This document shows, one piece after another, positions 1 to 64,000 of a stretch of DNA of 64,000 bases (positions within the stretch are counted from its first letter, which is position 1; every line of letters starts with the position of its first letter). The stretch comes from a virus. The notes below the pieces were generated by a model. The model did no database searches. It was given only the letters and a program-made list of their open reading frames with translations, and was not told the origin of the DNA. The translations under genes were made by a program, and so were the position numbers. The DNA is taken from positions 1 to 64,000 of IMG/VR virus record IMGVR_UViG_3300042868_006787, one strand, 5' to 3'.

Positions 1-1615
1 TAACAGTATCAGTATATTGACTTACAGGTCCAGACCAGTTAGCAACTCTAACAGTATAGGTAGCGCCTTCTGTCAAACCACTTAACTGAATAGATGCAGG
101 AGCACCATCTGTATTATATGTTCCACCTTCGTATGGATTTTCTGCATCTGGATCATCTGTTACTACTTGATAAAACCAAGTGTTTGCTGTATATCCTTCA
201 GGTAGGGATGGTGTAACAGTTGCGGTAGTTCCTGCAACAATTGGAGTTGAAATTATTGGGGCAGGGGTTGGAATGTTGTTATTAATTGCAGTAACTAGTT
301 GACTTGATTTAGTATTTAATGTTGACTCAAGAGATGTCTTTGTTGATACCGCTGAGTTTACCGTATTGGTTAAAGATGTAGTATTGATTGCATTTATATT
401 AGAAGTATTTGTTGTATTTTGTGCAACAACTGGGGTAAGGCTTGAGTTTAATTGTGCAATCGTTGCATTTGCTGCGTCAACCGATGCCTGAACTGTTTCT
501 GTGTTTAAATCTACATATGGAGTGAATGCTGCACCTTGACTTATTTGTCCAGCAAAACCTGCTCCAACATTAGTATCTGTAATTGGAATAAGTGCACCGT
601 TGGTTGTTTCTCTATAATTAAACCTTGCTTGATCTGGTATTGGTCCATTAGCAGTTACACTTGCTATCCATGCACCGTCATTTGGATTTACATCAGCATT
701 AAATCTTACTTGAACCATTTGCGTAGAGGCATCTTGTTGTGGGTATGGACGAAGGTCCCAAGCAATATCTAAACTTGTACCAGTTGTTGCATAGGTAATA
801 CCTGTTCCTGTGCTCCAGGTTGTCCAGTCCCATCCCGCTATAGATACGGATGGGGCACTTGGAGTTGTATGGTATACGCCACCCTCATTTACACCAAATG
901 TTATCGTTGCATTAGACCCAACATAAACGTTATTATAAACAGTTCCGCCCATTTGCATTCCGAACGGAAGATTCATTTGAACCCCAGCATCATCTACTCC
1001 AGCCAAAACATTTGTGCTAGTTCCAATAGTGGCTTGTAAATTGTTGACTGCTGTTTGGGCAGCATCAATAGCAAGGTTTGCTTGAGTTAATTCGGTTTGA
1101 GCAGTTGCCTGTGCTGTAGAGGCTTCTGTTTTTGCAGTGACTACTTCAGATATTGCTGTCTGAGCCTCTGTTATTTGTGTTGTTATATTATTTATGGCGG
1201 TAGTTGCAACAGTTACTGTAGCCTTTGCATCTTGAACTACCTGAGAACTTTGATCTATTGGGGTAACAGATAAGTCAACACCGCTAATAGTATTAATAGC
1301 GACTTGAACATTATTTATTTCTGTGTTAGCCAAAGATATTTTTGATGCCACCTCAGCCGTGACCCCTTGGGCTTGGGAATATTCGGTTTGTGCTTGTGTT
1401 ACCTCTACTAGAGCATTGTTCGTGGCTGTAATAGCCTGTTGAACCTCTGTAGTAGCCGTCTCAAGGGCTGTGTTAACTGCCTGTTGAGCAGGGCTAACAA
1501 TAACCTGCTCTTGATTATCTGCAGCATAAGCCTCGTTGGGTGCCAAAAAAGCAAAAACGGTTATGCATAAGGCAGAACCGAATATAATAAAAATTTTACG
1601 CTTTATATTATTCAA
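1..1615 (-). CDS. Large secreted protein running off the left edge (signal peptide, Ala/Thr/Gln coiled coil, NIDO-like beta region, FN3-like domain); absent from ORF track
   Basis: Manual translation from TTG at 1615 (GGAG upstream): MNNIKRKIFIIFGSALCITVFAFLAPNEAYA|ADNQEQ...LAGVDDAGVQMNLPF...IQLSGLTEGATYTVRVANWSGPVSQYTDTV; both ends are in the same frame, over 538 codons. Confidence 0.85.
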   Translation of the reverse strand, partial: MNNIKRKIFIIFGSALCITVFAFLAPNEAYAADNQEQVIVSPAQQAVNTALETATTEVQQAITATNNALVEVTQAQTEYSQAQGVTAEVASKISLANTEINNVQVAINTISGVDLSVTPIDQSSQVVQDAKATVTVATTAINNITTQITEAQTAISEVVTAKTEASTAQATAQTELTQANLAIDAAQTAVNNLQATIGTSTNVLAGVDDAGVQMNLPFGMQMGGTVYNNVYVGSNATITFGVNEGGVYHTTPSAPSVSIAGWDWTTWSTGTGITYATTGTSLDIAWDLRPYPQQDASTQMVQVRFNADVNPNDGAWIASVTANGPIPDQARFNYRETTNGALIPITDTNVGAGFAGQISQGAAFTPYVDLNTETVQASVDAANATIAQLNSSLTPVVAQNTTNTSNINAINTTSLTNTVNSAVSTKTSLESTLNTKSSQLVTAINNNIPTPAPIISTPIVAGTTATVTPSLPEGYTANTWFYQVVTDDPDAENPYEGGTYNTDGAPASIQLSGLTEGATYTVRVANWSGPVSQYTDTV

Positions 1616-1649
1616 TTGGGTGGGTCTCCAATGTATCTCTACATTGCCA

Positions 1650-1658
1650 ATTATATCA
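1650..1658 (-). promoter_or_regulatory. Extended -10 promoter TGATATAAT
   Basis: Reverse complement of attatatca, about 35 nt upstream of the TTG at 1615. Confidence 0.65.
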
Positions 1659-1688
1659 TTTATTAATTAATTAATGATAACAAACAAT

Positions 1689-1720
1689 AAAAAAAAGGGC
1701 TAGCGTTTGGCTAACCCTTT
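1689..1720 (-). terminator. Rho-independent terminator
   Basis: Minus strand GGGTTAGC-CAAAC-GCTAGCCC followed by T8, just after the stop at 1732. Confidence 0.85.
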
Positions 1721-1731
1721 AATTTATTTAA

Positions 1732-2739
1732 TTACTTAATCCAATTTACCTTTAACTTAGGGAACTTTGCATTCCACTTTTTAGCCAAAGCATTGAATTT
1801 TGCTTTTAGATCTGCAATAGTGTTCTTTAAAGTTTCGTTTTCTGCCTTTAAAGTTGCTGTTGCTGAATCTGATGCTACCTTATCGGCTGCACGTCCAGCA
1901 CGTTCTGCTGCAAGTGCTGAGTTAGCAATTGCTAATTCTGCATTCTTTGCTGCTAGTTCTGACAGAACATCACGTACTACAATTGTAGCGCTTACAGAAC
2001 CGACTGGTGTTGCTAAGCCTGTTACGGCTGTTGCTACTGTTGCATACGCAACTACTGTTACTGAACCAGTTGCAGGAATTGTTACTGTCTGCTCTTTTGT
2101 TCCTACAGTTGCAGTTGCTGTGTCAGTTGTTAATGCTGTTGCTAATGCTGATCCAGAACTTGAAACCAAAGTATTAATTGTGGCTCCACCTTTTAGATTT
2201 CCGAATACATCGTATCCAGATACCTTAAGAACTTGTGATGTACCTGCTGCTGCTGAGGCAGGAGCGGTTAGTGTAATTGAGTTCAGTGCACCTGCGGTAC
2301 CTTGAACATAATAAACTGTTGTAGTTCCAGCACGAGTAATAGAAACTGATCCTACTGCTGTACTTTTAGTATATACATAAAAGTCTGCTGATGTTCCAGT
2401 TCCTGTTGCAATCGAAAGTGTTGATGTTCCGTTTGACGCAGTTACTACTGCTGTTCCAGTAAGTGCAGGAACAATTGTTGCATTAACTGCAACTGCTGTT
2501 ACTACTGTGCCTGTATCTACTGCTGTTACAGCAATTTTCAATGCATCCGCTGCATCAATACTGTTATCTGCTGGCACTGGTAGTGATACAGGAGTTGTTA
2601 CTACTGTTCCACCTGTTGCTGCAGTTCCCGCCACCGTTAGTGTGACAGTTCCAGCGTTTGCTTGCGCTGCTGGCGTTACGAGCATTGTGCTAGTCAGGGC
2701 TGCAGCGATGATTAGCGATACTTTCTTGATATTTTTCAT
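1732..2739 (-). CDS. Secreted Thr/Ala/Val-rich surface (S-layer-like) protein with C-terminal coiled coil and basic tail
   Basis: Signal peptide MKNIKKVSLIIAAALTSTMLVTPAAQA|, beta-rich Ig-like body, C-terminus LKAKFNALAKKWNAKFPKLKVNWIK; AGGAG RBS. Confidence 0.7.
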   Translation of the reverse strand: MKNIKKVSLIIAAALTSTMLVTPAAQANAGTVTLTVAGTAATGGTVVTTPVSLPVPADNSIDAADALKIAVTAVDTGTVVTAVAVNATIVPALTGTAVVTASNGTSTLSIATGTGTSADFYVYTKSTAVGSVSITRAGTTTVYYVQGTAGALNSITLTAPASAAAGTSQVLKVSGYDVFGNLKGGATINTLVSSSGSALATALTTDTATATVGTKEQTVTIPATGSVTVVAYATVATAVTGLATPVGSVSATIVVRDVLSELAAKNAELAIANSALAAERAGRAADKVASDSATATLKAENETLKNTIADLKAKFNALAKKWNAKFPKLKVNWIK

Positions 2740-2756
2740 TTTTCTCCTATTTCTTA

Positions 2757-4538
2757 TTATAATAAGTTAAATCTATCTAGATAATCTTTTACATCATCAG
2801 GGATAGGTTTATATTGTATCACGTTCTCAGGTAGGTCGTCAACTTGCCTTGGCCTATCTTTGAATGTGTGAACCTCTATTTCTTGATTTACATTTTTAGG
2901 CGTAAAACTTATGGCACCAAATACTGCACCACAAACTGCGTCTGCTAAGTCTTTAGATTTTTTACGTGGGTGATCTACCTTCTTATCATTAATAATCTTA
3001 AGTTCTCCCATTTCTTCTAACAAAAGGGGGATTAAGGGCATAGCAACTCTCTCTTCATAAATCAACATAGCAAAATCTTCATAATGTTTCTTAGCAACAG
3101 AAACAGTATCAGTTCTAATACCAACAGACTTTAGTTCTTGTTGAATATCAAAAGATTGCCATCTATCGAATGTAACCATTCCAATATTAAACCCTTGCCT
3201 TCTAAGATTAATAATCCAATTTTTTACATCGCTAAGATTAACTGGGCCCTCAACTTTTGGTTCCCACCAGGCAACAGCGTCAACAATAACAACTGGAGAA
3301 ATTTGTTCATAGTCTTTTAAAACTTGAACATTTACCCATTTATCAACATGGGCGATTGCTACAGCACACTTGTCATGTTTTTGTGCAAGGTCAGCATGAA
3401 TGTAATAAGTCTTTTCTGGATCTGGTTTAAAAGAAGAATCAAACCTCTTATTATTATCTATTGGATTTCTTAAAGACATACATTTTTCTAGTTTATCTCT
3501 TTGTTTAAAAAAGGCATCAGATGAATACGTTGGCTTACATGCAAAACGCATTAAGGCATCTCCAGGATCTGTAAAAAATGATAACTTAAAGTCTTCAATT
3601 TTTCTTGTTGGATTTACTTCCCATGTTGGTCTTTTAATTGCTAAAACTCCCGGAAATTTATATGATTTAATGTGGTCTTCTTCCCAATTTATTTCAAAAG
3701 TGTTGTCTGGATTATCTTCTGGTAATGCTGGATTAATTATAAACGTATGTTTTTTTTCAAGAATTTCTTTTTCTGCAATTACATCTTCATATCTTTTAGA
3801 AATAAAGTCTCCAACATATCTTGGAAAAGATAGAAGTGCAACTTTTCCTAAATCTGGAAAACGAGAATCTACCGATCCACGAAATGCTTTATAAATATTT
3901 TCTGCAGTTTTCCCCTGCTCATTTGCGGTTCCAACTTCTGATGCAAAACCAGAAATTTCATCAAGGACGGCAAGTATTAGGTTTAAACCTTCATGAGATT
4001 CTCTTTCTGAGTGCCCAGAGTAAACAGTTATTGCCTTATTAAACTCTATGCTGTCCGCTTTAGCATAAAACTTTCCAGCAAACCATGGGGAAGATTCTAT
4101 TTTTGTTTTAAAACCTTTAAAGAAAACGTTTTTTGCTTGTTGGGCATTTATGGCAACGTTAATTAAATCTATGGCGTCTCCACTTGGTTTGCCAAAATAT
4201 TTTGCTGGATCTTTAAGACATAAAAGTTTATATACTAAGTATGCACATCCTACCGTAGATGTAAAATCTTTTCCGCTACCCTTGCCAAGTTGTAGAATGA
4301 TTTCATTTTTTGTATATTTATCATAATATGCGCTTCCATCATTTGTTCCCATTAAATTTTCAAGATCTTTTTTATAATAAATTTGACTCATTGCTTCGAC
4401 AATATTATATTGTATTTCTGATAGTGGGGGCTGACCAAGATAATTTGACGACTCAACAAATGTTTTTACGTCTACTGGGTTTTCTTCAAAGATATTGTCT
4501 TTTAATACTTCAAGAAAATCATTGAATGTCGTGGACAA
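2757..4538 (-). CDS. terL: Terminase large subunit
   Basis: Walker A LGKGSGKD, Walker B LILAVLDE, RNase H-like nuclease YYIHADLAQKHD...KDLADAV. Confidence 0.92.
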   Translation of the reverse strand: MSTTFNDFLEVLKDNIFEENPVDVKTFVESSNYLGQPPLSEIQYNIVEAMSQIYYKKDLENLMGTNDGSAYYDKYTKNEIILQLGKGSGKDFTSTVGCAYLVYKLLCLKDPAKYFGKPSGDAIDLINVAINAQQAKNVFFKGFKTKIESSPWFAGKFYAKADSIEFNKAITVYSGHSERESHEGLNLILAVLDEISGFASEVGTANEQGKTAENIYKAFRGSVDSRFPDLGKVALLSFPRYVGDFISKRYEDVIAEKEILEKKHTFIINPALPEDNPDNTFEINWEEDHIKSYKFPGVLAIKRPTWEVNPTRKIEDFKLSFFTDPGDALMRFACKPTYSSDAFFKQRDKLEKCMSLRNPIDNNKRFDSSFKPDPEKTYYIHADLAQKHDKCAVAIAHVDKWVNVQVLKDYEQISPVVIVDAVAWWEPKVEGPVNLSDVKNWIINLRRQGFNIGMVTFDRWQSFDIQQELKSVGIRTDTVSVAKKHYEDFAMLIYEERVAMPLIPLLLEEMGELKIINDKKVDHPRKKSKDLADAVCGAVFGAISFTPKNVNQEIEVHTFKDRPRQVDDLPENVIQYKPIPDDVKDYLDRFNLL

Positions 4539-5058
4539 TCGTAATCACCTCATTTTCTTTGGCAATATCAGATAGTCTTCTCATTACCTTATCTCTTATT
4601 TCTGGGTGTTCGGCTGCTATATCTCTTAATATTTCAACAAGGATTTCCTGTCTTTTTTCTATTTCAACCATCTCTTCAGCCAATTCTTTATTTTCTAGCA
4701 GGCCTGCCTTTTGTAACATTTCAATTCTAGACTTTTCAATATCTACAACAAGTTTAATTGCTTGAGTTTTTGCTGAAAGATTATTTGTTAAACTAGCCTC
4801 ATCAATAACTTCATATGCCTTTGTAATTAATTTACCATAATGAGCATCCATTGATGCCATTGCTTCTTTTGCACGGGCACGAATAGCATCATTAGCAGAA
4901 GCCATAACTTTCCATTCATTAATTAAAGTAACAACACGGGTTCTTGGAATATCTAACTCTTTGGATATTTTTGTTGGATCACTACCTTTTAGGTATTCTT
5001 CAACTACTTGATTAACTTGATCCAAATGTTTTATTATTTCTTGTTCTTGTGACATCAT
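4519..5058 (-). CDS. Probable terminase small subunit
   Basis: N-terminal HTH (PTKISKELDIPRTRV), helical body, overlaps the terL start. Confidence 0.6.
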   Translation of the reverse strand: MMSQEQEIIKHLDQVNQVVEEYLKGSDPTKISKELDIPRTRVVTLINEWKVMASANDAIRARAKEAMASMDAHYGKLITKAYEVIDEASLTNNLSAKTQAIKLVVDIEKSRIEMLQKAGLLENKELAEEMVEIEKRQEILVEILRDIAAEHPEIRDKVMRRLSDIAKENEVITIVHDIQ

Positions 5059-5888
5059 TTATTTTGTCCTTTAGCGTACATTTCGTGACAAAAATTTGCC
5101 CAATACTCGTGATATGCTTCTCCAAAATGATCCCCGTCTCTGGCGGATAAAGAAAATTGGTTGTCAGGGTTTTTTATACAAAATTCTGCTAAAGTTCTGA
5201 TAAAATCCCTTCTGTCTATCTGAGCAAAATTGTCAAGTTCCATTGATGCAAACATAGTATTGTATGAAAAGTAAAACAAGTTAACATTGTTTGATTTGCA
5301 AAACATTTCTAAAAACATTAAATAATGAAATGAATGAATTTGAATAATATCGGAAAATTCATCTCTTCCTTTATCGTCATACACAGCGTGATGAATTTTT
5401 TTATCATGTATTTTTTTAGAATCTTTTGAATAAAGAGCATACCTTCGTTGTACATTTGGCAAACAAATAAAAATTGATTCTGGCTTGCCGTAGTTATTAA
5501 TATATTTAAAAATATTAGCAACAATATCACAAATACCAGTGCCTGGCAACGCTAAATTAAAAAATCCAGAAAGATGAACTTCTTTATTTATTTTATTATA
5601 TAGTTTTTTAGCCCAAGTTTCGTTTTCTAAAAGTCCCAAACCATACGTAACCGAGCATCCAGAAAATAATATATGTTTTTCTTCATGATTTTTTTTAAAC
5701 TCGTCAGACCTAAATCCATCACTATTGAGTTTTAAATCTGGAGTGATAGGGTTTGGCTGGTAATAAGAAAATCCGGTCAACCCTTTTCCAAGTAAATTTA
5801 AGACTGGCTCACCAATGTGTAAGACATCGGGATTTGAGTAGCCATCAAAATTATTGTTTTCAAGTTTTGTTTCAAAATCATTAATCAT
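5055..5888 (-). CDS. SGNH/GDSL-like hydrolase or acyltransferase family protein
   Basis: LFSGCSVTYG block, FNLALPGTG, C-terminal DGDHFG (DxxH). Confidence 0.55.
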   Translation of the reverse strand: MINDFETKLENNNFDGYSNPDVLHIGEPVLNLLGKGLTGFSYYQPNPITPDLKLNSDGFRSDEFKKNHEEKHILFSGCSVTYGLGLLENETWAKKLYNKINKEVHLSGFFNLALPGTGICDIVANIFKYINNYGKPESIFICLPNVQRRYALYSKDSKKIHDKKIHHAVYDDKGRDEFSDIIQIHSFHYLMFLEMFCKSNNVNLFYFSYNTMFASMELDNFAQIDRRDFIRTLAEFCIKNPDNQFSLSARDGDHFGEAYHEYWANFCHEMYAKGQNK

Positions 5889-6213
5889 TTTTTTCTTTTG
5901 CCACCTTTAATAAAATCAAATATCCAATTAAATCATCAATATCGTTATCTCCAACCATCTCCGTACCCTTCATCAAGCGACTTAACTTGTCGTCTATTCT
6001 TACATGAAGTTGTTCTATTGAGTTGGCCTTGCTAAAAATTCTTACTGGATCTAAAGCAGAATTTCCATAAGATATATTTTTTTCAATTAACATTTGGGCT
6101 ATTCCCATACAGTTCATTAAAATATCATTTCCAGATGGAGCGGATAGTGAATGCAAGTATAAGTCATTATAAACAAAATGGTCAACATCTTGATAGACTG
6201 GAACTGGTTTCAT
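5881..6213 (-). CDS. Nucleotide-modification-associated domain 1 (DUF1599-like) protein
   Basis: KNISYGNS...RIDDKLSRL...DIDDLIGYLIL pattern. Confidence 0.65.
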   Translation of the reverse strand: MKPVPVYQDVDHFVYNDLYLHSLSAPSGNDILMNCMGIAQMLIEKNISYGNSALDPVRIFSKANSIEQLHVRIDDKLSRLMKGTEMVGDNDIDDLIGYLILLKVAKEKND

Positions 6214-6365
6214 CTTTTAGATCTCCTTAATCCAAACTTGGCAAGATATACGTAAATGGTTTCTACGCTAGCCCCGCACTCTTTTGCAATTTCTTGTGGA
6301 GACTTTTTATCCATAACGTATCGTTTACGAAGCCAAGTCTCACTTGTATATAGTTTAGCAGGCAT
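6210..6365 (-). CDS. Small HTH DNA-binding protein (start moved to ATG 6365)
   Basis: WLRKRYVMDKKSPQEIAKECGASVETIYVYLAKFGL. Confidence 0.7.
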   Translation of the reverse strand: MPAKLYTSETWLRKRYVMDKKSPQEIAKECGASVETIYVYLAKFGLRRSKR

Positions 6366-6369
6366 CAGA

Positions 6370-7014
6370 TTATTTGTCAACTTCTGCTTCAGAAATGTCA
6401 TAGTTAAACCTATGAGAATCTTCCAAAGTCCATTTATCTTGGTTTTCTACATCCCACTTATAATCATTAATTATTCTATCAATAACATAGTCCTTTTTTA
6501 AAGTAAAGGAAGGTTCATAAATACGAACCCTATTGTTAGGCTGAATAGCAAAGTTACCGTCATCTCTTTGTATAACATGGCCACATTTATGTTCCGCTGG
6601 ATTTTCTGAATAACCATCATCTAAAACATTAGAATCTGGGTTGTGCCAGTCAAGCGTGAACAAATATGTTCCTTTGTTTGTAGTTTTTGTTCTGTCAATA
6701 TATGACATTCTAAGATTTGTAAGGTTTTCAAATTTAGTCACAGATATGTGATGGCTAAAGGCATTCCATAAAACTAAATTATGTAAGTCTACTTCAGGAA
6801 CTCCAGGCTTTGTACAAAATGCACTAATTGGCAATCTCCACCACAGCCCACCGTCTTCCATCATTATGTGAAATAAAGGACTTCTGTTTTTTATACTAGC
6901 AACACCAAATATAACACATGGAAAATATTTGTCATGACTATCTAATTGATTCCTTAAATAGTTTCCACGAACATAGCATTCTATGGGTGGGATGTTTGCA
7001 TTTAACTCTGGCAT
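6370..7014 (-). CDS. Hypothetical protein
   Basis: 214-aa ORF, TAATG-coupled to the upstream gene; HKCGH motif. Confidence 0.75.
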   Translation of the reverse strand: MPELNANIPPIECYVRGNYLRNQLDSHDKYFPCVIFGVASIKNRSPLFHIMMEDGGLWWRLPISAFCTKPGVPEVDLHNLVLWNAFSHHISVTKFENLTNLRMSYIDRTKTTNKGTYLFTLDWHNPDSNVLDDGYSENPAEHKCGHVIQRDDGNFAIQPNNRVRIYEPSFTLKKDYVIDRIINDYKWDVENQDKWTLEDSHRFNYDISEAEVDK

Positions 7015-7187
7015 TATTTTTTATTCCTTTTTATAGTAGTAAGTTTATCCCAATACCCGCCAGGATTTCCCTGATAAGTTTGTCCAGTTTCACGATCTAT
7101 CAATAACCATTTTTCTGGAGACAAAGTCTTCACAACTAAAGAGACTTCATTTTCTTCTTCTTTAAAAACAAAACTATCTCTGTTCAT
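7014..7187 (-). CDS. Small hypothetical protein (start likely ATG 7187)
   Basis: Fills the gap between coupled genes; MNRDSFVFKEE... Confidence 0.55.
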   Translation of the reverse strand: MNRDSFVFKEEENEVSLVVKTLSPEKWLLIDRETGQTYQGNPGGYWDKLTTIKRNKK

Positions 7188-7776
7188 AAGTTCCCATCGC
7201 TTTGTTCCAATTGTTGATAGCCCAATGGCCAATGCCACAAGCATCGGCAACATCGTTATCTGTTATTGTTTTATCATACTGCATATTAACAAACCTAATT
7301 GTTTTTTCTTTTCTAACTTCTCTTTCTTGAGTTTTATACCAAGACTCTGATTTATTAGGAATTTCTTTTCTCATTGATATTTTTTCTTCTTTACTAAATC
7401 TTTTATTTCCAATATAGTTTTGCCAGGTAATAGGAGAAACAGATCCCATATCTTTTACTCCACAAGACCACATCGCAGCAAGAACTCCGCCTTGTACTAA
7501 TGCTAAATCTGATACTGTTTTAGGGCTATTCATGAAAACTGTGTGTTCGATTACTACCGCATCAATTTTATATAAATCAAATAGTGCTTTTGTTTTTGCA
7601 TAAGCGTCTCCTATTTTTTTATACACTGTGCTGCCAGTAAAATTTAATTTGCCAAAATATTTTATCTCTTTGTTATTAAAAACTGCAAACGCAATGTTGT
7701 TAGTGCTAGCATCAATAGCACAAATATTTTCAGGTATGACATTGTTAATACTAAGTATCTTTGCTATCACGAACAA
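7174..7776 (-). CDS. RuvC-like Holliday junction resolvase
   Basis: ICAIDASTNNIAFAV, VVIEH and DNDVADACGI catalytic acidic motifs. Confidence 0.75.
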   Translation of the reverse strand: MFVIAKILSINNVIPENICAIDASTNNIAFAVFNNKEIKYFGKLNFTGSTVYKKIGDAYAKTKALFDLYKIDAVVIEHTVFMNSPKTVSDLALVQGGVLAAMWSCGVKDMGSVSPITWQNYIGNKRFSKEEKISMRKEIPNKSESWYKTQEREVRKEKTIRFVNMQYDKTITDNDVADACGIGHWAINNWNKAMGTYEQR

Positions 7777-8044
7777 TCCTTTTTATTTTTTTTAAAACTC
7801 TAAAAACGTCTTTATTGTTAATCCTGCAAGTATTACATAGACTGTCATCATTATAAATAGACAAAGTTATGCCACAACCTCCTGAGCATTTTCTTGTTTT
7901 GTTTTTTCTTTTTTGTCTTTTTGCAACAGAATATCTTGCTACAATTTTTTCTTTTGTGGCAAGGTCTCTACAATCAGCGCTGCAGTAAATTTGATAAGTT
8001 ACTTTAGCCTTAAAGTCTTGGTTGCACCAACTACACTGCTTCAC
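7751..8044 (-). CDS. Zinc-finger protein
   Basis: CSWC, CSADC, CSGGC, CNTC. Confidence 0.7.
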   Translation of the reverse strand: MKQCSWCNQDFKAKVTYQIYCSADCRDLATKEKIVARYSVAKRQKRKNKTRKCSGGCGITLSIYNDDSLCNTCRINNKDVFRVLKKIKRIVRDSKDT

Positions 8045-8852
8045 TTAATTCCTTTAGGGAGGCTATCTTAATTATTCCATCTCCAGCCTCGTCACAAGTT
8101 TTCTTGACTGGACAATTTTTGCAAACCTTGGAATTGTTTCTGTAGTTTTTAATTGGTAACTGTTTATTCTTCCAGGAATTATGCACTTCATTCATCCATT
8201 CAAATGTGTTGTCAATCCACTGTCTATAGTGATCATTAACTTCAACAGGAAACAGTAATAACTCATGATTATTTTTATTTTCATAAATAACAATGCCTTT
8301 AGATTTTTTAAGAATCTTCATGTATATAAGAGTTTGTTCTATATGGTCTAATTTGGCTTTACCAACTTTTTTCCTATATTCAAATGCTTCTTGGCTTGTT
8401 GTTTTTATTTCTCCAACAATCTCCTCATCATTCCAAACTATCATACAATCCCCGTACCCAAAAATTGGTGGCTGAGAATTTATTACTTTAAACTCTGTTG
8501 TATCATTGTTGTCGTCGTCTTTAAAAGATTTTGCAATTCCAGAATCAAGCATTACTTTCTGAATTCTACTATGAGACAAAACTCCATTGCTCATATTGGC
8601 TATACTTGTAGCAGTGTTATTACTTTCAAAAGTTGTACCCTCAAAAGCAAGATACCAGTATCTTGGGCACGCTCCGTTGCCATCACTATAAGATATTGTT
8701 GATGGGGCAAAAGTTTTTTTCTTGGTAAATTTTGGAGTTTGCCCAATCAAATATCCATCATTAATTTTTTCAATCATACCAGAAACATCAAAGTCTGGCT
8801 TTGGAATGCTGTCTGTTTTAATCATAATTTGTTGTAATAAGTTTTTACTCAT
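8031..8852 (-). CDS. Cas4/RecB-like PD-(D/E)xK exonuclease with Fe-S cysteines
   Basis: CPRYW...GYGD...GEIKT...Q..IY...CKNCPVKKTC. Confidence 0.8.
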   Translation of the reverse strand: MSKNLLQQIMIKTDSIPKPDFDVSGMIEKINDGYLIGQTPKFTKKKTFAPSTISYSDGNGACPRYWYLAFEGTTFESNNTATSIANMSNGVLSHSRIQKVMLDSGIAKSFKDDDNNDTTEFKVINSQPPIFGYGDCMIVWNDEEIVGEIKTTSQEAFEYRKKVGKAKLDHIEQTLIYMKILKKSKGIVIYENKNNHELLLFPVEVNDHYRQWIDNTFEWMNEVHNSWKNKQLPIKNYRNNSKVCKNCPVKKTCDEAGDGIIKIASLKELSEAV

Positions 8853-8874
8853 ATATCTCTTTTCGTTAACATTC

Positions 8875-8883
8875 AGTATACCA
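8875..8883 (-). promoter_or_regulatory. Extended -10 promoter TGGTATACT
   Basis: Intergenic, 22 nt upstream of the exonuclease ATG. Confidence 0.55.
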
Positions 8884-8887
8884 GTTA

Positions 8888-9193
8888 TCAGCGTGCTATG
8901 TATTTGAGAGCAGAGACTAAATTGTTTACTGATTCTGCTGCAGTGTAGTATATGTTTTTCTTAGCCCTGTTGCTTTTATCCACATTGGCCATCCAGGTTG
9001 CTTTTAAAGATAATTTTCCCGCAATTGCTTGTAATCTAACTATTTCTATAGTGGCAACTGCAATTGGAATATCTGGTCTGGTAATTAGTTTAGCAATCAT
9101 TTCTAATGAAGTTGTAAGTTCTTCATCTTCCATATATTCTGCAATTTCTGCTAAACCATTTATGCTTTCAAGCGTTGTTTTGACTGGCTCCAT
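8888..9193 (-). CDS. Hypothetical helical protein
   Basis: 101-aa ORF, AGAGG RBS. Confidence 0.7.
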   Translation of the reverse strand: MEPVKTTLESINGLAEIAEYMEDEELTTSLEMIAKLITRPDIPIAVATIEIVRLQAIAGKLSLKATWMANVDKSNRAKKNIYYTAAESVNNLVSALKYIAR

Positions 9194-9857
9194 CTTTGCC
9201 TCTTTTCAGTTTTTCTAGTTGTTCTAGTTGTTCAAAAAATTGCTTTCTGTATTTAATCATTCTTGGCATATTATTGTGTTTTTCTCTGATAAACTCTTTT
9301 TCTACTGACGTCATTTGTTTTTCTGCATATGGCCTATGATCATCTTTGTTAGAAAAATGGAACACAATTACTTCACACCTGTCGTTTTCTTTTAAAATAA
9401 CTGGTGCCCTCCAATGTATTTTTTCTGCTGCTTCAAAAACTAATACTTCATTATTTTTTAAGAAAAATTCTTCTTCTTCTATAACTACTGCCCAATCAAT
9501 ATTACTTGACATTTGGTAATCAATGCTTACTTTTGTATAATAATTTTCTGTATCAAGATGTGGGGGTAAATTTGGAGAACTTCCATTACCATATTTGCCA
9601 AAATAATCTAAATATTGATAATGAGTTAACTCAAGGTCTGGATCATTAACATATTGCATTGCAAGTAATTTTAATTTTTCTAAGATTTTTTTTGGTACCT
9701 CAAATTCAATCTGTACCCTAGACATGCTTTCAATTGTCATTGGGGCGTAGCGACTTGTGCCTGGGGGAAGAATTCTATTCTCTTCAACCAGGTCTCTAAG
9801 TTTTTGCTCTTCTTCTTTGGTAAAAAAGTTTTTTACAATGCCGCAATTAATATCCAT
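9168..9857 (-). CDS. 2OG-Fe(II) oxygenase (paralog group A)
   Basis: LPPHLD (HxD) and distal IHWR. Confidence 0.75.
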   Translation of the reverse strand: MDINCGIVKNFFTKEEEQKLRDLVEENRILPPGTSRYAPMTIESMSRVQIEFEVPKKILEKLKLLAMQYVNDPDLELTHYQYLDYFGKYGNGSSPNLPPHLDTENYYTKVSIDYQMSSNIDWAVVIEEEEFFLKNNEVLVFEAAEKIHWRAPVILKENDRCEVIVFHFSNKDDHRPYAEKQMTSVEKEFIREKHNNMPRMIKYRKQFFEQLEQLEKLKRGKDGASQNNA

Positions 9858-9863
9858 AGTAAA

Positions 9864-9874
9864 ATTATACCCTA
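9864..9874 (-). promoter_or_regulatory. -10 box TAGGGTATAAT for a leaderless transcript; contains the upstream stop codon
   Basis: TATAAT 6 nt before ATG 9857. Confidence 0.6.
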
Positions 9875-10155
9875 TCTACTAGATCTTCAATAACCGATAG
9901 TTCAGCAACCAGAAGTCGTGTTTTTTTTGGCCCATCACCTAAAACTATTATTAATGCTGGAGATTTATCAATTCCAGATTTAATAGCATCTGTTGTTATT
10001 TTTGCCCAAACTTTTTCATTTAGTGTAAAAGATTTTTTTGCTTCTTTTATATCAATTACAAAAGATTTCCAAGTGGCATCCCCCTTTTTGTTTCCTCTTC
10101 CAGAATTTTTATGGGCAGTGGCATTTATTCTTTTTATTTCACCTTTTTCACTCAT
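9865..10155 (-). CDS. Hjc-like PD-(D/E)xK resolvase/endonuclease (start likely 10155)
   Basis: E...NSGRGNKKGDA...IDIKEAKKSF. Confidence 0.65.
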   Translation of the reverse strand: MSEKGEIKRINATAHKNSGRGNKKGDATWKSFVIDIKEAKKSFTLNEKVWAKITTDAIKSGIDKSPALIIVLGDGPKKTRLLVAELSVIEDLVDRV

Positions 10156-10843
10156 TAGTATATTTTCTAACAAGTTGCTTTAAGTATGTATTTTCTCTCA
10201 TTAATCTAGAGGCAAACTCGCTTGAGAATCTCATCATTTTACTTTCTATCTTTTCTTTTTCATTTAAAGTTATTGGCATACTATCTTTTAAAGAAAAATG
10301 ACAAAACAGCATATCTATAAAGTCTCCATCTTTAAATTCTAGTGGCGCTCTCCAGTGAATCTGATGAGTTCCAGAAAAAGTAACGGCATCATTGTCTCCA
10401 AGTTGTATTTCTTTTCCTTCTACAACAATTGGCCAATTAATATTTGATTTTAATTGAACGTCCAATGTAACTCTTGGTTGTCTAAATGCGTTATCATAGT
10501 GTGGAGTTAGGATTGGAGTATTTGAGTATTTATTAGAATATCTCGCAAAGGAAATTTCTTCTAATTTTAAATCCTGATTATGAATAATTTTCATTTGTTG
10601 TGCAACTCTATTTTTAATTTCTTCTGGAAGATTTGTAAACCAAGCCTTTTGCCCATAAATTCTAACCTCTGTTGTATTTTCGTTAGAGGTTAAATCTATT
10701 GTATTGTAAATTAAATCGATTTCGTTTTTTGTAAAAATATTTTCATATTTTCTCACATGCGTTAGTAAAGTATTTTTTGCATGATCAATATTTACATCCT
10801 TTTCTAAATTTTTTGGCTCTTGGTTTGCTGGGAAATTATTCAT
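10148..10843 (-). CDS. 2OG-Fe(II) oxygenase (paralog group A)
   Basis: LTPHYD...FSGTHQIHWR. Confidence 0.75.
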   Translation of the reverse strand: MNNFPANQEPKNLEKDVNIDHAKNTLLTHVRKYENIFTKNEIDLIYNTIDLTSNENTTEVRIYGQKAWFTNLPEEIKNRVAQQMKIIHNQDLKLEEISFARYSNKYSNTPILTPHYDNAFRQPRVTLDVQLKSNINWPIVVEGKEIQLGDNDAVTFSGTHQIHWRAPLEFKDGDFIDMLFCHFSLKDSMPITLNEKEKIESKMMRFSSEFASRLMRENTYLKQLVRKYTNE

Positions 10844-10850
10844 CCTAGGA

Positions 10851-11519
10851 TTATCCTCTTTTCCTTAAAGTTTCGTCACTCAAGATATTTGTTTCTTTTT
10901 GAAGAACTGTTTGTCTTTCAAGCATAATTGTTGAAATAGTTTCAGATATGGGCTTTGAAATTTTATGCTTAAGCCAGAAAAACATCATTAGTATTTCTGA
11001 GTTATCTTGCAATTTTTTATTTTCTCTCCAGTGCATCTGTTGAGTCCCAGAAAATAGTAAGGCCTGATTGTCTAAAATATTAAATTGTTTGCCTTCAACA
11101 ATTATTCCCCAATCCTCATTTGTTTGCAATTGAACATCAAAAACAAACATCTCGTACGGCCTTGTGTCATAATGTGGAAACAATTTAACTTCATATCCGT
11201 ACTCAGGAGAATATCTAACAACAGAATATTCTGCAACAACCAAATCTTTATTGCATACTTCTGATGCTAAGTTTTGTATTTTTGCAATTATATTATCTGA
11301 AATTTTTATATGATCTAGAACTCCTTGCCCACCCCATTTTTGAACTCTAACCTTTTTTAAAGGAAATTCCCTGGCTGCTTGCAATATAGCCTTTAGTTCT
11401 TTATCAGTAAAAATATTATCTACTAAGATTGGAATAAAATCTTGATCAGACACATAGTCTTGAGATTCTCTCAATTTTTTATACTTTGGAAATTTATCTA
11501 GCAATGGGAAAGTAGTCAT
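10851..11519 (-). CDS. 2OG-Fe(II) oxygenase (paralog group A)
   Basis: LFPHYD...FSGTQQMHWR. Confidence 0.75.
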   Translation of the reverse strand: MTTFPLLDKFPKYKKLRESQDYVSDQDFIPILVDNIFTDKELKAILQAAREFPLKKVRVQKWGGQGVLDHIKISDNIIAKIQNLASEVCNKDLVVAEYSVVRYSPEYGYEVKLFPHYDTRPYEMFVFDVQLQTNEDWGIIVEGKQFNILDNQALLFSGTQQMHWRENKKLQDNSEILMMFFWLKHKISKPISETISTIMLERQTVLQKETNILSDETLRKRG

Positions 11520-11525
11520 ACTAAT

Positions 11526-11536
11526 ATTATACCCTA
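11526..11536 (-). promoter_or_regulatory. -10 box TAGGGTATAAT for a leaderless transcript; contains the upstream stop codon
   Basis: TATAAT 6 nt before ATG 11519. Confidence 0.6.
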
Positions 11537-11706
11537 CCTCTCTTTGTATAACTTGTTTGCCTTACTAAAGTTATTTTTGATAAATGCTTTTTACTGCACA
11601 TCCAAGTACATTCTGTTGTATCTGGAAATAGCCTCATAGATTTTACTTCTTCATTGCAAGTCTGACATAAAAATTTGCCAGGGTATACGGAATACTGTTT
11701 ATCCAA
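11527..11706 (-). CDS. Small Zn-ribbon protein, 59 aa (absent from ORF track)
   Basis: Manual translation from TTG: MDKQYSVYPGKFLCQTCNEEVKSMRLFPDTTECTWMCSKKHLSKITLVRQTSYTKRGRV; overlaps the recA stop. Confidence 0.7.
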   Translation of the reverse strand: MDKQYSVYPGKFLCQTCNEEVKSMRLFPDTTECTWMCSKKHLSKITLVRQTSYTKRGRV

Positions 11707-12739
11707 ACTGTTTGACCTTATTTAAAATGTCTGCAAACAATTCTTTGTCCTCTCTAACTTTATTAATAAAACCTTCTCTTCCCTGCACCTTTGATCCATC
11801 TGGTAATAGATACCAGGCCCCTGTGCGTTCTACTATACCCATTAATTCAGCAGTATCGATAAGATCAGCAATGCTGTCAACCCCAACCAAATTTCCCCTA
11901 AAGTAAAAATCATATTCTCCAGATTGAAATCCTGGACTTGTTTTTGAAAACTGTAAATCCCATCTAATCTTGCGACCAATTTTTTCTTCAATTAATTTAT
12001 CACCTACAGGAATCTTTCCTTTAATTGCTTGATTGTCTGATTCTGAAGAAAATAACTTAACAACTGTTGAAGAATAAAATTTAGTAGCCTGACCACCAGT
12101 AGGCTGCTGGCTAGTATACATAGCAGAAATATTATTACGACTTTGACTAATAAGAATAAAGAGAGTTGGCTTAACTTTGTTATTAGCATAGTTGATCATT
12201 TTCCAAGCATTAGAAAAGTCTCTTGATTCTGCTCCAATTTGTTTTGTATTTTCAAGTTGCTTAAGTTCATCTGAATCTTTTTCAAAATATATTGCTGGAA
12301 GAAGTGATGTAATTGAGTCAACAACAATTAAATCAACTCCAGCATTCATTAAATTTGTTCCAATATCTACCATTTCATTTATTGTTCGGCACTGAGAAAC
12401 AATAAGTTTTGAAGAGTCTACACCAAGTAATTCAGCCCAATCTTTATCATATGACATTTCTGCATCAATCCAAGCACAGATTTTTCCTTCTTTTTGTGCA
12501 AGCGCTACTGTTTGTAAACATAGTGATGACTTGGCGCTTGATTTGCTTCCCCAGATTAAAACTTGACGCCCATAAGGCAGACCACCATTTAATGCTTTAT
12601 TCAACCCATAACTTGGTGTTGCAGCATATTGTGTTGCTGGAATAGTGTCTCCAGACATTACAGTTTTTCTTAACTTTGGATTAAGTTGTGCCAATACATC
12701 TTCTATGGTCATTGTCATTTTTATTTTTTCCTTCTCCAT
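11699..12739 (-). CDS. recA: RecA/UvsX-like recombinase (alternative start 12718)
   Basis: LNGGLPYGR, P-loop GSKSSAKS, CAWIDAE, LIVVDSI, GGQATKFYSS, GAWY. Confidence 0.92.
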   Translation of the reverse strand: MEKEKIKMTMTIEDVLAQLNPKLRKTVMSGDTIPATQYAATPSYGLNKALNGGLPYGRQVLIWGSKSSAKSSLCLQTVALAQKEGKICAWIDAEMSYDKDWAELLGVDSSKLIVSQCRTINEMVDIGTNLMNAGVDLIVVDSITSLLPAIYFEKDSDELKQLENTKQIGAESRDFSNAWKMINYANNKVKPTLFILISQSRNNISAMYTSQQPTGGQATKFYSSTVVKLFSSESDNQAIKGKIPVGDKLIEEKIGRKIRWDLQFSKTSPGFQSGEYDFYFRGNLVGVDSIADLIDTAELMGIVERTGAWYLLPDGSKVQGREGFINKVREDKELFADILNKVKQFG

Positions 12740-12742
12740 GGT

Positions 12743-15700
12743 TTAAATAAGTACATCATCTAACGTAACAGTTCCATCTTTTGTTTTTCCAAAAACAAAC
12801 CTATAAGAATTTCCTTCTTTAATATTCATATAGGCTTTAGCAAAAGATGTAGGAAACACAAGAATAGATTTTAATTCTCTAGATGTATTTGCTAATGTCA
12901 TTGAAGCCATTTTTTTTCCCTGCTTAGTTGTCCTTGATTTAAATGCAACAACAAACATTTCTTCATCTTTAAATGGCAACTGTTTATAACTTAAAAATTT
13001 AACAAGAGCACTAGAAGATTGCTTTATTTCATCAATAGGAACTGAAGATATAATCCTATTATCATTAGTAAGAACCAAGTAAGTGCGACCCGTCTCAATA
13101 GTCGTTCCTTCTTCATCAAATATGCCAACACTCCCAGTTTTGTCAAGAATTTCAACTCGTGACCATCCCTTTCCTCTTTTAATTGATTTTATCATACCCA
13201 TTAAAATAAAAGAGCCCTTTTCTTCAAATTCGTCAACTTGCTGGATAAAGGCATGATAATGAGATGGAATATTAATATTAAACTCTGGCAAATTTAAATA
13301 TTCGTATAAATTTTCTTTTATTTGATTATCGTTACGGGGATTGTCTAAAAATGTCAATGATCCAACGGCGTTCATTGCTGCTAATGCACGACTGTTTACC
13401 CCGTTACCTTTAGTAAAAGTGAAGTCTTCTACATCTTTATAGGTTTTAAAAGGTCTTGCAGCAATATATTTGTCTGCTATTTTATCTGATATATATTTAA
13501 TTGCAGTTAACCCAAATCGAATTCCTTTTCCTTCAATTTGAAAGTCTTTACCAGAATCATTAATATGTGGAAGTTTAATAGGAATACCCATGCGTTTTGC
13601 TTCAATTAAATATTCAGTTCTGTTGTCAGGATTTTTTTCATTTTTTAATAATGCAAACATAAACTCAAGAGGGTAGTAATATTTTAGCCACGCCGTCCAA
13701 TACGAGAGAGTAGAGTAAGCGACTGCATGGCTCTTATTGAACGAGTATCCCGCATGCGCCTCAAAATCATGCCATAAATCACGAGCCTGATTAGGAGTAA
13801 TATAGGCAGAAGCGCCAGTAATAAAACGTTCTTTATAAATGTCGAACTCTTTGGCGTCTTTCTTTTTTCCAATAATTTTTCTGACTTTGTCGGCTTCAGA
13901 CATTGACATTTGTCCAAGGTGTACGCATGCTTGCATAACTTGCTCTTGATAAAGAATGCAGCCATAAGTATCCTCCGTGTAAGGTTTTAATATCTGATGT
14001 AAATATGATACAGCCTGTTTTCCATGTTTTCTTGCAACATAGTCTTTTCCGATAGTGTTCATTGCTCCTGGCCTAACAAGAGCATTTGATGCTGCTAATT
14101 CATTAAGATTTTTTACCCCCATTTTAACAATTAAATTAGTGTAGGGTGTTGCTTCGCATTGAAAAATTCCTTTAGTGTGTCCATCTGAAATCATTTCATA
14201 CACCTTGGAATCTTCCATGTCTATCTCAAGTGGATTAATTTTAACAAAATGATTTTTTTCAATCATCTTAATAGTGTCATCTAAAACACTTAAAGTTTTT
14301 AATCCTAGGGCATCGATTTTAATTAAACCTATCTTTTCTGCTTCTTCCATATCTACCCCAACAACTGGTATGCGATTTTCTGATCCTGGAGAAGATCTTG
14401 TTTCTAATGGAGCATGTTTAAAAATTGGCTCTTTACTAGTAACAATTCCAGCAGCATGAATTCCAGTGCCCCTAATGCGCCCACGCAATTGTTCTCCATA
14501 AACCTCTACTTCTGGATACTTTTCTCTAAACTCTAATGTAGACCTAGAGTTACAAAAATCATCCCAGGTATCTACTGTTTTTAAAATTTTGTTTACATCT
14601 GATAATGGAATATTAAGAACTCTAGAAACATCACGAACAATTCCTTTTCCTGTAAATTCTAAAAATGTTGCAATAGAAGCCACATGCCTGTATTGTCTAA
14701 CAAGATAATCTTTCACTTCTTCTCTTCTAGAATCTTGAATATCTGTGTCAATATCTGGAAAGTCATTACGTTCTGGATTGATAAATCGAAAGAATAAAAG
14801 CCCATGCTCTATTGGATCAATTTCTGTAATTCCAATTAAATAACAAAGTAAAGAGCCAGCAGAAGATCCACGACCTGGACCAACTCTAATACTTTCTTTT
14901 TTTGCCCAATTAATCATGTTGCTTACAACAAGAAAATAGGGAGCAAATTTTTTATCTCTAATAATTGATAGTTCTTCATCAAGTCTTTGTTCGTATATAT
15001 CATTGCCTAGCCAACTACTAGTTAAACGTTTTTCTTCTAATCCAGCAAATGCCAAATTTGCCAACTCCTGATCTGGATTTTTATATTGAACTGGCAATAA
15101 ATTTAAATGTTCTTTAATGTCATAGTCTTCTATTTTATTCATAATTTCAATAGTTGAACTAAATATGTCTGTTCTTGTAAACATTTGTTTTTGCATTTCT
15201 TCTAACATTTCTGGTCCGCTTAGTAAGTGAATATTAAACTTATTAAAACTCATTTGTCTATCTTTGCCATATAAATAATCAAGTTTTGTCATCATGTCGT
15301 TATACTTTTTAGATTTTTCGTAAGTAACATTTTTCTCTAATTTTGCATGAGTATTTAAAATTAATTTTAACTCTTGTATTTCTTTTTGACTTTTATCCGA
15401 ATGATGACAATCTGGGGTAACAACAATCTTAATGCCAAACTCATCTGCCAAATCCATTAAATGCATATTTACTTGTTGCGGGTTATGTGGCATTACCTCA
15501 ATATAATAGTCATCTTTAAATGTATCTTTAAACCATTTTATATATTTTTTGGCTTTTGCAAATTCTTCAAGTTCTACTGCCTTGGTAACAATTCCACTTA
15601 AACATCCTGACGTAACAATAATTCCTTCTTTGTATTTTTCCAATGTTTCAAAATCAAACCTTGGTTTTCTAAAGTAACCTTCAGTCCATGCAATTTCGTT

Positions 15701-16027
15701 AATTTTGTTAAGATTTTCTAAACCTTGCTTATTCTTGGCTAGAAGAACTATATGGTTGTATACATTATCTAGTGGATCTTTTCTTTCCGCCCTGTCTCTT
15801 TTGTCAAAGCGGTCAGCACACATATAGCCTTCTATGCCAAGAATTGGTTTTATCCCTTTTTCTTTTGCAATGCGATAGAACTCACGATGCCCAGATAGAG
15901 TGCCATGATCCGTAATTGCCAGTGCTGGCATACCAAGAGTCACGGCACGTTCTAAATATTCTTCTGGCGTAGCAACACCATCCATTAACGAATAGTGTGT
16001 ATGTACGTGTAGTCCTACGTAATTCAT
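12743..16027 (-). CDS. dnaE: DNA polymerase III alpha subunit (family C) with PHP domain
   Basis: HVHTHYSLMDG, ITDHG, GRGSSAGS, DFPDIDTD, KIDALGL, YSFNKSHA. Confidence 0.96.
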   Translation of the reverse strand: MNYVGLHVHTHYSLMDGVATPEEYLERAVTLGMPALAITDHGTLSGHREFYRIAKEKGIKPILGIEGYMCADRFDKRDRAERKDPLDNVYNHIVLLAKNKQGLENLNKINEIAWTEGYFRKPRFDFETLEKYKEGIIVTSGCLSGIVTKAVELEEFAKAKKYIKWFKDTFKDDYYIEVMPHNPQQVNMHLMDLADEFGIKIVVTPDCHHSDKSQKEIQELKLILNTHAKLEKNVTYEKSKKYNDMMTKLDYLYGKDRQMSFNKFNIHLLSGPEMLEEMQKQMFTRTDIFSSTIEIMNKIEDYDIKEHLNLLPVQYKNPDQELANLAFAGLEEKRLTSSWLGNDIYEQRLDEELSIIRDKKFAPYFLVVSNMINWAKKESIRVGPGRGSSAGSLLCYLIGITEIDPIEHGLLFFRFINPERNDFPDIDTDIQDSRREEVKDYLVRQYRHVASIATFLEFTGKGIVRDVSRVLNIPLSDVNKILKTVDTWDDFCNSRSTLEFREKYPEVEVYGEQLRGRIRGTGIHAAGIVTSKEPIFKHAPLETRSSPGSENRIPVVGVDMEEAEKIGLIKIDALGLKTLSVLDDTIKMIEKNHFVKINPLEIDMEDSKVYEMISDGHTKGIFQCEATPYTNLIVKMGVKNLNELAASNALVRPGAMNTIGKDYVARKHGKQAVSYLHQILKPYTEDTYGCILYQEQVMQACVHLGQMSMSEADKVRKIIGKKKDAKEFDIYKERFITGASAYITPNQARDLWHDFEAHAGYSFNKSHAVAYSTLSYWTAWLKYYYPLEFMFALLKNEKNPDNRTEYLIEAKRMGIPIKLPHINDSGKDFQIEGKGIRFGLTAIKYISDKIADKYIAARPFKTYKDVEDFTFTKGNGVNSRALAAMNAVGSLTFLDNPRNDNQIKENLYEYLNLPEFNINIPSHYHAFIQQVDEFEEKGSFILMGMIKSIKRGKGWSRVEILDKTGSVGIFDEEGTTIETGRTYLVLTNDNRIISSVPIDEIKQSSSALVKFLSYKQLPFKDEEMFVVAFKSRTTKQGKKMASMTLANTSRELKSILVFPTSFAKAYMNIKEGNSYRFVFGKTKDGTVTLDDVLI

Positions 16028-16028
16028 A

Positions 16029-16679
16029 CTACCAATCAGTATTTGTTGCTGAAGTTACTGATGGTGAATCAAAGCCAAGATAAAAACTTTCTTGCTCTGC
16101 ATATGGAATCCGACGCAAAGCCATCTCAAGTGGATAAGGTGCTAGCCCTTCCCAATTAAATGGTTCTTTATCTGGAGCAGACGGAATCATAGTATAACTA
16201 GTTTCTGTACTTTGTCCATTACGCTTAAGTTTCCAAGTTAGGTTTGAGATGCTTCCTGTTTCTAAAGCAAACTCACGAATTGTATTAAATGATGACTGCT
16301 TGCTAACACCCATTGACCAGATTGCTACGTATGGTGGTTCAATACCATCATCTACTAAAACGTTGCAATAAAAACGAAGGCGTGCTCTCCAGCCAGCCTT
16401 TGGATCTTTTCTGTGCATCTCTTCTGCCCAGTCACGGCCTTCGGAATCCATCGTGTCTACAGCCTTGCGCTTATAATCTTTTGGATTAACATGTTCTTTT
16501 ACAACAAGAGCAAGACCACGATCTGCATTATAACTTGCAGAATCCTCATCTAGTTCTTCTATAAAACGAATTTTAACTGATTGTCCATCAGCCAATTTAA
16601 GCCAACGAACTTTTGGTGTATCTGATTTTGGTTTGTCGAGCAGGGCGTTGATATTTTTTAGTCCCTTAATAACGCTCAT
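16029..16679 (-). CDS. Single-stranded DNA-binding protein (gp32-like)
   Basis: WLKLADGQSVKIRF, RFYCNVLV, WKLKRNG..TETSYT, acidic/aromatic C-terminus; lies between primase and polymerase. Confidence 0.65.
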   Translation of the reverse strand: MSVIKGLKNINALLDKPKSDTPKVRWLKLADGQSVKIRFIEELDEDSASYNADRGLALVVKEHVNPKDYKRKAVDTMDSEGRDWAEEMHRKDPKAGWRARLRFYCNVLVDDGIEPPYVAIWSMGVSKQSSFNTIREFALETGSISNLTWKLKRNGQSTETSYTMIPSAPDKEPFNWEGLAPYPLEMALRRIPYAEQESFYLGFDSPSVTSATNTDW

Positions 16680-16705
16680 ATGTTTCTCCTTTGTGTTTTG
16701 TGTAT

Positions 16706-17638
16706 TTAGTTTAGCATAAGCGATATAGATTTGTCAAACTGAAATTCTAAATTTCTGATTGCATTATCATCCATATCGCCTATGTCTTTATATTCTATAT
16801 TAAGTTGTATTACGGAGACACGAGATTTTAATTTTTCAACTATTCTCTCTTTCATGTTCCCCCCTGCTTCATCATTATCTGCAATAACAATAATGTTATT
16901 GAAATATTTTTGAAGCAAATCTATTTGTGTATTTGATACATTAGCCCCTAGGGTAGCAACTGCAGCAAAGCCAACTTGGTCTAGTCTAATCGCATCAAAA
17001 GAAGATTCTACCACATAAACTTTTTCTGATGCTTTTACTTTATGAAGATTAAAAAGTGTCTTTGCTTTTGGAAGTTTTGGGGTATTTTTAAAATCTTTGC
17101 CTTCAATAGATCTTCCAACAAAACCAACTGCTAATCCATCTGGTGAATGAACTGGAACAGTAACCATATCTTGTTTTTCCGAATAGCCTAAGTTAAATTT
17201 AACAATTGATTCTTTTGTTATTTTTCTACTTTCATAATAAGACATAGCCCTTGGTGAAATCAATGCATGATTATTCAATCTTTTAATAATTAATTCATCA
17301 AAAGCAACATAGTCTGGAACATCTACAAGGGCTTTATTAACAAATTGTTCAATGTTTGTTTCTTTCCCTTTGCTTGCAATAAATCTAACCGTTTCAAAAT
17401 AAGTTCTATTTGTGGCAGTCATTACTAATTCAACTAAGTCTTTGGTTTCTTGACAAGAAAAGCAAAAAAAGGTTCCTCTTGTTTTTGACACTTCCCCTGC
17501 AGGAGTCCTAAAGTTGTTATGATATGGACAAAATATCATAAAGTCATTATCCATTTCTGACTCTATATTAATGCCAGATCCGTCTAACACTCTTTTTACT
17601 TGGTCTTCGCTATATAAATCTATTTTATTATTTGCCAC
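16706..17638 (-). CDS. dnaG: DNA primase
   Basis: CHC2 finger CPYH...CFSC, GFVGR, TOPRIM VVESSFD and ADNDEAG. Confidence 0.9.
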   Translation of the reverse strand: MANNKIDLYSEDQVKRVLDGSGINIESEMDNDFMIFCPYHNNFRTPAGEVSKTRGTFFCFSCQETKDLVELVMTATNRTYFETVRFIASKGKETNIEQFVNKALVDVPDYVAFDELIIKRLNNHALISPRAMSYYESRKITKESIVKFNLGYSEKQDMVTVPVHSPDGLAVGFVGRSIEGKDFKNTPKLPKAKTLFNLHKVKASEKVYVVESSFDAIRLDQVGFAAVATLGANVSNTQIDLLQKYFNNIIVIADNDEAGGNMKERIVEKLKSRVSVIQLNIEYKDIGDMDDNAIRNLEFQFDKSISLMLN

Positions 17639-18857
17639 TTAAATCCTCAAAATCTTTATACTTATAGTATCCTTTGTCAAAATCTGCTTGAACTAAAAAC
17701 TCTCCCATAAAACCATTTCTATTTTTTCTAAAAGCACATTCAATAATATCACTATTTGCTGCTCGGCCTAGCGCTAGCACCCAATCTGCATCATAAGCAA
17801 TCTGTCTAGACCAAGCAGTCTGGCCTAATGTTGGTACTGTATTGAGGTTTGTAACATCATCAGGAGTGGCTGATGAGATAGCAATAATAGGGACCTCTTC
17901 ACCAATTGCCATAAGTTTTAACTCTCTTGAAAGATTTTTCATTCTCACTGTTTCATTATCAGATTTTTGATTTGGAGACATTAATTGCAAATAATCCACA
18001 ATAACAAAATCTGGCTTATACTGATCAATCTTTCCACGAACAACTGAAGGATTTACTTCTCCCCCGCTATCATTTGAAATAATGTGAAACTCTGGTTTTC
18101 CAACTAAGTTTTTTTCATGCCATGACTTTAGCATGTCTAATTCAATTTCACCATTGCTTATTTTTCTGTGTGACCAAACACCTTGGCCCATAATGGTGTA
18201 TACACGATTTCTAACCTCTACTTCTGACATTTCTAAACTTATTACTAATGGAGACTTTCCTTGTTTCCATGCTTGTACCGCAAAATAAAGAGCAAGCCAA
18301 GATTTGCCAATTCCTGGATACGCAAGGAAAACACCAAGTTGGCCTGGCATAATTCCAGATGGAAGGTAGTTGTCAAATCCTGGCAAACCTGTTTTAATTC
18401 CAACCGATCCTAGTTCTTTCATTTTTTGCACATTGGTAAAATAGGCAACGGCAGAATCTAAATCTGTGGCATCAATATCTCTAATTGCAGCAACATTCTT
18501 TTTTAACTCTGATGTTTTATTAATCAATCCTGTTAGGGCTATGTCTCCATTCCCACTCTGAACATCAGTTGCAGCAGATCTTAAAATATCTTTTAGACTA
18601 TCGGTTAGATATTCTGCCTGCAATTCTTCTAAATGATATTTAGTTGCACCAACATTCTCTATTGTTTGAAAATCTCTAAATTTTTCAACGACTAGTGATT
18701 CAGGGGGGACTGCATTATTTGCTTCATAATACTTTCTTATAAACAACCAAAGGTCAGTATGTGTTTTTAAAAGATTTTCAACATTAGCCTGCAAAAGAAC
18801 ATGCATTTGTTTATCTTTAAGTAGCGCCGTTATAAGTTTAGACTCTGTGTTATTCAC
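17628..18857 (-). CDS. dnaB: Replicative DNA helicase
   Basis: AYPGIGKS, SLEMS, VIVDYLQL, KNRNG. Confidence 0.92.
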   Translation of the reverse strand: MNNTESKLITALLKDKQMHVLLQANVENLLKTHTDLWLFIRKYYEANNAVPPESLVVEKFRDFQTIENVGATKYHLEELQAEYLTDSLKDILRSAATDVQSGNGDIALTGLINKTSELKKNVAAIRDIDATDLDSAVAYFTNVQKMKELGSVGIKTGLPGFDNYLPSGIMPGQLGVFLAYPGIGKSWLALYFAVQAWKQGKSPLVISLEMSEVEVRNRVYTIMGQGVWSHRKISNGEIELDMLKSWHEKNLVGKPEFHIISNDSGGEVNPSVVRGKIDQYKPDFVIVDYLQLMSPNQKSDNETVRMKNLSRELKLMAIGEEVPIIAISSATPDDVTNLNTVPTLGQTAWSRQIAYDADWVLALGRAANSDIIECAFRKNRNGFMGEFLVQADFDKGYYKYKDFEDLSGK

Positions 18858-19158
18858 TTAGCCATTCCTTTCCTTTTTTCCTACGCTCTGCACGCTCTTC
18901 ATCATCTTTAATTTTATTTAGTCTTGTCTGAAATATTTTTTCTGCATTATAAGCAAAGTAACTCCAAGAAGGGGACAAGGAAACGCTAAAGTAGTAATCA
19001 AGTAGGTCATAACATTTTCCTATCCCATAAGACTCTATTAGCGCATCAGAAGCCCACTGTTCAACATTTAAGTTCAACGATGGCTTTTCTTCGTACTTTA
19101 TAGTATGTAGTTTACTATATCTACTTAGCAAAGCCATTCGGTCTTTGCGTTCAGCCAC
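18850..19158 (-). CDS. Hypothetical protein (possible helicase loader)
   Basis: 102-aa ORF overlapping the dnaB start. Confidence 0.65.
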   Translation of the reverse strand: MAERKDRMALLSRYSKLHTIKYEEKPSLNLNVEQWASDALIESYGIGKCYDLLDYYFSVSLSPSWSYFAYNAEKIFQTRLNKIKDDEERAERRKKGKEWLSE

Positions 19159-19364
19159 TATTCGTCTATTTCTACTTTGGCTTCGTTAATTTTTTCGGTA
19201 AGTTTATCTTCAACAAACTTATAAACTCTTTCAAAAGCATCATTAATGTTTTCGCCTTCACGTCGACTATCAGTAATGCCAAGATCTAATCTTAGTGATT
19301 GAAAATTACCAAGATTTAATGTATAACCTAGCGTAACGTTTACTTTTGTTTCTTCGTTATTCAT
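19158..19364 (-). CDS. Hypothetical protein
   Basis: 68 aa, GYTLNLGNFQSLRLD, GGAGG RBS. Confidence 0.75.
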   Translation of the reverse strand: MNNEETKVNVTLGYTLNLGNFQSLRLDLGITDSRREGENINDAFERVYKFVEDKLTEKINEAKVEIDE

Positions 19365-19381
19365 TGTCCCTCCCAGGGAAA

Positions 19382-19927
19382 TTATTTTATTGATTCATTC
19401 CAAACAGGAATAAATCTTCCATCTTCAGTTTTTGTATATGTAAGTATACCATCGCCCATCTTTCTTGTCAATTCTTGTTTGGTTGGCGTCATATTGTTTG
19501 TAATTAATCCATCCTTTCTAGGTTGGCCAATATGTATACTTGCAAGTATATCACGTATCTCTTTTACTTGCGATTCAGAATAATATGCTCTTATCTGATA
19601 TCCACGTTTTCCATTTTCAGAACAACCAAGTGGGACGGGAATGACTCCTCGTTTTATTAAACTTGGCATGTACTTTCTATGTCTATTGACAAGTTTAGCA
19701 GTTTCTGCTATAGTATATGCCCTTTCTCTATTTTTTTTAAAATCTAAAATAAAACAAAGTTCAAGTTTATTTTTTACAATATTATAAATAGCAACAGTAC
19801 CATCTGATCTGTTATAGTGGTGAACTCTTACTAAGTCTTTATTTAAAAACCAAACAGCCCCACTACCTTTTATTACAGATGACTGATTGTACTCTTGGCC
19901 CTCAATTTTTCCTTTTGCAGTAGCCAT
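19382..19927 (-). CDS. MerR-like HTH DNA-binding protein
   Basis: YTIAETAKLVNRHRKYM...RAYYSESQV. Confidence 0.6.
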   Translation of the reverse strand: MATAKGKIEGQEYNQSSVIKGSGAVWFLNKDLVRVHHYNRSDGTVAIYNIVKNKLELCFILDFKKNRERAYTIAETAKLVNRHRKYMPSLIKRGVIPVPLGCSENGKRGYQIRAYYSESQVKEIRDILASIHIGQPRKDGLITNNMTPTKQELTRKMGDGILTYTKTEDGRFIPVWNESIK

Positions 19928-20064
19928 AGCCCCTCGCTTGACGTTGATGGTGGATTATAAAACTTTCTGTTGCCACATTTTAAACAAAATGTTTCAAGAT
20001 GTTCAGGATTAGTGTATTGCCTATCAATAAACATTCTTGATTTACATTTTAAGCATTTAATCAT
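19873..20064 (-). CDS. Small Zn-ribbon protein (start likely 20064)
   Basis: CLKC...CLKCG; TAATG coupling. Confidence 0.6.
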   Translation of the reverse strand: MIKCLKCKSRMFIDRQYTNPEHLETFCLKCGNRKFYNPPSTSSEGLWLLQKEKLRAKSTISHL

Positions 20065-20507
20065 TAATTTGGAATGCCTACAATAATAAGATTTACCCAT
20101 ACAGATAAATCTCCAGAGGCTCCAAATTTAACGCTACCCTCCACACGAGAGGTCGTAATGTTTTTTAAAATTACAGACACATTTTTACCCGCTGGAGTGT
20201 TGCCTACGTTAACTGGAGTTGCAGTAACAATTGGTGCATATTTAAAGTTTGTAGTAAAATTATAAAAGAAATCTTTTTCTGTTGTTGGCGTTACAGTTGT
20301 ATTATTAAAAATTTCAACTCTGCCAGCAACAACTCTTAGTTCTGAAGTTTTTACATTTGCTTTATCGGACCCCGTAGTATCTACAGTTGCATAATTAGAG
20401 GTGGTTGAAGAAACCTCTGTTGCAACATCATTTATTGCCTCGGCTAACTGATAGATATACGTTACATCTAAAGGTTGCCCTCTTTCTGGTAATGGTATCT
20501 TTGACAT
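20064..20507 (-). CDS. Putative virion structural protein
   Basis: 147 aa, C-terminal FKYAPIVTATP...VNLIIVG lectin-like beta fold; TGATATAAT at 20523-20531 and AGGAG. Confidence 0.5.
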   Translation of the reverse strand: MSKIPLPERGQPLDVTYIYQLAEAINDVATEVSSTTSNYATVDTTGSDKANVKTSELRVVAGRVEIFNNTTVTPTTEKDFFYNFTTNFKYAPIVTATPVNVGNTPAGKNVSVILKNITTSRVEGSVKFGASGDLSVWVNLIIVGIPN

Positions 20508-20528
20508 TTTTCTCCTTTTATTATTATA

Positions 20529-21083
20529 TCAGTTTATGTTTTCTAAGTCACTAATTAGATATGTTGCTGCATCAAATGGTCCCTTTACTATGGTCACCTT
20601 TTGTATTCTAATCTTTATCTGATCTGGCGCCCCTGACCCATGTGGGTAAGAAAGAGAATAATTAGTGCTTGTAGATTTTCCAACCCAAATCCAATTACTT
20701 ACAACTTCACCTGTTTTCCATTGAACATAAACATCAAACTCTGTAATTGCAGCCTGCTTTTCCTGTAATATTTTTTCTTCTTCTGTTGGGTTTACAATTA
20801 ATAATGCAGGCATTGTCCATGAAATGTTAACTATATTTGCTTGACTATCAACGTTAATGCTATATGGAATATTTGTAGTTGCTAAATTATTTGGATCAAA
20901 GCCAGTTTCATCAAATGTATTATTTATTGTTATTTCTTTTATTGGAGACCAGTGCGAAAACCTATTCTTATCTTCTGACAATATACGATATCTTAATGTG
21001 TAAGTTAGGGTTTGATTGTCTCCTAGTGTTGGGGGAAGATCTGATGATTTTATTATAGTTCTTTTAATTCCAGCGTCTGCCAT
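20529..21083 (-). CDS. Putative tail-tip protein (FN3/Ig-like)
   Basis: YRILSED..RFSHWSP, VNISW; coupled within the tail operon. Confidence 0.5.
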   Translation of the reverse strand: MADAGIKRTIIKSSDLPPTLGDNQTLTYTLRYRILSEDKNRFSHWSPIKEITINNTFDETGFDPNNLATTNIPYSINVDSQANIVNISWTMPALLIVNPTEEEKILQEKQAAITEFDVYVQWKTGEVVSNWIWVGKSTSTNYSLSYPHGSGAPDQIKIRIQKVTIVKGPFDAATYLISDLENIN

Positions 21084-22207
21084 TATCCGACACCAATAGC
21101 AAATTTAAATTCTACATAATTGCTTGTATTTGGAGATTTAATAATTGCTGAAGCAGTATCATTTTGAACTACCGAGTATCCAACCATTCCATAAAGTGGG
21201 TTAGGCGTGTTTAAATTTTCAAATCTTAGTGCATCTAAAACAACATAAAAATCATCTGACGCAGTTCCACCATCTACAACTGAAGCATAAATGTTAATAG
21301 TATCGGCAGATGTCCATGTAAAATTTGATGTGGTATAAAGTTCTTGTCTTTCTTTTGTTACAACACAATATCTATTGGTTGAAAAATCATGTTGTCCAAA
21401 GCCAGTACCATTTGCTAAAGTTGTTTCAAATCTAGAAAATTTAGTTGCATCAATACTGCTAGTAAACTCAACAATAATTTTTACTGTATCTGGAACAGAT
21501 AAAGAATCTCCATCTTTATTAATTACAGAAAAAGCAAATCTTAGTTCATCTGATGGAGCATTTTTAGAAAAATCTAAAGAGATTCCAGTTGCCCTAATAT
21601 ATTCTGGACCTGTTGCTACAACTAAATGTTCGCCAGAAGTTGTCATTGTAGAGGAATCTCCACGCAAGGCAATAATATTGTTATAATATCGGCAGCGCTC
21701 ATATCGTGCTGCTCTGTTTGTATTGTAAAATATTTTATTGTCTGCATTGGTTTCGAAAACTTTTGACGTAGTTTCAATAATATTATCTGACAATGATCCG
21801 TCTAATGGCTGAGTAATTCTTAAAATATCCGTAGTAGCACTTGGGGATATATGTTGCCAATTTTCTCCCTGAGTAAATGTTAAAATAGTTCGACTGTCAT
21901 ATGATGCAGCGTACGGGTTTGATCCAGCAGAATATATAGCCACTTCAGAAATTTCATATCTTTCTTCCGTTGGCAGTTCTGCGGTTAGTACTAGTTTTGA
22001 TTGACCGTCTTCTACAATATACCCCCTAGAACTTATTGGTATACGAAACATTTCAAAATCTAAATTTTGTTTTGCGGAGTAGTCCAAAGGTGTATCGGAT
22101 GTGTCTAAAGGCTTAGCACCGCATCCCAGGGCCATATAAGAGGCATAGGCTGGGGTTTGACCAAGCAAGTACTTTGCAATAATATACTTCCCAGTATTAG
22201 TTATCAT
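21083..22207 (-). CDS. Putative baseplate/tail-tip protein
   Basis: N-terminus MITNTG..IAKYL...YMALGCG resembles fibre/baseplate attachment domains; synteny. Confidence 0.55.
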   Translation of the reverse strand: MITNTGKYIIAKYLLGQTPAYASYMALGCGAKPLDTSDTPLDYSAKQNLDFEMFRIPISSRGYIVEDGQSKLVLTAELPTEERYEISEVAIYSAGSNPYAASYDSRTILTFTQGENWQHISPSATTDILRITQPLDGSLSDNIIETTSKVFETNADNKIFYNTNRAARYERCRYYNNIIALRGDSSTMTTSGEHLVVATGPEYIRATGISLDFSKNAPSDELRFAFSVINKDGDSLSVPDTVKIIVEFTSSIDATKFSRFETTLANGTGFGQHDFSTNRYCVVTKERQELYTTSNFTWTSADTINIYASVVDGGTASDDFYVVLDALRFENLNTPNPLYGMVGYSVVQNDTASAIIKSPNTSNYVEFKFAIGVG

Positions 22208-23028
22208 GATTCCACTACTCCAAGCATTATAGTATACATTGTACCACCTATGCTTAATTGAACTTCTACCTGCTCATCTATATCTAAATTAACTAACTCA
22301 ATAATAACATTTTGAGATTCATCTAGGTATATATTTTCTCCGTTTAGACCGTTACCAACAAATGGTATCTTATTCTCTAATTTAATACCAAAATTAGAAA
22401 AATATTTGTCTGAGGTATTTTGAAGGCTTAGCAAACGTTTTGAAGAAAATTCCTGATTTAAGGATGTAAGATTTTTAATTAATTGGTTTGGAATATAGTT
22501 GCCACTGACTATGTCATGCCTAGACATAGATAAGAGTTCTTGACCGCCTATATCTTCAAATAAGATATCTGTTAATGTTTCTATAGGCAAAGTTTCATCA
22601 TCAAATAAAATTATTTCTGGGGTGGCAACTTTTACTTTATAAGTAGTGGCTGGCGGTGGAGGAGGGGGTGGCAGTGTTACTGGAATTGCTGCAACAGTTG
22701 GCGTAAAAATAACTTCAGGAGATCCTGAAAATGGAATAGGATTAAATATTGGTTCTGGAACTTTCTTAGGTGGATCTTCTCTTTCTCCTTCTCTATAAGT
22801 AACCCGCTCTTTATTTATAGTTTGTGACTTGGGGGTTTCTTTTTGCTTTTGTTCTTCTTGTCTCCAACCCGCTAAATCTTTAGCAACTTGAGCACGGTTA
22901 TTTTCTCTTCTGGTTTCTGAATCCATTGAATTTTGGTAAGCCAAATCCCTAGCAATCTGAGCACGATTGTTTTCTCTTCTAGTTTCTGAATCAATGGTTT
23001 TGCCATGACCTGAATTTTCTCCTGGCAT
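22204..23028 (-). CDS. Tail-region protein with N-terminal duplication and polyproline linker
   Basis: DSETRRENNRAQxAxDLA twice; TLPPPPPPAT. Confidence 0.6.
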   Translation of the reverse strand: MPGENSGHGKTIDSETRRENNRAQIARDLAYQNSMDSETRRENNRAQVAKDLAGWRQEEQKQKETPKSQTINKERVTYREGEREDPPKKVPEPIFNPIPFSGSPEVIFTPTVAAIPVTLPPPPPPPATTYKVKVATPEIILFDDETLPIETLTDILFEDIGGQELLSMSRHDIVSGNYIPNQLIKNLTSLNQEFSSKRLLSLQNTSDKYFSNFGIKLENKIPFVGNGLNGENIYLDESQNVIIELVNLDIDEQVEVQLSIGGTMYTIMLGVVES

Positions 23029-23029
23029 T

Positions 23030-26000
23030 TTACACCTCCGCCAAATATACTGTCATGCTTGGTCCGTTTGAATTTCTCTGATAGTCCATGTTATAAATAA
23101 CAAACTGTTTGGCTGGACTGCAGATTAAATCTACTCCATCTTTATTATAGTCAATTTGTACAAGATCCCCTAATTGAAGTATTGGTAAAGAAAATATTTG
23201 TGCTCCGACAAGTTTTTTAGGTTTCATTGATTTTTTAACAATCCATCCTAAAATATTTTCAGCATCGGACAATGTTTGAATATATGGAGTCTCTAAAGTA
23301 AAACTACTAATACCATGATTTAATCTACTTTGTTTTATATAGTTGTAATCTTGAATGCTTACCAGATTAGATCTAATTGTATTATTATCTAAATTATCCA
23401 ATTCAGCAAAATTTGATTTTTTATTAAAATAATCATCTACGGATACGGTATATGTAGTATCTTGTGTAAATGTTATTCCTTGAATTTTTAAATAGTTTCC
23501 GCCAGTTTCATCTAAATTAAGTGCAGAATCTGTTGCATTAAATACTAAAAATTCTGCTCCGTAAGAGTCTGCCTGAAATCCAGAAACAACATATCCCTTT
23601 GTTGTGTTTGGTGTTGGAGATATTTTTGCATATAGCGCTGGATAGGCTTTATCATATTTAACATTAAAGTATGCAACTTCTCTAAAAATAGAACCAAACT
23701 CATCATAATACATGTTGTATTTTGGTGGCTGCAAACTAGATATACCCTCTAAATATGTAGATTGAACAACCCCACTCATTGCATATTTTCTTAATGCTGA
23801 GTTTGCATTAATTTCATTTGCTCCAAACACAGAAGATATAGAGTCAGCAACATTAAAAACTGTGTTTTGAGAATAGTTTTCGTTTAAAGCATAAATATTT
23901 TCAAACATACATTTTGATGATCCTCTAACAAAAAGAGAAACATTGTTATACACCGGAAGTGGATCTGTGTCATCAACTATGCCAATTAGTTTGTTATTAA
24001 TATATAAATAAAATTTTCTTGTTGTTCCAACATTAGAATACTCTACTGCTAAATCATAAACTGTCGGGTTTTCTTCTCCAGACATTCTGTATTGACCAGT
24101 AAATTTACCATCATCTACTAAAATATTAGTTAGTCCTGACCAAAGTTTTATTGGAATAGCATTGCCAGCACTGTCTTTTTTAATTTTATAAAAAACGATA
24201 TTTGAAATATTATTTTCAGATGAACCATCAGACTTAATCTTTAAGTATGATTCAATATTTTTTTCTGATAACGCAATTATCTCAAAATAATATCCATTGT
24301 TTGTTTCTGGGTTAATCATAATTCCTAAGCCACCAGAACCACCACCAATGTTTGTACTTTGGTTTGGTTGTGTTGTTGGCACTTGGTAATATGTTGTGCT
24401 TCCGATTGGAGTCTGAAGTCTATCTTCGCTTGTATTTACGCTACCAACAATTCTCATTCTAGTTCCAAAATGTTTGTAAGAACTATCTAACGGTTTATAT
24501 ACATAAGATATAAAATCAACTGGAGTATCTGTAGAACTAAAAGATGGGCCAGACATTACTAATGCCGATGATTGAATTGTTCCAGTTTGAGTTGATTGCA
24601 AACTATTTAATTCTGTTTCGGTTAAGTAATTGCTTGTCATAAAGTTTTTAATTATGCCAGTTCTTGAACATTTTTTAGCCAGCGTATTATTAACTCCAGC
24701 AGCACCAACTGTAAGATCTATAGGGTATTCAATTTCTGGACTAGTTGTAAATAAATAATTAGACTTCATATTGCAACCACGAAGGTATGTGTCTTCTGTC
24801 CAATTGTTTGATATGCCTGCTGTATGGCTGGCAACCAATGTTCCAAACTGTCCTCTTCCATGTTCAAAAACTGGACCATTTTTTATTTTTGTGTCGCCAT
24901 CAATTGTTTCGTAGTAGGGGTTTGCTAAAATTCTAATTAATCCTGTTGGATATATTTTTCCATTAAACGGAAGCGATCCCATATATTCCTGATACTCCTG
25001 ATTGTTTGATATCCAGATATTACCAATTCCTGTTATGTTAAATTGAACAGCGTCATATCTTATAACCTCCCCGCTAGAATAAAAATATCCTTTATATTTG
25101 GTTAACCAATAAACATTTTCTCCTAAATCAACGGTATTATCAATAATAAATCCATTAGATACTGAAGGAATAGATATTGGTAAATCAGAATTAATGGGGA
25201 CCGCACCTAAAACAAAACTTGATTGTTTGTCTACTTGGGAGTTTATTGTTTTTAATACATCTTCTCCAGATGCTTCCCATAACAATGATGGTTTATAGAT
25301 CCAGGTTTTTTCTTTGTCTACTAAAGTGCTTTGTTTAATTGACCCATAAGATCTTTGTATATATCTTGAGGTATAGTTAATTTTTCCATCATTATATATT
25401 TTTTTATCTTGTGAAGATATAGAAATAATATTTGGCAGGTCTGAAGACAATGGTTTGTTTTTGATTACATCTAAATTTTCTTGATTATTCATTATGCCTT
25501 TTAATTCTTGTTGGTTATTTGTGCCAACTAAAGTAAATGATGACTCTCTTTCTCCAGCCTCTGGCATTATATAATTTTTGCTCATGATAGTAAAATTATT
25601 ATATTCATCAAAAAACATTGCAGTCTGAGTTGACACTGCTAACTCATTTAAAACCTGAGCCAAACTCTGATCTGGTGCAATAAAAAAATAAGGGATAATT
25701 GGATCTTTTTCTAATCCAATTCTTTTAAATGTATAATTTGAAAATCCTACAGAATCTAATAATGTTGATATTGCAAAACTTAAAGATACGTCAGTCAAAA
25801 GCATCCTTGGTGCTGTTTGAGATTCAAAATAAAAATAAAAATCACGAAGACTAATTGATATTGTAGATCCATCGTCAGTTGCCTGCGGAAAATTGTCCGA
25901 ATATAAAGTTTTAATTGGAACAAAATAGTTTATTGTTAAATTATCATTGTATATATTTTCATAAAAAACAAACTTAATATTTTTGTTTAAATAATTTTTT

Positions 26001-27190
26001 ATAATACTATTTTCATTATTTTCATTAAAGGCCAACTCTTCATCAAAAATAGTAACGGTGCCATTAGAGGCAAGTAATTGGCCTACCGGAATAGCACCTT
26101 GGGACATATCAGACATTGTTTTTGTTATTTGAAAGTCTAAAACATTATTTGAAATATTTACAGAAAGTCTTGGAGACATTTCAATTAAATCAAAAACCGA
26201 ATCAAATTTATTCATTGATAAAACTACTATTCTTATTCCATCAATATAATCAAATTCATTATAAAAAAATGTATTATCTATCTTAGTAGTTTTTATCGGA
26301 TCAGAAATTTTTGTAACAAATGAAGTATTGTAGTCAACTGACTCAGATTTTAAAAACCATTCATTGTTTAAATATGACAATTCTAAATATCCATCTGGCC
26401 CAATGATATCAGAGTCGTCCAATCTTCTGCTATTTTGATCAACATTTAAAATATCTATCCAGTTATTATTTTTTAAAATTTGTACCTTAAATTTATTTGG
26501 AATGGTTTTATTTTGATTGCCATAAAATGGGCTAGAGTCTGTGCCAACAATGTCTTGAAAATTTCCAGGATCATTCTGCCCAACATTCGTTTGCATTTTT
26601 ACAACAATTCTATTGCACGGGACGCTTTCTTTGTATACGACAAAAGGACATGAGTCTTCTATATAGTTAATACCATTAATTGTTTTATTTGCGATACCTC
26701 TTTCAGTTCCATTTTCTTTTCTATAGGATGACCAGTATTTAAAAATATCGTTTCGTGATGACATGTAATATCTTGGAGCATTGTTTCCAAACATAACATT
26801 TGTTGGTATATATTTTTTATCAAAAAATGACATCTTGTTAATGCCAGATCTTGGCCTAAATGGTTTAAGACAATCCTCCAAAGAATAATATAAAGATTTT
26901 TTTTGATCTAAAGATTGAAATAGTTGTAGTGTGTCGTTGGTATTATATGTATTTTGTATTTGTTCATAAGATAATTCAGCATTTGTATAGTAATCTCCGC
27001 TGTCCTCTAAATCAAAAGTGTTAGGAATATTTTTATAAATACTAGAAATATCATTTGGTCTATATCTATAATTTCCTACCTTTTTAATGTTGCCAGGCAC
27101 GTTCATATTCCATTCAGCAATAACGACTGACTGCAAAGATATATCGTTGGATGTTTTTAAATATTCTACAAGGTCACTATTGCTAAACAC
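23030..27190 (-). CDS. Large tail-tip/hub (Tal-like) protein
   Basis: 1386 aa, two genes after the tape measure; MFFDEYNNF and PILQLGDLVQI hub-like motifs. Confidence 0.65.
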   Translation of the reverse strand: MFSNSDLVEYLKTSNDISLQSVVIAEWNMNVPGNIKKVGNYRYRPNDISSIYKNIPNTFDLEDSGDYYTNAELSYEQIQNTYNTNDTLQLFQSLDQKKSLYYSLEDCLKPFRPRSGINKMSFFDKKYIPTNVMFGNNAPRYYMSSRNDIFKYWSSYRKENGTERGIANKTINGINYIEDSCPFVVYKESVPCNRIVVKMQTNVGQNDPGNFQDIVGTDSSPFYGNQNKTIPNKFKVQILKNNNWIDILNVDQNSRRLDDSDIIGPDGYLELSYLNNEWFLKSESVDYNTSFVTKISDPIKTTKIDNTFFYNEFDYIDGIRIVVLSMNKFDSVFDLIEMSPRLSVNISNNVLDFQITKTMSDMSQGAIPVGQLLASNGTVTIFDEELAFNENNENSIIKNYLNKNIKFVFYENIYNDNLTINYFVPIKTLYSDNFPQATDDGSTISISLRDFYFYFESQTAPRMLLTDVSLSFAISTLLDSVGFSNYTFKRIGLEKDPIIPYFFIAPDQSLAQVLNELAVSTQTAMFFDEYNNFTIMSKNYIMPEAGERESSFTLVGTNNQQELKGIMNNQENLDVIKNKPLSSDLPNIISISSQDKKIYNDGKINYTSRYIQRSYGSIKQSTLVDKEKTWIYKPSLLWEASGEDVLKTINSQVDKQSSFVLGAVPINSDLPISIPSVSNGFIIDNTVDLGENVYWLTKYKGYFYSSGEVIRYDAVQFNITGIGNIWISNNQEYQEYMGSLPFNGKIYPTGLIRILANPYYETIDGDTKIKNGPVFEHGRGQFGTLVASHTAGISNNWTEDTYLRGCNMKSNYLFTTSPEIEYPIDLTVGAAGVNNTLAKKCSRTGIIKNFMTSNYLTETELNSLQSTQTGTIQSSALVMSGPSFSSTDTPVDFISYVYKPLDSSYKHFGTRMRIVGSVNTSEDRLQTPIGSTTYYQVPTTQPNQSTNIGGGSGGLGIMINPETNNGYYFEIIALSEKNIESYLKIKSDGSSENNISNIVFYKIKKDSAGNAIPIKLWSGLTNILVDDGKFTGQYRMSGEENPTVYDLAVEYSNVGTTRKFYLYINNKLIGIVDDTDPLPVYNNVSLFVRGSSKCMFENIYALNENYSQNTVFNVADSISSVFGANEINANSALRKYAMSGVVQSTYLEGISSLQPPKYNMYYDEFGSIFREVAYFNVKYDKAYPALYAKISPTPNTTKGYVVSGFQADSYGAEFLVFNATDSALNLDETGGNYLKIQGITFTQDTTYTVSVDDYFNKKSNFAELDNLDNNTIRSNLVSIQDYNYIKQSRLNHGISSFTLETPYIQTLSDAENILGWIVKKSMKPKKLVGAQIFSLPILQLGDLVQIDYNKDGVDLICSPAKQFVIYNMDYQRNSNGPSMTVYLAEV

Positions 27191-27191
27191 T

Positions 27192-27794
27192 TTAGACCTC
27201 TTCTAGCGTTATATTAATATTCCATAGGTCATGATTAGTAAATCCTCTTTTTACTACAGAATAAGAAAAATCTCTAAAATACATTTGAACAATTTGATTA
27301 TATTTTGTTTTATCATCATATCTATCATATGCTAAATAAACCCAAAATGGTCCTTTGTGATTTTCATACCATCCTAATAATTCTAATCCCCCTGCACCAC
27401 CATCAACAGTAAATTCGCCTAAGCCTCCACGAAGATTTGTCAATCCATTAGAATCAAAAGATGGGTTATCTATGTATGACTTTGATGGCAACAATTGCCA
27501 AGAAGTTGATAAATTAATTTTATCTGCTATGTTATAGGCTCTCATGTTTCCGTTAATCATTCTTTCTCTTTTTTGAATTCTTTCTTGGCCAAAAGACAGT
27601 TCATTCCTATTGTGATCTGATAAAATTAAAAATGTATTTTTCTCATTTTCTGATACGCCAGTCAAATTTGATCCAATTTCGTATCCATCAGGATAATAGA
27701 ATCCGTTAGATAGGGTTCCTGGATTTTCAGACCAAAGCATAGCCTGTGGCAGTACATATCTACGTCTACCTGCTAAATACGCTGCACTAGCCAT
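27192..27794 (-). CDS. Distal tail (Dit-like) protein
   Basis: Directly after the tape measure; ends WNINITLEEV. Confidence 0.55.
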   Translation of the reverse strand: MASAAYLAGRRRYVLPQAMLWSENPGTLSNGFYYPDGYEIGSNLTGVSENEKNTFLILSDHNRNELSFGQERIQKRERMINGNMRAYNIADKINLSTSWQLLPSKSYIDNPSFDSNGLTNLRGGLGEFTVDGGAGGLELLGWYENHKGPFWVYLAYDRYDDKTKYNQIVQMYFRDFSYSVVKRGFTNHDLWNINITLEEV

Positions 27795-30700
27795 CAGTAT
27801 CTATTCCCCCTCAATCTTTGAGCATCCATATTTCTAATTTGTGTAATTACTGTTCTTGCAATGTCGTCTGGGCTTGCAGAAGTTCCGTTTACCCCAACAC
27901 TTAAACTATAATTATACACTGAAGTGTTGCTATTTTTTGCTGAGTTATTGCTAACCACATTTACTGCAGGAGTTCCTCCAAGTGATAAACTTCCTGGATA
28001 TTTAGACTCATTCATCCTTTCTAGTAATGGTCCAAATTTTTGTGAAGCAGCCCTATTCATGACAAATTCTCCTGGAGTAAGCATGGTAGGAACTTTATCT
28101 AGCATTCCACTTCCAGAAACAACGCCTCCATACATTTTTCCTGGAACTTTAACTGTTGTTCCGTTAAAGATTGTATTTCCATTATTATATTTAGGATTGC
28201 TGGTTAATACTGGGTTTATGGCAAGCAATTCTTTTACGGTTGTATTGTTTGCCTTAGCAATACTAGATAATGTTTGTCCGTTTTTGGCTGTAACGCTTAT
28301 AAGGTTTGTTTTGGCTGGGGGTTTGTCTTTCTCTTCGTCATTTTTAATTTTATCCTTTGGGTCTTCAACTGCTCCTGTAATGCCTCCTAGATCTGCTGAT
28401 GTTTTACTGCCTAGAGTCGCCCATAAAATTGCCATTCTCTTTAAAACGTTTTCTGCGCTTTCTAATGCTTTAATATAATCTTTAGTTTTAACTTCTGCAC
28501 TTTTAATAGCAAGTTCTGCTTCTGCATATTTTAGTCTTTGTTGTTCAATAAGTTTTATTTCGTTATCAAGTAGTCCTTGTGCTTTTGCTAACTCCCCAAC
28601 TTTTAAGTTATAGTTTTTATCTTGAAGCACAACAATTTCTGCTGCAACAACTGCCTGCTTTTGTTCTAGAGAGTATATTTCTTCTCCCAAGGTATAAATT
28701 TTTTGTTCAATTTGAAGTTTAGATAATCCGCCTGCTGATCTTAAAGCATTTATTTCATTGGTTTGGGCAATCTCTAAAGCATTTAAACTTTGCTCTTTTG
28801 CATAAACCTGTTCTTGATTTCTAATATCTTGTACTATTTGTGCTGCCTGAGAAATATCTCCAGTTGTTAATGCATCAGCAAGGGAAATTTTAGACTTTTG
28901 TTGATCGGCAATTCTTTGGTTAATTGAATAAACTTGCTCTAAAGCGTCCCTCTGTTTGCCATATTTTTCAGTTATTGTTGAGGCTGTTTTTTCTATTAAG
29001 GAAAGATCGTGGTTTAGTTCTGTGATTTCAGACTGACGTTGTTGAATTGGTCTGTCATAAGTGATCTCAGAGTAGCGTTGTTTGGCCTCTATTGCTTTTT
29101 CGTTTGCTTCAATTAAACCATTTACTCTATCAATTTCTGGTTGATATTTAGCCCTAGCCTGCTGTTCTTGAACATCTAGCATTTCACTAACTTTGGCCAT
29201 ATCATTTCTAAATGCTGTAATTGGGTCATTTTGTCTTGCTGTTTTATCAATTAAATCTTTTGCAGTTTTATATGTTTCTATCCACTTTTCTAACTCTTTA
29301 ATATCTTTTATACGTGAAATAGCAATTGCCAAGTTTGCATCAGCAACTAACTCTAAGGCCTGTGCTTGATTTACTCCTGCTGCAGTTAACCTTACAAATG
29401 CAGTTCTTTGTGCTTGCGCTCCATTAATTGCATTTATTTGTTCAGCATTAAATAAACCAAGTGCCTTTTCGTCAAATGCTTTTTGAGCAGCCTTTCCCAA
29501 AGCAGTTATTGTAACTATGCCATCTTTTGCCACTTTAATTAACTTATTTTGAATTGCTTTTTCTGCTCCGCCGACCCAATCAATAAAATCTGTATTTGCA
29601 CCAAGGCTTGCTAATTGTTGATCAATGCCATTAAATATTTTAATGTCTTTGGCTCCACCAAGAACTCTTAGAAGTTCTCCTGCGCCTTTAGTTGCATTTA
29701 TTGTGGCATCTCTTGTTCTCTTAAGATTAATTAAAATATCGTCAAATGTGGTATCTCTATTGCCACTTTGTACATTTTTATTACCACCTGGGATTGTGTT
29801 ATCTATACTAATCTTTGTTACTTTTTGTGCAAGTTCGGCCAAATAATCTAATACAGTTTTGTCTGGATTTTGTGTTAGCCAATTTTGAATTGCTTCTGCA
29901 TTATTGCCCTCAATGTTTGCTACTGTCGTAAGTGTCTGCAAATATACCTTTTGTTGTTCTGGTGGAAGGTTGCTAAAATATTCTTGATCTTTTCTTAAAA
30001 CCTCCATCTCTTTTGCCCCTAATATTTTTGTTGCAATTTCTAAATCAATTTTTCCTTTTTGCTCATTAATTTTATCTATTGTTGATTGTAGGTTTGCTGC
30101 TTCAATTGGATTATTACTATAATATGTTAATGCAACTTCAATATCCATAACATTTCCAACCCTACTTATATCTGCAAAAAGTTTTAGATATTTTTCTGCT
30201 TCTTCTGAAGTTTTACCACTAATGTCCGCAATAAATTTTGTCTGCTGTTCTTTAAGCGGATTTCCATTTTTATCCTGGAATAGGTTAACAACTGACATGG
30301 CTTGATTAGCAAAAGCACCACCAAACTTTGTAACAATATTCATAACTTTGGTTAAAGTTTCTGAATCTTGTCCAAATGTTTCCATTAAATTAACAATTTG
30401 CATTGGGTCCATTTGACCAGATGCTAGTTGCATTTTTAAAGTAAATTGTGCTTCTTTAGACAAAGACGAACCACCTAATAAATCTGTAGCAAGCGGTGCT
30501 ATATCTGCCATAGCAGTATCTTTATATTTACTTGTAATCTGTTTGTCTAATCCAGTTTCAAGCGCTCCACGAACTGCTCCAGATGAATTTTTATATGTGT
30601 TTTGTATATCTGTAACTAATTTTCCATTTTGCTCAAGCAGTGTAGTGTTTGCTCGTTGATATTCATTTTGCAATTGAATTGCTTTTACAGTGTCTCCAGC

Positions 30701-33700
30701 AGCCTTAGCGTTAGCAATTCTTTGTTCATACTCAAGTCTTAAAGAGTCTTGCATTTGTTGGCTTTGTTCTAAAGCCATTTTTTGCATAGCAACATTTGCT
30801 CCAGATGCCCTGCCAAGTTTTTCTTGTTGTCCTTTTTGACTATACCATAATGCTCCAGCACCAATTGCTGCACCGATTGCTGCGCCAATTGCAGTTCCAA
30901 CAACTGGAACAACTGATCCAGCAGTGGCACCAACTGCTGTAGCCCCTAACACTCCACCGCCAATCGCACCCATTGCACCTAAACCTATTGCGCCAACCTT
31001 TGTTTGTGTTTTTGTCATTGCTCCTGCTCCAGCAGATGATAAAAGTTTTGATTGTTTTGCCAAACCTTGACGTGATTCTTCCATCAGCGTTACTCTTAAC
31101 TTTAATGGGTCTTTCATTAGATTTTCTCCATTAACGCCAATCAAATCTATAAGTTTTGCATTAACACTAATTCCAAATGAATAGTCTCCTATTTCTGATG
31201 CTATGTTGGCAGCAATACTTCTGGCTTGTGCTGGATTAATTGCGCCCGCAGCAATTCCGGTTGCTAACTGATTTAATAATTGCCCCTGTGCAGATTGAGT
31301 CCCCCCAGTTTTAATAGATTCAGAAACACCAGACACCATAGATTTGCCTGTTTCAGACTTAACAAAGTTTTCGCCAAATGTTGTTTTACCAGTTTGGACT
31401 GCAAAAGGATTAAGAAGATTCCCCCTTCTTCTATCCATAATTTCTCCAGCACTTACCCTGTTTGAAAATATAGCAAGATCTTGTATTGCCTTATCTCCAC
31501 TTCCCATCGCCTCAGACATTTTCATAGCACTATCTTGTGCGCTATCAAATGCCCTTCTAATAAGAACAACAGATGCTGCTAACGCTGTTAATCCTGCTGC
31601 TGCTGCACCTAGTGGATTTGCAAGCATTGGAGCAATCATTGCTAACCCAGAAACTCCCATAGCAACATTTCCTAAACCAGTATTTCCTGTGGCATAACCA
31701 GCCATTGCAGCAGTTCCTGCAACCATAGACATTGGACCTGCTATGCTGGTCATACGGTTCATTCTTTGTGCTTTTGCTTCTCTTTTTGATTGTTTATCAT
31801 TTTGTGTATTTTCTTTAGATGAATCAGTATTTTTTTCTATTGCATCAATAAGTTTAGATTCTGGAACATATAGGCCACTTGCAGTTTGTGAAAATGATTT
31901 TCCAGTCATTAAGGATGAATCTTCTGCTCCACCCATTGCACCAGAAAATCTTGGACCCTTGACGCCGTATGGAAAAATTCTTGCCAAATTAGATGTAGGC
32001 ATAAGTCTTGTATCTCTTGGATTTGCTGTTATTGTTTTACCACTTGGTTTTGGTTCTCCAGTTTGTCCACCAACTACGCCAGTTTTTCCATCTTTAGTTT
32101 GATAAATTTCTCCTTTGGCTACTGCCAGAGTAGATGCTGTAGATTGGTAGCCTTTTGCTAAAGATTTATCTGAAAAATAAATTCTATTGGCCTTTGACCC
32201 ACGACCAAGACTTACCTCTTTTCCATCATTAGTTGTAACAATAAGACTCTTTGTTCCAGTTGCTCCAGATTGTCTTTGTCTTGTTTCAACTCTAAAATCT
32301 TTAATAATCCCAGCACGTTTTGCTTGCTCTAAAACTTGAGCGCTAGTTTGAGGGGTAGACCCTAATCCTTTTCCTAAAGAGTATCCGCCAATTCTGTCAT
32401 ACTGACTTAGCATTTTTTGATATGCTGGAGTAGATTTAATATTGTCAGGAACATTCTTAAAAGCATTTTCTATAACAGCATCAGTAACCCTTGGAGATCT
32501 TCTTATTTGATCCATCATTGCTGAATCAATTGCTTGAGTTTGTGATGAAGTTAGTCCTGAAGGTGCCCACTTGTTTGGGCGACTTGCCCATTCTCTTTCA
32601 AAATCGCCTAACGACACACCATTTCTTGTTGCCAAACCTTTATTTAGGTTAGGATCAAATGAAAGTGCTAAAGAACCATATGCTCTTGCTTCTGGAGATT
32701 TTCCTGTTGCTTTTAACACATCTCTATATACTTGGGCTTGAAGTTTTTCATTTTCTGTTAGTCTTCCTTGTGCAATTATGTCATCTATATTTGTTAATCT
32801 TCCCCCGCCTACGTGAGTATAGTCATCTCCTGCAGAAACAGTTCCCTTTCCGTATTTTTTAATTTTTCCAGTAACAAGCGCTGCCACAAGTGGTTTATAT
32901 CTATTATCTTGTGCAGTATCTGTAGGAATAACAGCCTCTCCTGGCATTAATAAAGATGGGACAGAATCTTTTCCTGGAGTTCCACCGACAACGCCAGTTG
33001 TGCCTGATGCAAATTTCTTAGGGCCAAGATTTCTAAATCCTGGATTCATCATTCCTGGATTTGTTCTGGCAAAATTTGCTGCTGCTACTGTTGCGTCAAT
33101 ATATGCTTTTCTTAATGCTTGAACTGCTACTGCTTCTATTGTAAATGATTGAGTAAGTCTGTTGTGCGCCTGATCCAATGAAGTTGCAACTGTTGCTGCT
33201 TCTAGTTGTTCTGAATTTAAATAATTTGTTTGATCAGCCAAAACTTTGGTACTAGCCCCAGATTTTAAAAATCCAGCCCTTAGTGTTCCAAACAATTTAA
33301 CAATATTTGCCGTAGCATTTAAAACTAAACCAAATGTCATTAACAACACAGGGCCAATAACTCCAACTAAAGTTCCTGCTACAACAATAAACTTTTTAGT
33401 ACCTTCACTCAAATTATCAAATTTATCTAATAAGGATCCTATAACCTTTACCATAGGAGTTACGGCTTGCAAAAATGTTTTTCCTATTGGCGCAATTGCA
33501 ACTTTTAATTTTTCAACAGATTCTCTAAAGTCAGTTCCTATAGCATTTTCTACAGTCTTTAATTCTCGTTCAGATAAAATTGCAAGTTCTTCAATTGACG
33601 CTGAGGCAAGGCCTAAGACCTTAGAAGCCTGAGTGCCTTCTTTTGTTATGTTCTGAAATAGTGTTGATAAACGTGAAAATTGAAACTTGCCGAATAGTTG

Positions 33701-35017
33701 TTCAATTGCACGGGAGCGATTTAGCGGATCTAGTGTGTCTAATGCCTGAGCAAAATCTACAACTGTTTCTCTAATATTGCCTTGGTTGCCCTCAACAATT
33801 GCTTTAATGTTAACTCCAAAACCAGCCAACATTTCGCTAGCCTTTTTGCTTGGATTAATTAATGATGCAAGACCAGACTTAAGTGCGTTAGCGCCTTCTG
33901 ATGCATTAATTCCTCCTTCTTTCATTGCGGTTAAGAAAAATGCTAAATCTTCAACAGATCCGCCAAGTTGTTTTATTACTGGGCCTGCTTTGGGGATTGC
34001 AACAGTTAAATCTTCAATAGATACTACAGTTTGGTTTTCTACTGCGTTAAGGAAGTTAATTTTACTTGCTAGGTCTTCTGCTGCTATTCCAAAAGCGTTT
34101 GTTACTGATATGGTCGTTTCTAGTGCTTGTTCTTGTTCTACCCCGCCAAGAACTGCAAGACGAGTTGCTTGTGCTACTTGTGCTGTAAGGTCTGCTCCAG
34201 TTTTACCCATTGCTGCTGCTTTGGCAGCCATTTCCATAGTTTCAGTAACTGCGACACCATATTTAGTAAACCCTTCAGCAAGAAGTTGTATTTCTTTTAA
34301 TGCTTTATTAGTTTCATCTGCAGTTGTAAAAATATCTCCATAGACACGTTTAAATTTAATGGCTTGTGCTTCAAGATCCATAAATGTTTTTGATGCTGCT
34401 GTTCCAAAATATGCAAGTGGTATTGTAAAACCTACCATTAATTGACGACCTGCCCACTGAGTGTTTTTACCAAAATTTAAAAGATTTGTAGATCCTTGCT
34501 TTAATAGTTGATTAAATAATGCTTGTTTCTGTGCTGCTAGCGCTGTTTTAGTTGCATAGTCATTCATGTCCAATGTTCTTGGAGTAATTGACATTGCCTT
34601 AATTGCTCCAGATGCATCACGACCCATTTTAATATATTGAGTCTGCATCTTTTTAACACGTTCTTCAGCAACTTTCCCGATAGTGTTAAATTCTTGTTTA
34701 AATAATTTTCCAAAAGTTCTGGTAGATCCGCCTGCATAACGGAAATACTCACGCATTGAAAGTTTGTTTGTTTCAAGTGAGTGAGTAAAGGATTCTGTAG
34801 AACTTCTTACTAATCCCATTTGGGCAGTAAATTTGCCCGTAGCATTAATTGAATTTAAAAGATTAGTAGATAGATTTTTTTGCGCTGCGACAGAGGCTGC
34901 GCTGCCTTTTGATAGAGATGAATGAAAGGCTGCTAGTTGCCTCTGTAAACTTTTTAATTCTGCTAAAGCGGCGGATGCATCTATACTTACGCCAATTTTA
35001 GCGTTTACATCAGCCAT
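27794..35017 (-). CDS. Tape measure protein with C-terminal LysM
   Basis: 2407 aa, TP901-like core (ASEGANALKSGL), TM/Gly-zipper segments, coiled coils, LysM at about 28142-28300. Confidence 0.93.
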   Translation of the reverse strand: MADVNAKIGVSIDASAALAELKSLQRQLAAFHSSLSKGSAASVAAQKNLSTNLLNSINATGKFTAQMGLVRSSTESFTHSLETNKLSMREYFRYAGGSTRTFGKLFKQEFNTIGKVAEERVKKMQTQYIKMGRDASGAIKAMSITPRTLDMNDYATKTALAAQKQALFNQLLKQGSTNLLNFGKNTQWAGRQLMVGFTIPLAYFGTAASKTFMDLEAQAIKFKRVYGDIFTTADETNKALKEIQLLAEGFTKYGVAVTETMEMAAKAAAMGKTGADLTAQVAQATRLAVLGGVEQEQALETTISVTNAFGIAAEDLASKINFLNAVENQTVVSIEDLTVAIPKAGPVIKQLGGSVEDLAFFLTAMKEGGINASEGANALKSGLASLINPSKKASEMLAGFGVNIKAIVEGNQGNIRETVVDFAQALDTLDPLNRSRAIEQLFGKFQFSRLSTLFQNITKEGTQASKVLGLASASIEELAILSERELKTVENAIGTDFRESVEKLKVAIAPIGKTFLQAVTPMVKVIGSLLDKFDNLSEGTKKFIVVAGTLVGVIGPVLLMTFGLVLNATANIVKLFGTLRAGFLKSGASTKVLADQTNYLNSEQLEAATVATSLDQAHNRLTQSFTIEAVAVQALRKAYIDATVAAANFARTNPGMMNPGFRNLGPKKFASGTTGVVGGTPGKDSVPSLLMPGEAVIPTDTAQDNRYKPLVAALVTGKIKKYGKGTVSAGDDYTHVGGGRLTNIDDIIAQGRLTENEKLQAQVYRDVLKATGKSPEARAYGSLALSFDPNLNKGLATRNGVSLGDFEREWASRPNKWAPSGLTSSQTQAIDSAMMDQIRRSPRVTDAVIENAFKNVPDNIKSTPAYQKMLSQYDRIGGYSLGKGLGSTPQTSAQVLEQAKRAGIIKDFRVETRQRQSGATGTKSLIVTTNDGKEVSLGRGSKANRIYFSDKSLAKGYQSTASTLAVAKGEIYQTKDGKTGVVGGQTGEPKPSGKTITANPRDTRLMPTSNLARIFPYGVKGPRFSGAMGGAEDSSLMTGKSFSQTASGLYVPESKLIDAIEKNTDSSKENTQNDKQSKREAKAQRMNRMTSIAGPMSMVAGTAAMAGYATGNTGLGNVAMGVSGLAMIAPMLANPLGAAAAGLTALAASVVLIRRAFDSAQDSAMKMSEAMGSGDKAIQDLAIFSNRVSAGEIMDRRRGNLLNPFAVQTGKTTFGENFVKSETGKSMVSGVSESIKTGGTQSAQGQLLNQLATGIAAGAINPAQARSIAANIASEIGDYSFGISVNAKLIDLIGVNGENLMKDPLKLRVTLMEESRQGLAKQSKLLSSAGAGAMTKTQTKVGAIGLGAMGAIGGGVLGATAVGATAGSVVPVVGTAIGAAIGAAIGAGALWYSQKGQQEKLGRASGANVAMQKMALEQSQQMQDSLRLEYEQRIANAKAAGDTVKAIQLQNEYQRANTTLLEQNGKLVTDIQNTYKNSSGAVRGALETGLDKQITSKYKDTAMADIAPLATDLLGGSSLSKEAQFTLKMQLASGQMDPMQIVNLMETFGQDSETLTKVMNIVTKFGGAFANQAMSVVNLFQDKNGNPLKEQQTKFIADISGKTSEEAEKYLKLFADISRVGNVMDIEVALTYYSNNPIEAANLQSTIDKINEQKGKIDLEIATKILGAKEMEVLRKDQEYFSNLPPEQQKVYLQTLTTVANIEGNNAEAIQNWLTQNPDKTVLDYLAELAQKVTKISIDNTIPGGNKNVQSGNRDTTFDDILINLKRTRDATINATKGAGELLRVLGGAKDIKIFNGIDQQLASLGANTDFIDWVGGAEKAIQNKLIKVAKDGIVTITALGKAAQKAFDEKALGLFNAEQINAINGAQAQRTAFVRLTAAGVNQAQALELVADANLAIAISRIKDIKELEKWIETYKTAKDLIDKTARQNDPITAFRNDMAKVSEMLDVQEQQARAKYQPEIDRVNGLIEANEKAIEAKQRYSEITYDRPIQQRQSEITELNHDLSLIEKTASTITEKYGKQRDALEQVYSINQRIADQQKSKISLADALTTGDISQAAQIVQDIRNQEQVYAKEQSLNALEIAQTNEINALRSAGGLSKLQIEQKIYTLGEEIYSLEQKQAVVAAEIVVLQDKNYNLKVGELAKAQGLLDNEIKLIEQQRLKYAEAELAIKSAEVKTKDYIKALESAENVLKRMAILWATLGSKTSADLGGITGAVEDPKDKIKNDEEKDKPPAKTNLISVTAKNGQTLSSIAKANNTTVKELLAINPVLTSNPKYNNGNTIFNGTTVKVPGKMYGGVVSGSGMLDKVPTMLTPGEFVMNRAASQKFGPLLERMNESKYPGSLSLGGTPAVNVVSNNSAKNSNTSVYNYSLSVGVNGTSASPDDIARTVITQIRNMDAQRLRGNRY

Positions 35018-35036
35018 TCATTTACACCCCGTTTAT

Positions 35037-35372
35037 TTATTCGTTATTTGCAAGTACTGTATTTAAAAGAGCATTTGCATCTGCTAATTTAATTCCAGAG
35101 GCTGCTTCAATAATTTTATAAGTTGTTGGAAGATCTAATATTTCTTCTAACTTATCAATGTCTTTAGATAATTCAGGACTAAATTGCTCCATAGCAATTT
35201 GAGCACATTCTACGAGTAATGTCATAGACTTATCATTATCTTCGGCTACTGCTGCGACCTGCTCAAACTTCTTCATAAATGGTCTTAACAACGAAAGTTT
35301 TAGTGGTCTAACACTAATCTTTGTTCCATCCATCAAGACGAGTTCTGTTCCTTCTGATTTTACTGTTGGCAT
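35037..35372 (-). CDS. Tail assembly chaperone, short (G-like)
   Basis: Between tail tube and tape measure; paralogous to the N-terminal half of 35434..36114. Confidence 0.7.
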   Translation of the reverse strand: MPTVKSEGTELVLMDGTKISVRPLKLSLLRPFMKKFEQVAAVAEDNDKSMTLLVECAQIAMEQFSPELSKDIDKLEEILDLPTTYKIIEAASGIKLADANALLNTVLANNE

Positions 35373-35402
35373 ATACTTCCCTTCCTGTTTAGGTTGAACT
35401 TA

Positions 35403-35411
35403 ATTATATCA
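35403..35411 (-). promoter_or_regulatory. Extended -10 promoter TGATATAAT
   Basis: Intergenic, followed by a purine-rich RBS (GGAAGGGAAG) and ATG 35372. Confidence 0.65.
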
Positions 35412-35433
35412 CAAAACCTTGTTTTTTTATACA

Positions 35434-36114
35434 TTAATTTAGATTTTCATAATCTAACCCCATGCCAATGCCAAAGCCTGCTCTCCTCGCTTTGTCGCCT
35501 TTATAGGTAAGAATGTCATTATCTTGTCTTCCGCCATTAAATACTTTATTTTTTAACTTAGTCCAGGGGTCTTCTTCTTGTGGTTTATTCTTATCTAAAT
35601 CAATACCCTGGATAGCAGCAAGAAATTTTTTCTCTTCATTATCAACTTCTCTTTTTGATTTAAGAATGGCCATTAGTTCTGGCATAGATATAGAAGTTTC
35701 TAATTCATTGTAGTCTTTCCATATTCCCAGCAAAAATGCTTCTGATTCTAATTTTACTAAATCTAGATCTGCCCAAACCGATTTGTCCTCTGTAACGTTT
35801 TTTGCCACGGAATCTTTTGAGTCTTTATTGACTTTGATCCCTGCTGCTACATCTAATATTTCAAATATTGTCGGCATGTCAAAATTGTCCTCTACATCTT
35901 TTTTATTTTTAGACCATTCTGGATGAAACTGTTTCATGCATATTCTAATGCACTCAATCAAAACATCTGTGGCTTCATCATCGCCATTAGTATCTTTGAC
36001 TAATTGAAAGGTATCCATAAATTCCCTTAAATATTTAATTTTTAAAGGACTAACTTCTATTTCAAAATTATCAACAGAGTATACATTTTTAATATCATAA
36101 ACAGTGTTTGCCAT
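35434..36114 (-). CDS. Tail assembly chaperone, long (GT-like)
   Basis: G-like N-terminal half plus C-terminal W..Y.ELE.S.SMPEL domain; synteny. Confidence 0.7.
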   Translation of the reverse strand: MANTVYDIKNVYSVDNFEIEVSPLKIKYLREFMDTFQLVKDTNGDDEATDVLIECIRICMKQFHPEWSKNKKDVEDNFDMPTIFEILDVAAGIKVNKDSKDSVAKNVTEDKSVWADLDLVKLESEAFLLGIWKDYNELETSISMPELMAILKSKREVDNEEKKFLAAIQGIDLDKNKPQEEDPWTKLKNKVFNGGRQDNDILTYKGDKARRAGFGIGMGLDYENLN

Positions 36115-36120
36115 AATTCC

Positions 36121-36129
36121 ATTATATCA
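36121..36129 (-). promoter_or_regulatory. Extended -10 TGATATAAT, leaderless
   Basis: 6 nt before ATG 36114; no SD. Confidence 0.65.
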
Positions 36130-36162
36130 AAAAAAAGACCCACCAGTTTGACTAGTGGGCCC
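36129..36162 (-). terminator. Rho-independent terminator after the major tail gene
   Basis: GGCCCACTAG-TCAAA-CTGGTGGGTC followed by a T-run. Confidence 0.85.
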
Positions 36163-36183
36163 TTCTTTTCTTTATTAAGTTTT

Positions 36184-36828
36184 TTATGAACCTTGGATTG
36201 TACGGTCAATAATTTTTCCGTAAGATCCTGTTGAGTCTTCTGGTAGAAGACGGAAAGTAACATCAAACATTGTTGCTGTGTCACGCTTTGCTGATACTGT
36301 AACATTTTCAATAGAAAGTGCACGGTATGCAACATAAACACGCTCAACGCTAGATGACTCGTCACAATCACCTGTTCCTGGACCTACTGCAATCAAAGCA
36401 CGCTCTACTGGACATTCACCGATATCGCCAGAAGCGAGGTTGAGTGTGCGTCCTGCAGATGTTGTTTTGCTGCCTGAAAGATCATCGCCTTGTCCTGCGA
36501 TTGAGAACAATAGATTTTCTAGAGTTGCTTCTGCAAAAGAAGTAGCAAGTGTTACTTGCATACCTTGTTTGTAAAGTTTTGCAACGTCAAGAATTTGGTC
36601 TACTTGAACTTCGCCGAAATCAGGTTGGAATGTGATTTCAATACCATTACTTGTATATCCTACGTTTTCAATTCCGCCAGCGATATTAGCGCTATTAGAT
36701 AGAGTCGTTTTGTAAGACTCAGTTGAAACGAAAGCAGGGACAGTTCCTGGTGTTAATGTACTATCTGCTGTAAACAGTGCAGCAGCGCCAACGATAATAT
36801 CGCTAGATGTACCTCTTGTATATGCCAT
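36184..36828 (-). CDS. Major tail (tube) protein
   Basis: IIVGAAALF, NVGYTSNGIEITFQP, TSFAEATLENL; strong RBS GAGGTG; followed by a terminator. Confidence 0.85.
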   Translation of the reverse strand: MAYTRGTSSDIIVGAAALFTADSTLTPGTVPAFVSTESYKTTLSNSANIAGGIENVGYTSNGIEITFQPDFGEVQVDQILDVAKLYKQGMQVTLATSFAEATLENLLFSIAGQGDDLSGSKTTSAGRTLNLASGDIGECPVERALIAVGPGTGDCDESSSVERVYVAYRALSIENVTVSAKRDTATMFDVTFRLLPEDSTGSYGKIIDRTIQGS

Positions 36829-36897
36829 TTATTCACCTCTTTTTGTGGTTAGTATATGGACGATTTGTTTCCTCATCCATAATTATACAGCCTTTTA

Positions 36898-37512
36898 TTA
36901 TGATTCTTCTTGTGGCCATTGTGGATGTAATGGCCTATCAAATTCAAGAAAGTCTATATTGTCTTTTAGATGATAGTCGTATTCTACTATGTACTTGTGA
37001 ACACTTCCCCTTCTGTATCCGTCCAACTCAACCAAGTCTTGAGACTCGTCTGCTTGAAAGACCCTGATGCTTCTAAAAAATACTTTCATGGGTAACTCTT
37101 TTGCAACAAGGCTTGCTTTGTTATCGGTCATCCATTTATTTAAATCTTGAGCAGAGTAGTCTTCTCGATCTAGGACCGCTAGCATTACATTTCCAATATT
37201 AGTACAACTTTCAATATCTCCGTATACTGTATACAAAACTTGCTCTCTTTTGCCTACTGGAAAAGCGCTAGATCTTAGGCGCATCATTCGGTCATAAAAT
37301 AAAACAGCAGGAAGTTTTTCATTTGCCGATGTCTGTAAATCCTGATAAATGTCTGAAATATTAACTGCTTGTGCTGCAGGCAAAAATGGAATATATGATG
37401 GTACATTTGGATTTATAGCCATGTTTATATCTTCATATTTACTAAATTGCTCATGCAAATACTCATTGATATATGATGCTGGAAAATCAAAGTTTGCTCT
37501 GGCGAGTACCAT
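36898..37512 (-). CDS. Putative tail terminator/completion protein
   Basis: Position just upstream of the tail tube gene. Confidence 0.5.
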   Translation of the reverse strand: MVLARANFDFPASYINEYLHEQFSKYEDINMAINPNVPSYIPFLPAAQAVNISDIYQDLQTSANEKLPAVLFYDRMMRLRSSAFPVGKREQVLYTVYGDIESCTNIGNVMLAVLDREDYSAQDLNKWMTDNKASLVAKELPMKVFFRSIRVFQADESQDLVELDGYRRGSVHKYIVEYDYHLKDNIDFLEFDRPLHPQWPQEES

Positions 37513-37516
37513 ATTA

Positions 37517-38194
37517 CTATTCTACCTCAACTTTTGCATTAACCATCCATTTAAATCCCGTTGCTTTTCCTACTGACCTACCGCCTTTAATTCCTGCTGT
37601 AAAATTCTTTTTATATATCTTAGGATTATCTAGGTATTGATAAAGGCCTGTTGAGGTTAAAAATGATTGAGCAAAGTATGTGTTCATAAATCCATCAAAT
37701 ACTTTTTCGTAAGACCCTTTAACCTCTCTTCCTCCAGGGGAGTTATTAACTATTGTTTTTTTAGTAAATACTGTGACTCCGTCGTCCTCAAAAACAAGGA
37801 CATTGCTATTCTTTGGCTTTATAACAACAGGAACTCCTTCTTCCATAATTTTTGCCTTATTATAAAATGGTTCATAAGATCCAGATTGAATAGATTGAGA
37901 TTGTCTAAATTTAGAAGTAATAGATATTCCTAGACTTGTTACTCTATATTCAATGTCAAACAATCTTTGTCCCCTATTGCCTGTTTGGTACCATTCATAT
38001 ACGTGGTGCAATGCTTGTGGGTTACCTCTTGCCATAGCGTCTATGTATAATTTTAATCCCTCAATAGTTCCCCTTGCAAGATTATCTAAAAATATTTTTT
38101 TGCCATCTTCGGCTCCTTCTAAAAATCCAAAGGAGTACTCAACCATATTGTCTAGTTGTTTTTGAAAAAGTTTAGTATTTAACCTAACTAACAT
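37517..38194 (-). CDS. Putative neck/tail completion protein (start likely 38194)
   Basis: Synteny; TAATG coupling; LHHVYEW motif. Confidence 0.5.
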   Translation of the reverse strand: MLVRLNTKLFQKQLDNMVEYSFGFLEGAEDGKKIFLDNLARGTIEGLKLYIDAMARGNPQALHHVYEWYQTGNRGQRLFDIEYRVTSLGISITSKFRQSQSIQSGSYEPFYNKAKIMEEGVPVVIKPKNSNVLVFEDDGVTVFTKKTIVNNSPGGREVKGSYEKVFDGFMNTYFAQSFLTSTGLYQYLDNPKIYKKNFTAGIKGGRSVGKATGFKWMVNAKVEVE

Positions 38195-38640
38195 TAATCT
38201 ACCGACGCTTGGCTTTCGGTACGTCTCCAAACCATCTGATATGACTCTACGTTTCCAAAAGGGCCGACAAAGGGCTGTATTGTTGCAATTTCATAGATTG
38301 TACCTTTTCCAGAACGAATACCAGATGTTTCTTTATATATCATATTTCCATGCATATCTCTTACGTTTGTAATCAATATGTCAGTAATTGCATATGGCTT
38401 ATCAAGAGATGAAATTCTTAGATCTGTTGAGGATCTTGCAATTAGTTTGTTGTTAAGTTGAGAAATCATTTTTGGATCTAATTCTTCAATATTTTTTCTA
38501 GTAGAAGGGGCAGCATTGCAGGCAATTGTTCTATCGACTAGCCATTCTTTTTTTATTTCTCCATAACCACCTTGGGTAGATATTGCATAATAAATATCTG
38601 CACACATTGGATGTATAAAGTCATTTGGTTCGCATAACAT
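38194..38640 (-). CDS. Putative head closure (stopper) protein
   Basis: Synteny; GGYGEIKKEW, YEIATIQP. Confidence 0.55.
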   Translation of the reverse strand: MLCEPNDFIHPMCADIYYAISTQGGYGEIKKEWLVDRTIACNAAPSTRKNIEELDPKMISQLNNKLIARSSTDLRISSLDKPYAITDILITNVRDMHGNMIYKETSGIRSGKGTIYEIATIQPFVGPFGNVESYQMVWRRTESQASVD

Positions 38641-39548
38641 TAAATCACTCCAGGTTTGACAATATTGGTTACATATTTGTCTAAAATTTTATCAACTATC
38701 ATGTTTCCAGTACCTTCTAAAATTTTCTTATTAAATTGAATTTTATATTGATCTGTGTCGTATGAAGTAACATATCTTTTGTAGTAATCTAATTTTCCAC
38801 ATTTTAAATCTTCTATTAATAAAGTAGTGGCATATTTTACATCTTCGGGAACTGTTTTATATCCTGCGTCTAAAACAAAAATATAATCATATCCTCTTGG
38901 GAAGTCTACAATTCTTCCACTTCCAACAGACCCCAAATCTCCGTATGCTGGTGGTAACACAATTGAACCTTGTTCAACACGGTTATACTGTGAATCAAAA
39001 TAACGTTGTATTCCTGAGTTGTCGGCTGTAATATTAAATGTGTATATGTTGTCATCTGGAGTTTCAAAATCATAAATTAAAATATTATTTTCGTATACTT
39101 TTAAAATTTTGTTAAACCTTTTCCAAATACTAAAATAATCAGAGCCTTGACCGACTCCTTGAATTATTTCTTTTGAATTATAAAAACCACCCTGGACAAC
39201 TGTATCTATAATTGATCTAGCAATCATCTCTAACTGTGTGTATTCTGATACTTCAGATGCGGTTGATCCAAGCAGGTTTGGGTCAATGTATGGTCTTTTT
39301 ATTTCTATTGTGTCCTCTATAACAATGTTTTCATCTTCGTCTAATACTTGAAACAAAAAATTTCTATCCAATAATAAATCTGACTGGGGAAATGCATATG
39401 TAACTTTAGAGCCTGTCGTAGATGTTACATTTGAACTCTGTAACACATGATCTGCCAAATCTTCAACGTAAATTGTATAGTCACTATTTGCATCTGGAAC
39501 ATCCCAGGTAGTTACTTTAGGGTATGTAGGAACTCTTAATATATCCAT
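38640..39548 (-). CDS. Head-tail adaptor protein
   Basis: ARSIID...AGYKTVPEDVKYAT...VDKILDKY adaptor pattern. Confidence 0.7.
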   Translation of the reverse strand: MDILRVPTYPKVTTWDVPDANSDYTIYVEDLADHVLQSSNVTSTTGSKVTYAFPQSDLLLDRNFLFQVLDEDENIVIEDTIEIKRPYIDPNLLGSTASEVSEYTQLEMIARSIIDTVVQGGFYNSKEIIQGVGQGSDYFSIWKRFNKILKVYENNILIYDFETPDDNIYTFNITADNSGIQRYFDSQYNRVEQGSIVLPPAYGDLGSVGSGRIVDFPRGYDYIFVLDAGYKTVPEDVKYATTLLIEDLKCGKLDYYKRYVTSYDTDQYKIQFNKKILEGTGNMIVDKILDKYVTNIVKPGVI

Positions 39549-39549
39549 G

Positions 39550-39840
39550 TTATAGACCGTACTCCTTTGCTACCTCTTCTGGACTTGCAATTCTAATCCC
39601 TGGCCTTGTAAGCCATTTTTCAGCATTAATTCTTTCTACTATGTTGTAGCCTTTTAATATTTTTCCAAAACCTGAAGAGTATATGTTTTTGTTAGAATAT
39701 ATGGCTACGTTGTCTTTTACGGGCTTTTCTTTTTTTTCTTTGATTTCTGAGAATGACTCTGAAGATGCAACAACAGTACCAAATACATTATCAGCAATTG
39801 GTCCAAGGGATTGTATATTTTTTTGTTTAACATCAGACAT
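39550..39840 (-). CDS. Hypothetical protein after the capsid gene
   Basis: 96 aa, own TGATATAAT (39858-39866) and GGAGG. Confidence 0.75.
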   Translation of the reverse strand: MSDVKQKNIQSLGPIADNVFGTVVASSESFSEIKEKKEKPVKDNVAIYSNKNIYSSGFGKILKGYNIVERINAEKWLTRPGIRIASPEEVAKEYGL

Positions 39841-39876
39841 AGTATCCTCCTTCTTGTATTATATCATTATAAATAG

Positions 39877-39910
39877 AAAAGGGGGACAAGAGAATTAACT
39901 CTCATCCCCC
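39877..39910 (-). terminator. Rho-independent terminator after the major capsid gene
   Basis: GGGGGATGAGAG-TTAA-TTCTCTTGTCCCCC then TTTT. Confidence 0.8.
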
Positions 39911-39926
39911 AAAAACTGTTTACAGA

Positions 39927-41072
39927 TTAAGAATCTGAAGCAGCGTCAGCGAACGCAATTGCATCCTGCTCTTCCCATTGAATACCAAAGCGAACAAATA
40001 CTGTATATTCTACAGTGTCTTTCTTTGCCTTGTACTCACGGTTAACAGTGATATCACGTTGGAAACCCCATACACGGTTTGCTGGGAATGTAAGATCTAC
40101 ATAGCCTGCAGGGTAGTAAGGAACTTCTTGAACCGCAACACCAAGAACACGAGTTGTACGTGCTCCACCGAATGTTTGGCCCATTCCATCTAGGTAGTCT
40201 TGACGATTTGCTTGAGTGCTTCCTGGTACTTGACCAGCAAAAGCCTCTGCAACAGCATCTGCAAGAGTACCATTATTCTTAACAATACCTTGGAAAGCAT
40301 CTGTACCAGCATAGAACTTTAGGTTCTGCTTGATAGCACGATACTTACGTGGCATTGCTAGGATGATATCTTGCATAACGCCTGTTGTCCAAGCATTATC
40401 TACTACGGTCACTTCTGACTCGTGAGCATCTCCATCTGTCTTGACCTTATTAACGAAACCATCCATAATTGAAAGGAATGATCCTGTTGATCCGTCACCA
40501 TTAATGGCTAGATCTTCAATGTCATTACCAAATGCGTTTGTCATAAGACGAACGATGTGGTCTTCTAGTTGTGCACCTTCGATGTTATCTTCTAGTGCTT
40601 CTGCTGCAACTTCCCAATCTAGACGAATCTTCTTGGTTGTAAGTTCTACCTTACTGAATGTTGCTCCTGCGTTAGTGTAGTCACCAACTGCTTGTGAAGC
40701 AGCACGGATTACACGCTCACCAACGTTAACTTTTTCAAGTTCCATGGTGTTAGCCTTCATTGTTACACGACGACCATCTTGAGCAAGTACTGTTGCGTCC
40801 CAAACATAGTCAATAAAACGACGTGCTTGTTCTGGACGAAGAATACCGCTTCCGACATCACCTGAAGGGTTTACTGCGTTTGCGCCTGTTGTTACGCCTG
40901 CTAGTGCGACTGGAATATTTCCAAGTTCTCCACCATCACCGTAATTTCCCGGTACGTTTGCTGCTGCGTCTGAACCTGATGCGAATGCACCCTGACCTTG
41001 GTAAAGGCCTGGAGTTGTTCCGCCCAGTTGTCCGCTTGTACCTGGCTGGTTTTTCTTAATTTCTTCCGACAT
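39927..41072 (-). CDS. Major capsid protein (HK97 fold)
   Basis: GILRPEQARRFID, ALEDNIEG, FGNDIEDLAINGD; AGGAGGTG RBS; follows the protease. Confidence 0.92.
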   Translation of the reverse strand: MSEEIKKNQPGTSGQLGGTTPGLYQGQGAFASGSDAAANVPGNYGDGGELGNIPVALAGVTTGANAVNPSGDVGSGILRPEQARRFIDYVWDATVLAQDGRRVTMKANTMELEKVNVGERVIRAASQAVGDYTNAGATFSKVELTTKKIRLDWEVAAEALEDNIEGAQLEDHIVRLMTNAFGNDIEDLAINGDGSTGSFLSIMDGFVNKVKTDGDAHESEVTVVDNAWTTGVMQDIILAMPRKYRAIKQNLKFYAGTDAFQGIVKNNGTLADAVAEAFAGQVPGSTQANRQDYLDGMGQTFGGARTTRVLGVAVQEVPYYPAGYVDLTFPANRVWGFQRDITVNREYKAKKDTVEYTVFVRFGIQWEEQDAIAFADAASDS

Positions 41073-41092
41073 TATTACACCTCCTAAGTGAT

Positions 41093-42427
41093 TTATCTAA
41101 ATAGATCGGCTGTTTTGAGGAAACGTCCGCCCCATAGGGATTTCTCAACCATTTCTGGTTGTTCCTGAACAATCTCACCGAGATCGCCAGATTTTCGGAA
41201 TGCTGTATCTGCTTCAACGGCATCTACACGCTTTCCAAATTCATTAAACTCATCTCTTGTTGCAGAAACATCTTGTGCTACTGCTCCAATTGATTTTGTA
41301 ATTGCATTAACCTGCTCTTGCAGAGACTTAACGGTTGCAACTAGATCGCCAAAGGCTGATGTGAGAGTATTGTTGATTTCTGTAACTGCTTCTGCAATTA
41401 CTACATCAGACTTAGATACTTCTTCAGTCTTAACTTCAGAAACTACCTCTTCAGACTTAGTAACTTCTGAAACTGTTGGCTCTTCTGCCTTAGTTACTTC
41501 TGCTACCACAGCCTGCTCGGTTGTTAAAATTGTTTCTGCTACAACATCTTCTGATTTTGTAACTTCAGCAACTTCAACTACGGCATCTTCTTGTGGAGCG
41601 ACCTGAACATCTTCAACAGTAGCAATAGATTTCTCAACAATTTCTGTTGCTTCTTTTTTTGTTGTTTTTGCCATAGGATTTTCCTCCTTGTCTATCTTAG
41701 AAATACTTGTGCCATTAGCACTTTCAACTAAGAACTTGATCATGCTTGTTTTCTCGTTGTCTGTTTTTTCAACGAAACCTATGTTTTGCATTTGAATACC
41801 AGAGGTAGGGCTTAATTCTGATTCATTTTCTGAAACCATAACAATTCCAGATTCTTTATCCCAAAAAACATTTTCAATTGGTGTATCCATACCTTTTACA
41901 ATATCTACACCATCTACTTTTTCTACAGAAACAATATTTGCAAATTGGTTTGCTGGACTATCAACTAGTGACAATTCTACTAAATCATAATCTTTAATAA
42001 CTCTAATTTGTTTTTGTACTTGATCGTCATATGCTTCGTCCCATTTATTCATTTTTCCACCTATTGAAAATCCTGTGTATGTTCCATCTAAAACTTTTTC
42101 CCATGCATTTTGTGCACCCTTTGAAATATATGCAGAAACTAAAACTCCGTTGTACATTTTTTCTGATTTTGTATCATAATATTTATCTTCTTTAAACGAA
42201 ACCATTTTTCCAACAGCAGATGGCTGATGCATTTCACGAATGTTTCCACGAAATTTTTTAAATGCTTTTAAACTTGCTTCTGTTGTAACAATGTCATCTT
42301 GTTTGTCAACGTTATCTAATGTGGCAAAGCCTGAAACTGTGCGTCTTTCTTTATCTACCTTACTAAAAGGCATTGAAAGTCGAAGTTGCTCGCCCTCAGT
42401 GTTCCATTGGGCCTTAGTTATAATCAT
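41093..42427 (-). CDS. Prohead protease fused to an acidic scaffold
   Basis: DKQDDIV, IREMHQ, YTGFSIGG, ELSLVDSPAN; Glu/Val-rich C-terminal half. Confidence 0.88.
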   Translation of the reverse strand: MIITKAQWNTEGEQLRLSMPFSKVDKERRTVSGFATLDNVDKQDDIVTTEASLKAFKKFRGNIREMHQPSAVGKMVSFKEDKYYDTKSEKMYNGVLVSAYISKGAQNAWEKVLDGTYTGFSIGGKMNKWDEAYDDQVQKQIRVIKDYDLVELSLVDSPANQFANIVSVEKVDGVDIVKGMDTPIENVFWDKESGIVMVSENESELSPTSGIQMQNIGFVEKTDNEKTSMIKFLVESANGTSISKIDKEENPMAKTTKKEATEIVEKSIATVEDVQVAPQEDAVVEVAEVTKSEDVVAETILTTEQAVVAEVTKAEEPTVSEVTKSEEVVSEVKTEEVSKSDVVIAEAVTEINNTLTSAFGDLVATVKSLQEQVNAITKSIGAVAQDVSATRDEFNEFGKRVDAVEADTAFRKSGDLGEIVQEQPEMVEKSLWGGRFLKTADLFR

Positions 42428-42468
42428 CTTACTGTATAGTATAAGGCACTTTTTTTACAATATCTCAA

Positions 42469-44058
42469 TTATTGAGACGCTCTGCCAGAACCCTTTGGAT
42501 TTCTACCAGAAACTGTTGCTGCCCCGTCAGATTGAGTATTTGTTCTTTCAGAATCTCTTTGTCGATTTGCAGTGTCATTTGCTGCGTCTTGTGGTTTTAA
42601 TTGAAATGGTTCATCTCCATGTGGCGCTTGAGGGAGTCCAAGTTGCTGTCTTGCTTCGTTTGGAAGCATAACTTGAGTCTTTACGTATCTTTCAAGAATT
42701 TGAGATTGAGCAATTTCATCTGTAAGTGTTAGTTCGTTAAATTTAAATTCTAAAATATCAGTTTTTTCACGAATAACTTTATTAATCATTTTTTCTATTT
42801 GGCGCTGTGCTGGTCTTGCAACTTGCTCTTTAAATGTACGATCTTGGGATAGGGCTGCTGCAATTGCAGAAGAATCAGATCCCCCTAATTTTGATAATGG
42901 AACTTGATGAGCAATCAAAATATCATCACGATTTTGTTTTCTGTATTCTTTAAAAGAACCATCTTGAATACCATTTTCAATTGGCTCCATTTTAAACTCA
43001 ACCTTATTGTTATCGCTATCTCCGGGAAGAGGAATATAAAGAGTTCTATGAGATTGTCCTTTTAAATTTGTCTGCAAAAATCTAAACATCTTATCTTCAG
43101 CATCTGAAGAAAGTTTTGCTCCTTTTAATGTAACAACATATCTTGGAACAGCCTTGTTAGAAAAATAATCTATATTGTATTGAGATGCCAACTGATCTCC
43201 ATGTAATGAAGAAATGGCAGAAATAATATCTGGCACTCCATAAAATGTGTTTAATGGAGAGTATTGTTTTAAATGAATAATTTCATTTGGACGATTGTCT
43301 AGTGTGACTGGATTAGGATTTTTAGCCCCAAAATTTCTAAAATAAACTACCTTGTTTGCAATAATTTGAACAAAACCATCACGCATGCGACGCACACGCA
43401 TTGTTGTTGCAGGAATATGTCCAACATACCCAATTTCTCCTCTTGTAGTTCTTCCAATTTCTAGGTAACCATTTCCTGTTGCTTGCACGTCTGTATAAAC
43501 TTTTTCCATAGTTGTTGTAAATGAATCATCTGTATTTAAACTTTCTAGCCAGTCTGTAAGTTCAATTTTTGATCTTTCAATTCTTTTACGAGCACGGTCG
43601 GTTGATGCAGTATCCATAGATGCTTCTAGTTTTAACATTGTTCTGGGAGAAATTTCAAATTTGTAACCAAGTCCAACAATATTCTCTACTTTTGCATCGA
43701 TTGCTGCATGGTTAGCAAAAGATGTATCGTAATAATTTGCCAATTCATAAACGTTCCATGGTGGGGTAATAACATCAAATAAACCATAAGCATTTCTATA
43801 CAAAACTCCTGGATTAATTTCTTTAGATTTTGCGTCATCACGTCCTGAACTAATTGCAAGAGCACTATTCATGTATGCTGGACTTGCTTCTACTTTGGAC
43901 ATTCTTGCAGCACGTCTTTTAAAATTATTATCTAAACCAGTTAAATTTTTTAATTCATCCCAAGTTTTATTAAAAGGATCGCTTTTTTTAAATTGATCAT
44001 TTATATCAACTAACTCATCAATGCTTGCACCAATATTGTATTGCGTTTCTTCACTCAT
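42469..44058 (-). CDS. Portal protein (start likely 44058)
   Basis: TGNGYLEIGR, NEIIHLK..SP...YGVPD, YFSNKAVP, PNEARQQLGL. Confidence 0.92.
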   Translation of the reverse strand: MSEETQYNIGASIDELVDINDQFKKSDPFNKTWDELKNLTGLDNNFKRRAARMSKVEASPAYMNSALAISSGRDDAKSKEINPGVLYRNAYGLFDVITPPWNVYELANYYDTSFANHAAIDAKVENIVGLGYKFEISPRTMLKLEASMDTASTDRARKRIERSKIELTDWLESLNTDDSFTTTMEKVYTDVQATGNGYLEIGRTTRGEIGYVGHIPATTMRVRRMRDGFVQIIANKVVYFRNFGAKNPNPVTLDNRPNEIIHLKQYSPLNTFYGVPDIISAISSLHGDQLASQYNIDYFSNKAVPRYVVTLKGAKLSSDAEDKMFRFLQTNLKGQSHRTLYIPLPGDSDNNKVEFKMEPIENGIQDGSFKEYRKQNRDDILIAHQVPLSKLGGSDSSAIAAALSQDRTFKEQVARPAQRQIEKMINKVIREKTDILEFKFNELTLTDEIAQSQILERYVKTQVMLPNEARQQLGLPQAPHGDEPFQLKPQDAANDTANRQRDSERTNTQSDGAATVSGRNPKGSGRASQ

Positions 44059-44462
44059 TAGTCGTCTGATCCCCATTTCTTTACTGTTTGCTGCGCTGCG
44101 TGCACTGCTCCTAAATCGTTCATATTTGGTATTAGCCCTTGAGACATTCTGTCTTTTTGTTCTGAATATTCTTCTTCTGAAATTCTATTTAAACCTGGAA
44201 CAAAAATGCACTCACCGTCTCCTGGGTCTCCATAGTGTTTTGCGGCATTTTTTAATTCTGATATTTTTGATATGTCCCCTTTCATAGCGGGAATATTTAA
44301 AACAGATCCAGTTCCATCGGTAAACCATTTTCCATTTGATTTCTTATAAACATAAAGGCCCCAATCATAGTATTTATCAATTACTTTTATACGAGACTCT
44401 CCAACTTGGCCCTTCATTTTAGGCAAGGCTTTACTCTTTTTAGGCTTATTATTTAAATTCAT
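44058..44462 (-). CDS. Hypothetical protein upstream of portal (leaderless start likely 44462)
   Basis: TGGTATACT (44470-44478) 7 nt before the ATG; TAATG coupling to portal. Confidence 0.7.
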   Translation of the reverse strand: MNLNNKPKKSKALPKMKGQVGESRIKVIDKYYDWGLYVYKKSNGKWFTDGTGSVLNIPAMKGDISKISELKNAAKHYGDPGDGECIFVPGLNRISEEEYSEQKDRMSQGLIPNMNDLGAVHAAQQTVKKWGSDD

Positions 44463-44480
44463 AACCATCAGTATACCATA

Positions 44481-47400
44481 TTAGACTGGTGTTACGGTTT
44501 GTGTTTGCCAAGACATTTCAGAATATATTTTAACAGAATCTGCAATAAAATTCAAACTTTCAGAAGTATTGCTATCGATGACAAATTTATTTCTGCCAAT
44601 ATATGCTTCATATACGCTTGCTGGGTTTACTCCATATAATTCTGAAGAGGACAAAACCAACACCCCGTCCCAATTATAAGATGTATACCAATATGTCCAA
44701 TATAAGTCTGAGGACCCACTATTTTTTACTCTAAGCCACGGCCTGTAGACTTTGCTCTGAATCTCTTGCAAAGCAGTAGATTGATAACTGGCAATGTTAT
44801 TAAATACAAAGGGCCCATTTAAATTTATATGCCCCAAAAAGTTATCCATATTAATGCTACTTGCAAAAGAAACACCAATAACAGACCACTCTTTTGCTTC
44901 TAAAATTGGATCTTTTACTAAGTTTCCATTAATATAAAATGCAAGCCCATTTACTTGTTGCCCAGTTGCCTTATTGACTGCAAACAATTTTCCTCTATTT
45001 CCCCTTTGACTGGAGGCAGAAACAAAAAATTGAATTATGTCATTTTTATGTTCTAACTCAAAAACTTGCGTTGCACCATAAGGAAACTTATCAAAATCAT
45101 ATCTTAGCCACATTTGTAAGGCAGTTACTCGATAATTATTTGAAAGGCTGCTATTTATTGGAATTCCAATACCTCTATTTACGTATGGGTGAAACGATCC
45201 TCTTACCTCTATTCCACTTTTTCTTGTTGAGTATAAGTACGGAACACTTTCTTTAAAAATACTAATTGGGTTTTTTGCTTTATAGTCATAATAAATTCCA
45301 GATTTTTTGTATGGGTATATTGGAGTTCCAAACCTTGTTCCAATTTTAGTTGCACTGTTATGGTCAAATGCTTGTGATGCAATTTCTAATTTTTTTAAAC
45401 CTAGATTTTTGTTTTGAGTTCCTTTTAAATTAAAAACTAAATGAACAACAACCGCTAATAAATTAAAATCTACACCTGTTGGCGGATAAATAATTGTGTT
45501 ATCTGCAACCTCAAAAACTGTATTTTGCCAATTTGAATAATTAGATATATCTAATATTTTATCATTTCTTAATGCTTGGACAATAGAAAACTCATTTAAG
45601 TTCTTATTAGCCCCTGCCGTAATATATTGAATACTTATATAACTTTTGACTGCAGAGTTGTCTGTATTATAAAAATATGATTTAATAGACTGTTGCTCAA
45701 TGTCCTCATAGTTTTCCCAGCCAGAAAAAAGAGCATTATCTAATTGGTTGTAAGATTGTTGAACAGTATGATCATATCTGAGTTCTAAATCATTATAATC
45801 CCATGGCGCTTGTTGCTCTGTAGAATAAATAACTGTAGGGGATGGATAATCAATATTGAACTGTAACAAATCAAGATCGTAATGGTTTTTTCCTTCTAGG
45901 TCATCAATATAAGAACCAAAATATGATAAAGGTATGTAGTCTTCCCAATACCCAGCAGATGCTGTGTCTAAATAAAATTTGTTGTATCTTAATTCAGGAA
46001 TTAAAGTATACGTAGATGTGTGGGCCATAAAACTATTTCCGGCTTCTACATCTGCTAAGCCGTTTATTTCAAATAGGCTAGAAACCAAACTTGAGTTATA
46101 ATTGCTAAAAATATGAAATTTATAAAATTTGCCTTTAAAATTTTCAAGACCACTATGATTTGCCCCCAAATAAACTCTTAACCTATTTTTACTTCCAAAA
46201 AATGTTGATAGGTTAGAGCCAAAATATTCAATCATTTTTGCTAACTTAAAACCTATTGGTAAATATGCATTTGGCAATACCGAAGCACTTTCATTTAGCA
46301 CTATAACGTTATTGTTATATGAAAAATAATATTTTATTACGTCATCTTCGAGTGTTGCTTTAAAATAATTTCCATTGTCAATATTGTAGATTTCAAAAAT
46401 TGTTTGTATATCTTCCGATGCCTCTTCAAACTTTATGACTCCGACAAGGCCATGAATGTCTTCTTTTATGATAGAAAAATTATCAAAATATGCATATGTT
46501 TTTTTATTATTCCAGTCTTCATTTGGCCTAAATGTAAAATAATTAACGGACTCGTTTTGAACTAAAGAGTTGTCATTTAAAAATTTTTCATTTGTATAAT
46601 CATCTAAAAACATTGTTGGCAGATTGTATTTTGCAAGAGACATAGTTTTTGCTGTAATAGAAAGATTGTCGGTTGTTGCCTGTGACCACTTTCCTATATC
46701 TGGATATGTATAGTTTGCCGCATATTCTGCAAACGGATAATCAATATATGCTGACGTTGCTCCATATGCCGAATTGATACTTTCGGGAGAGGTTACTGCT
46801 TGACCATAAACCCATCTTTTTTTTGCCACAAGGTCTGCAACTAGGTACGAATAAATAGCAATACAATCTATCTCATAGGGATAAACATTTTCATAAGAAT
46901 AAAAGCCTAGCCAGTCTAATTCTTTGTTAGACTCATTAAACTCTAATGGCAAATCTATATTTGACATATCAATATTTAAAGCAATAACTTGTTCTCCATT
47001 TATTAATAATGAAGCATTATTTGAAGAAAGTTTTATTTGAACAAGCATTGGCCTGTACCATTCTCCAACATAGTGAGATGCAAAATGTTTTCCAATGACA
47101 AGAGTTATAAAGCCATCTTCTACATATAAGCCATCTGTTGACCCAATTGGTCCAAAAATTCTTAATGCGGTATTTGAGTCAGGGCTAATTTTTATCCACA
47201 TCTCTATTGTGTATTCTTTATATCTTCCAGTTTCATTTAGAAAGCCAAAACCTGGAATAATTAGTGATGGATTATTTTCATTTGGAATAATTTTTGTAAT
47301 ACTGTCAGATCCATAGACCATCGGAATGCTTGAGTTTTTTGCAGTTAAACTATTATTATTTACTAAATAATATCCATTTTTTATACCTAAAGCATAAGAA

Positions 47401-48071
47401 TTTAAGTCTACAACGCCATCTATCCCAGTTAATCCAATGTTGGATGGAAATGGAGAAACTGTCTGTCCTAAAGAAGTTGTATTAAAATTTTCAGAACATT
47501 GTGCAACAGTTATTCCATTAGTAAAAATTTGATAACTATCTGTAGAAGCAGCCCCTCCCTCAAATTTTATTTTTAATATTGGTCTAAAGGATGTAACTTG
47601 ATCTGGAAATATTGAGGTGTGAGAAATAAAAATCCATTTTCCAAAAATACCAGAAGAGTACTGAGTAACCTTTTCAATAGTTTCAGCAGAAGAAGTATCA
47701 TTATATTCAAACCCAATTGATACTGATTTCAAGTATGGGCTATCTGTATAGATATAACATCCTGTAGTTAGAGTTTCTAAATCAAAGTTTAGTTCATTTA
47801 AGTTTTCTAAATCATCCCCGACAAATTTAATTTCTTTTTCTGTGCCAACAAAATCGTCAAATTCAACTAAGTTCAGTATGCTGTTTGCAAAAGGCTTGTT
47901 TAAATCTTGGCTACTAGATATGACATTCGCACCAACAAAGTCCCAGTTTATTAAATTTCTTTGTGTATTGGAAATTAAAGATAGATAATCGACGTCATCG
48001 TCTAATGACCAAAGACCTATGGGGTGCTCTGCAAAAATTTTTTCTGCATATAAATTAGATTTAATAGACAT
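44481..48071 (-). CDS. Large virion protein with LamG/concanavalin-A-like domains
   Basis: PIGLWSLDD, YTIEMWIK, LLINGEQV, FYINGNLV, FKGKFYKFHIF. Confidence 0.6.
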   Translation of the reverse strand: MSIKSNLYAEKIFAEHPIGLWSLDDDVDYLSLISNTQRNLINWDFVGANVISSSQDLNKPFANSILNLVEFDDFVGTEKEIKFVGDDLENLNELNFDLETLTTGCYIYTDSPYLKSVSIGFEYNDTSSAETIEKVTQYSSGIFGKWIFISHTSIFPDQVTSFRPILKIKFEGGAASTDSYQIFTNGITVAQCSENFNTTSLGQTVSPFPSNIGLTGIDGVVDLNSYALGIKNGYYLVNNNSLTAKNSSIPMVYGSDSITKIIPNENNPSLIIPGFGFLNETGRYKEYTIEMWIKISPDSNTALRIFGPIGSTDGLYVEDGFITLVIGKHFASHYVGEWYRPMLVQIKLSSNNASLLINGEQVIALNIDMSNIDLPLEFNESNKELDWLGFYSYENVYPYEIDCIAIYSYLVADLVAKKRWVYGQAVTSPESINSAYGATSAYIDYPFAEYAANYTYPDIGKWSQATTDNLSITAKTMSLAKYNLPTMFLDDYTNEKFLNDNSLVQNESVNYFTFRPNEDWNNKKTYAYFDNFSIIKEDIHGLVGVIKFEEASEDIQTIFEIYNIDNGNYFKATLEDDVIKYYFSYNNNVIVLNESASVLPNAYLPIGFKLAKMIEYFGSNLSTFFGSKNRLRVYLGANHSGLENFKGKFYKFHIFSNYNSSLVSSLFEINGLADVEAGNSFMAHTSTYTLIPELRYNKFYLDTASAGYWEDYIPLSYFGSYIDDLEGKNHYDLDLLQFNIDYPSPTVIYSTEQQAPWDYNDLELRYDHTVQQSYNQLDNALFSGWENYEDIEQQSIKSYFYNTDNSAVKSYISIQYITAGANKNLNEFSIVQALRNDKILDISNYSNWQNTVFEVADNTIIYPPTGVDFNLLAVVVHLVFNLKGTQNKNLGLKKLEIASQAFDHNSATKIGTRFGTPIYPYKKSGIYYDYKAKNPISIFKESVPYLYSTRKSGIEVRGSFHPYVNRGIGIPINSSLSNNYRVTALQMWLRYDFDKFPYGATQVFELEHKNDIIQFFVSASSQRGNRGKLFAVNKATGQQVNGLAFYINGNLVKDPILEAKEWSVIGVSFASSINMDNFLGHINLNGPFVFNNIASYQSTALQEIQSKVYRPWLRVKNSGSSDLYWTYWYTSYNWDGVLVLSSSELYGVNPASVYEAYIGRNKFVIDSNTSESLNFIADSVKIYSEMSWQTQTVTPV

Positions 48072-48091
48072 TGTTAGTCTATTTTATCATA

Positions 48092-48691
48092 TTAACGGTT
48101 TTCCCAAAGAGGATTTCCCCAATAGATGTCCTCATACTTTAAACCTGGATAGGGAGACTGTCCAGTTGGAGCATTCCAAAAATCAGATATAAACATTGGT
48201 TTTTTTTCAACAGTAGTAATCTCTCTTGAAAATTCCTCAGTTTCTGGGAAAATTATACAATCTCCAGCAATCAAATTTTTTGCAATTTTATAGTTATTAA
48301 ATTTAAAGATTCCTCCATCATGGCAATCATTCCACTTTATAATTGACCTAAACACATTTTCAGGCCTATCTGCTGAATGACCTGCTGAAATATTTTTTCC
48401 TGGGGCATATCTCATAATATAACTCTTTCCTAAAATAGGTGGGTCATATTTAATTCCAGACATTTGAGAAACGGCTTCCTGTATTGCATTACAATATTTT
48501 TCAAAGATAGAAACAACCTCTCTTGGCATATCTCCATAAGTGGTTATGTCAAAGTTTATTCCTTCTTGGCTAAATAGAGGGTCATGTAATGGGATATGAT
48601 CTTCTTTAGTATTAAATTTAACTGAATCAACAAATTTGCCAATTAGTTCTAAGTTTTCTGCTGTTGCTACATTTATTATTTGATAATTCAT
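48092..48691 (-). CDS. 2OG-Fe(II) oxygenase-fold protein, degenerate
   Basis: WND..DGG.F.F and AGDCIIFP, but GHSAD instead of HxD and REITTV instead of HEVxxV. Confidence 0.55.
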   Translation of the reverse strand: MNYQIINVATAENLELIGKFVDSVKFNTKEDHIPLHDPLFSQEGINFDITTYGDMPREVVSIFEKYCNAIQEAVSQMSGIKYDPPILGKSYIMRYAPGKNISAGHSADRPENVFRSIIKWNDCHDGGIFKFNNYKIAKNLIAGDCIIFPETEEFSREITTVEKKPMFISDFWNAPTGQSPYPGLKYEDIYWGNPLWENR

Positions 48692-48700
48692 TTTATCTCC

Positions 48701-50731
48701 TTAGTAAAACTTAATTTCGCAGGCATCTGTACTACAATAAGCCTCGCCCTGTGCTTCTAAATTTTTTACGCCATCGTAAATAGCAGACCAATCAATCTTT
48801 CCAATTTTTCCAACATAAGAATTATATTCTTCTTTGGTTATTTGAGTATAAGGTTGCTGTGGATATGTTTTATTTCCCATGGGCAAGAATGATACTGCTT
48901 TTAATTGCCCCTCGTACATGTGTAAGGCGGGAGCAATAAACTTAGACTCTGTTTCTTTATCAAATGAAAGTGTTACAGATACCCCATTGTCTGACCAATA
49001 TTTTTGAGCAGTTGCTGCTAGACCAATTTTTTCAAAAAGACTTACATCTTTTTCAGATCTTGGGTGCCCAGATGCTACTGGGAAATATACTACTGAAGTG
49101 TTTGCTGATACTACATCATCTTCAATTTTATATCCTGCTGCTTTAAATAAATGCATCATTGGATCTGTATTGCCAAACCTTATAGCACGAAGATAAAATT
49201 CTCCTCCTGGACCCCAATGAACTCCTGGAGTAGCACCAGAAAGCAATGAAACAGAGCCAGAAGGTTTGACGGTAGTTACACGAATTGACTCTCTAACGCA
49301 TAGCCATTCCGAATAACTATGGTCATATGAGCGAATCTTTCGATACCCTTCATCCATCCATTGTCGTACCGTTGGCATACCTTTAGTGTCTGCAAAAGAT
49401 GCAATTCCAGTTAAAGATGTTCCAATACGACGATTACGTTGCATAATTCCATTTGTGGTTTGCCAGTGTGTTGGCATGAGTGTTACAGTTTTGCCATATA
49501 GATATGCAAACTTCAATGTGCGTAAAAAATCTTCTTTGTCTTCATGTCTATTAAGATGAACTTCTACTAATGTGCAAAGTTCGTAAGACTCTAGTGGTTG
49601 TTCAGCGCAAGGATTAAATCCCATGATACGAGAATCTTTTCCATCTGCAGGATCTGCAAGGCGTCCATAGTTACGAGCAACATCTAGCCAAATAAAACCT
49701 GGCTCTCCGTTATCTACAATTAGGTCAACATAGTCTTCATATTTTGTTCCAACTTCTGCTGAAATAGAATTATTAGACATCCAGGCCCATCCTGGATTTT
49801 CTGAATCAAAAGAATTTCTATCTGGAAAAACCTCTGCATTTTTTAAATTAATAAAATCTTTATCTTCTGGTAACCCTAAAGCCAATGTAGCAGAACGACG
49901 AACATTTCCAGAAACAACACATGTGCCAATAAGGTTTACAATATCTACTATTGCACGAGAATCAAGTGTTTCTCCTGCTCTACCACCAATTACTTTATCT
50001 ATCTTATTGTGTAATGCAATAAGTGGTCCTGGGCCGCTGGCAACCCCTCCAAAGCCTTTTATAGGGGCTCCTAGAGGACGGATAAGGTCATAGTTAAACT
50101 TTTGTATAGCCTGATTAGGGCGCAGGTATGAATTTAAAAGCATTCTTACAGAATCTACCCAGCCTTCACGAGTATCTGGAATATCCCAGATATTTTCTGG
50201 TTCTGTTGGAGAGTAAATAGACATTTCTTTATCTTGTCCAAGAGTATCGAACCCTACTCCTATGCCTAACATTAATGCATCCATAACCCAAGCGAACAAT
50301 GCTCCTGGATCGTTTCTGTCAATATCACGGGTAGAGACCATTGCACAATTTTGAAGAGATGCAGAGTTACGGCTTTCCATAGTCATTGGAGTTCCAAAAG
50401 CCCAAAGACCACGACCAGGTGGTGTCCATTTTAATGTAAATAAACGGTCGTATGCTTCTTGAGCAGATTTTTGAGCCTTATAATCATTCCACGGGAGTCT
50501 ATTTTCTTTAGCATGATTTTTTTGTACTGAATACATTCCTTCAACTACACGTTTGCAAACTTCATGCCATCTTTCTTTAGTCCCATCTTCTTTCATCCTA
50601 GAATAAGTACGAATAAAAGTGATTTCTCCTAAAGAGTTAGTAGCAGCATCTTTAAATCCAAAAGGAGGTTCTGTTTGTTTATAACTCTCTAGGAATTCTG
50701 GCGATAATTTAAAAGAAAAAAAGTCTAACAT
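48701..50731 (-). CDS. nrdJ: Class II (adenosylcobalamin-dependent) ribonucleotide reductase
   Basis: PPGRGLW, NCAM, FNPCAEQ, RRIGTS, TTVKPSGSVS, C-terminal CSTDAC. Confidence 0.93.
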   Translation of the reverse strand: MLDFFSFKLSPEFLESYKQTEPPFGFKDAATNSLGEITFIRTYSRMKEDGTKERWHEVCKRVVEGMYSVQKNHAKENRLPWNDYKAQKSAQEAYDRLFTLKWTPPGRGLWAFGTPMTMESRNSASLQNCAMVSTRDIDRNDPGALFAWVMDALMLGIGVGFDTLGQDKEMSIYSPTEPENIWDIPDTREGWVDSVRMLLNSYLRPNQAIQKFNYDLIRPLGAPIKGFGGVASGPGPLIALHNKIDKVIGGRAGETLDSRAIVDIVNLIGTCVVSGNVRRSATLALGLPEDKDFINLKNAEVFPDRNSFDSENPGWAWMSNNSISAEVGTKYEDYVDLIVDNGEPGFIWLDVARNYGRLADPADGKDSRIMGFNPCAEQPLESYELCTLVEVHLNRHEDKEDFLRTLKFAYLYGKTVTLMPTHWQTTNGIMQRNRRIGTSLTGIASFADTKGMPTVRQWMDEGYRKIRSYDHSYSEWLCVRESIRVTTVKPSGSVSLLSGATPGVHWGPGGEFYLRAIRFGNTDPMMHLFKAAGYKIEDDVVSANTSVVYFPVASGHPRSEKDVSLFEKIGLAATAQKYWSDNGVSVTLSFDKETESKFIAPALHMYEGQLKAVSFLPMGNKTYPQQPYTQITKEEYNSYVGKIGKIDWSAIYDGVKNLEAQGEAYCSTDACEIKFY

Positions 50732-50780
50732 AGGCGTAAATCCTCCGAATTTATTTGAATAATTAGTAGTGTAAGTATAG

Positions 50781-50807
50781 CAGAGTTTTTTAAATTATAA
50801 AACTCTG
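50781..50807. repeat. 9-bp inverted repeat CAGAGTTTT-N9-AAAACTCTG upstream of nrdJ
   Basis: Seen directly; abuts TGCTATACT (50774-50782, minus). Confidence 0.6.
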
Positions 50808-50855
50808 TCTAAAGTTAAAGTATAGAGTTTTAAAGTTTAACAAACTGTCCAGATT

Positions 50856-51551
50856 TTATAATAACACAAAACTATTATCATTATAGGTTTCTATAGGATC
50901 TATATTTTTATTAATAGGAAAAATATCGTATGCAATTGTAATCCTATCCTTTGAAAGATTCCAAGGAGCCATAGCATGTGCGTGGCCTGTTTCTGAAAGA
51001 ATTGCAACATTGTTTTTATTATTAATAATTACATCTTTACCAAAAATTTTATAATATGTTTTAGAAGGCTCTGCTGAAACCGAATAATAGCCATGAAGAA
51101 ATGGGAAGCCTTCTCCTCCATGATCGTGCCAAGGCATTTTTTCTATCATCTCTTCAGTTATCTCAATATCCTCATTTGTACTATTTTTTACACTATATAA
51201 ATTAAACCATCCATGAATAGAAAAGTCTTGATCTTCAAAATTTACACCATAATACTCGCAAGCCTCAATAGTCATAGATCTTATAGATTTTAATAAATTA
51301 ATTAATGCTGGATGTTTAAAATTAAATATATTGTAATACTCGGTTGTCATTGATGGAATTCCATCTTTTTTATCAATAAACATTTCCTTTGGAAATTTAG
51401 TCATTGTATGATCTGTAACCTCATTAATCTTAAAAAATTGCTCGGCATATATTAAGTAATTAACTTTATGCAGAAATGAGTATAAATCTTCTAAGTCATT
51501 ATCTAATTCCCTAGAAAAAAATTTATGCTGTTTTTTCAAATGATTTTTCAT
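50856..51551 (-). CDS. Cupin/2OG-Fe(II) oxygenase-like protein (group B; start likely 51551)
   Basis: GWFN, WHDH, HGYYSV, SETGHAH, RITIAYD; ATGA coupling. Confidence 0.7.
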   Translation of the reverse strand: MKNHLKKQHKFFSRELDNDLEDLYSFLHKVNYLIYAEQFFKINEVTDHTMTKFPKEMFIDKKDGIPSMTTEYYNIFNFKHPALINLLKSIRSMTIEACEYYGVNFEDQDFSIHGWFNLYSVKNSTNEDIEITEEMIEKMPWHDHGGEGFPFLHGYYSVSAEPSKTYYKIFGKDVIINNKNNVAILSETGHAHAMAPWNLSKDRITIAYDIFPINKNIDPIETYNDNSFVLL

Positions 51552-52207
51552 GATAATGGAATCCATTTTCCTGGTTTGCCACCAGACATCATAGCAGATG
51601 GAACTATATCATAGGCAATTGTTATTCTTGGGTTTTTTTGAAACCAATCATCTCTTCCATGTGGGTGACCAGTTTCTGAAATAATTGCTCTATTGTTTTT
51701 ATTTACATTTTCAAAAATTTTATCTTCATTTCTGTCTATTTTATAAAAAGTAGAAGATGGCTCTGCATCTACACAGTAATATCCATGAAATGCTGGTGCG
51801 CCAATTCCATTCATATGATCATGAAAATGATTTGGATACTTTAATGGATTAACTCCCCCATTTTTTCCTTCATTTGGAGTTTCCTGGTCTAAATTGAACC
51901 ATCCGTGAATTAAATATTTTTCTTTATCCATATCTATTTCATAATATTCACAAACATCTTTCATTAATTTTCCAAGAGACTTGTAGAGTTGATAAATGCC
52001 TGGATGAATAAAAGTAAAAATATTATAATGATCAATGCCTAACTTTGTTAAAGATCCCATCCCTTTTCCATGCTTAAGCATTTCTTCTTTTGAAACATTT
52101 AGAATATTTTCATCTAAAATTAAAGATTCCATATCAACTAGATAAGACTTAAGACTATTTAAATCATTATCTAAAACAACATTAAAAAATTTTTGTGGTT
52201 TACTCAT
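51548..52207 (-). CDS. Cupin/2OG-Fe(II) oxygenase-like protein (group B; start likely 52207)
   Basis: GWFN, FHDH, HGYYCV, SETGHPH, RITIAYD; ATGA coupling. Confidence 0.7.
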   Translation of the reverse strand: MSKPQKFFNVVLDNDLNSLKSYLVDMESLILDENILNVSKEEMLKHGKGMGSLTKLGIDHYNIFTFIHPGIYQLYKSLGKLMKDVCEYYEIDMDKEKYLIHGWFNLDQETPNEGKNGGVNPLKYPNHFHDHMNGIGAPAFHGYYCVDAEPSSTFYKIDRNEDKIFENVNKNNRAIISETGHPHGRDDWFQKNPRITIAYDIVPSAMMSGGKPGKWIPLS

Positions 52208-52851
52208 GCCAGTGGAATCCAGTGCTGTTCCCAATTATGCATAATTCCTTTAAAAGGAATAACATCATAGGCAATTGTTATTCTTGGACCTTCCCAGTCC
52301 CAATCAGCCATGGCATGGGGATGGCCAGTTTCAGAAAGAATGGCTCTATTATTTTTATTTATATTTTCAAATTCTTTATCAAATACTTTGTAGTGAGTTG
52401 TTGATGGTTCTGCTTTTACAGAATAATAACCGTGAAACCACGGAGCGCCAGAGCCACCATGTTCGTGCCAATCAAGTTTTCCGGTGTGATTGTAATTAAC
52501 ATTAAACCAACCTTGTACCCAAAAATCCTCTTTTTCAAAATCAAGATCATAATGTTTACAGGCTTCAATAGTCATAGACCTTACAGATCTAAACAATTTA
52601 TGAATTGCTGGATGATAAAATTGAAAAACATTATATTTATTCCATTTGCTTGTAGTTATACTTCCAGAAGAGTCCCAAAGCGTCTTTTCATCTTTATCAT
52701 TTTTTAATATTTCGCCTTTTTTAATACGTTCAGATTGTATAATTAAAAAATTTGATAAATTATCTAGGTCAGAATCTAAAGTTCTTTCAAAAAATTTATG
52801 AGGAACGTTTTTATTTTGACTAGTGCTGTTTAAAGAAATATTTTCGTACAT
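52204..52851 (-). CDS. Cupin/2OG-Fe(II) oxygenase-like protein (group B)
   Basis: GWFN, WHEH, HGYYSV, SETGHPH, RITIAYD; TGATATACT at 52873-52881. Confidence 0.7.
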   Translation of the reverse strand: MYENISLNSTSQNKNVPHKFFERTLDSDLDNLSNFLIIQSERIKKGEILKNDKDEKTLWDSSGSITTSKWNKYNVFQFYHPAIHKLFRSVRSMTIEACKHYDLDFEKEDFWVQGWFNVNYNHTGKLDWHEHGGSGAPWFHGYYSVKAEPSTTHYKVFDKEFENINKNNRAILSETGHPHAMADWDWEGPRITIAYDVIPFKGIMHNWEQHWIPLA

Positions 52852-52899
52852 TTAGTCTCCATTTCTTTATATAGTATATCATAAAGATAAATGAGATTT

Positions 52900-54180
52900 T
52901 TACTTATTATGTACTAGATAATCTCCAGCAATAAACCAGTCTTGTGGCTCACAGTTAAACTGATAGACTACGGACTCTGAAATATCAGTTGTTATAGATA
53001 CAATTTCTATTTCTGAAAAAGATCCATCTTGTTCAACTTTTATTAAAATATCTCCTTCTTCTATTTCAGAAGCATTTTTAACAACATAGGATGACCCCAC
53101 TTTAGCAAAAAATGGCTGTGTCATTGAATATTTGCTATGGGATTCTCCATTAAAATATACAACTGAATACTTTGTTGATGGAACAATATTTACAACAGTT
53201 GTTGAAACTATTCCATTTGAAGTTAATGCTGAACTAGAAAATTCTGAGTAGTCATAATCTCCAGCATCCCCTTCAGTTGACAATTCTGACAAACCTACTG
53301 AGTATACAGCATCTCCAACCTGAATATCTTTTGCTGCAACCAAACCAGTTGGCGTTCTAATTAGTGTGTCTGCTTCAATACAAGCACGTCCTCCTGGTGA
53401 AAAACCAAACGGTGTAAATCCAAATGGTGTAAATCCAAATGCGCCAAATGGTGTAAATCCAAATGCGCCAAATGGTGTAAATCCAAATGGTGTAAATCCA
53501 AATGCGCCAAATGGTGTAAATGAAAATGCATCAAACGGTACAAAACCAAATGCACCGAATGGTGCAAAACCAAATGGTGTAAATGAGAATGATGTTACTG
53601 ATCCTGAAGCAGCAGATGTGCCTGAATTACCGTTAGCGTTAGTTGCATAAACGGTGTATGTTTGTGCTGTTCCCGCTTCTTGCCCTACAGAAACAGATGT
53701 TCCCGCCTGTGTTGCTCCCTTGCCATCGCTAGAAGCCCAAGTGTAAGAAGTAATAGCACTTCCACCAGTTGCTGGTGCTGACCAAGAAACGTCGTCGTTT
53801 GCCGCTCCACCTTGTGCAGTTGCGCTAGGTGCTGATGGAGTTGCAGGAACTGTTGTTGCAGTTACTGAGCCGCTTGCTGCACTTGCTGCCGATGTTCCAT
53901 AAGTATTAGTTGCAGTTACTGTAAATGTATAAGCAGTATCACTTGATAAACCTGTAACCCGAATTGGAGAACTCGAGCCAGAAGCGGTGTAACTTCCTGG
54001 GGTTGATAAAACTGTATAAGAGGTTGCAGCATTTCTTGGGTCTGCAGTGAAGGAAACATCTACAGCACCATCATTATATGGACGAGCAGTTCCAACATTG
54101 GATGCAGAATCAATTGTTGGTGCATATGGCATTAAAAAGTCATTAGCACCTTGCGATTTACGACCACTTCTTTTACTCAT
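52900..54180 (-). CDS. FN3-FN3-(FGFTP/FGA)n-Hint domain protein
   Basis: Two FN3 domains (VTGLSSDTAYTFTVTATN; VSWSAPATGGSAITSY), 65-aa Phe repeat, Hint from C267 (CIEADTLI) to LVHNK-stop. Confidence 0.85.
   Translation of the reverse strand: MSKRSGRKSQGANDFLMPYAPTIDSASNVGTARPYNDGAVDVSFTADPRNAATSYTVLSTPGSYTASGSSSPIRVTGLSSDTAYTFTVTATNTYGTSAASAASGSVTATTVPATPSAPSATAQGGAANDDVSWSAPATGGSAITSYTWASSDGKGATQAGTSVSVGQEAGTAQTYTVYATNANGNSGTSAASGSVTSFSFTPFGFAPFGAFGFVPFDAFSFTPFGAFGFTPFGFTPFGAFGFTPFGAFGFTPFGFTPFGFSPGGRACIEADTLIRTPTGLVAAKDIQVGDAVYSVGLSELSTEGDAGDYDYSEFSSSALTSNGIVSTTVVNIVPSTKYSVVYFNGESHSKYSMTQPFFAKVGSSYVVKNASEIEEGDILIKVEQDGSFSEIEIVSITTDISESVVYQFNCEPQDWFIAGDYLVHNK
53395..53589 (-). repeat. Coding tandem repeat: ten F[GS]FxP pentapeptides plus five F[GD]A tripeptides
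   Basis: 15-nt (tttggatttacacca) and 9-nt (tttggcgca) units read directly. Confidence 0.95.
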
Positions 54181-54224
54181 AAACTCTTCTCCCCTTATTT
54201 ATTAATTTTTTTCCTGTCTAACAA

Positions 54225-55964
54225 TTACGCTGAAAGATCTCCAAAGACTACCCAAGAGTTTTCTGCTCTCTTAAATAATGTTGCAGATGACCAACGTGTA
54301 CGAAGTTTAAGTCCAGGAGTAGCATTTACTGTTACTCCAGCATCGCCAGCAATTGTAACCTGTCCAGTGTTAGTCTGTAGAATATCCAATGTGGTTCCTA
54401 CTGGATAAGCAACTGCGCTATTTAGTGGGATGGTGATTGTTGTTCCTGATTCTGAACTTACTTCAATTAATGAGTCTCTTTCTGATTCTGCTGAAAGAGT
54501 ATAAGAAGCAGTCTTTGAAATAATTGGTGTTCGTGAAGGAACGCCTTCTTTTGTTTGTGTTCCGTCTGGGAATACTACTCCAGATGAGGGGGTTACTGTT
54601 GTAGCCTCAAGTGCAGCAACTTTAATGTCATCAAGTGACCCTTCTGTAAAATCAATGGTAGTTGTTGGCTCTGTTGTTACGCCTTTAAACAGTTTCCACT
54701 TAGCATCAGATGCGTCTCTTACTAATCCTGAGTGTTTTGCTGTTCCATCATTGTATGCAACTACAAGGCCAAGGTCAATCGTATTTGCTGGATTTTCGTG
54801 AGCAAGTTGAAGAATATTGTCTTCAACTGTAATACTCGTTGATGATACTGCAAAGGTATTTCCATTTACTGTTAAATTTCCATCTACAGTAAGAGCGTCA
54901 ACTGTTGTTGTTCCTGTAAATGTTGGTCCTGCAAGATTAGCCTTAAGATCAAGGGCTGTCTGTGTAGCACTTGATACTGGCTTATTTGCATCTGATGTAT
55001 TGTCAACATCTGAAAGCCCTACCATAGTCTTTGTAACTGCTCCTTCTGCAATTTTTGCAGTAGTTACTGCTGCATTAGCAAGTTTTTCTGTTGTAACAGA
55101 AAGGCCACCAAGTTCATTAGTTCCAACTGAGTCATCACTTAAATGTGATTGTGAAATTGCATTGTCTGCAATCTTAGGTCCAGTTACTGCTGCATTTGCA
55201 ATTTTTGCTGTTGTGACAGAATCAGAAACTGGAGTTCTTTCATCTGAAAGACGTGAATCGTTTGTGTAAACAAGGTTTAGTGTATTTGAAATACCATGTA
55301 CGCTTGTATTTCCTGATTCATGGTCTGCTAATGAATTAGAAACTGCAACAAGATCTTCGTCATAGACTAGACTAAATACGTTTGAGATACCATGGACATT
55401 TGAGGTTGCTGATTCATGACCTGCTAATGAATTAGAAACTACATCAAGATCTTCATCATAGACTAAGGTAAAAGCGTTTATAATACCATGGACATTTGAG
55501 GTTGCGTTAGCATGATTTTCAACTGAAGTTTTGACTGCATAATGATCTTGATCAAGTACTGACAAGGCATTATTTGTGCTTGCAATAGAGTTGCTAAGGC
55601 TAGAATTAGTATTACTTTGCTGTGTTAAAACATTTTGGATGTTTGCAAGATTTTGAGTAATCGAATTTGCAAATCCTGCGTCATCTCCAATTGCTGCTGC
55701 AATCTCATTAAGAGTATTTAGTGTGTTTGGTGCTGCGTCGATAACCGCATCAATTGCATTATTTATAGCAGTAGTAACCTCTGATGAATCAAATACAATG
55801 GAGGCATCTACGAAATATTGTAGGCTTGCAAATGCAGTACTTCCATTACCTACTTTAAACTTGTTGGTATCTGTTTCAAAGCCAATTTCTCCTGCGCCCA
55901 GTACTGGATTTGCTGCAGCCCATTGTGCTGCTGTACCTCTGCGCTGTTGCATTCTAGTTGCCAT
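54225..55964 (-). CDS. Tail fibre protein with Mtd_N-like N-terminal domain
   Basis: QRRGTAAQW...NPVLGAGEIGFETDT.KFKVGNG, APNTLNTLNEIA, VTTAKIA repeats, C-terminal WVVFGDL. Confidence 0.8.
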   Translation of the reverse strand: MATRMQQRRGTAAQWAAANPVLGAGEIGFETDTNKFKVGNGSTAFASLQYFVDASIVFDSSEVTTAINNAIDAVIDAAPNTLNTLNEIAAAIGDDAGFANSITQNLANIQNVLTQQSNTNSSLSNSIASTNNALSVLDQDHYAVKTSVENHANATSNVHGIINAFTLVYDEDLDVVSNSLAGHESATSNVHGISNVFSLVYDEDLVAVSNSLADHESGNTSVHGISNTLNLVYTNDSRLSDERTPVSDSVTTAKIANAAVTGPKIADNAISQSHLSDDSVGTNELGGLSVTTEKLANAAVTTAKIAEGAVTKTMVGLSDVDNTSDANKPVSSATQTALDLKANLAGPTFTGTTTVDALTVDGNLTVNGNTFAVSSTSITVEDNILQLAHENPANTIDLGLVVAYNDGTAKHSGLVRDASDAKWKLFKGVTTEPTTTIDFTEGSLDDIKVAALEATTVTPSSGVVFPDGTQTKEGVPSRTPIISKTASYTLSAESERDSLIEVSSESGTTITIPLNSAVAYPVGTTLDILQTNTGQVTIAGDAGVTVNATPGLKLRTRWSSATLFKRAENSWVVFGDLSA

Positions 55965-56011
55965 TTTTTATTTCCTCCTGGGGGTTATGGGTATAATTAT
56001 AACAGATTATT

Positions 56012-56467
56012 TTAGTTAAAATTATCTGTTGCTGTTCCGCCATCATACGTTAATGTCCAAGATGATGTTGATGGTAATCCTGCATCTTGTGGTGTTCCTT
56101 GTGGTGCATTATAAAATCCACTACTTATAAATTGGCTGACTATAAAACCAGTTCCATCTATTGCTGTATCGTGAATGTGATCTGGTAGTGTTTGTGTATC
56201 ATCAATTGTTGCAATTGTAATCCAAGAACCATTGTAATAAACGTTGACTCGAGATGTTAACGTATCAAACCATAGTTGTCCATTTGTTGGAGAAACGGGG
56301 GCAGTTGATGATGCTGGCATTGCGCCAGTTACTGAATCAACATATGCTTTAGTGGTTGCATGGGTGCTTTCAGTTGGAGTTCCAACTACTACAGCATTTC
56401 CAAAACTACCGCCAGCAGTAACAATAAGGCCATTTTTGATCTTAAAGTCTTTTTCTACTGTTGCCAT
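56012..56467 (-). CDS. Small fibre-associated protein
   Basis: HATTKAYVD, P.SPTNGQLWFD; N-terminus shared with 56497..57972. Confidence 0.65.
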   Translation of the reverse strand: MATVEKDFKIKNGLIVTAGGSFGNAVVVGTPTESTHATTKAYVDSVTGAMPASSTAPVSPTNGQLWFDTLTSRVNVYYNGSWITIATIDDTQTLPDHIHDTAIDGTGFIVSQFISSGFYNAPQGTPQDAGLPSTSSWTLTYDGGTATDNFN

Positions 56468-56496
56468 TTATCTCCCCCGTTTTTAGTTATTTTTTA

Positions 56497-57972
56497 TTAC
56501 GCTACTAGTGTTCCGACAACTGTTACTGTTGAACTGTTATTAGCAGTTGTTACATTGAGTCGGACATCTGCTCCTGAAATACTTGCTGAAATTGTTGATG
56601 CTGAACCATTGGTTCCAACAATTGCGTATTCAGTGATTGCAATGTTATCTGAAGTATCAAGTGTCAAAAGGACCTTTGAAATTTCAGTGTGTGCTCCGTA
56701 AGCAACCTTTACAAGGTATTCTGCTGAACGATATTCAGCCTTTGCAAAAGAATGTGCTACTTGAATTCCTGCTGTTGGTGCTGATAGTTGTGCTGCAACC
56801 TGCTTAGCAACTGAGGATAACTCAACTGCTACAAAGTTTGGAACAACTGCTTCAAGAGCAGATACTGCACGAGCATTTGAGAAGTAAAGGTTTGAAGTTC
56901 CTTCTACTAAATCATCAGTATCAGAATCTCCTACACCGTTTTCAGCGGTAATAGTAAGTCCTGCGCCTGAGCCTGTTATTGTAATGTTTGAAAGTGTTGC
57001 ACCAGTTAAAAGATCTGCTGCTGCTGACTTTGAACGAGCATTTGAGAAATAAAGGTTACTTGCTCCTTCTTCAATATCGTCTGTGTCAAGTGCTGCGATT
57101 GCATTTGCTGCGGTTCCTGCTGCGTCATATGATGCTGCAGTTGCTGCTTGTGCACGAGCATTTGAGAAGTAAAGATTAGAAGCACCTTCTGAAACATCAT
57201 CTGTGTCAAGGCTAGTTACAGAAATTGTATTTCCTGTAATATCAATGTTTGACCCTGCAGTTAAAATGTTTTGCTTTAATGCAACTGAGTTAGCAAGTGT
57301 TACAGCAAAGTTTGCGTCATCACCAATTGCGTTTGCTAATTCATTAAGAGTATTAAGCAAATCTGGTGCTGAATCAACAATTGCTGCTACAGCGTTGGCT
57401 GCTGCTTCATCTGCATAATCTTGTGCATCTGATAATGCATTTGCTGCTGCGCCTGCAAGATCGTATGATCCAGCAAGTGCTGCTTGGGCACGTGCATTTG
57501 TAAAGTAAAGGTTTGTTGTACCTTCTGTTAGGTCGTCAGTATCAGAATCTGCTACACCGTTTTCTGCAGAGATAGTAAGTCCTGAACCTGATCCTGTAAT
57601 TGTAATGTTTGTTAGAGTTGCACCAGTTAAAAGATCTGCTGTTGCAGACTTTGAACGTGCATTTGTAAAGTAAAGGTTTGAAGTTCCTTCTGATAAATCA
57701 TCAGTATCAAAGTTTGAAATGTCTGATACTTGACCAGTTACATCTCCAACAAGATCTGCTGTAATTACGTTTGCAGCAAAGTTTTTGTTGCCATCACGAA
57801 GTACAATAGCATTTGCTACTGATGCTGAGTTTGCTACTCCACCAATAAGTCCCTGTATGTAAGTTGTGTCTCCTGCTGATTTTGTAAGAACGTCATTTCC
57901 GTTAACGGTTGCTGTCGCACCTTCAACGATTAGACCATATTTAACTTTAAAATCTTTTGTTACTGTTGCCAT
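56497..57972 (-). CDS. Fibre protein with five DTDDxxEGxxNLYFxNAR repeats
   Basis: Repeats read directly; APDLLNTLNELA; C-terminal YRSAEYLV...ITEYAIV domain. Confidence 0.75.
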   Translation of the reverse strand: MATVTKDFKVKYGLIVEGATATVNGNDVLTKSAGDTTYIQGLIGGVANSASVANAIVLRDGNKNFAANVITADLVGDVTGQVSDISNFDTDDLSEGTSNLYFTNARSKSATADLLTGATLTNITITGSGSGLTISAENGVADSDTDDLTEGTTNLYFTNARAQAALAGSYDLAGAAANALSDAQDYADEAAANAVAAIVDSAPDLLNTLNELANAIGDDANFAVTLANSVALKQNILTAGSNIDITGNTISVTSLDTDDVSEGASNLYFSNARAQAATAASYDAAGTAANAIAALDTDDIEEGASNLYFSNARSKSAAADLLTGATLSNITITGSGAGLTITAENGVGDSDTDDLVEGTSNLYFSNARAVSALEAVVPNFVAVELSSVAKQVAAQLSAPTAGIQVAHSFAKAEYRSAEYLVKVAYGAHTEISKVLLTLDTSDNIAITEYAIVGTNGSASTISASISGADVRLNVTTANNSSTVTVVGTLVA

Positions 57973-57987
57973 TTTGTATCTCCTAGG

Positions 57988-58434
57988 TTATGCCTTAAGT
58001 CCCATACGTGCGTAACGTACGGTGATCGGGCGGATTGATATGTCTGGGTCTACTGTTAAATAAACAGTGTTTCCACTTCTAGAGACGCTTATGGTGCCAA
58101 TATTCCCATCATTGTCTATCGTGCCGTACTCGCTTACGGAAATGTCGCTTCCATCTACAAGTATTGTCATCTCTGTGGCATAAAATTTATTATCGCCAGC
58201 AGAAGTCTTTGAAATTGCTATCAGATATTTAACCATTCGCCATTCAGTTGCACTGAAACTGTCTATTGTGGTTAAATTTTCAATACCATTAATAGTATTA
58301 TCATTGTTACCCGCAGACCCTAAACTTGTTGCTTGGGATGCAGTAGTATCAATAAGATTTATGTAATCGGCCTGTGTAGGGCGGTCACCTGTTTGGAACA
58401 AATTCTTTACATTTGGGATTGATATGATTGCCAT
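57988..58434 (-). CDS. Virion protein paralogous to the fibre C-terminal domain
   Basis: FQTGDRPTQADY; WRMVKYLI...VSEYGTI; leaderless TGTTATAAT at 58441-58449. Confidence 0.65.
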   Translation of the reverse strand: MAIISIPNVKNLFQTGDRPTQADYINLIDTTASQATSLGSAGNNDNTINGIENLTTIDSFSATEWRMVKYLIAISKTSAGDNKFYATEMTILVDGSDISVSEYGTIDNDGNIGTISVSRSGNTVYLTVDPDISIRPITVRYARMGLKA

Positions 58435-58457
58435 GGCATTATTATAACATTATTTTA

Positions 58458-59021
58458 TTACAGTTTTTCAATCCAAACTTGATACCCTTTTTGTAAAATT
58501 TTAATTCTAAGTTCGTTGTTTTTTAAAAACCTATCAATACCATTTAAAGGTTTTAAGTCAACATTTCGACTTGGGTGCTCCCATCCGTAATCATCAAACG
58601 CAAGGATTCCTCCTGATTTTAAAAGCGGGAATGCTAAAATTGCATCATTGTAAACACCTTCTGCTGAATGATCTCCATCTATATATATAAAGTCAAACTC
58701 TGCATCAGAAGAAGATAGGTATTCTTTGCTATCTTTTTTGATCTTTATAGAATTCGGGAACTGGCTCATTTTTTCATCATACATTGACTCAATTTCATCC
58801 CAGTCAAATTCTGTGTGAATTTTTTCTTTTGAGCCTTTCCAAGTATCTATGTCTGTAAGGCTTGATGTTTTGTCTGTTAATATATTTTTTAACAGCCATT
58901 CAGAGCCATGACCAAGGTATACGCCAATTTGTAAAAAATTAACATTTGGAAGGTCTTTATACTTGTTTAAAAATTTTTCAAATATTTGAATGTTGCTAGA
59001 AAACCAGTTTGGGTATTTCAT
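58458..59021 (-). CDS. Class I SAM-dependent methyltransferase (Methyltransf_24-like; start 59021)
   Basis: FLQIGVYLG, IDTW, FDFIYIDGDHS, LKSGGILAFDDY; GGAG before ATG 59021. Confidence 0.85.
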   Translation of the reverse strand: MKYPNWFSSNIQIFEKFLNKYKDLPNVNFLQIGVYLGHGSEWLLKNILTDKTSSLTDIDTWKGSKEKIHTEFDWDEIESMYDEKMSQFPNSIKIKKDSKEYLSSSDAEFDFIYIDGDHSAEGVYNDAILAFPLLKSGGILAFDDYGWEHPSRNVDLKPLNGIDRFLKNNELRIKILQKGYQVWIEKL

Positions 59022-59745
59022 GGTTTCTCCAATAGTCCAAGGTTTGTTCTTTTGATGTTGTGTGAATAGAGAACTTGCCAGTTTCTTCTGCGGTCTTATC
59101 AAACTCCAAATTAATTGAAGAGCCATAATCCATTGTGTAAGTAAAAAGTGGAATAGATAAGGTTTTGCAACCTTCGTATATCAAAATATCTGCTAATGCT
59201 GCTCGTGAACTTGGCAAAACATATTTTCCATCAATAAAATATTTCTTTAATAAGGCTTCTGCCCTATTTCTTTTAATTAAATAGCATGCTGCAGACCAGT
59301 CTCTTTTTTCTTTCATATGTAAGGATGGATTGACCCTATAGTTATGAATAATGCAAAGTTGTAACATGTCGTATGGTTTTTTTATTGATTCTACAAAATT
59401 AGAAAATTCAAAATTCCAAAAATCTACAGTCTCTAAACTTAAATCGTCTTCAGTAATAATTGCATATTCAGAATCTGAAGTCTCTAGCCAATGTTTGATT
59501 GTTTCAAGATGCGAGATAGTTGCCCCTAATTCATTTTTTGCCAACTGAAGTTTATCTTTTTCAAAAACAATTTTATCAAAATCAAAAGTGTCACCATCAT
59601 AGGCTGTAATAATTTTATAATCTTTTATTTCATACTTTTCAAAATGATTTTTTATATAGTCTAGCCTGTCTGTCTTAGACTCAAGATTAATCACATATAT
59701 TGGGGAGAACCCCTTTAATTTATTTAAACCAGTATGTTCCAGCAT
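58996..59745 (-). CDS. Glycosyltransferase family 25-like
   Basis: YVINLESKTDR, ELGATISHL, IITEDD, SAACYLI. Confidence 0.85.
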   Translation of the reverse strand: MLEHTGLNKLKGFSPIYVINLESKTDRLDYIKNHFEKYEIKDYKIITAYDGDTFDFDKIVFEKDKLQLAKNELGATISHLETIKHWLETSDSEYAIITEDDLSLETVDFWNFEFSNFVESIKKPYDMLQLCIIHNYRVNPSLHMKEKRDWSAACYLIKRNRAEALLKKYFIDGKYVLPSSRAALADILIYEGCKTLSIPLFTYTMDYGSSINLEFDKTAEETGKFSIHTTSKEQTLDYWRNHEIPKLVF

Positions 59746-60433
59746 GGGACACCCTCACGTATGGCGCAAGATAAATTTTTCCACCACTTTCTTTCCATAG
59801 TTTACAAAATTGATAATCTTCAGATAGCAGTCTTTCGCTTTCGTCATCAATTGTTGTTTGCCAAAAATCATATATTGGGTCTCCAAAAACAATGCTACCA
59901 ATCTGTGGTTGATCGCACCTATATTGTTTAATGTCTTTTTTAATTGTTTCAAAAACATTCCTGGATATTAGCATTAAGCCAGTGCCCATGTAATCAACCT
60001 CTGCTATGGTATTTGGATTTTCTTTTAACATTTTTCTTTGTTCTTTGTTCATATTTACATTAAATATTGCAGTGTGCTCATCTAAGTTTTCTTTACCATC
60101 TAGAACGGCCTTTTTAACTCTTGCCCAATTAATGGCCTTCATTGGTACTGCTGCGCCAATAAGGTCTACATTTTCATCTATCATTCTTACGACAGCCTGT
60201 GCGTCAAACCCTTGATCCGCATCTATAAATAAAAGATAATCGCTCATACTTCTTAAAAACATTTCTGTCAAAGTATTTCTTGCTCTAGTAATTAAAGATT
60301 CATTAGAAAGATCAATAAAATTAAGTTGGTGCCCTGAATTAGAAACTGCCTGAGCCAATTGTAAAACACTTTTCATAAAAGCACCACTACAGACACCACC
60401 ATACATTGGTGTGGCTAACGTAATATGAGCCAT
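59720..60433 (-). CDS. GT-A fold (GT2-like) glycosyltransferase
   Basis: ESLITRARN, LLFIDAD, GTGLMLI, LSEDYQFC. Confidence 0.8.
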   Translation of the reverse strand: MAHITLATPMYGGVCSGAFMKSVLQLAQAVSNSGHQLNFIDLSNESLITRARNTLTEMFLRSMSDYLLFIDADQGFDAQAVVRMIDENVDLIGAAVPMKAINWARVKKAVLDGKENLDEHTAIFNVNMNKEQRKMLKENPNTIAEVDYMGTGLMLISRNVFETIKKDIKQYRCDQPQIGSIVFGDPIYDFWQTTIDDESERLLSEDYQFCKLWKESGGKIYLAPYVRVSHAGTYWFK

Positions 60434-60444
60434 AATTCTCCTAT

Positions 60445-60669
60445 CTATAAAATGTAGTTACTGTATCCAATTACTTGCAGTGGAATTGGAGGGGGGTTAG
60501 TAGAACTATACCCCTCAATCCCAATGTTAATAAACTTTATGCGAAACGGTAAAACATCATTAATTTTTACAACTCTTGTTTCTGGAACAATCTTTGTAAT
60601 TGAATAATTTTCTAAAGTTATACTTTTTGTTTTATTGGCGCCCTTGTTGGACAGGACTGCTTTTGCCAT
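60445..60669 (-). CDS. Small hypothetical virion-region protein
   Basis: 74 aa, TAATG coupling. Confidence 0.6.
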   Translation of the reverse strand: MAKAVLSNKGANKTKSITLENYSITKIVPETRVVKINDVLPFRIKFINIGIEGYSSTNPPPIPLQVIGYSNYIL

Positions 60670-61079
60670 TAATCTGTTACGTCTTCTAGGATAACCATAC
60701 TACCCTGGGCAACTGTCCAGACCTGAAGATTACCAGCAGAAGAAAGTTGTATGTCGAAGATGTCTCCTGTTTGAAGAGATACTGATTCTGATGCCTCTAG
60801 AGAAACTGTAAATTCGCCATCGCCATCATCTGCATCATGAATTGGTGTTAATGCCATAATTGTAGTTGCATCATCTGTAATGACACCTTTATTTTGTGCA
60901 AGAGTTGGACGTTTAATTTTCATTGTAATTGTCCAATCTGGAATATTTAATGGCTCTTTGGCGTCATCGGTTACGTAAACACGAAACGCAGATGTGTCTC
61001 CACGAACTACTGTCCAAGTTACTGTTGGAGGTTTGTTCCCAACTTCATATTGACCGCTACTGCTTCTTGTTGTTGCCAT
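60669..61079 (-). CDS. BppU-like baseplate/fibre adaptor domain protein
   Basis: VVRGDT, PLNIPDW, FDIQL, TVAQG; leaderless TGTTATAAT at 61086-61094. Confidence 0.55.
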   Translation of the reverse strand: MATTRSSSGQYEVGNKPPTVTWTVVRGDTSAFRVYVTDDAKEPLNIPDWTITMKIKRPTLAQNKGVITDDATTIMALTPIHDADDGDGEFTVSLEASESVSLQTGDIFDIQLSSAGNLQVWTVAQGSMVILEDVTD

Positions 61080-61095
61080 GATTTAATTATAACAC

Positions 61096-61626
61096 TTAAA
61101 GTCCGTTTTTAACAGCACCCCAGGTGGCATTTCCTCCCTTAATTGGCGAAACTAATATTTTTCCACTTGTTGCATGTGAATATGAAACAACACCAATAAC
61201 ACCAGAGCCATTTGTTGGTCGGGCATTGACTAGCCCACCAGAAGCCCCTATATATAACTTATCTCCATTAGAATATGTAGAAGTATTAATGTCATCTAAA
61301 ACTCCAACCGTTACTACAACACCTTCTTGTCCATCTAATATTTGAGCCTTGACCAAACCAACACATGGGAATGTATTAATATCATCAGACTCACATTTAT
61401 CGATAGTTGCTCTGCCACTAGAGTATCCAGTTATGTATACAGGAGTTCCTTTTATTAATGTTGCCCCGCTTATATTTTTTACATCAAGAGATAAATAAGG
61501 GACTTGTAGGGCAGTTAATATATCATTTACCTTTTCTGCCATTTCTTGCATGTCAGAATGAACGTTTACAGGATCATCTGCTAACGGATATGGTATTAAT
61601 TGCGGATTTGTTGAACCTGATGCCAT
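61096..61626 (-). CDS. Putative virion structural protein
   Basis: IPYP..DDPVNVHSDMQ.MAEKV N-terminus; KGTPVYI, GDKLYI...GGL. Confidence 0.55.
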   Translation of the reverse strand: MASGSTNPQLIPYPLADDPVNVHSDMQEMAEKVNDILTALQVPYLSLDVKNISGATLIKGTPVYITGYSSGRATIDKCESDDINTFPCVGLVKAQILDGQEGVVVTVGVLDDINTSTYSNGDKLYIGASGGLVNARPTNGSGVIGVVSYSHATSGKILVSPIKGGNATWGAVKNGL

Positions 61627-61660
61627 AATTTTATTATTATACCACTAAAAGCATTGGTAG

Positions 61661-61690
61661 TTGACAAAATTGATTTGGGGTTGATATAAT
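61661..61690 (+). promoter_or_regulatory. Consensus sigma70/sigmaA promoter TTGACA-N18-TATAAT with extended TG
   Basis: TTGACA 61661-61666, TATAAT 61685-61690. Confidence 0.88.
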
Positions 61691-61736
61691 TAAGGTATTG
61701 ACACCGAAAGGTGTTATTTTACTTATAGGAGGATCT

Positions 61737-62267
61737 ATGAATAAAGAAGATTTTATTACTGGAATTGCCGGAAGTTTTATTGCTGCCGTAGTTGGTTTAA
61801 CTGGGGCTAACGCAAATCTAGAAGAAATTGTACCTATAGAAACTGCAAATGAAAAAGTTGAGTCGGGGACTCCGTCCGCAATAAAAGCAAAATATTCTAA
61901 CGTTACAACCCTGTCAGATAAAGAGTTAAAGGTTTTATTGAAAGCGGTTGGCTTTGACGGACAAGGTTTAAAAATGGCATGGGCAGTTGCTAAAAAAGAA
62001 AGCAATGGCAGGCCTCTGGCCTTTAACGGCAACAAGGACACTGGCGACCACTCGTTTGGAATATTTCAGATTAATATGAATGGAAGATTAATGGAGGATA
62101 GACTAGAAAAATTTAATCTTAACTCGGTCTCTGATCTTTTTAATCCAGTAACCAATGCAGAGATTGCTTTCTACATGACAAAAGGCGGAAAAGATTGGTC
62201 ATCTTGGACTTATCTTGAGGGACAAAGAATTAAAGAATTTTTAACTAAATATCCGACAATTAATTAA
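61737..62267 (+). CDS. Secreted lysozyme-like lytic transglycosylase (start 61737)
   Basis: AGGAGG RBS; signal-like N-terminus; AVAKKES (catalytic Glu), SFGIFQIN, LFNPVTNA, DWSSW. Confidence 0.85.
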   Translation: MNKEDFITGIAGSFIAAVVGLTGANANLEEIVPIETANEKVESGTPSAIKAKYSNVTTLSDKELKVLLKAVGFDGQGLKMAWAVAKKESNGRPLAFNGNKDTGDHSFGIFQINMNGRLMEDRLEKFNLNSVSDLFNPVTNAEIAFYMTKGGKDWSSWTYLEGQRIKEFLTKYPTIN

Positions 62268-62887
62268 AAATAGGCAATAGCCGTATATTTTGTTCCAGAA
62301 GTAACTCTAAGTTCTCTGTGTCTATAGTTTTTGTTTGCTGGATATATCAAAACATCTCCTGCAGATAAACTTATAATTTCGTTGCCAACTCTATTTTCAA
62401 ATTGAAATTCACCACCAGCATAGTTGTCGTTTAATGCTATAACAATTGTATAAAAATGTTTTTGTCCATCTCTATCTAAATCATCGTGAAAATCAGAACT
62501 TTCAATTTGTTCGTAAATTGTAAAATTTTTTATTTTTTTTATTGACAGTTCGTATTCTTTTATATAATCATACAGAAAGGGAAAGGCATAGTCAATTAAT
62601 TCAGATTTTAAATTACTTTTTTTAATAGATTGCCCTAAATTGTTTGCCACTAAGTTAATTTCTGAAATTACTAAATTAGGAACCAATAAAAAATTATCTT
62701 CGCTTGGCAAGTTAATAACTTTTTGATTGACAATATGATCAGTATCTCTAATATTTTTTAAAGAAGAAATGCTCCATACATTTTTTGTTGATGGCTCATT
62801 GTTTACTGTCTGTAACAATTCTATAAAATTTTTATTTTTATTCTCAGAATAAAGGATAACAAAGTTATCTAAAAAAGTTTTATTCAT
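62264..62887 (-). CDS. Prolyl-4-hydroxylase-like 2OG-Fe(II) oxygenase
   Basis: FHDD, LNDNYAGGEFQF, AGDVLIYPA, HRELRVTSGTKY. Confidence 0.8.
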   Translation of the reverse strand: MNKTFLDNFVILYSENKNKNFIELLQTVNNEPSTKNVWSISSLKNIRDTDHIVNQKVINLPSEDNFLLVPNLVISEINLVANNLGQSIKKSNLKSELIDYAFPFLYDYIKEYELSIKKIKNFTIYEQIESSDFHDDLDRDGQKHFYTIVIALNDNYAGGEFQFENRVGNEIISLSAGDVLIYPANKNYRHRELRVTSGTKYTAIAYF

Positions 62888-62889
62888 AA

Positions 62890-63501
62890 TTAATTTTCTT
62901 CCATTATTAAATGACTAAGACATATAAAGTTTTCGGTTAAAAAAAAGTAATTATCTAAAAGTACTAAAGAAACTGAAATTTGGTTAGAAATTTTTGATTC
63001 AAAATCTTCAATTTTTGTTTTTAAAAATGGTTGATCTGGGTTAACAAAAATATTGTCATCTAAAGTTTCTACATTTAGATTAAAAGGCTTAGAATCTAAA
63101 GATTGAATAAAATAGTTTTCTTCATTTTCACTAGATATCATTTTACCAATAATACTATCTGCATTTTTTAAATACATGTGATCTACCTCTAAATCTTTCT
63201 GTATTAATATTGGATCTATTCCTGACAATATATTGTTGTTTAAACTTTTAAAATTTCCAAAATTTTTATGAACAAAAACAGAATATACTGTTGCAGAACA
63301 CAAAACAGTATCTCCTGTTTGAATAAAAAATCCTTCTCTTTTGTTATTTAATTTTATGTATCGATGATAAAATTCTGAATGAGTTAAAATTTCTGAATCT
63401 TTTGTTTTAATAGATAAAATTTTATCACCAAACTGTAAATCTTCAATGTTTTTTAAAGTTTTATCCTCAAGATATACTTTTGTTCCAATTGGGAATCCCA
63501 T
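62890..63501 (-). CDS. Stand-alone degenerate Hint-like protein
   Basis: MGFPIGTKVYLEDKTLKNIEDLQFGDKILS matches Hint block A with Cys1 replaced by Gly; no terminal HN. Confidence 0.6.
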   Translation of the reverse strand: MGFPIGTKVYLEDKTLKNIEDLQFGDKILSIKTKDSEILTHSEFYHRYIKLNNKREGFFIQTGDTVLCSATVYSVFVHKNFGNFKSLNNNILSGIDPILIQKDLEVDHMYLKNADSIIGKMISSENEENYFIQSLDSKPFNLNVETLDDNIFVNPDQPFLKTKIEDFESKISNQISVSLVLLDNYFFLTENFICLSHLIMEEN

Positions 63502-63506
63502 AAGGC

Positions 63507-64000
63507 CTACTTATTATGCACTAAATAATTACCCGCAATAAACCAATCTGCTGGCTCACAACTAAATTGATAAACAGTTGTGTCTTTTATTAATGGAGTT
63601 ATAGTTTCAATTAAAACTTCTGTAAAACTTCCATCTTCATTTACTTGTATCAAATAATCTCCGACCTGTAGAGCCCCTGTTGGAACTACTTGATAAAAGT
63701 CATTTGATTTTGTAAACATTGGCTGACTAATTGAAAATAATTTTTCTAAATCATCATTAAAATATATTACTTCGTTTTTTGCAAAAGGCTCTATAGCAAC
63801 AATGCGTGTGGTTGTTTTGTTTAATGGTGTAAGAGTTTTTGAAATCATTCCTACATAATCAAAATCATATTGCCCTGTAATATCGCTTTGTGGAATTTCT
63901 AATAAATTAACGCTGTCAATTTCATCATCAACTTTTAGGTCTTTGGCTGCAATTGGGCCATTAGGTGTGCTAATTAAAGTGTTTTCATCTATGCAGTTTG
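63507..64000 (-). CDS. C-terminal Hint domain of a protein starting beyond the window (ORF track start is internal)
   Basis: Frame open to the edge: NCIDENTLISTPNGPIAAKDLKVDDEI...VYQFSCEPADWFIAGNYLVHNK-stop; Cys codon at 63993-63995. Confidence 0.85.
   Translation of the reverse strand, partial: NCIDENTLISTPNGPIAAKDLKVDDEIDSVNLLEIPQSDITGQYDFDYVGMISKTLTPLNKTTTRIVAIEPFAKNEVIYFNDDLEKLFSISQPMFTKSNDFYQVVPTGALQVGDYLIQVNEDGSFTEVLIETITPLIKDTTVYQFSCEPADWFIAGNYLVHNK

Follow-up and report, generated by a model that had tools for sequence, protein, structure and literature searches.

Hint domains are known from three settings: inteins, the BIL domains found in surface proteins of bacteria, and the processing domain of Hedgehog proteins. 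In inteins, a histidine in block B normally assists the first step of the reaction. Enzymes of the prolyl 4-hydroxylase (P4H) type are marked by an H-x-D...H...K pattern; the context recognized by the collagen enzymes is X-Pro-Gly, and the P4H of the chlorovirus PBCV-1 reportedly acts on the virus's own proline-rich repeats. According to the passages of PMC7765530 that summarize Amitai et al. (2003) and Dassa et al. (2004), A-type BIL domains have a C-terminal His-Asn, cleave themselves at either end, and sit in variable regions of non-conserved proteins. Phage oxygenases can also occur in arrays, the relevant passages of Iyer et al. 2010 (PMC2938197) describing ten tandem dioxygenases in the cyanophage Syn9. 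Here, a phage locus that can be compared with these systems is described, in a window of 64,000 nucleotides from the genome of an uncultured lake phage. All of the genes named in a first-pass annotation of this window lie on the minus strand, at the positions it gave.

The central gene of the locus (52900..54180) encodes a protein of 426 residues, in which two FN3 domains (Pfam fn3, E 4.8e-7) are followed by a repeat tract and a C-terminal domain. The tract, residues 196-266 (53383..53595), includes 25 Phe, 10 Pro and 14 Gly in its 71 residues. It consists of exactly ten F-x-F-x-P units, with FGA or FDA spacers, and then GGRA, whose final residue, Ala266, directly precedes Cys267; ten Pro-terminated, Phe-rich repeats had been proposed at this place, immediately before the scissile Cys, and the count is correct. 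At the DNA level the tract is a tandem repeat, with periods of 15, 24, 39, and 63 nt. The C-terminal domain extends from Cys267 to Asn425, plus the final Lys426 (52903..53382), so that the protein ends in His-Asn-Lys. Contigs from the RNA libraries of three lake runs match the fiber genes and this gene exactly (53123-54277), spanning the Cys267 codon, which is no proof of transcription; contigs from two RNA-library runs contain an in-frame variant of the tract that is 63 nt shorter.

A second paralog is cut by the end of the window. Its C-terminal 163 residues are encoded at 63507..64000, on the minus strand, and the gene continues to genome position 64481; the whole gene (L003, 1454-2428) encodes 324 residues. 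In this protein the head is a PASTA domain (E 6.5e-6), followed by a repeat of the same kind, with the same periods of 15, 24, 39, and 63 nt, and by a Cys...His-Asn-Lys domain that is 41% identical to that of the main copy.

To identify these C-terminal domains, single-sequence searches of Pfam are not sufficient, because the matches (Hint_2, E 0.049; Intein_splicing, E 0.067 and 0.045) are all below the cut-offs. A profile built from 37 family members was searched against the chains of solved structures in the PDB. The best match is the TFIIB intein (5o9j; E 4.6e-7, 33.2 bits), followed by the BIL domain 2lwy (E 2.7e-6, 30.7 bits) and the RadA intein (4e2u; E 4.1e-6), and 13 intein or BIL chains are matched at E <= 0.0015. 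These matches support the assignment of the C-terminal domains of both paralogs as real Hint/intein-type domains, in line with what had been read from the Cys...HNK-stop endings of the two copies.

The domain has much in common with the A-type BIL domains. In addition to the sequence similarity to 2lwy, it shares with them a Cys at position 1, a length of about 160 residues with no homing endonuclease, and a location in a variable, non-conserved protein rather than at a conserved enzyme site. Both copies have the C-terminal His-Asn with no nucleophile at +1. In the search against solved chains, the profile scores for 2lwy and the TFIIB intein are close. The phage domain differs from A-type BIL domains in that it lies at the extreme C-terminal end of the protein, followed by just one Lys, in that it is preceded by an aromatic-proline repeat and is encoded by a phage beside fiber genes, and in that both copies have Gln in place of the block-B His; moreover, in a sister subfamily the domain starts with Ser and ends with Asp, and Ser at +1 is accompanied by a conserved tail of some 40 residues. 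With the mini-inteins that are its best profile matches it shares recognizable blocks A, B, F, and G in the family alignment. Unlike them, it is not inserted in a conserved site of a host protein, has no Cys, Ser, or Thr at +1 in the window copies, and has been inherited together with its host gene across diverged phages, in both paralogs. As in Hedgehog proteins, a Hint domain closes a protein of two parts, the first of which would be the functional product. The phage domain, however, has no sterol- or adduct-recognition region, a single residue following Asn425, and it retains the terminal His-Asn that Hedgehog-type cleavage does without.

The reaction residues are kept across 65 distinct family sequences. 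All but one have a nucleophile at position 1 (35 with Cys and 29 with Ser; the exception has Ala), and in 61/65 the domain ends in Asn (31) or Asp (30). The two ends covary: 31 of the 35 Cys1 forms end in Asn, and all 29 Ser1 forms end in Asp. The first position of block B is Ser or Thr in 62/65, and the last is His in 40, Glu in 15, Gln in 9, and Tyr in 1. At +1, both window copies have Lys as the last residue of the protein, and thus neither the nucleophile nor the C-extein of a canonical intein, whereas relatives have Ser (25/65) or Thr (1/65) there, in most cases followed by a conserved stretch of about 40 residues. In both window copies block B reads S-x-x-Q in place of T-x-x-H. Lacking the usual His, the domain of this sub-lineage may cleave slowly or not at all. 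Indeed, the domain might be catalytically dead here and persist as a folded terminal knob, as could be argued from the Gln and Glu forms and from the small Cys-rich C-terminal modules that occupy the same place in four loci (L014, L064, L080, and L083). We consider this unlikely. The C...H-N-K pattern, found in 19/65 family sequences, is strictly kept in precisely the Gln forms (9/9), and a dead domain is hard to reconcile with the retention of both chemical ends. The covariation of Cys1 with Asn and of Ser1 with Asp points to conserved self-processing, despite the Gln in both window copies.

The family comprises at least 611 proteins (8000 scored), and was confirmed in 276 viral contigs out of 294 candidate viral stretches; wherever a name was on record, the proteins were unnamed. 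Among 108 ORFs for repeat proteins, 17 lack the Hint domain, in 16 cases not through a frameshift. A large number of the Hint-less ORFs either end right after the repeat plus an Arg or Lys or have the small Cys-rich end mentioned above. The genes are also consistently linked to fibers. Directly upstream of the main copy is a fiber gene (54225..55964, minus strand) with an N-terminal Mtd_N domain (E 1.7e-15) and matches to tail/fiber PHROGs, whose C-terminal domain is also found in the fiber upstream of the second copy. A fiber with this shared domain directly precedes the repeat gene in 100 of 100 evaluable cases, a count that leaves out 7 cases at contig edges and 1 frameshift piece. A second fiber-like protein of the cassette (56497..57972, minus strand), which matches structural and tail-fiber PHROG families, is kept in 68 of 80 loci. 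The paralogs do bracket the fiber genes, as had been noted, and it is more accurate to say that each directly follows a fiber gene of its own. Since all 80 loci belong to a single broad lineage of phages, the locus counts are not independent.

Our favored reading, which we hold at somewhat better than even, is that these are fiber-linked repeat proteins whose BIL-type Hint domain acts once, on its own chain, to free the head and tail. In a siphovirus-like lake phage, both genes would encode accessory proteins of the fibers. Each protein would begin with a putative carbohydrate- or wall-binding head, made up of two FN3 domains in the main copy and of a PASTA domain in the second; then comes the hydrophobic tail, built of aromatic-proline pentapeptides, and last the Hint domain, of the A-type BIL kind. 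Cys267 would attack the carbonyl of Ala266 in an N-S acyl shift, the thioester would be resolved by water or another nucleophile, and cyclization of Asn425 would free the single terminal Lys. Since the Hint domain would thus remove itself, and Asn425 would free the Lys, the predicted mature protein is the head plus the repeat tail; that is, what the Hint-less relatives encode directly. We infer the cleavage itself, as well as the presence of the protein in the virion, the latter from gene position.

Alternatively, the thioester could be used for transfer, joining the tail covalently to a virion protein, a lipid, or an amine of the host envelope. The gene always follows a fiber gene, and Hedgehog Hint thioesters are passed to cholesterol, as stated in the corresponding passages of PMC7765530. 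We nevertheless think transfer very unlikely, given that only one residue follows the Hint domain in the window copies, with no adduct-recognition region, and that the Hint-less relatives make a free tail directly.

The locus also encodes several candidate enzymes, and the first-pass annotation had assembled these, together with the Hint proteins, into a single tailoring pathway. Downstream of the main copy are three cupin-like oxygenase paralogs on the minus strand: A (52204..52851), B (51548..52234; 43% identical to A), and C (50856..51566; 45% identical to A). As anticipated, the three align well, with an H-x-H, a distal His, and an R-I-T-I-A-Y motif common to all, in an HxH...H...R pattern. 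None of the three has a match in Pfam (0/3). In the extended family, 17 of 63 sequences match PF13759 (2OG-FeII_Oxy_5) at E <= 0.01, the best at 1.1e-4. Four residues, H128, H130, H178, and R189, are nearly invariant, each being retained by at least 90% of the 63. The family has 409 representatives, with no solved relative found, and a minority of the island paralogs have lost the conserved metal-binding residues.

These genes belong to an island that follows the main copy and varies between loci, with 1-12 genes. Across 22 architectures, a cupin-like (distantly PF13759-like) or DUF6065 gene is present just downstream of the repeat gene in 66 of 66 bounded islands. The families that make up the island share no relationship; among them are DUF6065, an SDR, and unknowns. 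Like the Syn9 dioxygenases, the islands are fast-changing arrays of several unrelated DSBH oxygenase families; they differ from these in their fixed place directly after a repeat-tailed fiber-locus protein, and in that no halogenases were seen.

Between the two paralogs is an accessory block (58458..60433, minus strand) that consists of a GT-A-like gene (59720-60433), a GT25 gene (58996-59745), and a methyltransferase gene (58458-59126). The latter two assignments are borne out by Pfam (Glyco_transf_25, E 1.1e-12, 48.7 bits against a cut-off of 24; Methyltransf_24, E 2.6e-17), and for GT25 also by phrog_2835 (E 1.5e-55). The designation of the first gene as GT2 is not. No GT2 family of Pfam and no chain in the PDB matches it, and what it does match is limited to phrog_34859, annotated 'glycosyltransferase' (E 5e-6), and, below the cut-off, Anp1 (E 0.0077). 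The block is found in only 9 of the 40 loci that span its site, and its genes are lineage-specific extras, outside any conserved unit.

Next to the second paralog is a gene for a 2OG-Fe(II) oxygenase of the PF13640 type (62264..62887, minus strand). Its score is 29.9 bits against a cut-off of 27; it also matches phrog_61 (E 4.4e-15), and its nearest solved sequences are PKHD-type hydroxylases (E 0.002). In the translation, H-D-D is followed by a distal His, and ten residues beyond that by a Lys. By the PF13640 gathering score and the H-x-D...H...K pattern, the product is a putative P4H-like oxygenase, as had been suggested. Between the two genes lies that of a stand-alone protein of 203 residues (62890..63501, minus strand), previously read as a degenerate Hint. 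Its N-terminal third is Hint-like (Pfam Hint, E 0.0018, below the cut-off), and with the family HMM scores of 15-24.5 bits are obtained for 4 of 6 orthologues. The window's own copy, however, falls below the filter on that HMM; Gly replaces Cys1, the terminal His-Asn is absent, and hhalign assigns a probability of 1.9%. The reading as a degenerate Hint is tentative. Genes of this type also sit after Hint-less PASTA-repeat genes, in loci L042 and L048.

In its complete form, the proposed pathway has oxygenases hydroxylating the Pro (or Phe) of the repeat, glycosyltransferases glycosylating it, and the methyltransferase methylating it, with the Hint domain releasing or attaching the tailored tail. 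It is consistent with the constant presence of oxygenase-like neighbors, and with the fact that the island stays with the repeat gene where the RNR gene has moved upstream (L037, L047, L049, and L052) and is retained by the Hint-less and Cys-rich-ended variants. The most Pro-rich tails (33 and 47 Pro; L080 and L083) occur with 7 P4H-like genes each, and one library protein (P0199) fuses a P4H-like half with a cupin-like half. There is also a precedent in print, in that the pertinent passages of Iyer et al. 2010 (PMC2938197) propose co-encoded collagen-like or tail-collar proteins as substrates of 2OG dioxygenases and sulfotransferases. Against it are the scarcity of the GT-A/GT25/methyltransferase block and the makeup of the second cassette, which has no adjoining enzyme in 19 of 29 loci and an adjoining P4H-like gene in only 7 of 29. 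Distant cupin-like relatives also occur in cyanomyoviruses, adjoining RNR or endonuclease genes, and the repeat-Hint protein itself matches nothing in the phage collection. The families of the island have no kinship among themselves, L080 and L083 represent a single lineage, and conserved synteny inside one lineage is weak evidence of coupling. We thus regard the complete pathway as quite unlikely. What stands of the tailoring locus is the Hint domain, its conserved residues, the adjacency of repeat and Cys, and the oxygenase-like neighbors; the inclusion of the glycosyltransferase/methyltransferase block and of a second-cassette enzyme is not supported. The comparison with RiPPs also fails, as this is a 426-residue protein with folded FN3 domains, and no RiPP recognition, protease, or export family was found among the scanned neighbors. 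Self-removal of the Hint domain is thus well supported, and a single pathway of hydroxylation, glycosylation, and methylation is not.

A narrower version would confine action on the tail to the Fe(II)/2OG-type oxygenases (cupin-like, P4H-like, or both), with the glycosyltransferases and methyltransferase serving something else. The same adjacency and co-variation argue for this version, as does the nearly invariant H-x-H...H...R of the cupin-like family. The repeat Pro, however, sits in T-P-F-G, unlike the context of collagen P4H. A collagen-like protein is encoded in the same module. It is an alternative substrate, and a more classical one for the P4H-like enzyme than the repeat tail. In addition, the tandem dioxygenases of Syn9 are read as small-molecule pathways in the passages of PMC2938197 that treat them. 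As in PBCV-1, a P4H-type enzyme and Pro-containing repeat proteins are found in one virus, but the repeat of the phage abounds in Phe and has a single Pro in every five residues, and the relation of enzyme to substrate is here putative. The narrower version is possible, though rather doubtful. Taken by itself, hydroxylation of the tail by the oxygenase-like genes of the island has a chance well short of even, and nothing that was seen requires it. It seems to us improbable that the two kinds of oxygenase, cupin-like and P4H-like, and the Hint domain form one tailoring unit, widespread in phages, in which the aromatic-proline tail is first hydroxylated and the Hint domain afterwards cuts itself off or passes the tail on by way of its thioester. 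If true, the virion would bear an appendage, sticky or shielding, that is chemically modified, and that would be the viral equivalent of adhesive proteins rich in hydroxyproline or DOPA.

The repeat-Hint family is large and uncharacterized, as far as our searches reach. A Hint domain that caps a hydrophobic repeat tail on proteins of a phage fiber locus would be a new biological setting for Hint chemistry. The family is also a natural series for its study: Cys1/Asn forms can be set against Ser1/Asp forms, block B carries His, Gln, or Glu, the domain is followed either by one residue or by a C-extein of about 40, and Hint-less and Cys-rich replacements occur. Lastly, the constant oxygenase neighborhood offers a specific test, on a defined candidate substrate, of the role of many phage 2OG oxygenases.

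Every gene in the finding lies on the minus strand of the 82,053-base IMG/VR record, which has an estimated completeness of 76% and of which the window comprises bases 1-64000. The DNA runs that contain the window sequence are lake-water metagenomes. In order of transcription, and with the stretch L003 covering the genome beyond the window, the region begins with a collagen-like protein and four small structural-looking proteins. These are followed by a 206-aa fibre, a PASTA/repeat/Hint protein (63507 to genome position 64481; L003 1454-2428), a 203-aa protein (62890-63501), a P4H-like PF13640 oxygenase (62264-62887), an SLT_3 lysozyme-like gene on the opposite strand, a cement-like protein, two small genes, and a set comprising a GT-A-like gene, GT25 and Methyltransf_24. 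Next come a fibre cassette of four genes, the last of which encodes a 579-aa fibre whose N-terminus is Mtd_N, then the FN3/repeat/Hint protein (52900-54180), three cupin-like paralogs (A, 52204-52851; B, 51548-52234; C, 50856-51566), a class II RNR, a 199-aa gene, a 1196-aa protein, and the portal and prohead protease. Further along the genome is a 2407-aa ORF of tape-measure size, and it is by this size alone that the phage is called siphovirus-like. The observation made in the first-pass annotation, namely that two Hint-ended paralogs bracket the fibre genes among candidate modifying enzymes, is confirmed.

The FN3/repeat/Hint protein has 426 residues and an fn3 match (Pfam E 4.8e-7). Its tract of 71 residues contains exactly ten F-x-F-x-P units, with 25 Phe, 10 Pro and 14 Gly, and is followed by GGRA and then Cys267. 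The ten repeats stand directly before the presumptive scissile bond, Ala266/Cys267, as had been described. The genome contains the second paralog in full; it has 324 residues and a PASTA match at E 6.5e-6. Both proteins end in H-N-K-stop, and at the DNA level both tracts show tandem periods of 15, 24, 39 and 63 nt.

In single-sequence scans, neither Pfam nor PHROG identified the Hint domain or the cupin-like genes, and the Pfam scores of the Hint parts (E 0.045-0.067) were all below the cut-offs. Because single-sequence Pfam was insufficient, relatives were gathered for a profile, A2, which was built from 37 Hint parts and compared with solved structures. The profile matched 5o9j (E 4.6e-7), the Clostridium BIL domain 2lwy (E 2.7e-6) and 4e2u (E 4.1e-6), and in all 13 chains at E <= 0.0015, comprising solved inteins and BIL domains. 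Since these are the structures matched, the terminal domains are, on sequence grounds, demonstrably homologous to Hint domains.

We then took a census of the reaction residues in 65 distinct Hint-bearing sequences, including the two from the window and excluding copies cut by contig ends. Position 1 is Cys in 35, Ser in 29 and Ala in 1. The first position of block B is Ser or Thr in 62 of 65, and its last position is His (40), Glu (15), Gln (9) or Tyr (1). The penultimate residue is His in 47 of 65, and the final domain residue is Asn in 31, Asp in 30 and another residue in 4. The two ends covary, i.e., Asn is terminal in 31 of the 35 Cys1 forms, and Asp in all 29 Ser1 forms. Conservation of both ends argues for chemistry, and together with the A2 profile these residues support the Hint part of the earlier interpretation. 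The window type, C...Q...H-N-K, is found in nine sequences; in these the block-B His is absent and only a Lys follows the Asn. The block-B Gln of the window copies calls for caution about the chemistry in the present phage.

In contrast to canonical inteins, the window's domains have neither a +1 nucleophile nor a conserved insertion site, and in contrast to Hedgehog proteins they have no adduct region. The best fit is the description of A-type BIL domains in the review PMC7765530, which gives as their features a conserved His-Asn at the C-terminus, cleavage at either end, and a location in hypervariable regions of non-conserved bacterial proteins. Alignment A2 also contains a Ser1 sister subfamily (L013, L018, L020, L025, L037, L046, L049-L058 and others), in which block B retains its His and the domain closes with His-Asp followed by Ser at +1. 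Its tail is about 40 residues long and carries a helix-like L-x-x-L-Y-Q-Q-W-K motif. In 21 Ser1 forms the pattern S...H...H-D-S is found along with this conserved tail; compared with a splicing intein, these have all features, but with Asp instead of Asn. The sister subfamily looks able to splice properly, which would join the repeat to the tail.

In the search for relatives, 276 of 294 candidate stretches in viral contigs proved to encode one, and 80 loci were retained. A protein search yielded 611 proteins among 8000 scored candidates. They come in two forms, one with FN3 (about 410 aa) and one with PASTA (about 300 aa), and a single contig often encodes both. Among 50,697 phage records, from which near-identical records may be excluded, neither the locus (megablast) nor the 426-aa protein (tblastn) had a match, and a protein-cluster look-up returned 'hypothetical protein' as the sole name. 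A scan of genome contigs gave 10 loci, in only two of which, L084 and L085, more than the FN3 or repeat part was covered. Both are on short contigs that were binned into Chitinophagaceae and Ferruginibacter MAGs, a weak hint at the host. In forms of 914-944 aa (L013 2967-5801; L018 3075-5819; L020; L025; L038; L079), a very large N-terminal region replaces FN3 or PASTA before the repeat and a Ser-type Hint domain.

The Hint domain is present in 91 of the 108 repeat-protein ORFs of the 80 loci and absent in 17. One of the latter, L045, results from a frameshift that leaves the Hint part in the next frame, whereas the remaining 16 are genuine ends. In L041, L042, L048, L053, L069, L070 and L081 the repeat is followed by a few residues to an Arg or Lys end, and other short ends are found in L036 and in the partial ORF of L067. 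In the rest, a Cys-rich module replaces the Hint domain (L014 1328-1789; L064, twice, 2811-3842 and 9989-10942; L080 2409-3326; L083 2970-3983). These modules are short, with 6-9 Cys among some 20-30 residues, and adjoin the repeat. The terminal module is evidently exchangeable. A head plus repeat tail is thus encoded directly by relatives, which fits a Hint domain that removes itself.

The 203-aa gene, described earlier as a degenerate Hint, follows a Hint-less PASTA-repeat gene in L042 and L048. The likeness of its product to Hint is weak, with a Pfam Hint match at E 0.0018 over residues 3-45 and an hhalign probability of 1.9%. On the family HMM, four of six orthologues scored 15.0-24.5 bits over the first 60-95 positions, and the copies of the window and L007 were removed by the bias filter. 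The protein, which has Gly at position 1 and lacks the His-Asn, probably derives from a Hint domain.

To examine the neighbourhood, ORFs of the 80 loci were labelled by BLASTP against the window proteins. A fibre gene lies directly upstream of the repeat gene in all 100 evaluable cases (82 + 18), seven further cases being at contig edges and one a frameshift piece. These fibres carry the C-terminal domain that the 579-aa and 206-aa fibres have in common. The main copy is followed downstream by a variable island, which in 66 loci is bounded by a conserved gene and has 1 to 12 genes in 22 architectures, each with a cupin-like or DUF6065 gene. The cupin-like family occurs in 52 of the 66 loci, DUF6065 in 40, P4H-like/PF13640-related genes in 16 and an SDR (adh_short E 4.5e-39) in 13; three unknown families and a gene with a weak likeness to sulfotransferases (E 0.0086) occur as well. 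Of the 22 members of cluster 1, 14 match DUF6065 (best E 5.1e-30). No relationship among the seven largest island clusters was found by hhalign (top probability 40.7%), and the profiles of DUF6065-like cluster 1 (A4) and of cluster 4 (A5) had no credible solved relative. The 199-aa gene after RNR (48092-48691) has no Pfam match and falls into BLASTP cluster 2 with island P4H-like genes; it may be another oxygenase. Where RNR is upstream instead (e.g., L037, L047, L049, L052), the island still comes after the repeat gene, and it is kept beside the Hint-less and Cys-rich variants. A pairing of the Tyr-type repeat with islands without the cupin-like family (5 architectures) was discounted, as the cases are few and the lineages related. 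A promoter/terminator scan performed no better than shuffles, and in the 48 nt that separate the Hint gene from the first cupin-like gene it picked up nothing resembling a terminator; no operon conclusion is based on it.

The three cupin-like paralogs share 43-45% identity to the first member. An HMM search of the full library gave 409 representatives at E <= 0.001; of these, 212 reach <= 1e-10 and 38 reach <= 1e-30. Among 63 aligned members, H128, H130, H178 and R189 are each present in at least 90%, and 17 match PF13759 (best E 1.1e-4); profiles A1 and A3 had no credible solved relative. In alignment A1, some long-island paralogs have lost all His motifs (L058:11937-12497, L052:11958-12515, L037:11977-12534, L054:10627-11187, L018:12012-12578) and may be inactive copies. 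One library protein, P0199 (369 aa), is a fusion in which the first half matches PF13640 and the other half is cupin-like, which suggests that the two families work together. P0200, a distant cupin-like protein, had no relative in viral contigs. By tblastn, distant relatives were found in cyanomyoviruses, in 21 records with the window protein (E 3e-3) and in 81 with P0200 (best E 5e-7). In ACG-2014b the relative lies among small genes between endonuclease genes, and in S-CAM1 after the RNR small subunit. The phage collection that holds these cyanomyoviruses gave no match to the repeat-Hint protein; therefore, the cupin-like family is not tied everywhere to the repeat protein.

To look for signs of expression, we used six lake metatranscriptome runs, in which 33-57% of the sampled words of 50856-56000 are present. 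In three of them, contigs without differing letters fall within 53123-58417. These exact contigs cover the fibre genes and also the main copy, where they span the codon for Cys267 (e.g., X19 record 9, 53123-53410 and 53474-54277; X20 record 18, 54248-55774). The contigs are supportive, short of proof, because DNA can occur in RNA libraries; their zero cover over the cupin-like, GT/MT, P4H-like and second Hint genes carries no weight. Within the tract, at 53410-53474, contigs of two RNA-library runs lack 63 nt (21 codons), and those of the DNA run break at 53440-53492. The skip suggests either a shorter allele, i.e., repeat-number variation, or assembly collapse of the repeat.

The first-pass annotation had also proposed that the repeat is hydroxylated, glycosylated and methylated, by analogy with collagen or RiPPs. 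The glycosylation and methylation steps are unsupported: among 40 loci spanning the GT site, 25 have nothing there, nine have GT-A/GT25/MT, four GT-A alone, and two a P4H-like gene with GT-A. The RiPP analogy likewise found no support. A link between oxygenases and the repeat tail is possible. The second cassettes count against a single pathway: in 19 of the 29 that could be evaluated, the repeat gene is followed at once by the next conserved gene, and in seven there is a P4H-like gene. As the loci all belong to one lineage and many are almost identical, these counts and those for the GT site overstate independence. Two loci, L080 and L083, whose tails are nearly all Phe and Pro (33 and 47 Pro), each carry seven P4H-like genes; these loci, and the persistence of the island, keep the tailoring idea alive. 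A collagen G-X-Y stretch occurs in the 240-aa protein of the same structural module (L003 4561-5283, genome 66614-67336; Pfam Collagen E 6.5e-7), which is an alternative, classical candidate substrate of the P4H-like enzyme. In Iyer et al. 2010 (PMC2938197), ten tandem dioxygenases of cyanophage Syn9 are interpreted as small-molecule pathways. Separately, for collagen-like or tail-collar proteins encoded together with dioxygenases and sulfotransferases, the authors propose hydroxylation followed by sulfation; the present genome also has a collagen-like protein.

The literature searched, with subscription journals mostly outside its scope, yielded no description of a terminal Hint domain in a protein from a phage fibre locus. 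Autoprocessing by BIL/Hint domains is known; what would be new is its setting, in fibre-linked repeat proteins of phages.

Follow-up and report, generated by a model that had tools for sequence, protein, structure and literature searches.

A virus-encoded protein of 426 residues combines a phenylalanine-rich array of short repeats with a C-terminal Hint domain, and its architecture, Hint membership, conservation and position in a phage fibre module are documented below from the 64,000-nucleotide window that we analysed (positions 1 to 64,000 of IMG/VR record IMGVR_UViG_3300042868_006787). The open reading frame has GGGGAG about 10 nt before its ATG and encodes a precursor laid out as a basic N-terminal tag, two FN3 domains, the array and the Hint domain (Table 1). 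We tentatively favour, at somewhat under an even chance, a reading that treats the array as a low-complexity C-terminal tail on a fibre-cluster accessory protein, and in which the Hint domain would remove itself to expose a sticky tail that acts through its composition.

Table 1. Positions of the array-Hint gene, its parts and neighbouring genes in the window
Feature	Position	Strand	Remarks
Whole gene, 426-aa fibre-module accessory protein plus stop codon	52900..54180	-	ORF and translation
Basic N-terminal tag	54127..54180	-	Residues 1-18, MSKRSGRKSQGANDFLMP
FN3 domain 1	53875..54081	-	Residues 34-102; Pfam fn3 E 4.8e-7, 30.3 bits against a cut-off of 25
Second Ig-like/FN3-like domain	53614..53826	-	Residues 119-189; two fn3 stretches
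Phe/Gly/Pro array	53395..53589	-	Residues 198-262; 10 FxFxP units and 5 F[GD]A units
Homogenised array core	53410..53511	-	Residues 224-257; DNA units nearly identical (unit-by-unit comparison)
Junction GGRA/C	53380..53394	-	Residues 263-267; predicted scissile bond Ala266-Cys267
C-terminal Hint (bacterial intein-like) domain	52903..53382	-	Residues 267-426, 160 aa; profile search
Block B, S-M-T-Q	53116..53127	-	Residues 352-355; aligns to TFDH of 2lwy
Terminal His424-Asn425-Lys426, then stop codon	52903..52911	-	Translation and homolog alignment
Upstream fibre gene, 579 aa	54225..55964	-	Pfam Mtd_N start; PHROG tail families; C-terminal domain of ~96 aa
Three tandem His-rich paralogs, directly downstream	50856..52851	-	Candidate modifying enzymes; invariant His residues
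Second array-Hint paralog, 314 aa, with PASTA domain	63507..64000	-	Extends past the window to contig position 64451
Stand-alone degenerate Hint, downstream of the PASTA paralog	62890-63501	-	Pfam Hint E 0.0018, below cut-off
P4H-type 2OG oxygenase, downstream of the PASTA paralog	62264-62887	-	Pfam 2OG-FeII_Oxy_3 E 1.1e-6, above cut-off

Sequence and conservation of the aromatic array

Parsed unit by unit, the translation reads FSFTP FGFAP FGA FGFVP FDA FSFTP FGA FGFTP FGFTP FGA FGFTP FGA FGFTP FGFTP FGFSP and then GGRA/C, which agrees exactly with the original prediction of interchangeable FxFxP and FGA units, 25 Phe among 65 residues and a single charge (Asp217). There is one Phe per 2.6 residues and Pro makes up 15% of the array, while the 359 residues outside positions 198-264 contain 10 Phe. 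Tandem Repeats Finder reported periods of 15, 24, 39 and 63 in the array, with 100% matches over a period-24 stretch at 53420-53489. Within the homogenised core the five FGFTP units differ by a single CCA/CCG change and the three FGA units are identical in DNA. Units near the Hint had been described as nearly identical and distal ones as diverged; this holds for the four distal units, which have diverged, but not for the last unit, FGFSP (residues 258-262), which adjoins the Hint and has diverged as well, so that the homogenised block is interior and Hint-proximal and does not lie at the very edge. Since the units are 15 and 9 nt long, slippage preserves the reading frame, and copy number varies in frame among close relatives, in keeping with the proposed expansion by slippage. 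In all four runs compared, the short-read contigs leave a gap from 53440 to 53492, and the repeat is bridged by none of them. Lake or freshwater runs, 24 of them from as many studies, contain the stretch; they are not independent, since all are marked as possible sources of it. An open reading frame with PNGVN repeats on the opposite strand (53366-53650) is a mirror artefact of the array.

Codon differences within the array amounted to 40 synonymous and 40 non-synonymous over 45 unit pairs, with TTT dominating in this AT-rich genome. Synonymous divergence within the gene is thus uninformative about selection, and we therefore argue selection from homologs. At least 1300 homologs were recovered at E ≤ 1e-3 (8000 scored candidates). 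The array is retained in all 120 homologs listed and in 80/80 related viral loci, and is therefore not a chance occurrence. Its length ranges from 25 to 112 residues and its Phe count from 9 to 40, units of 5 and 3 residues follow one another in no fixed order, and the aromatic and Pro composition persists where overall identity is about 50% and where the type of unit changes. In an alignment of 50 homologs the first unit (F198, S199, F200 and P202) is invariant, as are Gly6, Phe15 and Pro18 of the N-terminal tag, in which Ser9 is at least 90% conserved; a similar tag is present in the PASTA paralog. The comparison of unit sequence and copy number proposed in the original prediction thus found the Phe/Pro periodicity preserved and the copy number varying in frame; generic linkers in place of the repeat, which would have spoken against that prediction, were looked for, and the periodicity was kept instead.

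This association extends beyond close homologs. The Hint clade comprises 213 representatives at 50% clustering and 442 viral loci, and an aromatic/Pro repeat, scored as at least 30% Phe, Tyr, Trp or Pro in the 40 residues before the Hint, lies just upstream of the domain in 75 of 90 full-length representatives, as against 5 of 68 control windows. The repeats have units of 4-8 residues and come in several flavours: FFPP, YFPYFPP, FFxPPG, YxFxP and almost pure Pro. The array and Hint also form the C-terminus of proteins of 875-944 residues (with PASTA in two of the three scanned) and of PASTA proteins of about 300 residues. Whole-protein tblastn gave no match in 50,697 records of cultured phages, a PHROGs search returned 0 families for the 426-residue protein, and the literature searched contained no description of the array or of the array-Hint architecture. 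Where phage papers in that literature bring up Hint, the subject is terminase inteins.

An Atlas model of the protein had a pTM of 0.45 and a mean pLDDT of 0.72; structural neighbours of the array were all below TM 0.31 and a feature search gave no usable match. Assignment as a pentapeptide-repeat protein was rejected: no Pfam pentapeptide family matched the 426-residue protein at E ≤ 1, and the three-residue FGA units break any uniform five-residue register. In the second Ig-like domain (residues 119-189), PKD_6 matched at E 0.0015, below its Pfam cut-off.

The C-terminal Hint domain

A profile of 27 Hint-only sequences matched PDB 2lwy best (E 1.4e-10, full length), followed by MJ0781 (3.3e-9) and several mini-inteins; in a single-sequence Pfam search, Hint_2 (E 0.049) and Intein_splicing matched weakly. 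By its similarity to solved Hint-fold domains, then, the region that had been proposed as a Hint directly behind the array does belong to this group. The match ends within 10 residues of the end of the protein in 79 of 90 representatives. Cys267 is invariant in the 50 homologs; of 88 clade representatives, 77 begin the domain with Cys and 11 with Ser, so that a nucleophile is present in 88/88. The block-B Ser/Thr is likewise kept in every one of the 88. At the block-B His position our protein has Gln, and the clade as a whole has His in 40, Gln in 38 and Glu in 10. In canonical inteins this His promotes the acyl shift; with Gln in its place, processing in the 426-residue protein may, judging from these residues, be slow, conditional or absent. 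The C-terminal His is found in 70 and the Asn in 69 of the 88 representatives, and a terminal His-Asn or His-x-Lys is kept in only 24 of 76 FN3-type proteins.

Hint domains occur in inteins, in Hedgehog processors and in toxin-releasing BIL domains. A canonical intein was rejected here, the +1 residue being Lys followed by a stop in place of Cys, Ser or Thr; moreover, Hint-less homologs simply end at the junction, so there is no C-extein. The type-A BIL domains, represented by 2lwy, are closer: both they and the phage domain have an N-terminal Cys and a C-terminal His-Asn, lack Cys, Ser or Thr at +1 (here Lys426 and then the stop), and occur in variable, non-housekeeping proteins. Unlike type-A BILs, the phage Hint is terminal and has no ligatable C-terminal flank; one Lys and a stop follow Asn425, so there is nothing to ligate. 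It differs further in the block-B Gln, in the many clade members that have no His-Asn or begin with Ser, and in being phage-encoded and regularly preceded by an aromatic/Pro repeat. A review gives the C-terminal His-Asn without a +1 nucleophile as the hallmark of type-A BILs and expects cleavage to dominate over splicing in them (PMC4031507).

A Hedgehog or Hog assignment was also rejected. The likeness lies in a C-terminal Hint that would be expected, here too, to release a functional N-terminal part, but the phage protein ends in HNK, has no sterol-recognition region, and has its best profile matches among BIL domains and mini-inteins. About nine homologs have no Hint. They end 1-24 residues past the array (mostly 1-7, the longest being a 24-residue Cys-rich tail in locus L070), and have no Hint remnant, the gap to the next gene being 40-110 nt. 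On the tree, Hint loss required from two (well supported) to five changes while the array was never lost, counts and tree labels for Hint state omitting L054 (whose repeat contains a frameshift, with the Hint in a different frame) and L068 (truncated where the contig stops). Since homologs that have lost the Hint still keep the array, its purpose is not merely to connect the Hint. These natural endings also agree with the earlier proposal that cleavage would make the array the new C-terminus. They have a parallel, described in PMC2362128, in nematode hh-related genes, some of which encode the N-terminal part only, without a Hint.

Genomic neighbourhood and host

Immediately upstream of the array gene, 74 of 77 loci carry a fibre gene. 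On the other side, His-rich paralogs fall within the next five open reading frames in 63 of 78 loci and are directly next in 42. These paralogs matched nothing in Pfam (0 of 29 members), only chance hits among PDB profiles and no PHROG with a function, and hhalign against a P4H-type set gave a probability of 0.6%. An Atlas language-model lead to PF13759 clusters (score 0.96) is all that is left, and we therefore do not call them oxygenases. The second array-Hint paralog has a PASTA domain above its cut-off (E 6e-6) and is 50% identical to the first over array and Hint. GT25-like and methyltransferase genes lie nearby, as does a collagen-like gene. No protease or cyclase family was found among the neighbouring open reading frames scanned with Pfam.

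The host is probably a Gram-positive actinobacterium, a proposal made because of the PASTA domains, a head protease 41-43% identical to Streptomyces phage counterparts, the fibre C-terminal domain, which Gordonia phages share (223 of 256 records), with 45-47% identity to their minor tail proteins, and the FN3 pair, which is 40-55% identical to pairs in actinobacterial genomes, Actinomycetota proteins being nearest. Metagenome-assembled genomes (MAGs) were rejected as a guide. The aromatic-repeat family occurs on five MAG contigs, four of them with the FN3 gene, in taxonomically inconsistent bins; full- or part-length matches fell in Flavobacterium, Chitinophagaceae, Methylococcus and Gammaproteobacteria, and these contigs are probably mis-binned phage. 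The other 74 of 79 MAG loci have no aromatic array, most of them matching the FN3 pair alone and mostly in Actinomycetota.

Possible roles of the tail

In the reading that we favour, an N-S acyl shift, with Cys267 attacking the carbonyl of Ala266, would give a thioester; its resolution, most simply by water, would release the Hint and leave the array as a free C-terminus. The exposed tail would act by composition and not through a fixed fold, as an extended strip of aromatic side chains, uncharged and punctuated by proline, that could make many weak contacts with cell-wall glycan, with other hydrophobic host surfaces or with itself, alongside the FN3 or PASTA wall-binding domains that precede it. 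Slippage by whole units of 15 or 9 nt, which keeps the frame, would tune its length, and neighbouring enzyme-like genes may modify the tail. On sugars, Phe stacks more weakly than Trp or Tyr. The Hint could serve as a removable cap that prevents a greasy tail from doing harm before the protein has folded or been assembled; this role is a guess, and if mere removal suffices, the retention of the Hint in most lineages needs a reason.

Self-association of the tail is plausible by analogy with FG nucleoporins, in which FxFG and GLFG motifs separated by hydrophilic spacers form long disordered domains at the nuclear pore, and with which the array would share cohesive multivalent Phe contacts. The original prediction had likened the array to such sequences. 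In composition the resemblance stands, both being uncharged and Phe/Gly-rich with an FxF core that recalls FxFG; the likeness stops at the hydrophilic spacers, which the array does not have, at its dense Phe and high Pro content, and at its 65 residues compared with hundreds, in a phage fibre context and without homology. The same prediction had offered a multi-core precursor of small Pro-terminated peptides, which we regard as most improbable. Short repeated units ending in Pro, with enzyme-like genes adjacent, would suit such a precursor; but the units abut without spacer, recognition or cleavage sequences, the array shares its chain with folded domains (FN3, PASTA or large fibre-like ones) in a tail-fibre gene cluster, and the scanned open reading frames contained no peptidase or cyclase family. 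Unit sequence is, besides, freely replaced by other aromatic/Pro flavours across the Hint clade, so that a compositional element fits and bioactive cores do not.

Other accounts share parts of the evidence with the one we favour. The array could chiefly be a substrate of the neighbouring enzyme-like genes, its modified form (through Pro or Phe hydroxylation, or Thr/Ser glycosylation) being an adhesive or cross-linking element; as the principal explanation this is somewhat unlikely, and it is compatible with our preferred reading. Viral prolyl 4-hydroxylases act on proline-rich repeat proteins, and here too P4H-type 2OG oxygenase genes adjoin Pro-containing repeat proteins, although the genes directly downstream in the window belong to the unclassified His-rich family. 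In 77 of 78 loci, a His-rich, DUF6065-like or P4H-type gene lies within six downstream open reading frames. Locus L069, with its FFxPPG repeat, has six PF13640 P4H-type paralogs behind it, and the five YxFxP loci have only DUF6065-like genes, a pattern of flavour and enzyme that is not independent evidence, because the loci are related. The nearby GT25-like and methyltransferase genes and the PF13759 lead also count in its favour. Against it stand the failure of the His-rich paralogs to match Pfam, PDB profiles, functional PHROGs or the P4H-type set, the collagen-like gene, which could be the P4H substrate instead, and the replaceability of Thr at unit position 4 by Ala or Val. An ordered fibre shaft, in which at least three chains pack Phe into a beta-structured rod and the Hint is a self-removing assembly chaperone, is unlikely. 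The strict aromatic/Pro periodicity and invariant first unit of the array, the whole-unit copy-number variation typical of fibre shafts and the place of the gene directly after a fibre gene all suit a shaft. So does the existence of self-cleaving C-terminal chaperone domains in phage fibres and spikes, such as the intramolecular chaperones of the peptidase S74 type; here too a C-terminal domain of a fibre-module protein would be expected to cut itself off, but fold and chemistry are unrelated, the Hint using a Cys thioester, and S74 was absent from the Pfam matches at E ≤ 1 in the 426-residue protein. One shared beta fold is impossible for FFPP, YFPYFPP, FFxPPG and near-pure Pro at equivalent positions, the mixed and varying order of 5- and 3-residue units fits it poorly, and the Atlas search found nothing above TM 0.31.

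Transfer of the tail C-terminus through the thioester, to a lipid, to an amine of a virion protein or to a stem-peptide amine of peptidoglycan, is distinctly unlikely. The universal nucleophile, a BIL domain as the closest solved relative and wall-binding PASTA and FN3 domains in the same chains are in keeping with it, and the block-B Gln might delay the reaction; according to PMC4031507, type-A BILs ligate via attack by a free amine on the thioester. Yet about nine homologs function without any Hint, the terminal His-Asn or His-x-Lys is confined to a minority of FN3-type proteins, and the 160-residue domain ending in HNK has no extra region for sterol or adduct recognition. A more elaborate form is very unlikely indeed: the Hint would be a latent virion warhead, self-cleavage being slowed by the block-B Gln so that the precursor waits at the fibre tip until PASTA or FN3 brings a peptidoglycan stem-peptide amine near, which would attack the thioester and capture the tail covalently, a step in phage adsorption that would resemble sortase- or thioester-adhesins; more mildly, contact would trigger unmasking. 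A passive spacer between FN3 and Hint, kept by slippage without a function of its own, is very unlikely. Highly variable length and a recently homogenised DNA core would be natural in a spacer, but generic linkers are not 38% Phe, and the aromatic and Pro composition persists at the same 50% identity and across unit types. If the tail is only a linker, the finding shrinks to a new domain architecture.

The array variants are a natural series of aromatic low-complexity tails for the physics of adhesion, cohesion and sugar stacking. The array also provides orphan oxygenase-like genes of phages with a candidate substrate, and compact terminal Hints with unusual block-B residues may interest protein engineers. 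For the phages themselves, the array-Hint layout is common among uncultured members, in a distinct Hint clade that nearly always follows an aromatic/Pro repeat and that ends fibre-cluster proteins of abundant, uncultured lake phages; with it, self-processing in phage receptor-binding machinery can be tested in a simple setting.

The repeat array and its conservation

The gene of the 426-aa protein has a Shine-Dalgarno-like GGGGAG about 10 nt 5′ of its ATG, and the last 160 residues of the product gave only weak Hint and intein matches as a single sequence in Pfam. The original prediction had parsed the array into its units exactly, and the composition is as stated there (25 of 65 residues Phe, one charged residue). 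Tandem Repeats Finder returned periods of 15, 24, 39 and 63; the period-24 repeat is perfect over 53420-53489. Unit-by-unit comparison found near-identical DNA units over residues 224-257. A gradient from uniform units near the Hint to diverged distal ones had also been proposed; the four distal units are indeed diverged, but so is the last unit abutting the Hint, and the homogenised block is therefore interior. In four of four lake runs examined, Logan short-read contigs break off to either side of the perfect repeat (53440-53492); unit numbers from short-read assemblies of this gene, possibly that of the window itself included, deserve caution.

Features of the region
Feature	Position	Strand or protein	Evidence
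426-aa protein gene	52900-54180	minus	ORF translation
Fibronectin type III domain	residues 34-102	426-aa protein	Pfam, E 4.8e-7, above cut-off
Second Ig-like stretch	residues 119-189	426-aa protein	Pfam
Phe/Gly/Pro array	residues 198-262, nt 53395-53589	minus	ten F-x-F-x-P + five F-[GD]-A units
Three tandem His-rich paralogs, 215-236 aa	50856-52851	minus	directly after 426-aa gene
Methyltransferase, GT25-like glycosyltransferase, third overlapping ORF	58458-60433	minus	
Degenerate stand-alone Hint-like ORF, 203 aa	62890-63501	minus	Pfam Hint E 0.0018, below cut-off
PASTA array+Hint paralog, 314 aa	63507-64000, on to contig 64451 (L081:1507-2451)	minus	PASTA E 6e-6, above cut-off
Collagen-like protein, 240 aa	L081:4614-5336 (contig 66614-67336)	minus	Pfam Collagen E 6.5e-7

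A search of 5.8 billion proteins, with 8000 candidates scored, gave 1300 matches to the 426-aa protein at E ≤ 1e-3, and in all 120 matches listed (50-100% identity) an array with 9-28 Phe stands at the same place. Relatives are encoded in 442 of 498 candidate IMG/VR stretches. An aromatic-x-Phe-x-Pro array of 25-112 residues is kept in all 80 fetched loci: a Phe-count screen detected it in 76, and the remaining four have Tyr at the first unit position. Homologs with generic linkers lacking Phe/Pro periodicity, the observation named beforehand as refuting, were looked for and none was found among the 120 listed matches and 80 loci; since the array is kept throughout, the prediction is not refuted. 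That the array is real and selected is virtually certain. In the FN3 gene of a MAG contig (L085) the array is hyper-expanded to a long FGA run, a case of extreme unit slippage. In another locus (L054:2329-3637) the repeat contains a frameshift, and the Hint is read in a different frame (tblastn E 1e-20); misassembly or true slippage may account for it.

The Hint domain and its loss

A profile of 27 Hint-only relatives matched 2lwy, a bacterial intein-like domain of solved structure, at full length (E 1.4e-10), followed by archaeal mini-inteins, and there is little doubt that the C-terminal domain has a Hint fold. Because the 160-aa Hint alone matches only 213 proteins at E ≤ 1e-3 (exhaustive phmmer, 1.84 billion representatives), its clade is small and distinct. 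Ninety of the 150 listed matches, those with at least 44 residues upstream, formed the full-length set, and in 79 of these the match ends no more than 10 residues before the protein end. Among 88 aligned representatives, residue 1 is Cys (77) or Ser (11), a block-B Ser/Thr is present throughout, and the block-B His position holds His (40), Gln (38) or Glu (10); of the terminal residues, 70 sequences have the His and 69 the Asn. The 426-aa protein has Cys267, S-M-T-Gln355 at block B and His424-Asn425-Lys426 before the stop. A review (PMC4031507) gives His-Asn and an absent +1 nucleophile as criteria for type-A BILs; by these the present Hint resembles a type-A BIL, but it differs in being terminal, with no flank to ligate.

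Of 76 FN3-type proteins (75 loci and the window), 24 have Cys1 with a terminal His-Asn or His-x-Lys, 20 have Cys1 without either, 15 start the Hint with Ser, nine have no Hint and six were unclassified by pattern, three of them visibly Cys; L054 (frameshift) and L068 (contig end) were excluded. The nine Hint-less genes end 1-7 residues past the array (24 in locus L070), with the following gene 40-110 nt from the stop, and tblastn found no Hint remnant in them. Their ends (...SPPFR, ...FVPR) resemble the ...SPPR that precedes Cys in Hint-bearing relatives. A tree built from the N-terminal region requires five changes to account for the missing Hint, at least two of which are forced by well-supported branches. 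As natural Hint-less genes retain the array, the array is the constant and the Hint dispensable; most simply, the mature product would end with the array. The L070 gene (7989-8942) carries a 24-residue Cys-rich tail in place of the Hint, with sulfotransferase-like, DUF6171-like and DUF6065-like ORFs downstream.

Fibre context, probable host and enzyme-like neighbours

Every gene of the region is on the minus strand. Upstream of the 426-aa gene are genes for tail and fibre proteins (PHROG tail families, Mtd_N), with portal, protease and capsid genes farther along; in 74 of 77 loci the gene immediately upstream is a fibre gene. The PASTA paralog, 50% identical to the 426-aa protein over array plus Hint, has a basic N-tag, PASTA in the place of FN3, FGFTPVV[AS] among its units and the C-terminus YLVHNK, likewise ending HNK; the 206-aa protein preceding it is 57% identical to the fibre end over its last 96 residues. 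The array+Hint module is also C-terminal in 875-944-aa proteins, two of three scanned having PASTA. The degenerate Hint-like ORF, flanked by the PASTA paralog and a P4H-type oxygenase, carries Gly where Cys1 would be and lacks terminal His-Asn. The fibre C-terminal domain occurs in Gordonia phage minor tail proteins (223 of 256 matching records). In the cultured Gordonia phage Baddon, gene 40 (L161:3800-4408, 202 aa) comes next after a minor tail gene sharing this domain; its protein starts with an Arg/Gly-rich basic tag but lacks both an aromatic repeat and a Hint. The head protease is Streptomyces-phage-like and FN3 relatives are found in Actinomycetota; these, with PASTA and the Gordonia link, suggest an actinobacterial host. 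Sequencing runs that may be the source of the window give lake water as the habitat.

The His-rich paralogs share invariant H-x-H, H and R-x-T positions, and in 63 of 78 loci relatives appear among the next five ORFs. Searches returned no Pfam family, PHROG function family or PDB relative for them; language-model (Atlas) features lead to PF13759-bearing clusters (score 0.96), leaving them candidate oxygenases at most. Other loci have DUF6065-like or P4H-type genes instead, and 77 of 78 loci have one of the three enzyme-like families no more than six ORFs away. In one related locus (L069:9344-15854) an FFxPPG-repeat Hint gene precedes a row of six P4H-type oxygenase paralogs (PF13640) together with a DUF6065 gene; for collagen P4H, Pro-Pro-Gly is the classic motif. 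Beyond the window's end on the same contig, the collagen-like gene lies near P4H-type and GT25-like genes, and its product could be an alternative substrate for both. The methyltransferase, the GT25-like gene and the third ORF, which has no Pfam family above cut-off, sit between the two array+Hint cassettes, amid fibre genes.

Composition before the Hint and the proposed role of the tail

Phe, Tyr, Trp and Pro make up at least 30% of the 40 residues before the Hint in 75 of the 90 full-length representatives and at least 40% in 61; among control windows 100 residues farther upstream, only 5 of 68 reached the 30% mark. Of the 15 exceptions, several have an insertion in their Hint that puts them out of register. 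The repeats include FGFTP/FGA, FGVFGFSP, YxFTP, FFPP, YFPYFPP, WFPP, FFxPPG, YYAPP and nearly pure Pro. As these flavours differ so widely, the Phe/Gly array is one flavour of an 'aromatic/proline repeat + terminal Hint' module, whose common property is composition, with no fixed register.

We propose that the Hint would remove itself at Ala266-Cys267, exposing an extended, uncharged aromatic tail whose weak, multivalent adhesion would complement the wall-binding domains (FN3 or PASTA) of a fibre accessory. Self-cleavage is likely; thioester transfer by the Hint is a rival reading. An adhesive or cohesive role for the tail is a more tentative suggestion. The array could instead form an ordered shaft, but composition alone is common to the clade, which disfavours a single ordered fold. 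The same variety of flavours argues against bioactive peptide cores, and so against the multi-core precursor that the original prediction offered as an alternative. Two further rivals are a passive linker and an enzymatically modified adhesive. The enzyme-like neighbours suggest tail modification, although the loci are related and the collagen-like gene offers an alternative substrate.

A literature search for the repeat and its architecture found no description. New in this analysis are the clade-wide aromatic/proline rule before a terminal Hint, the natural absence of the Hint through repeated loss, the census of catalytic residues across its clade and the PASTA architectures that carry array and Hint.
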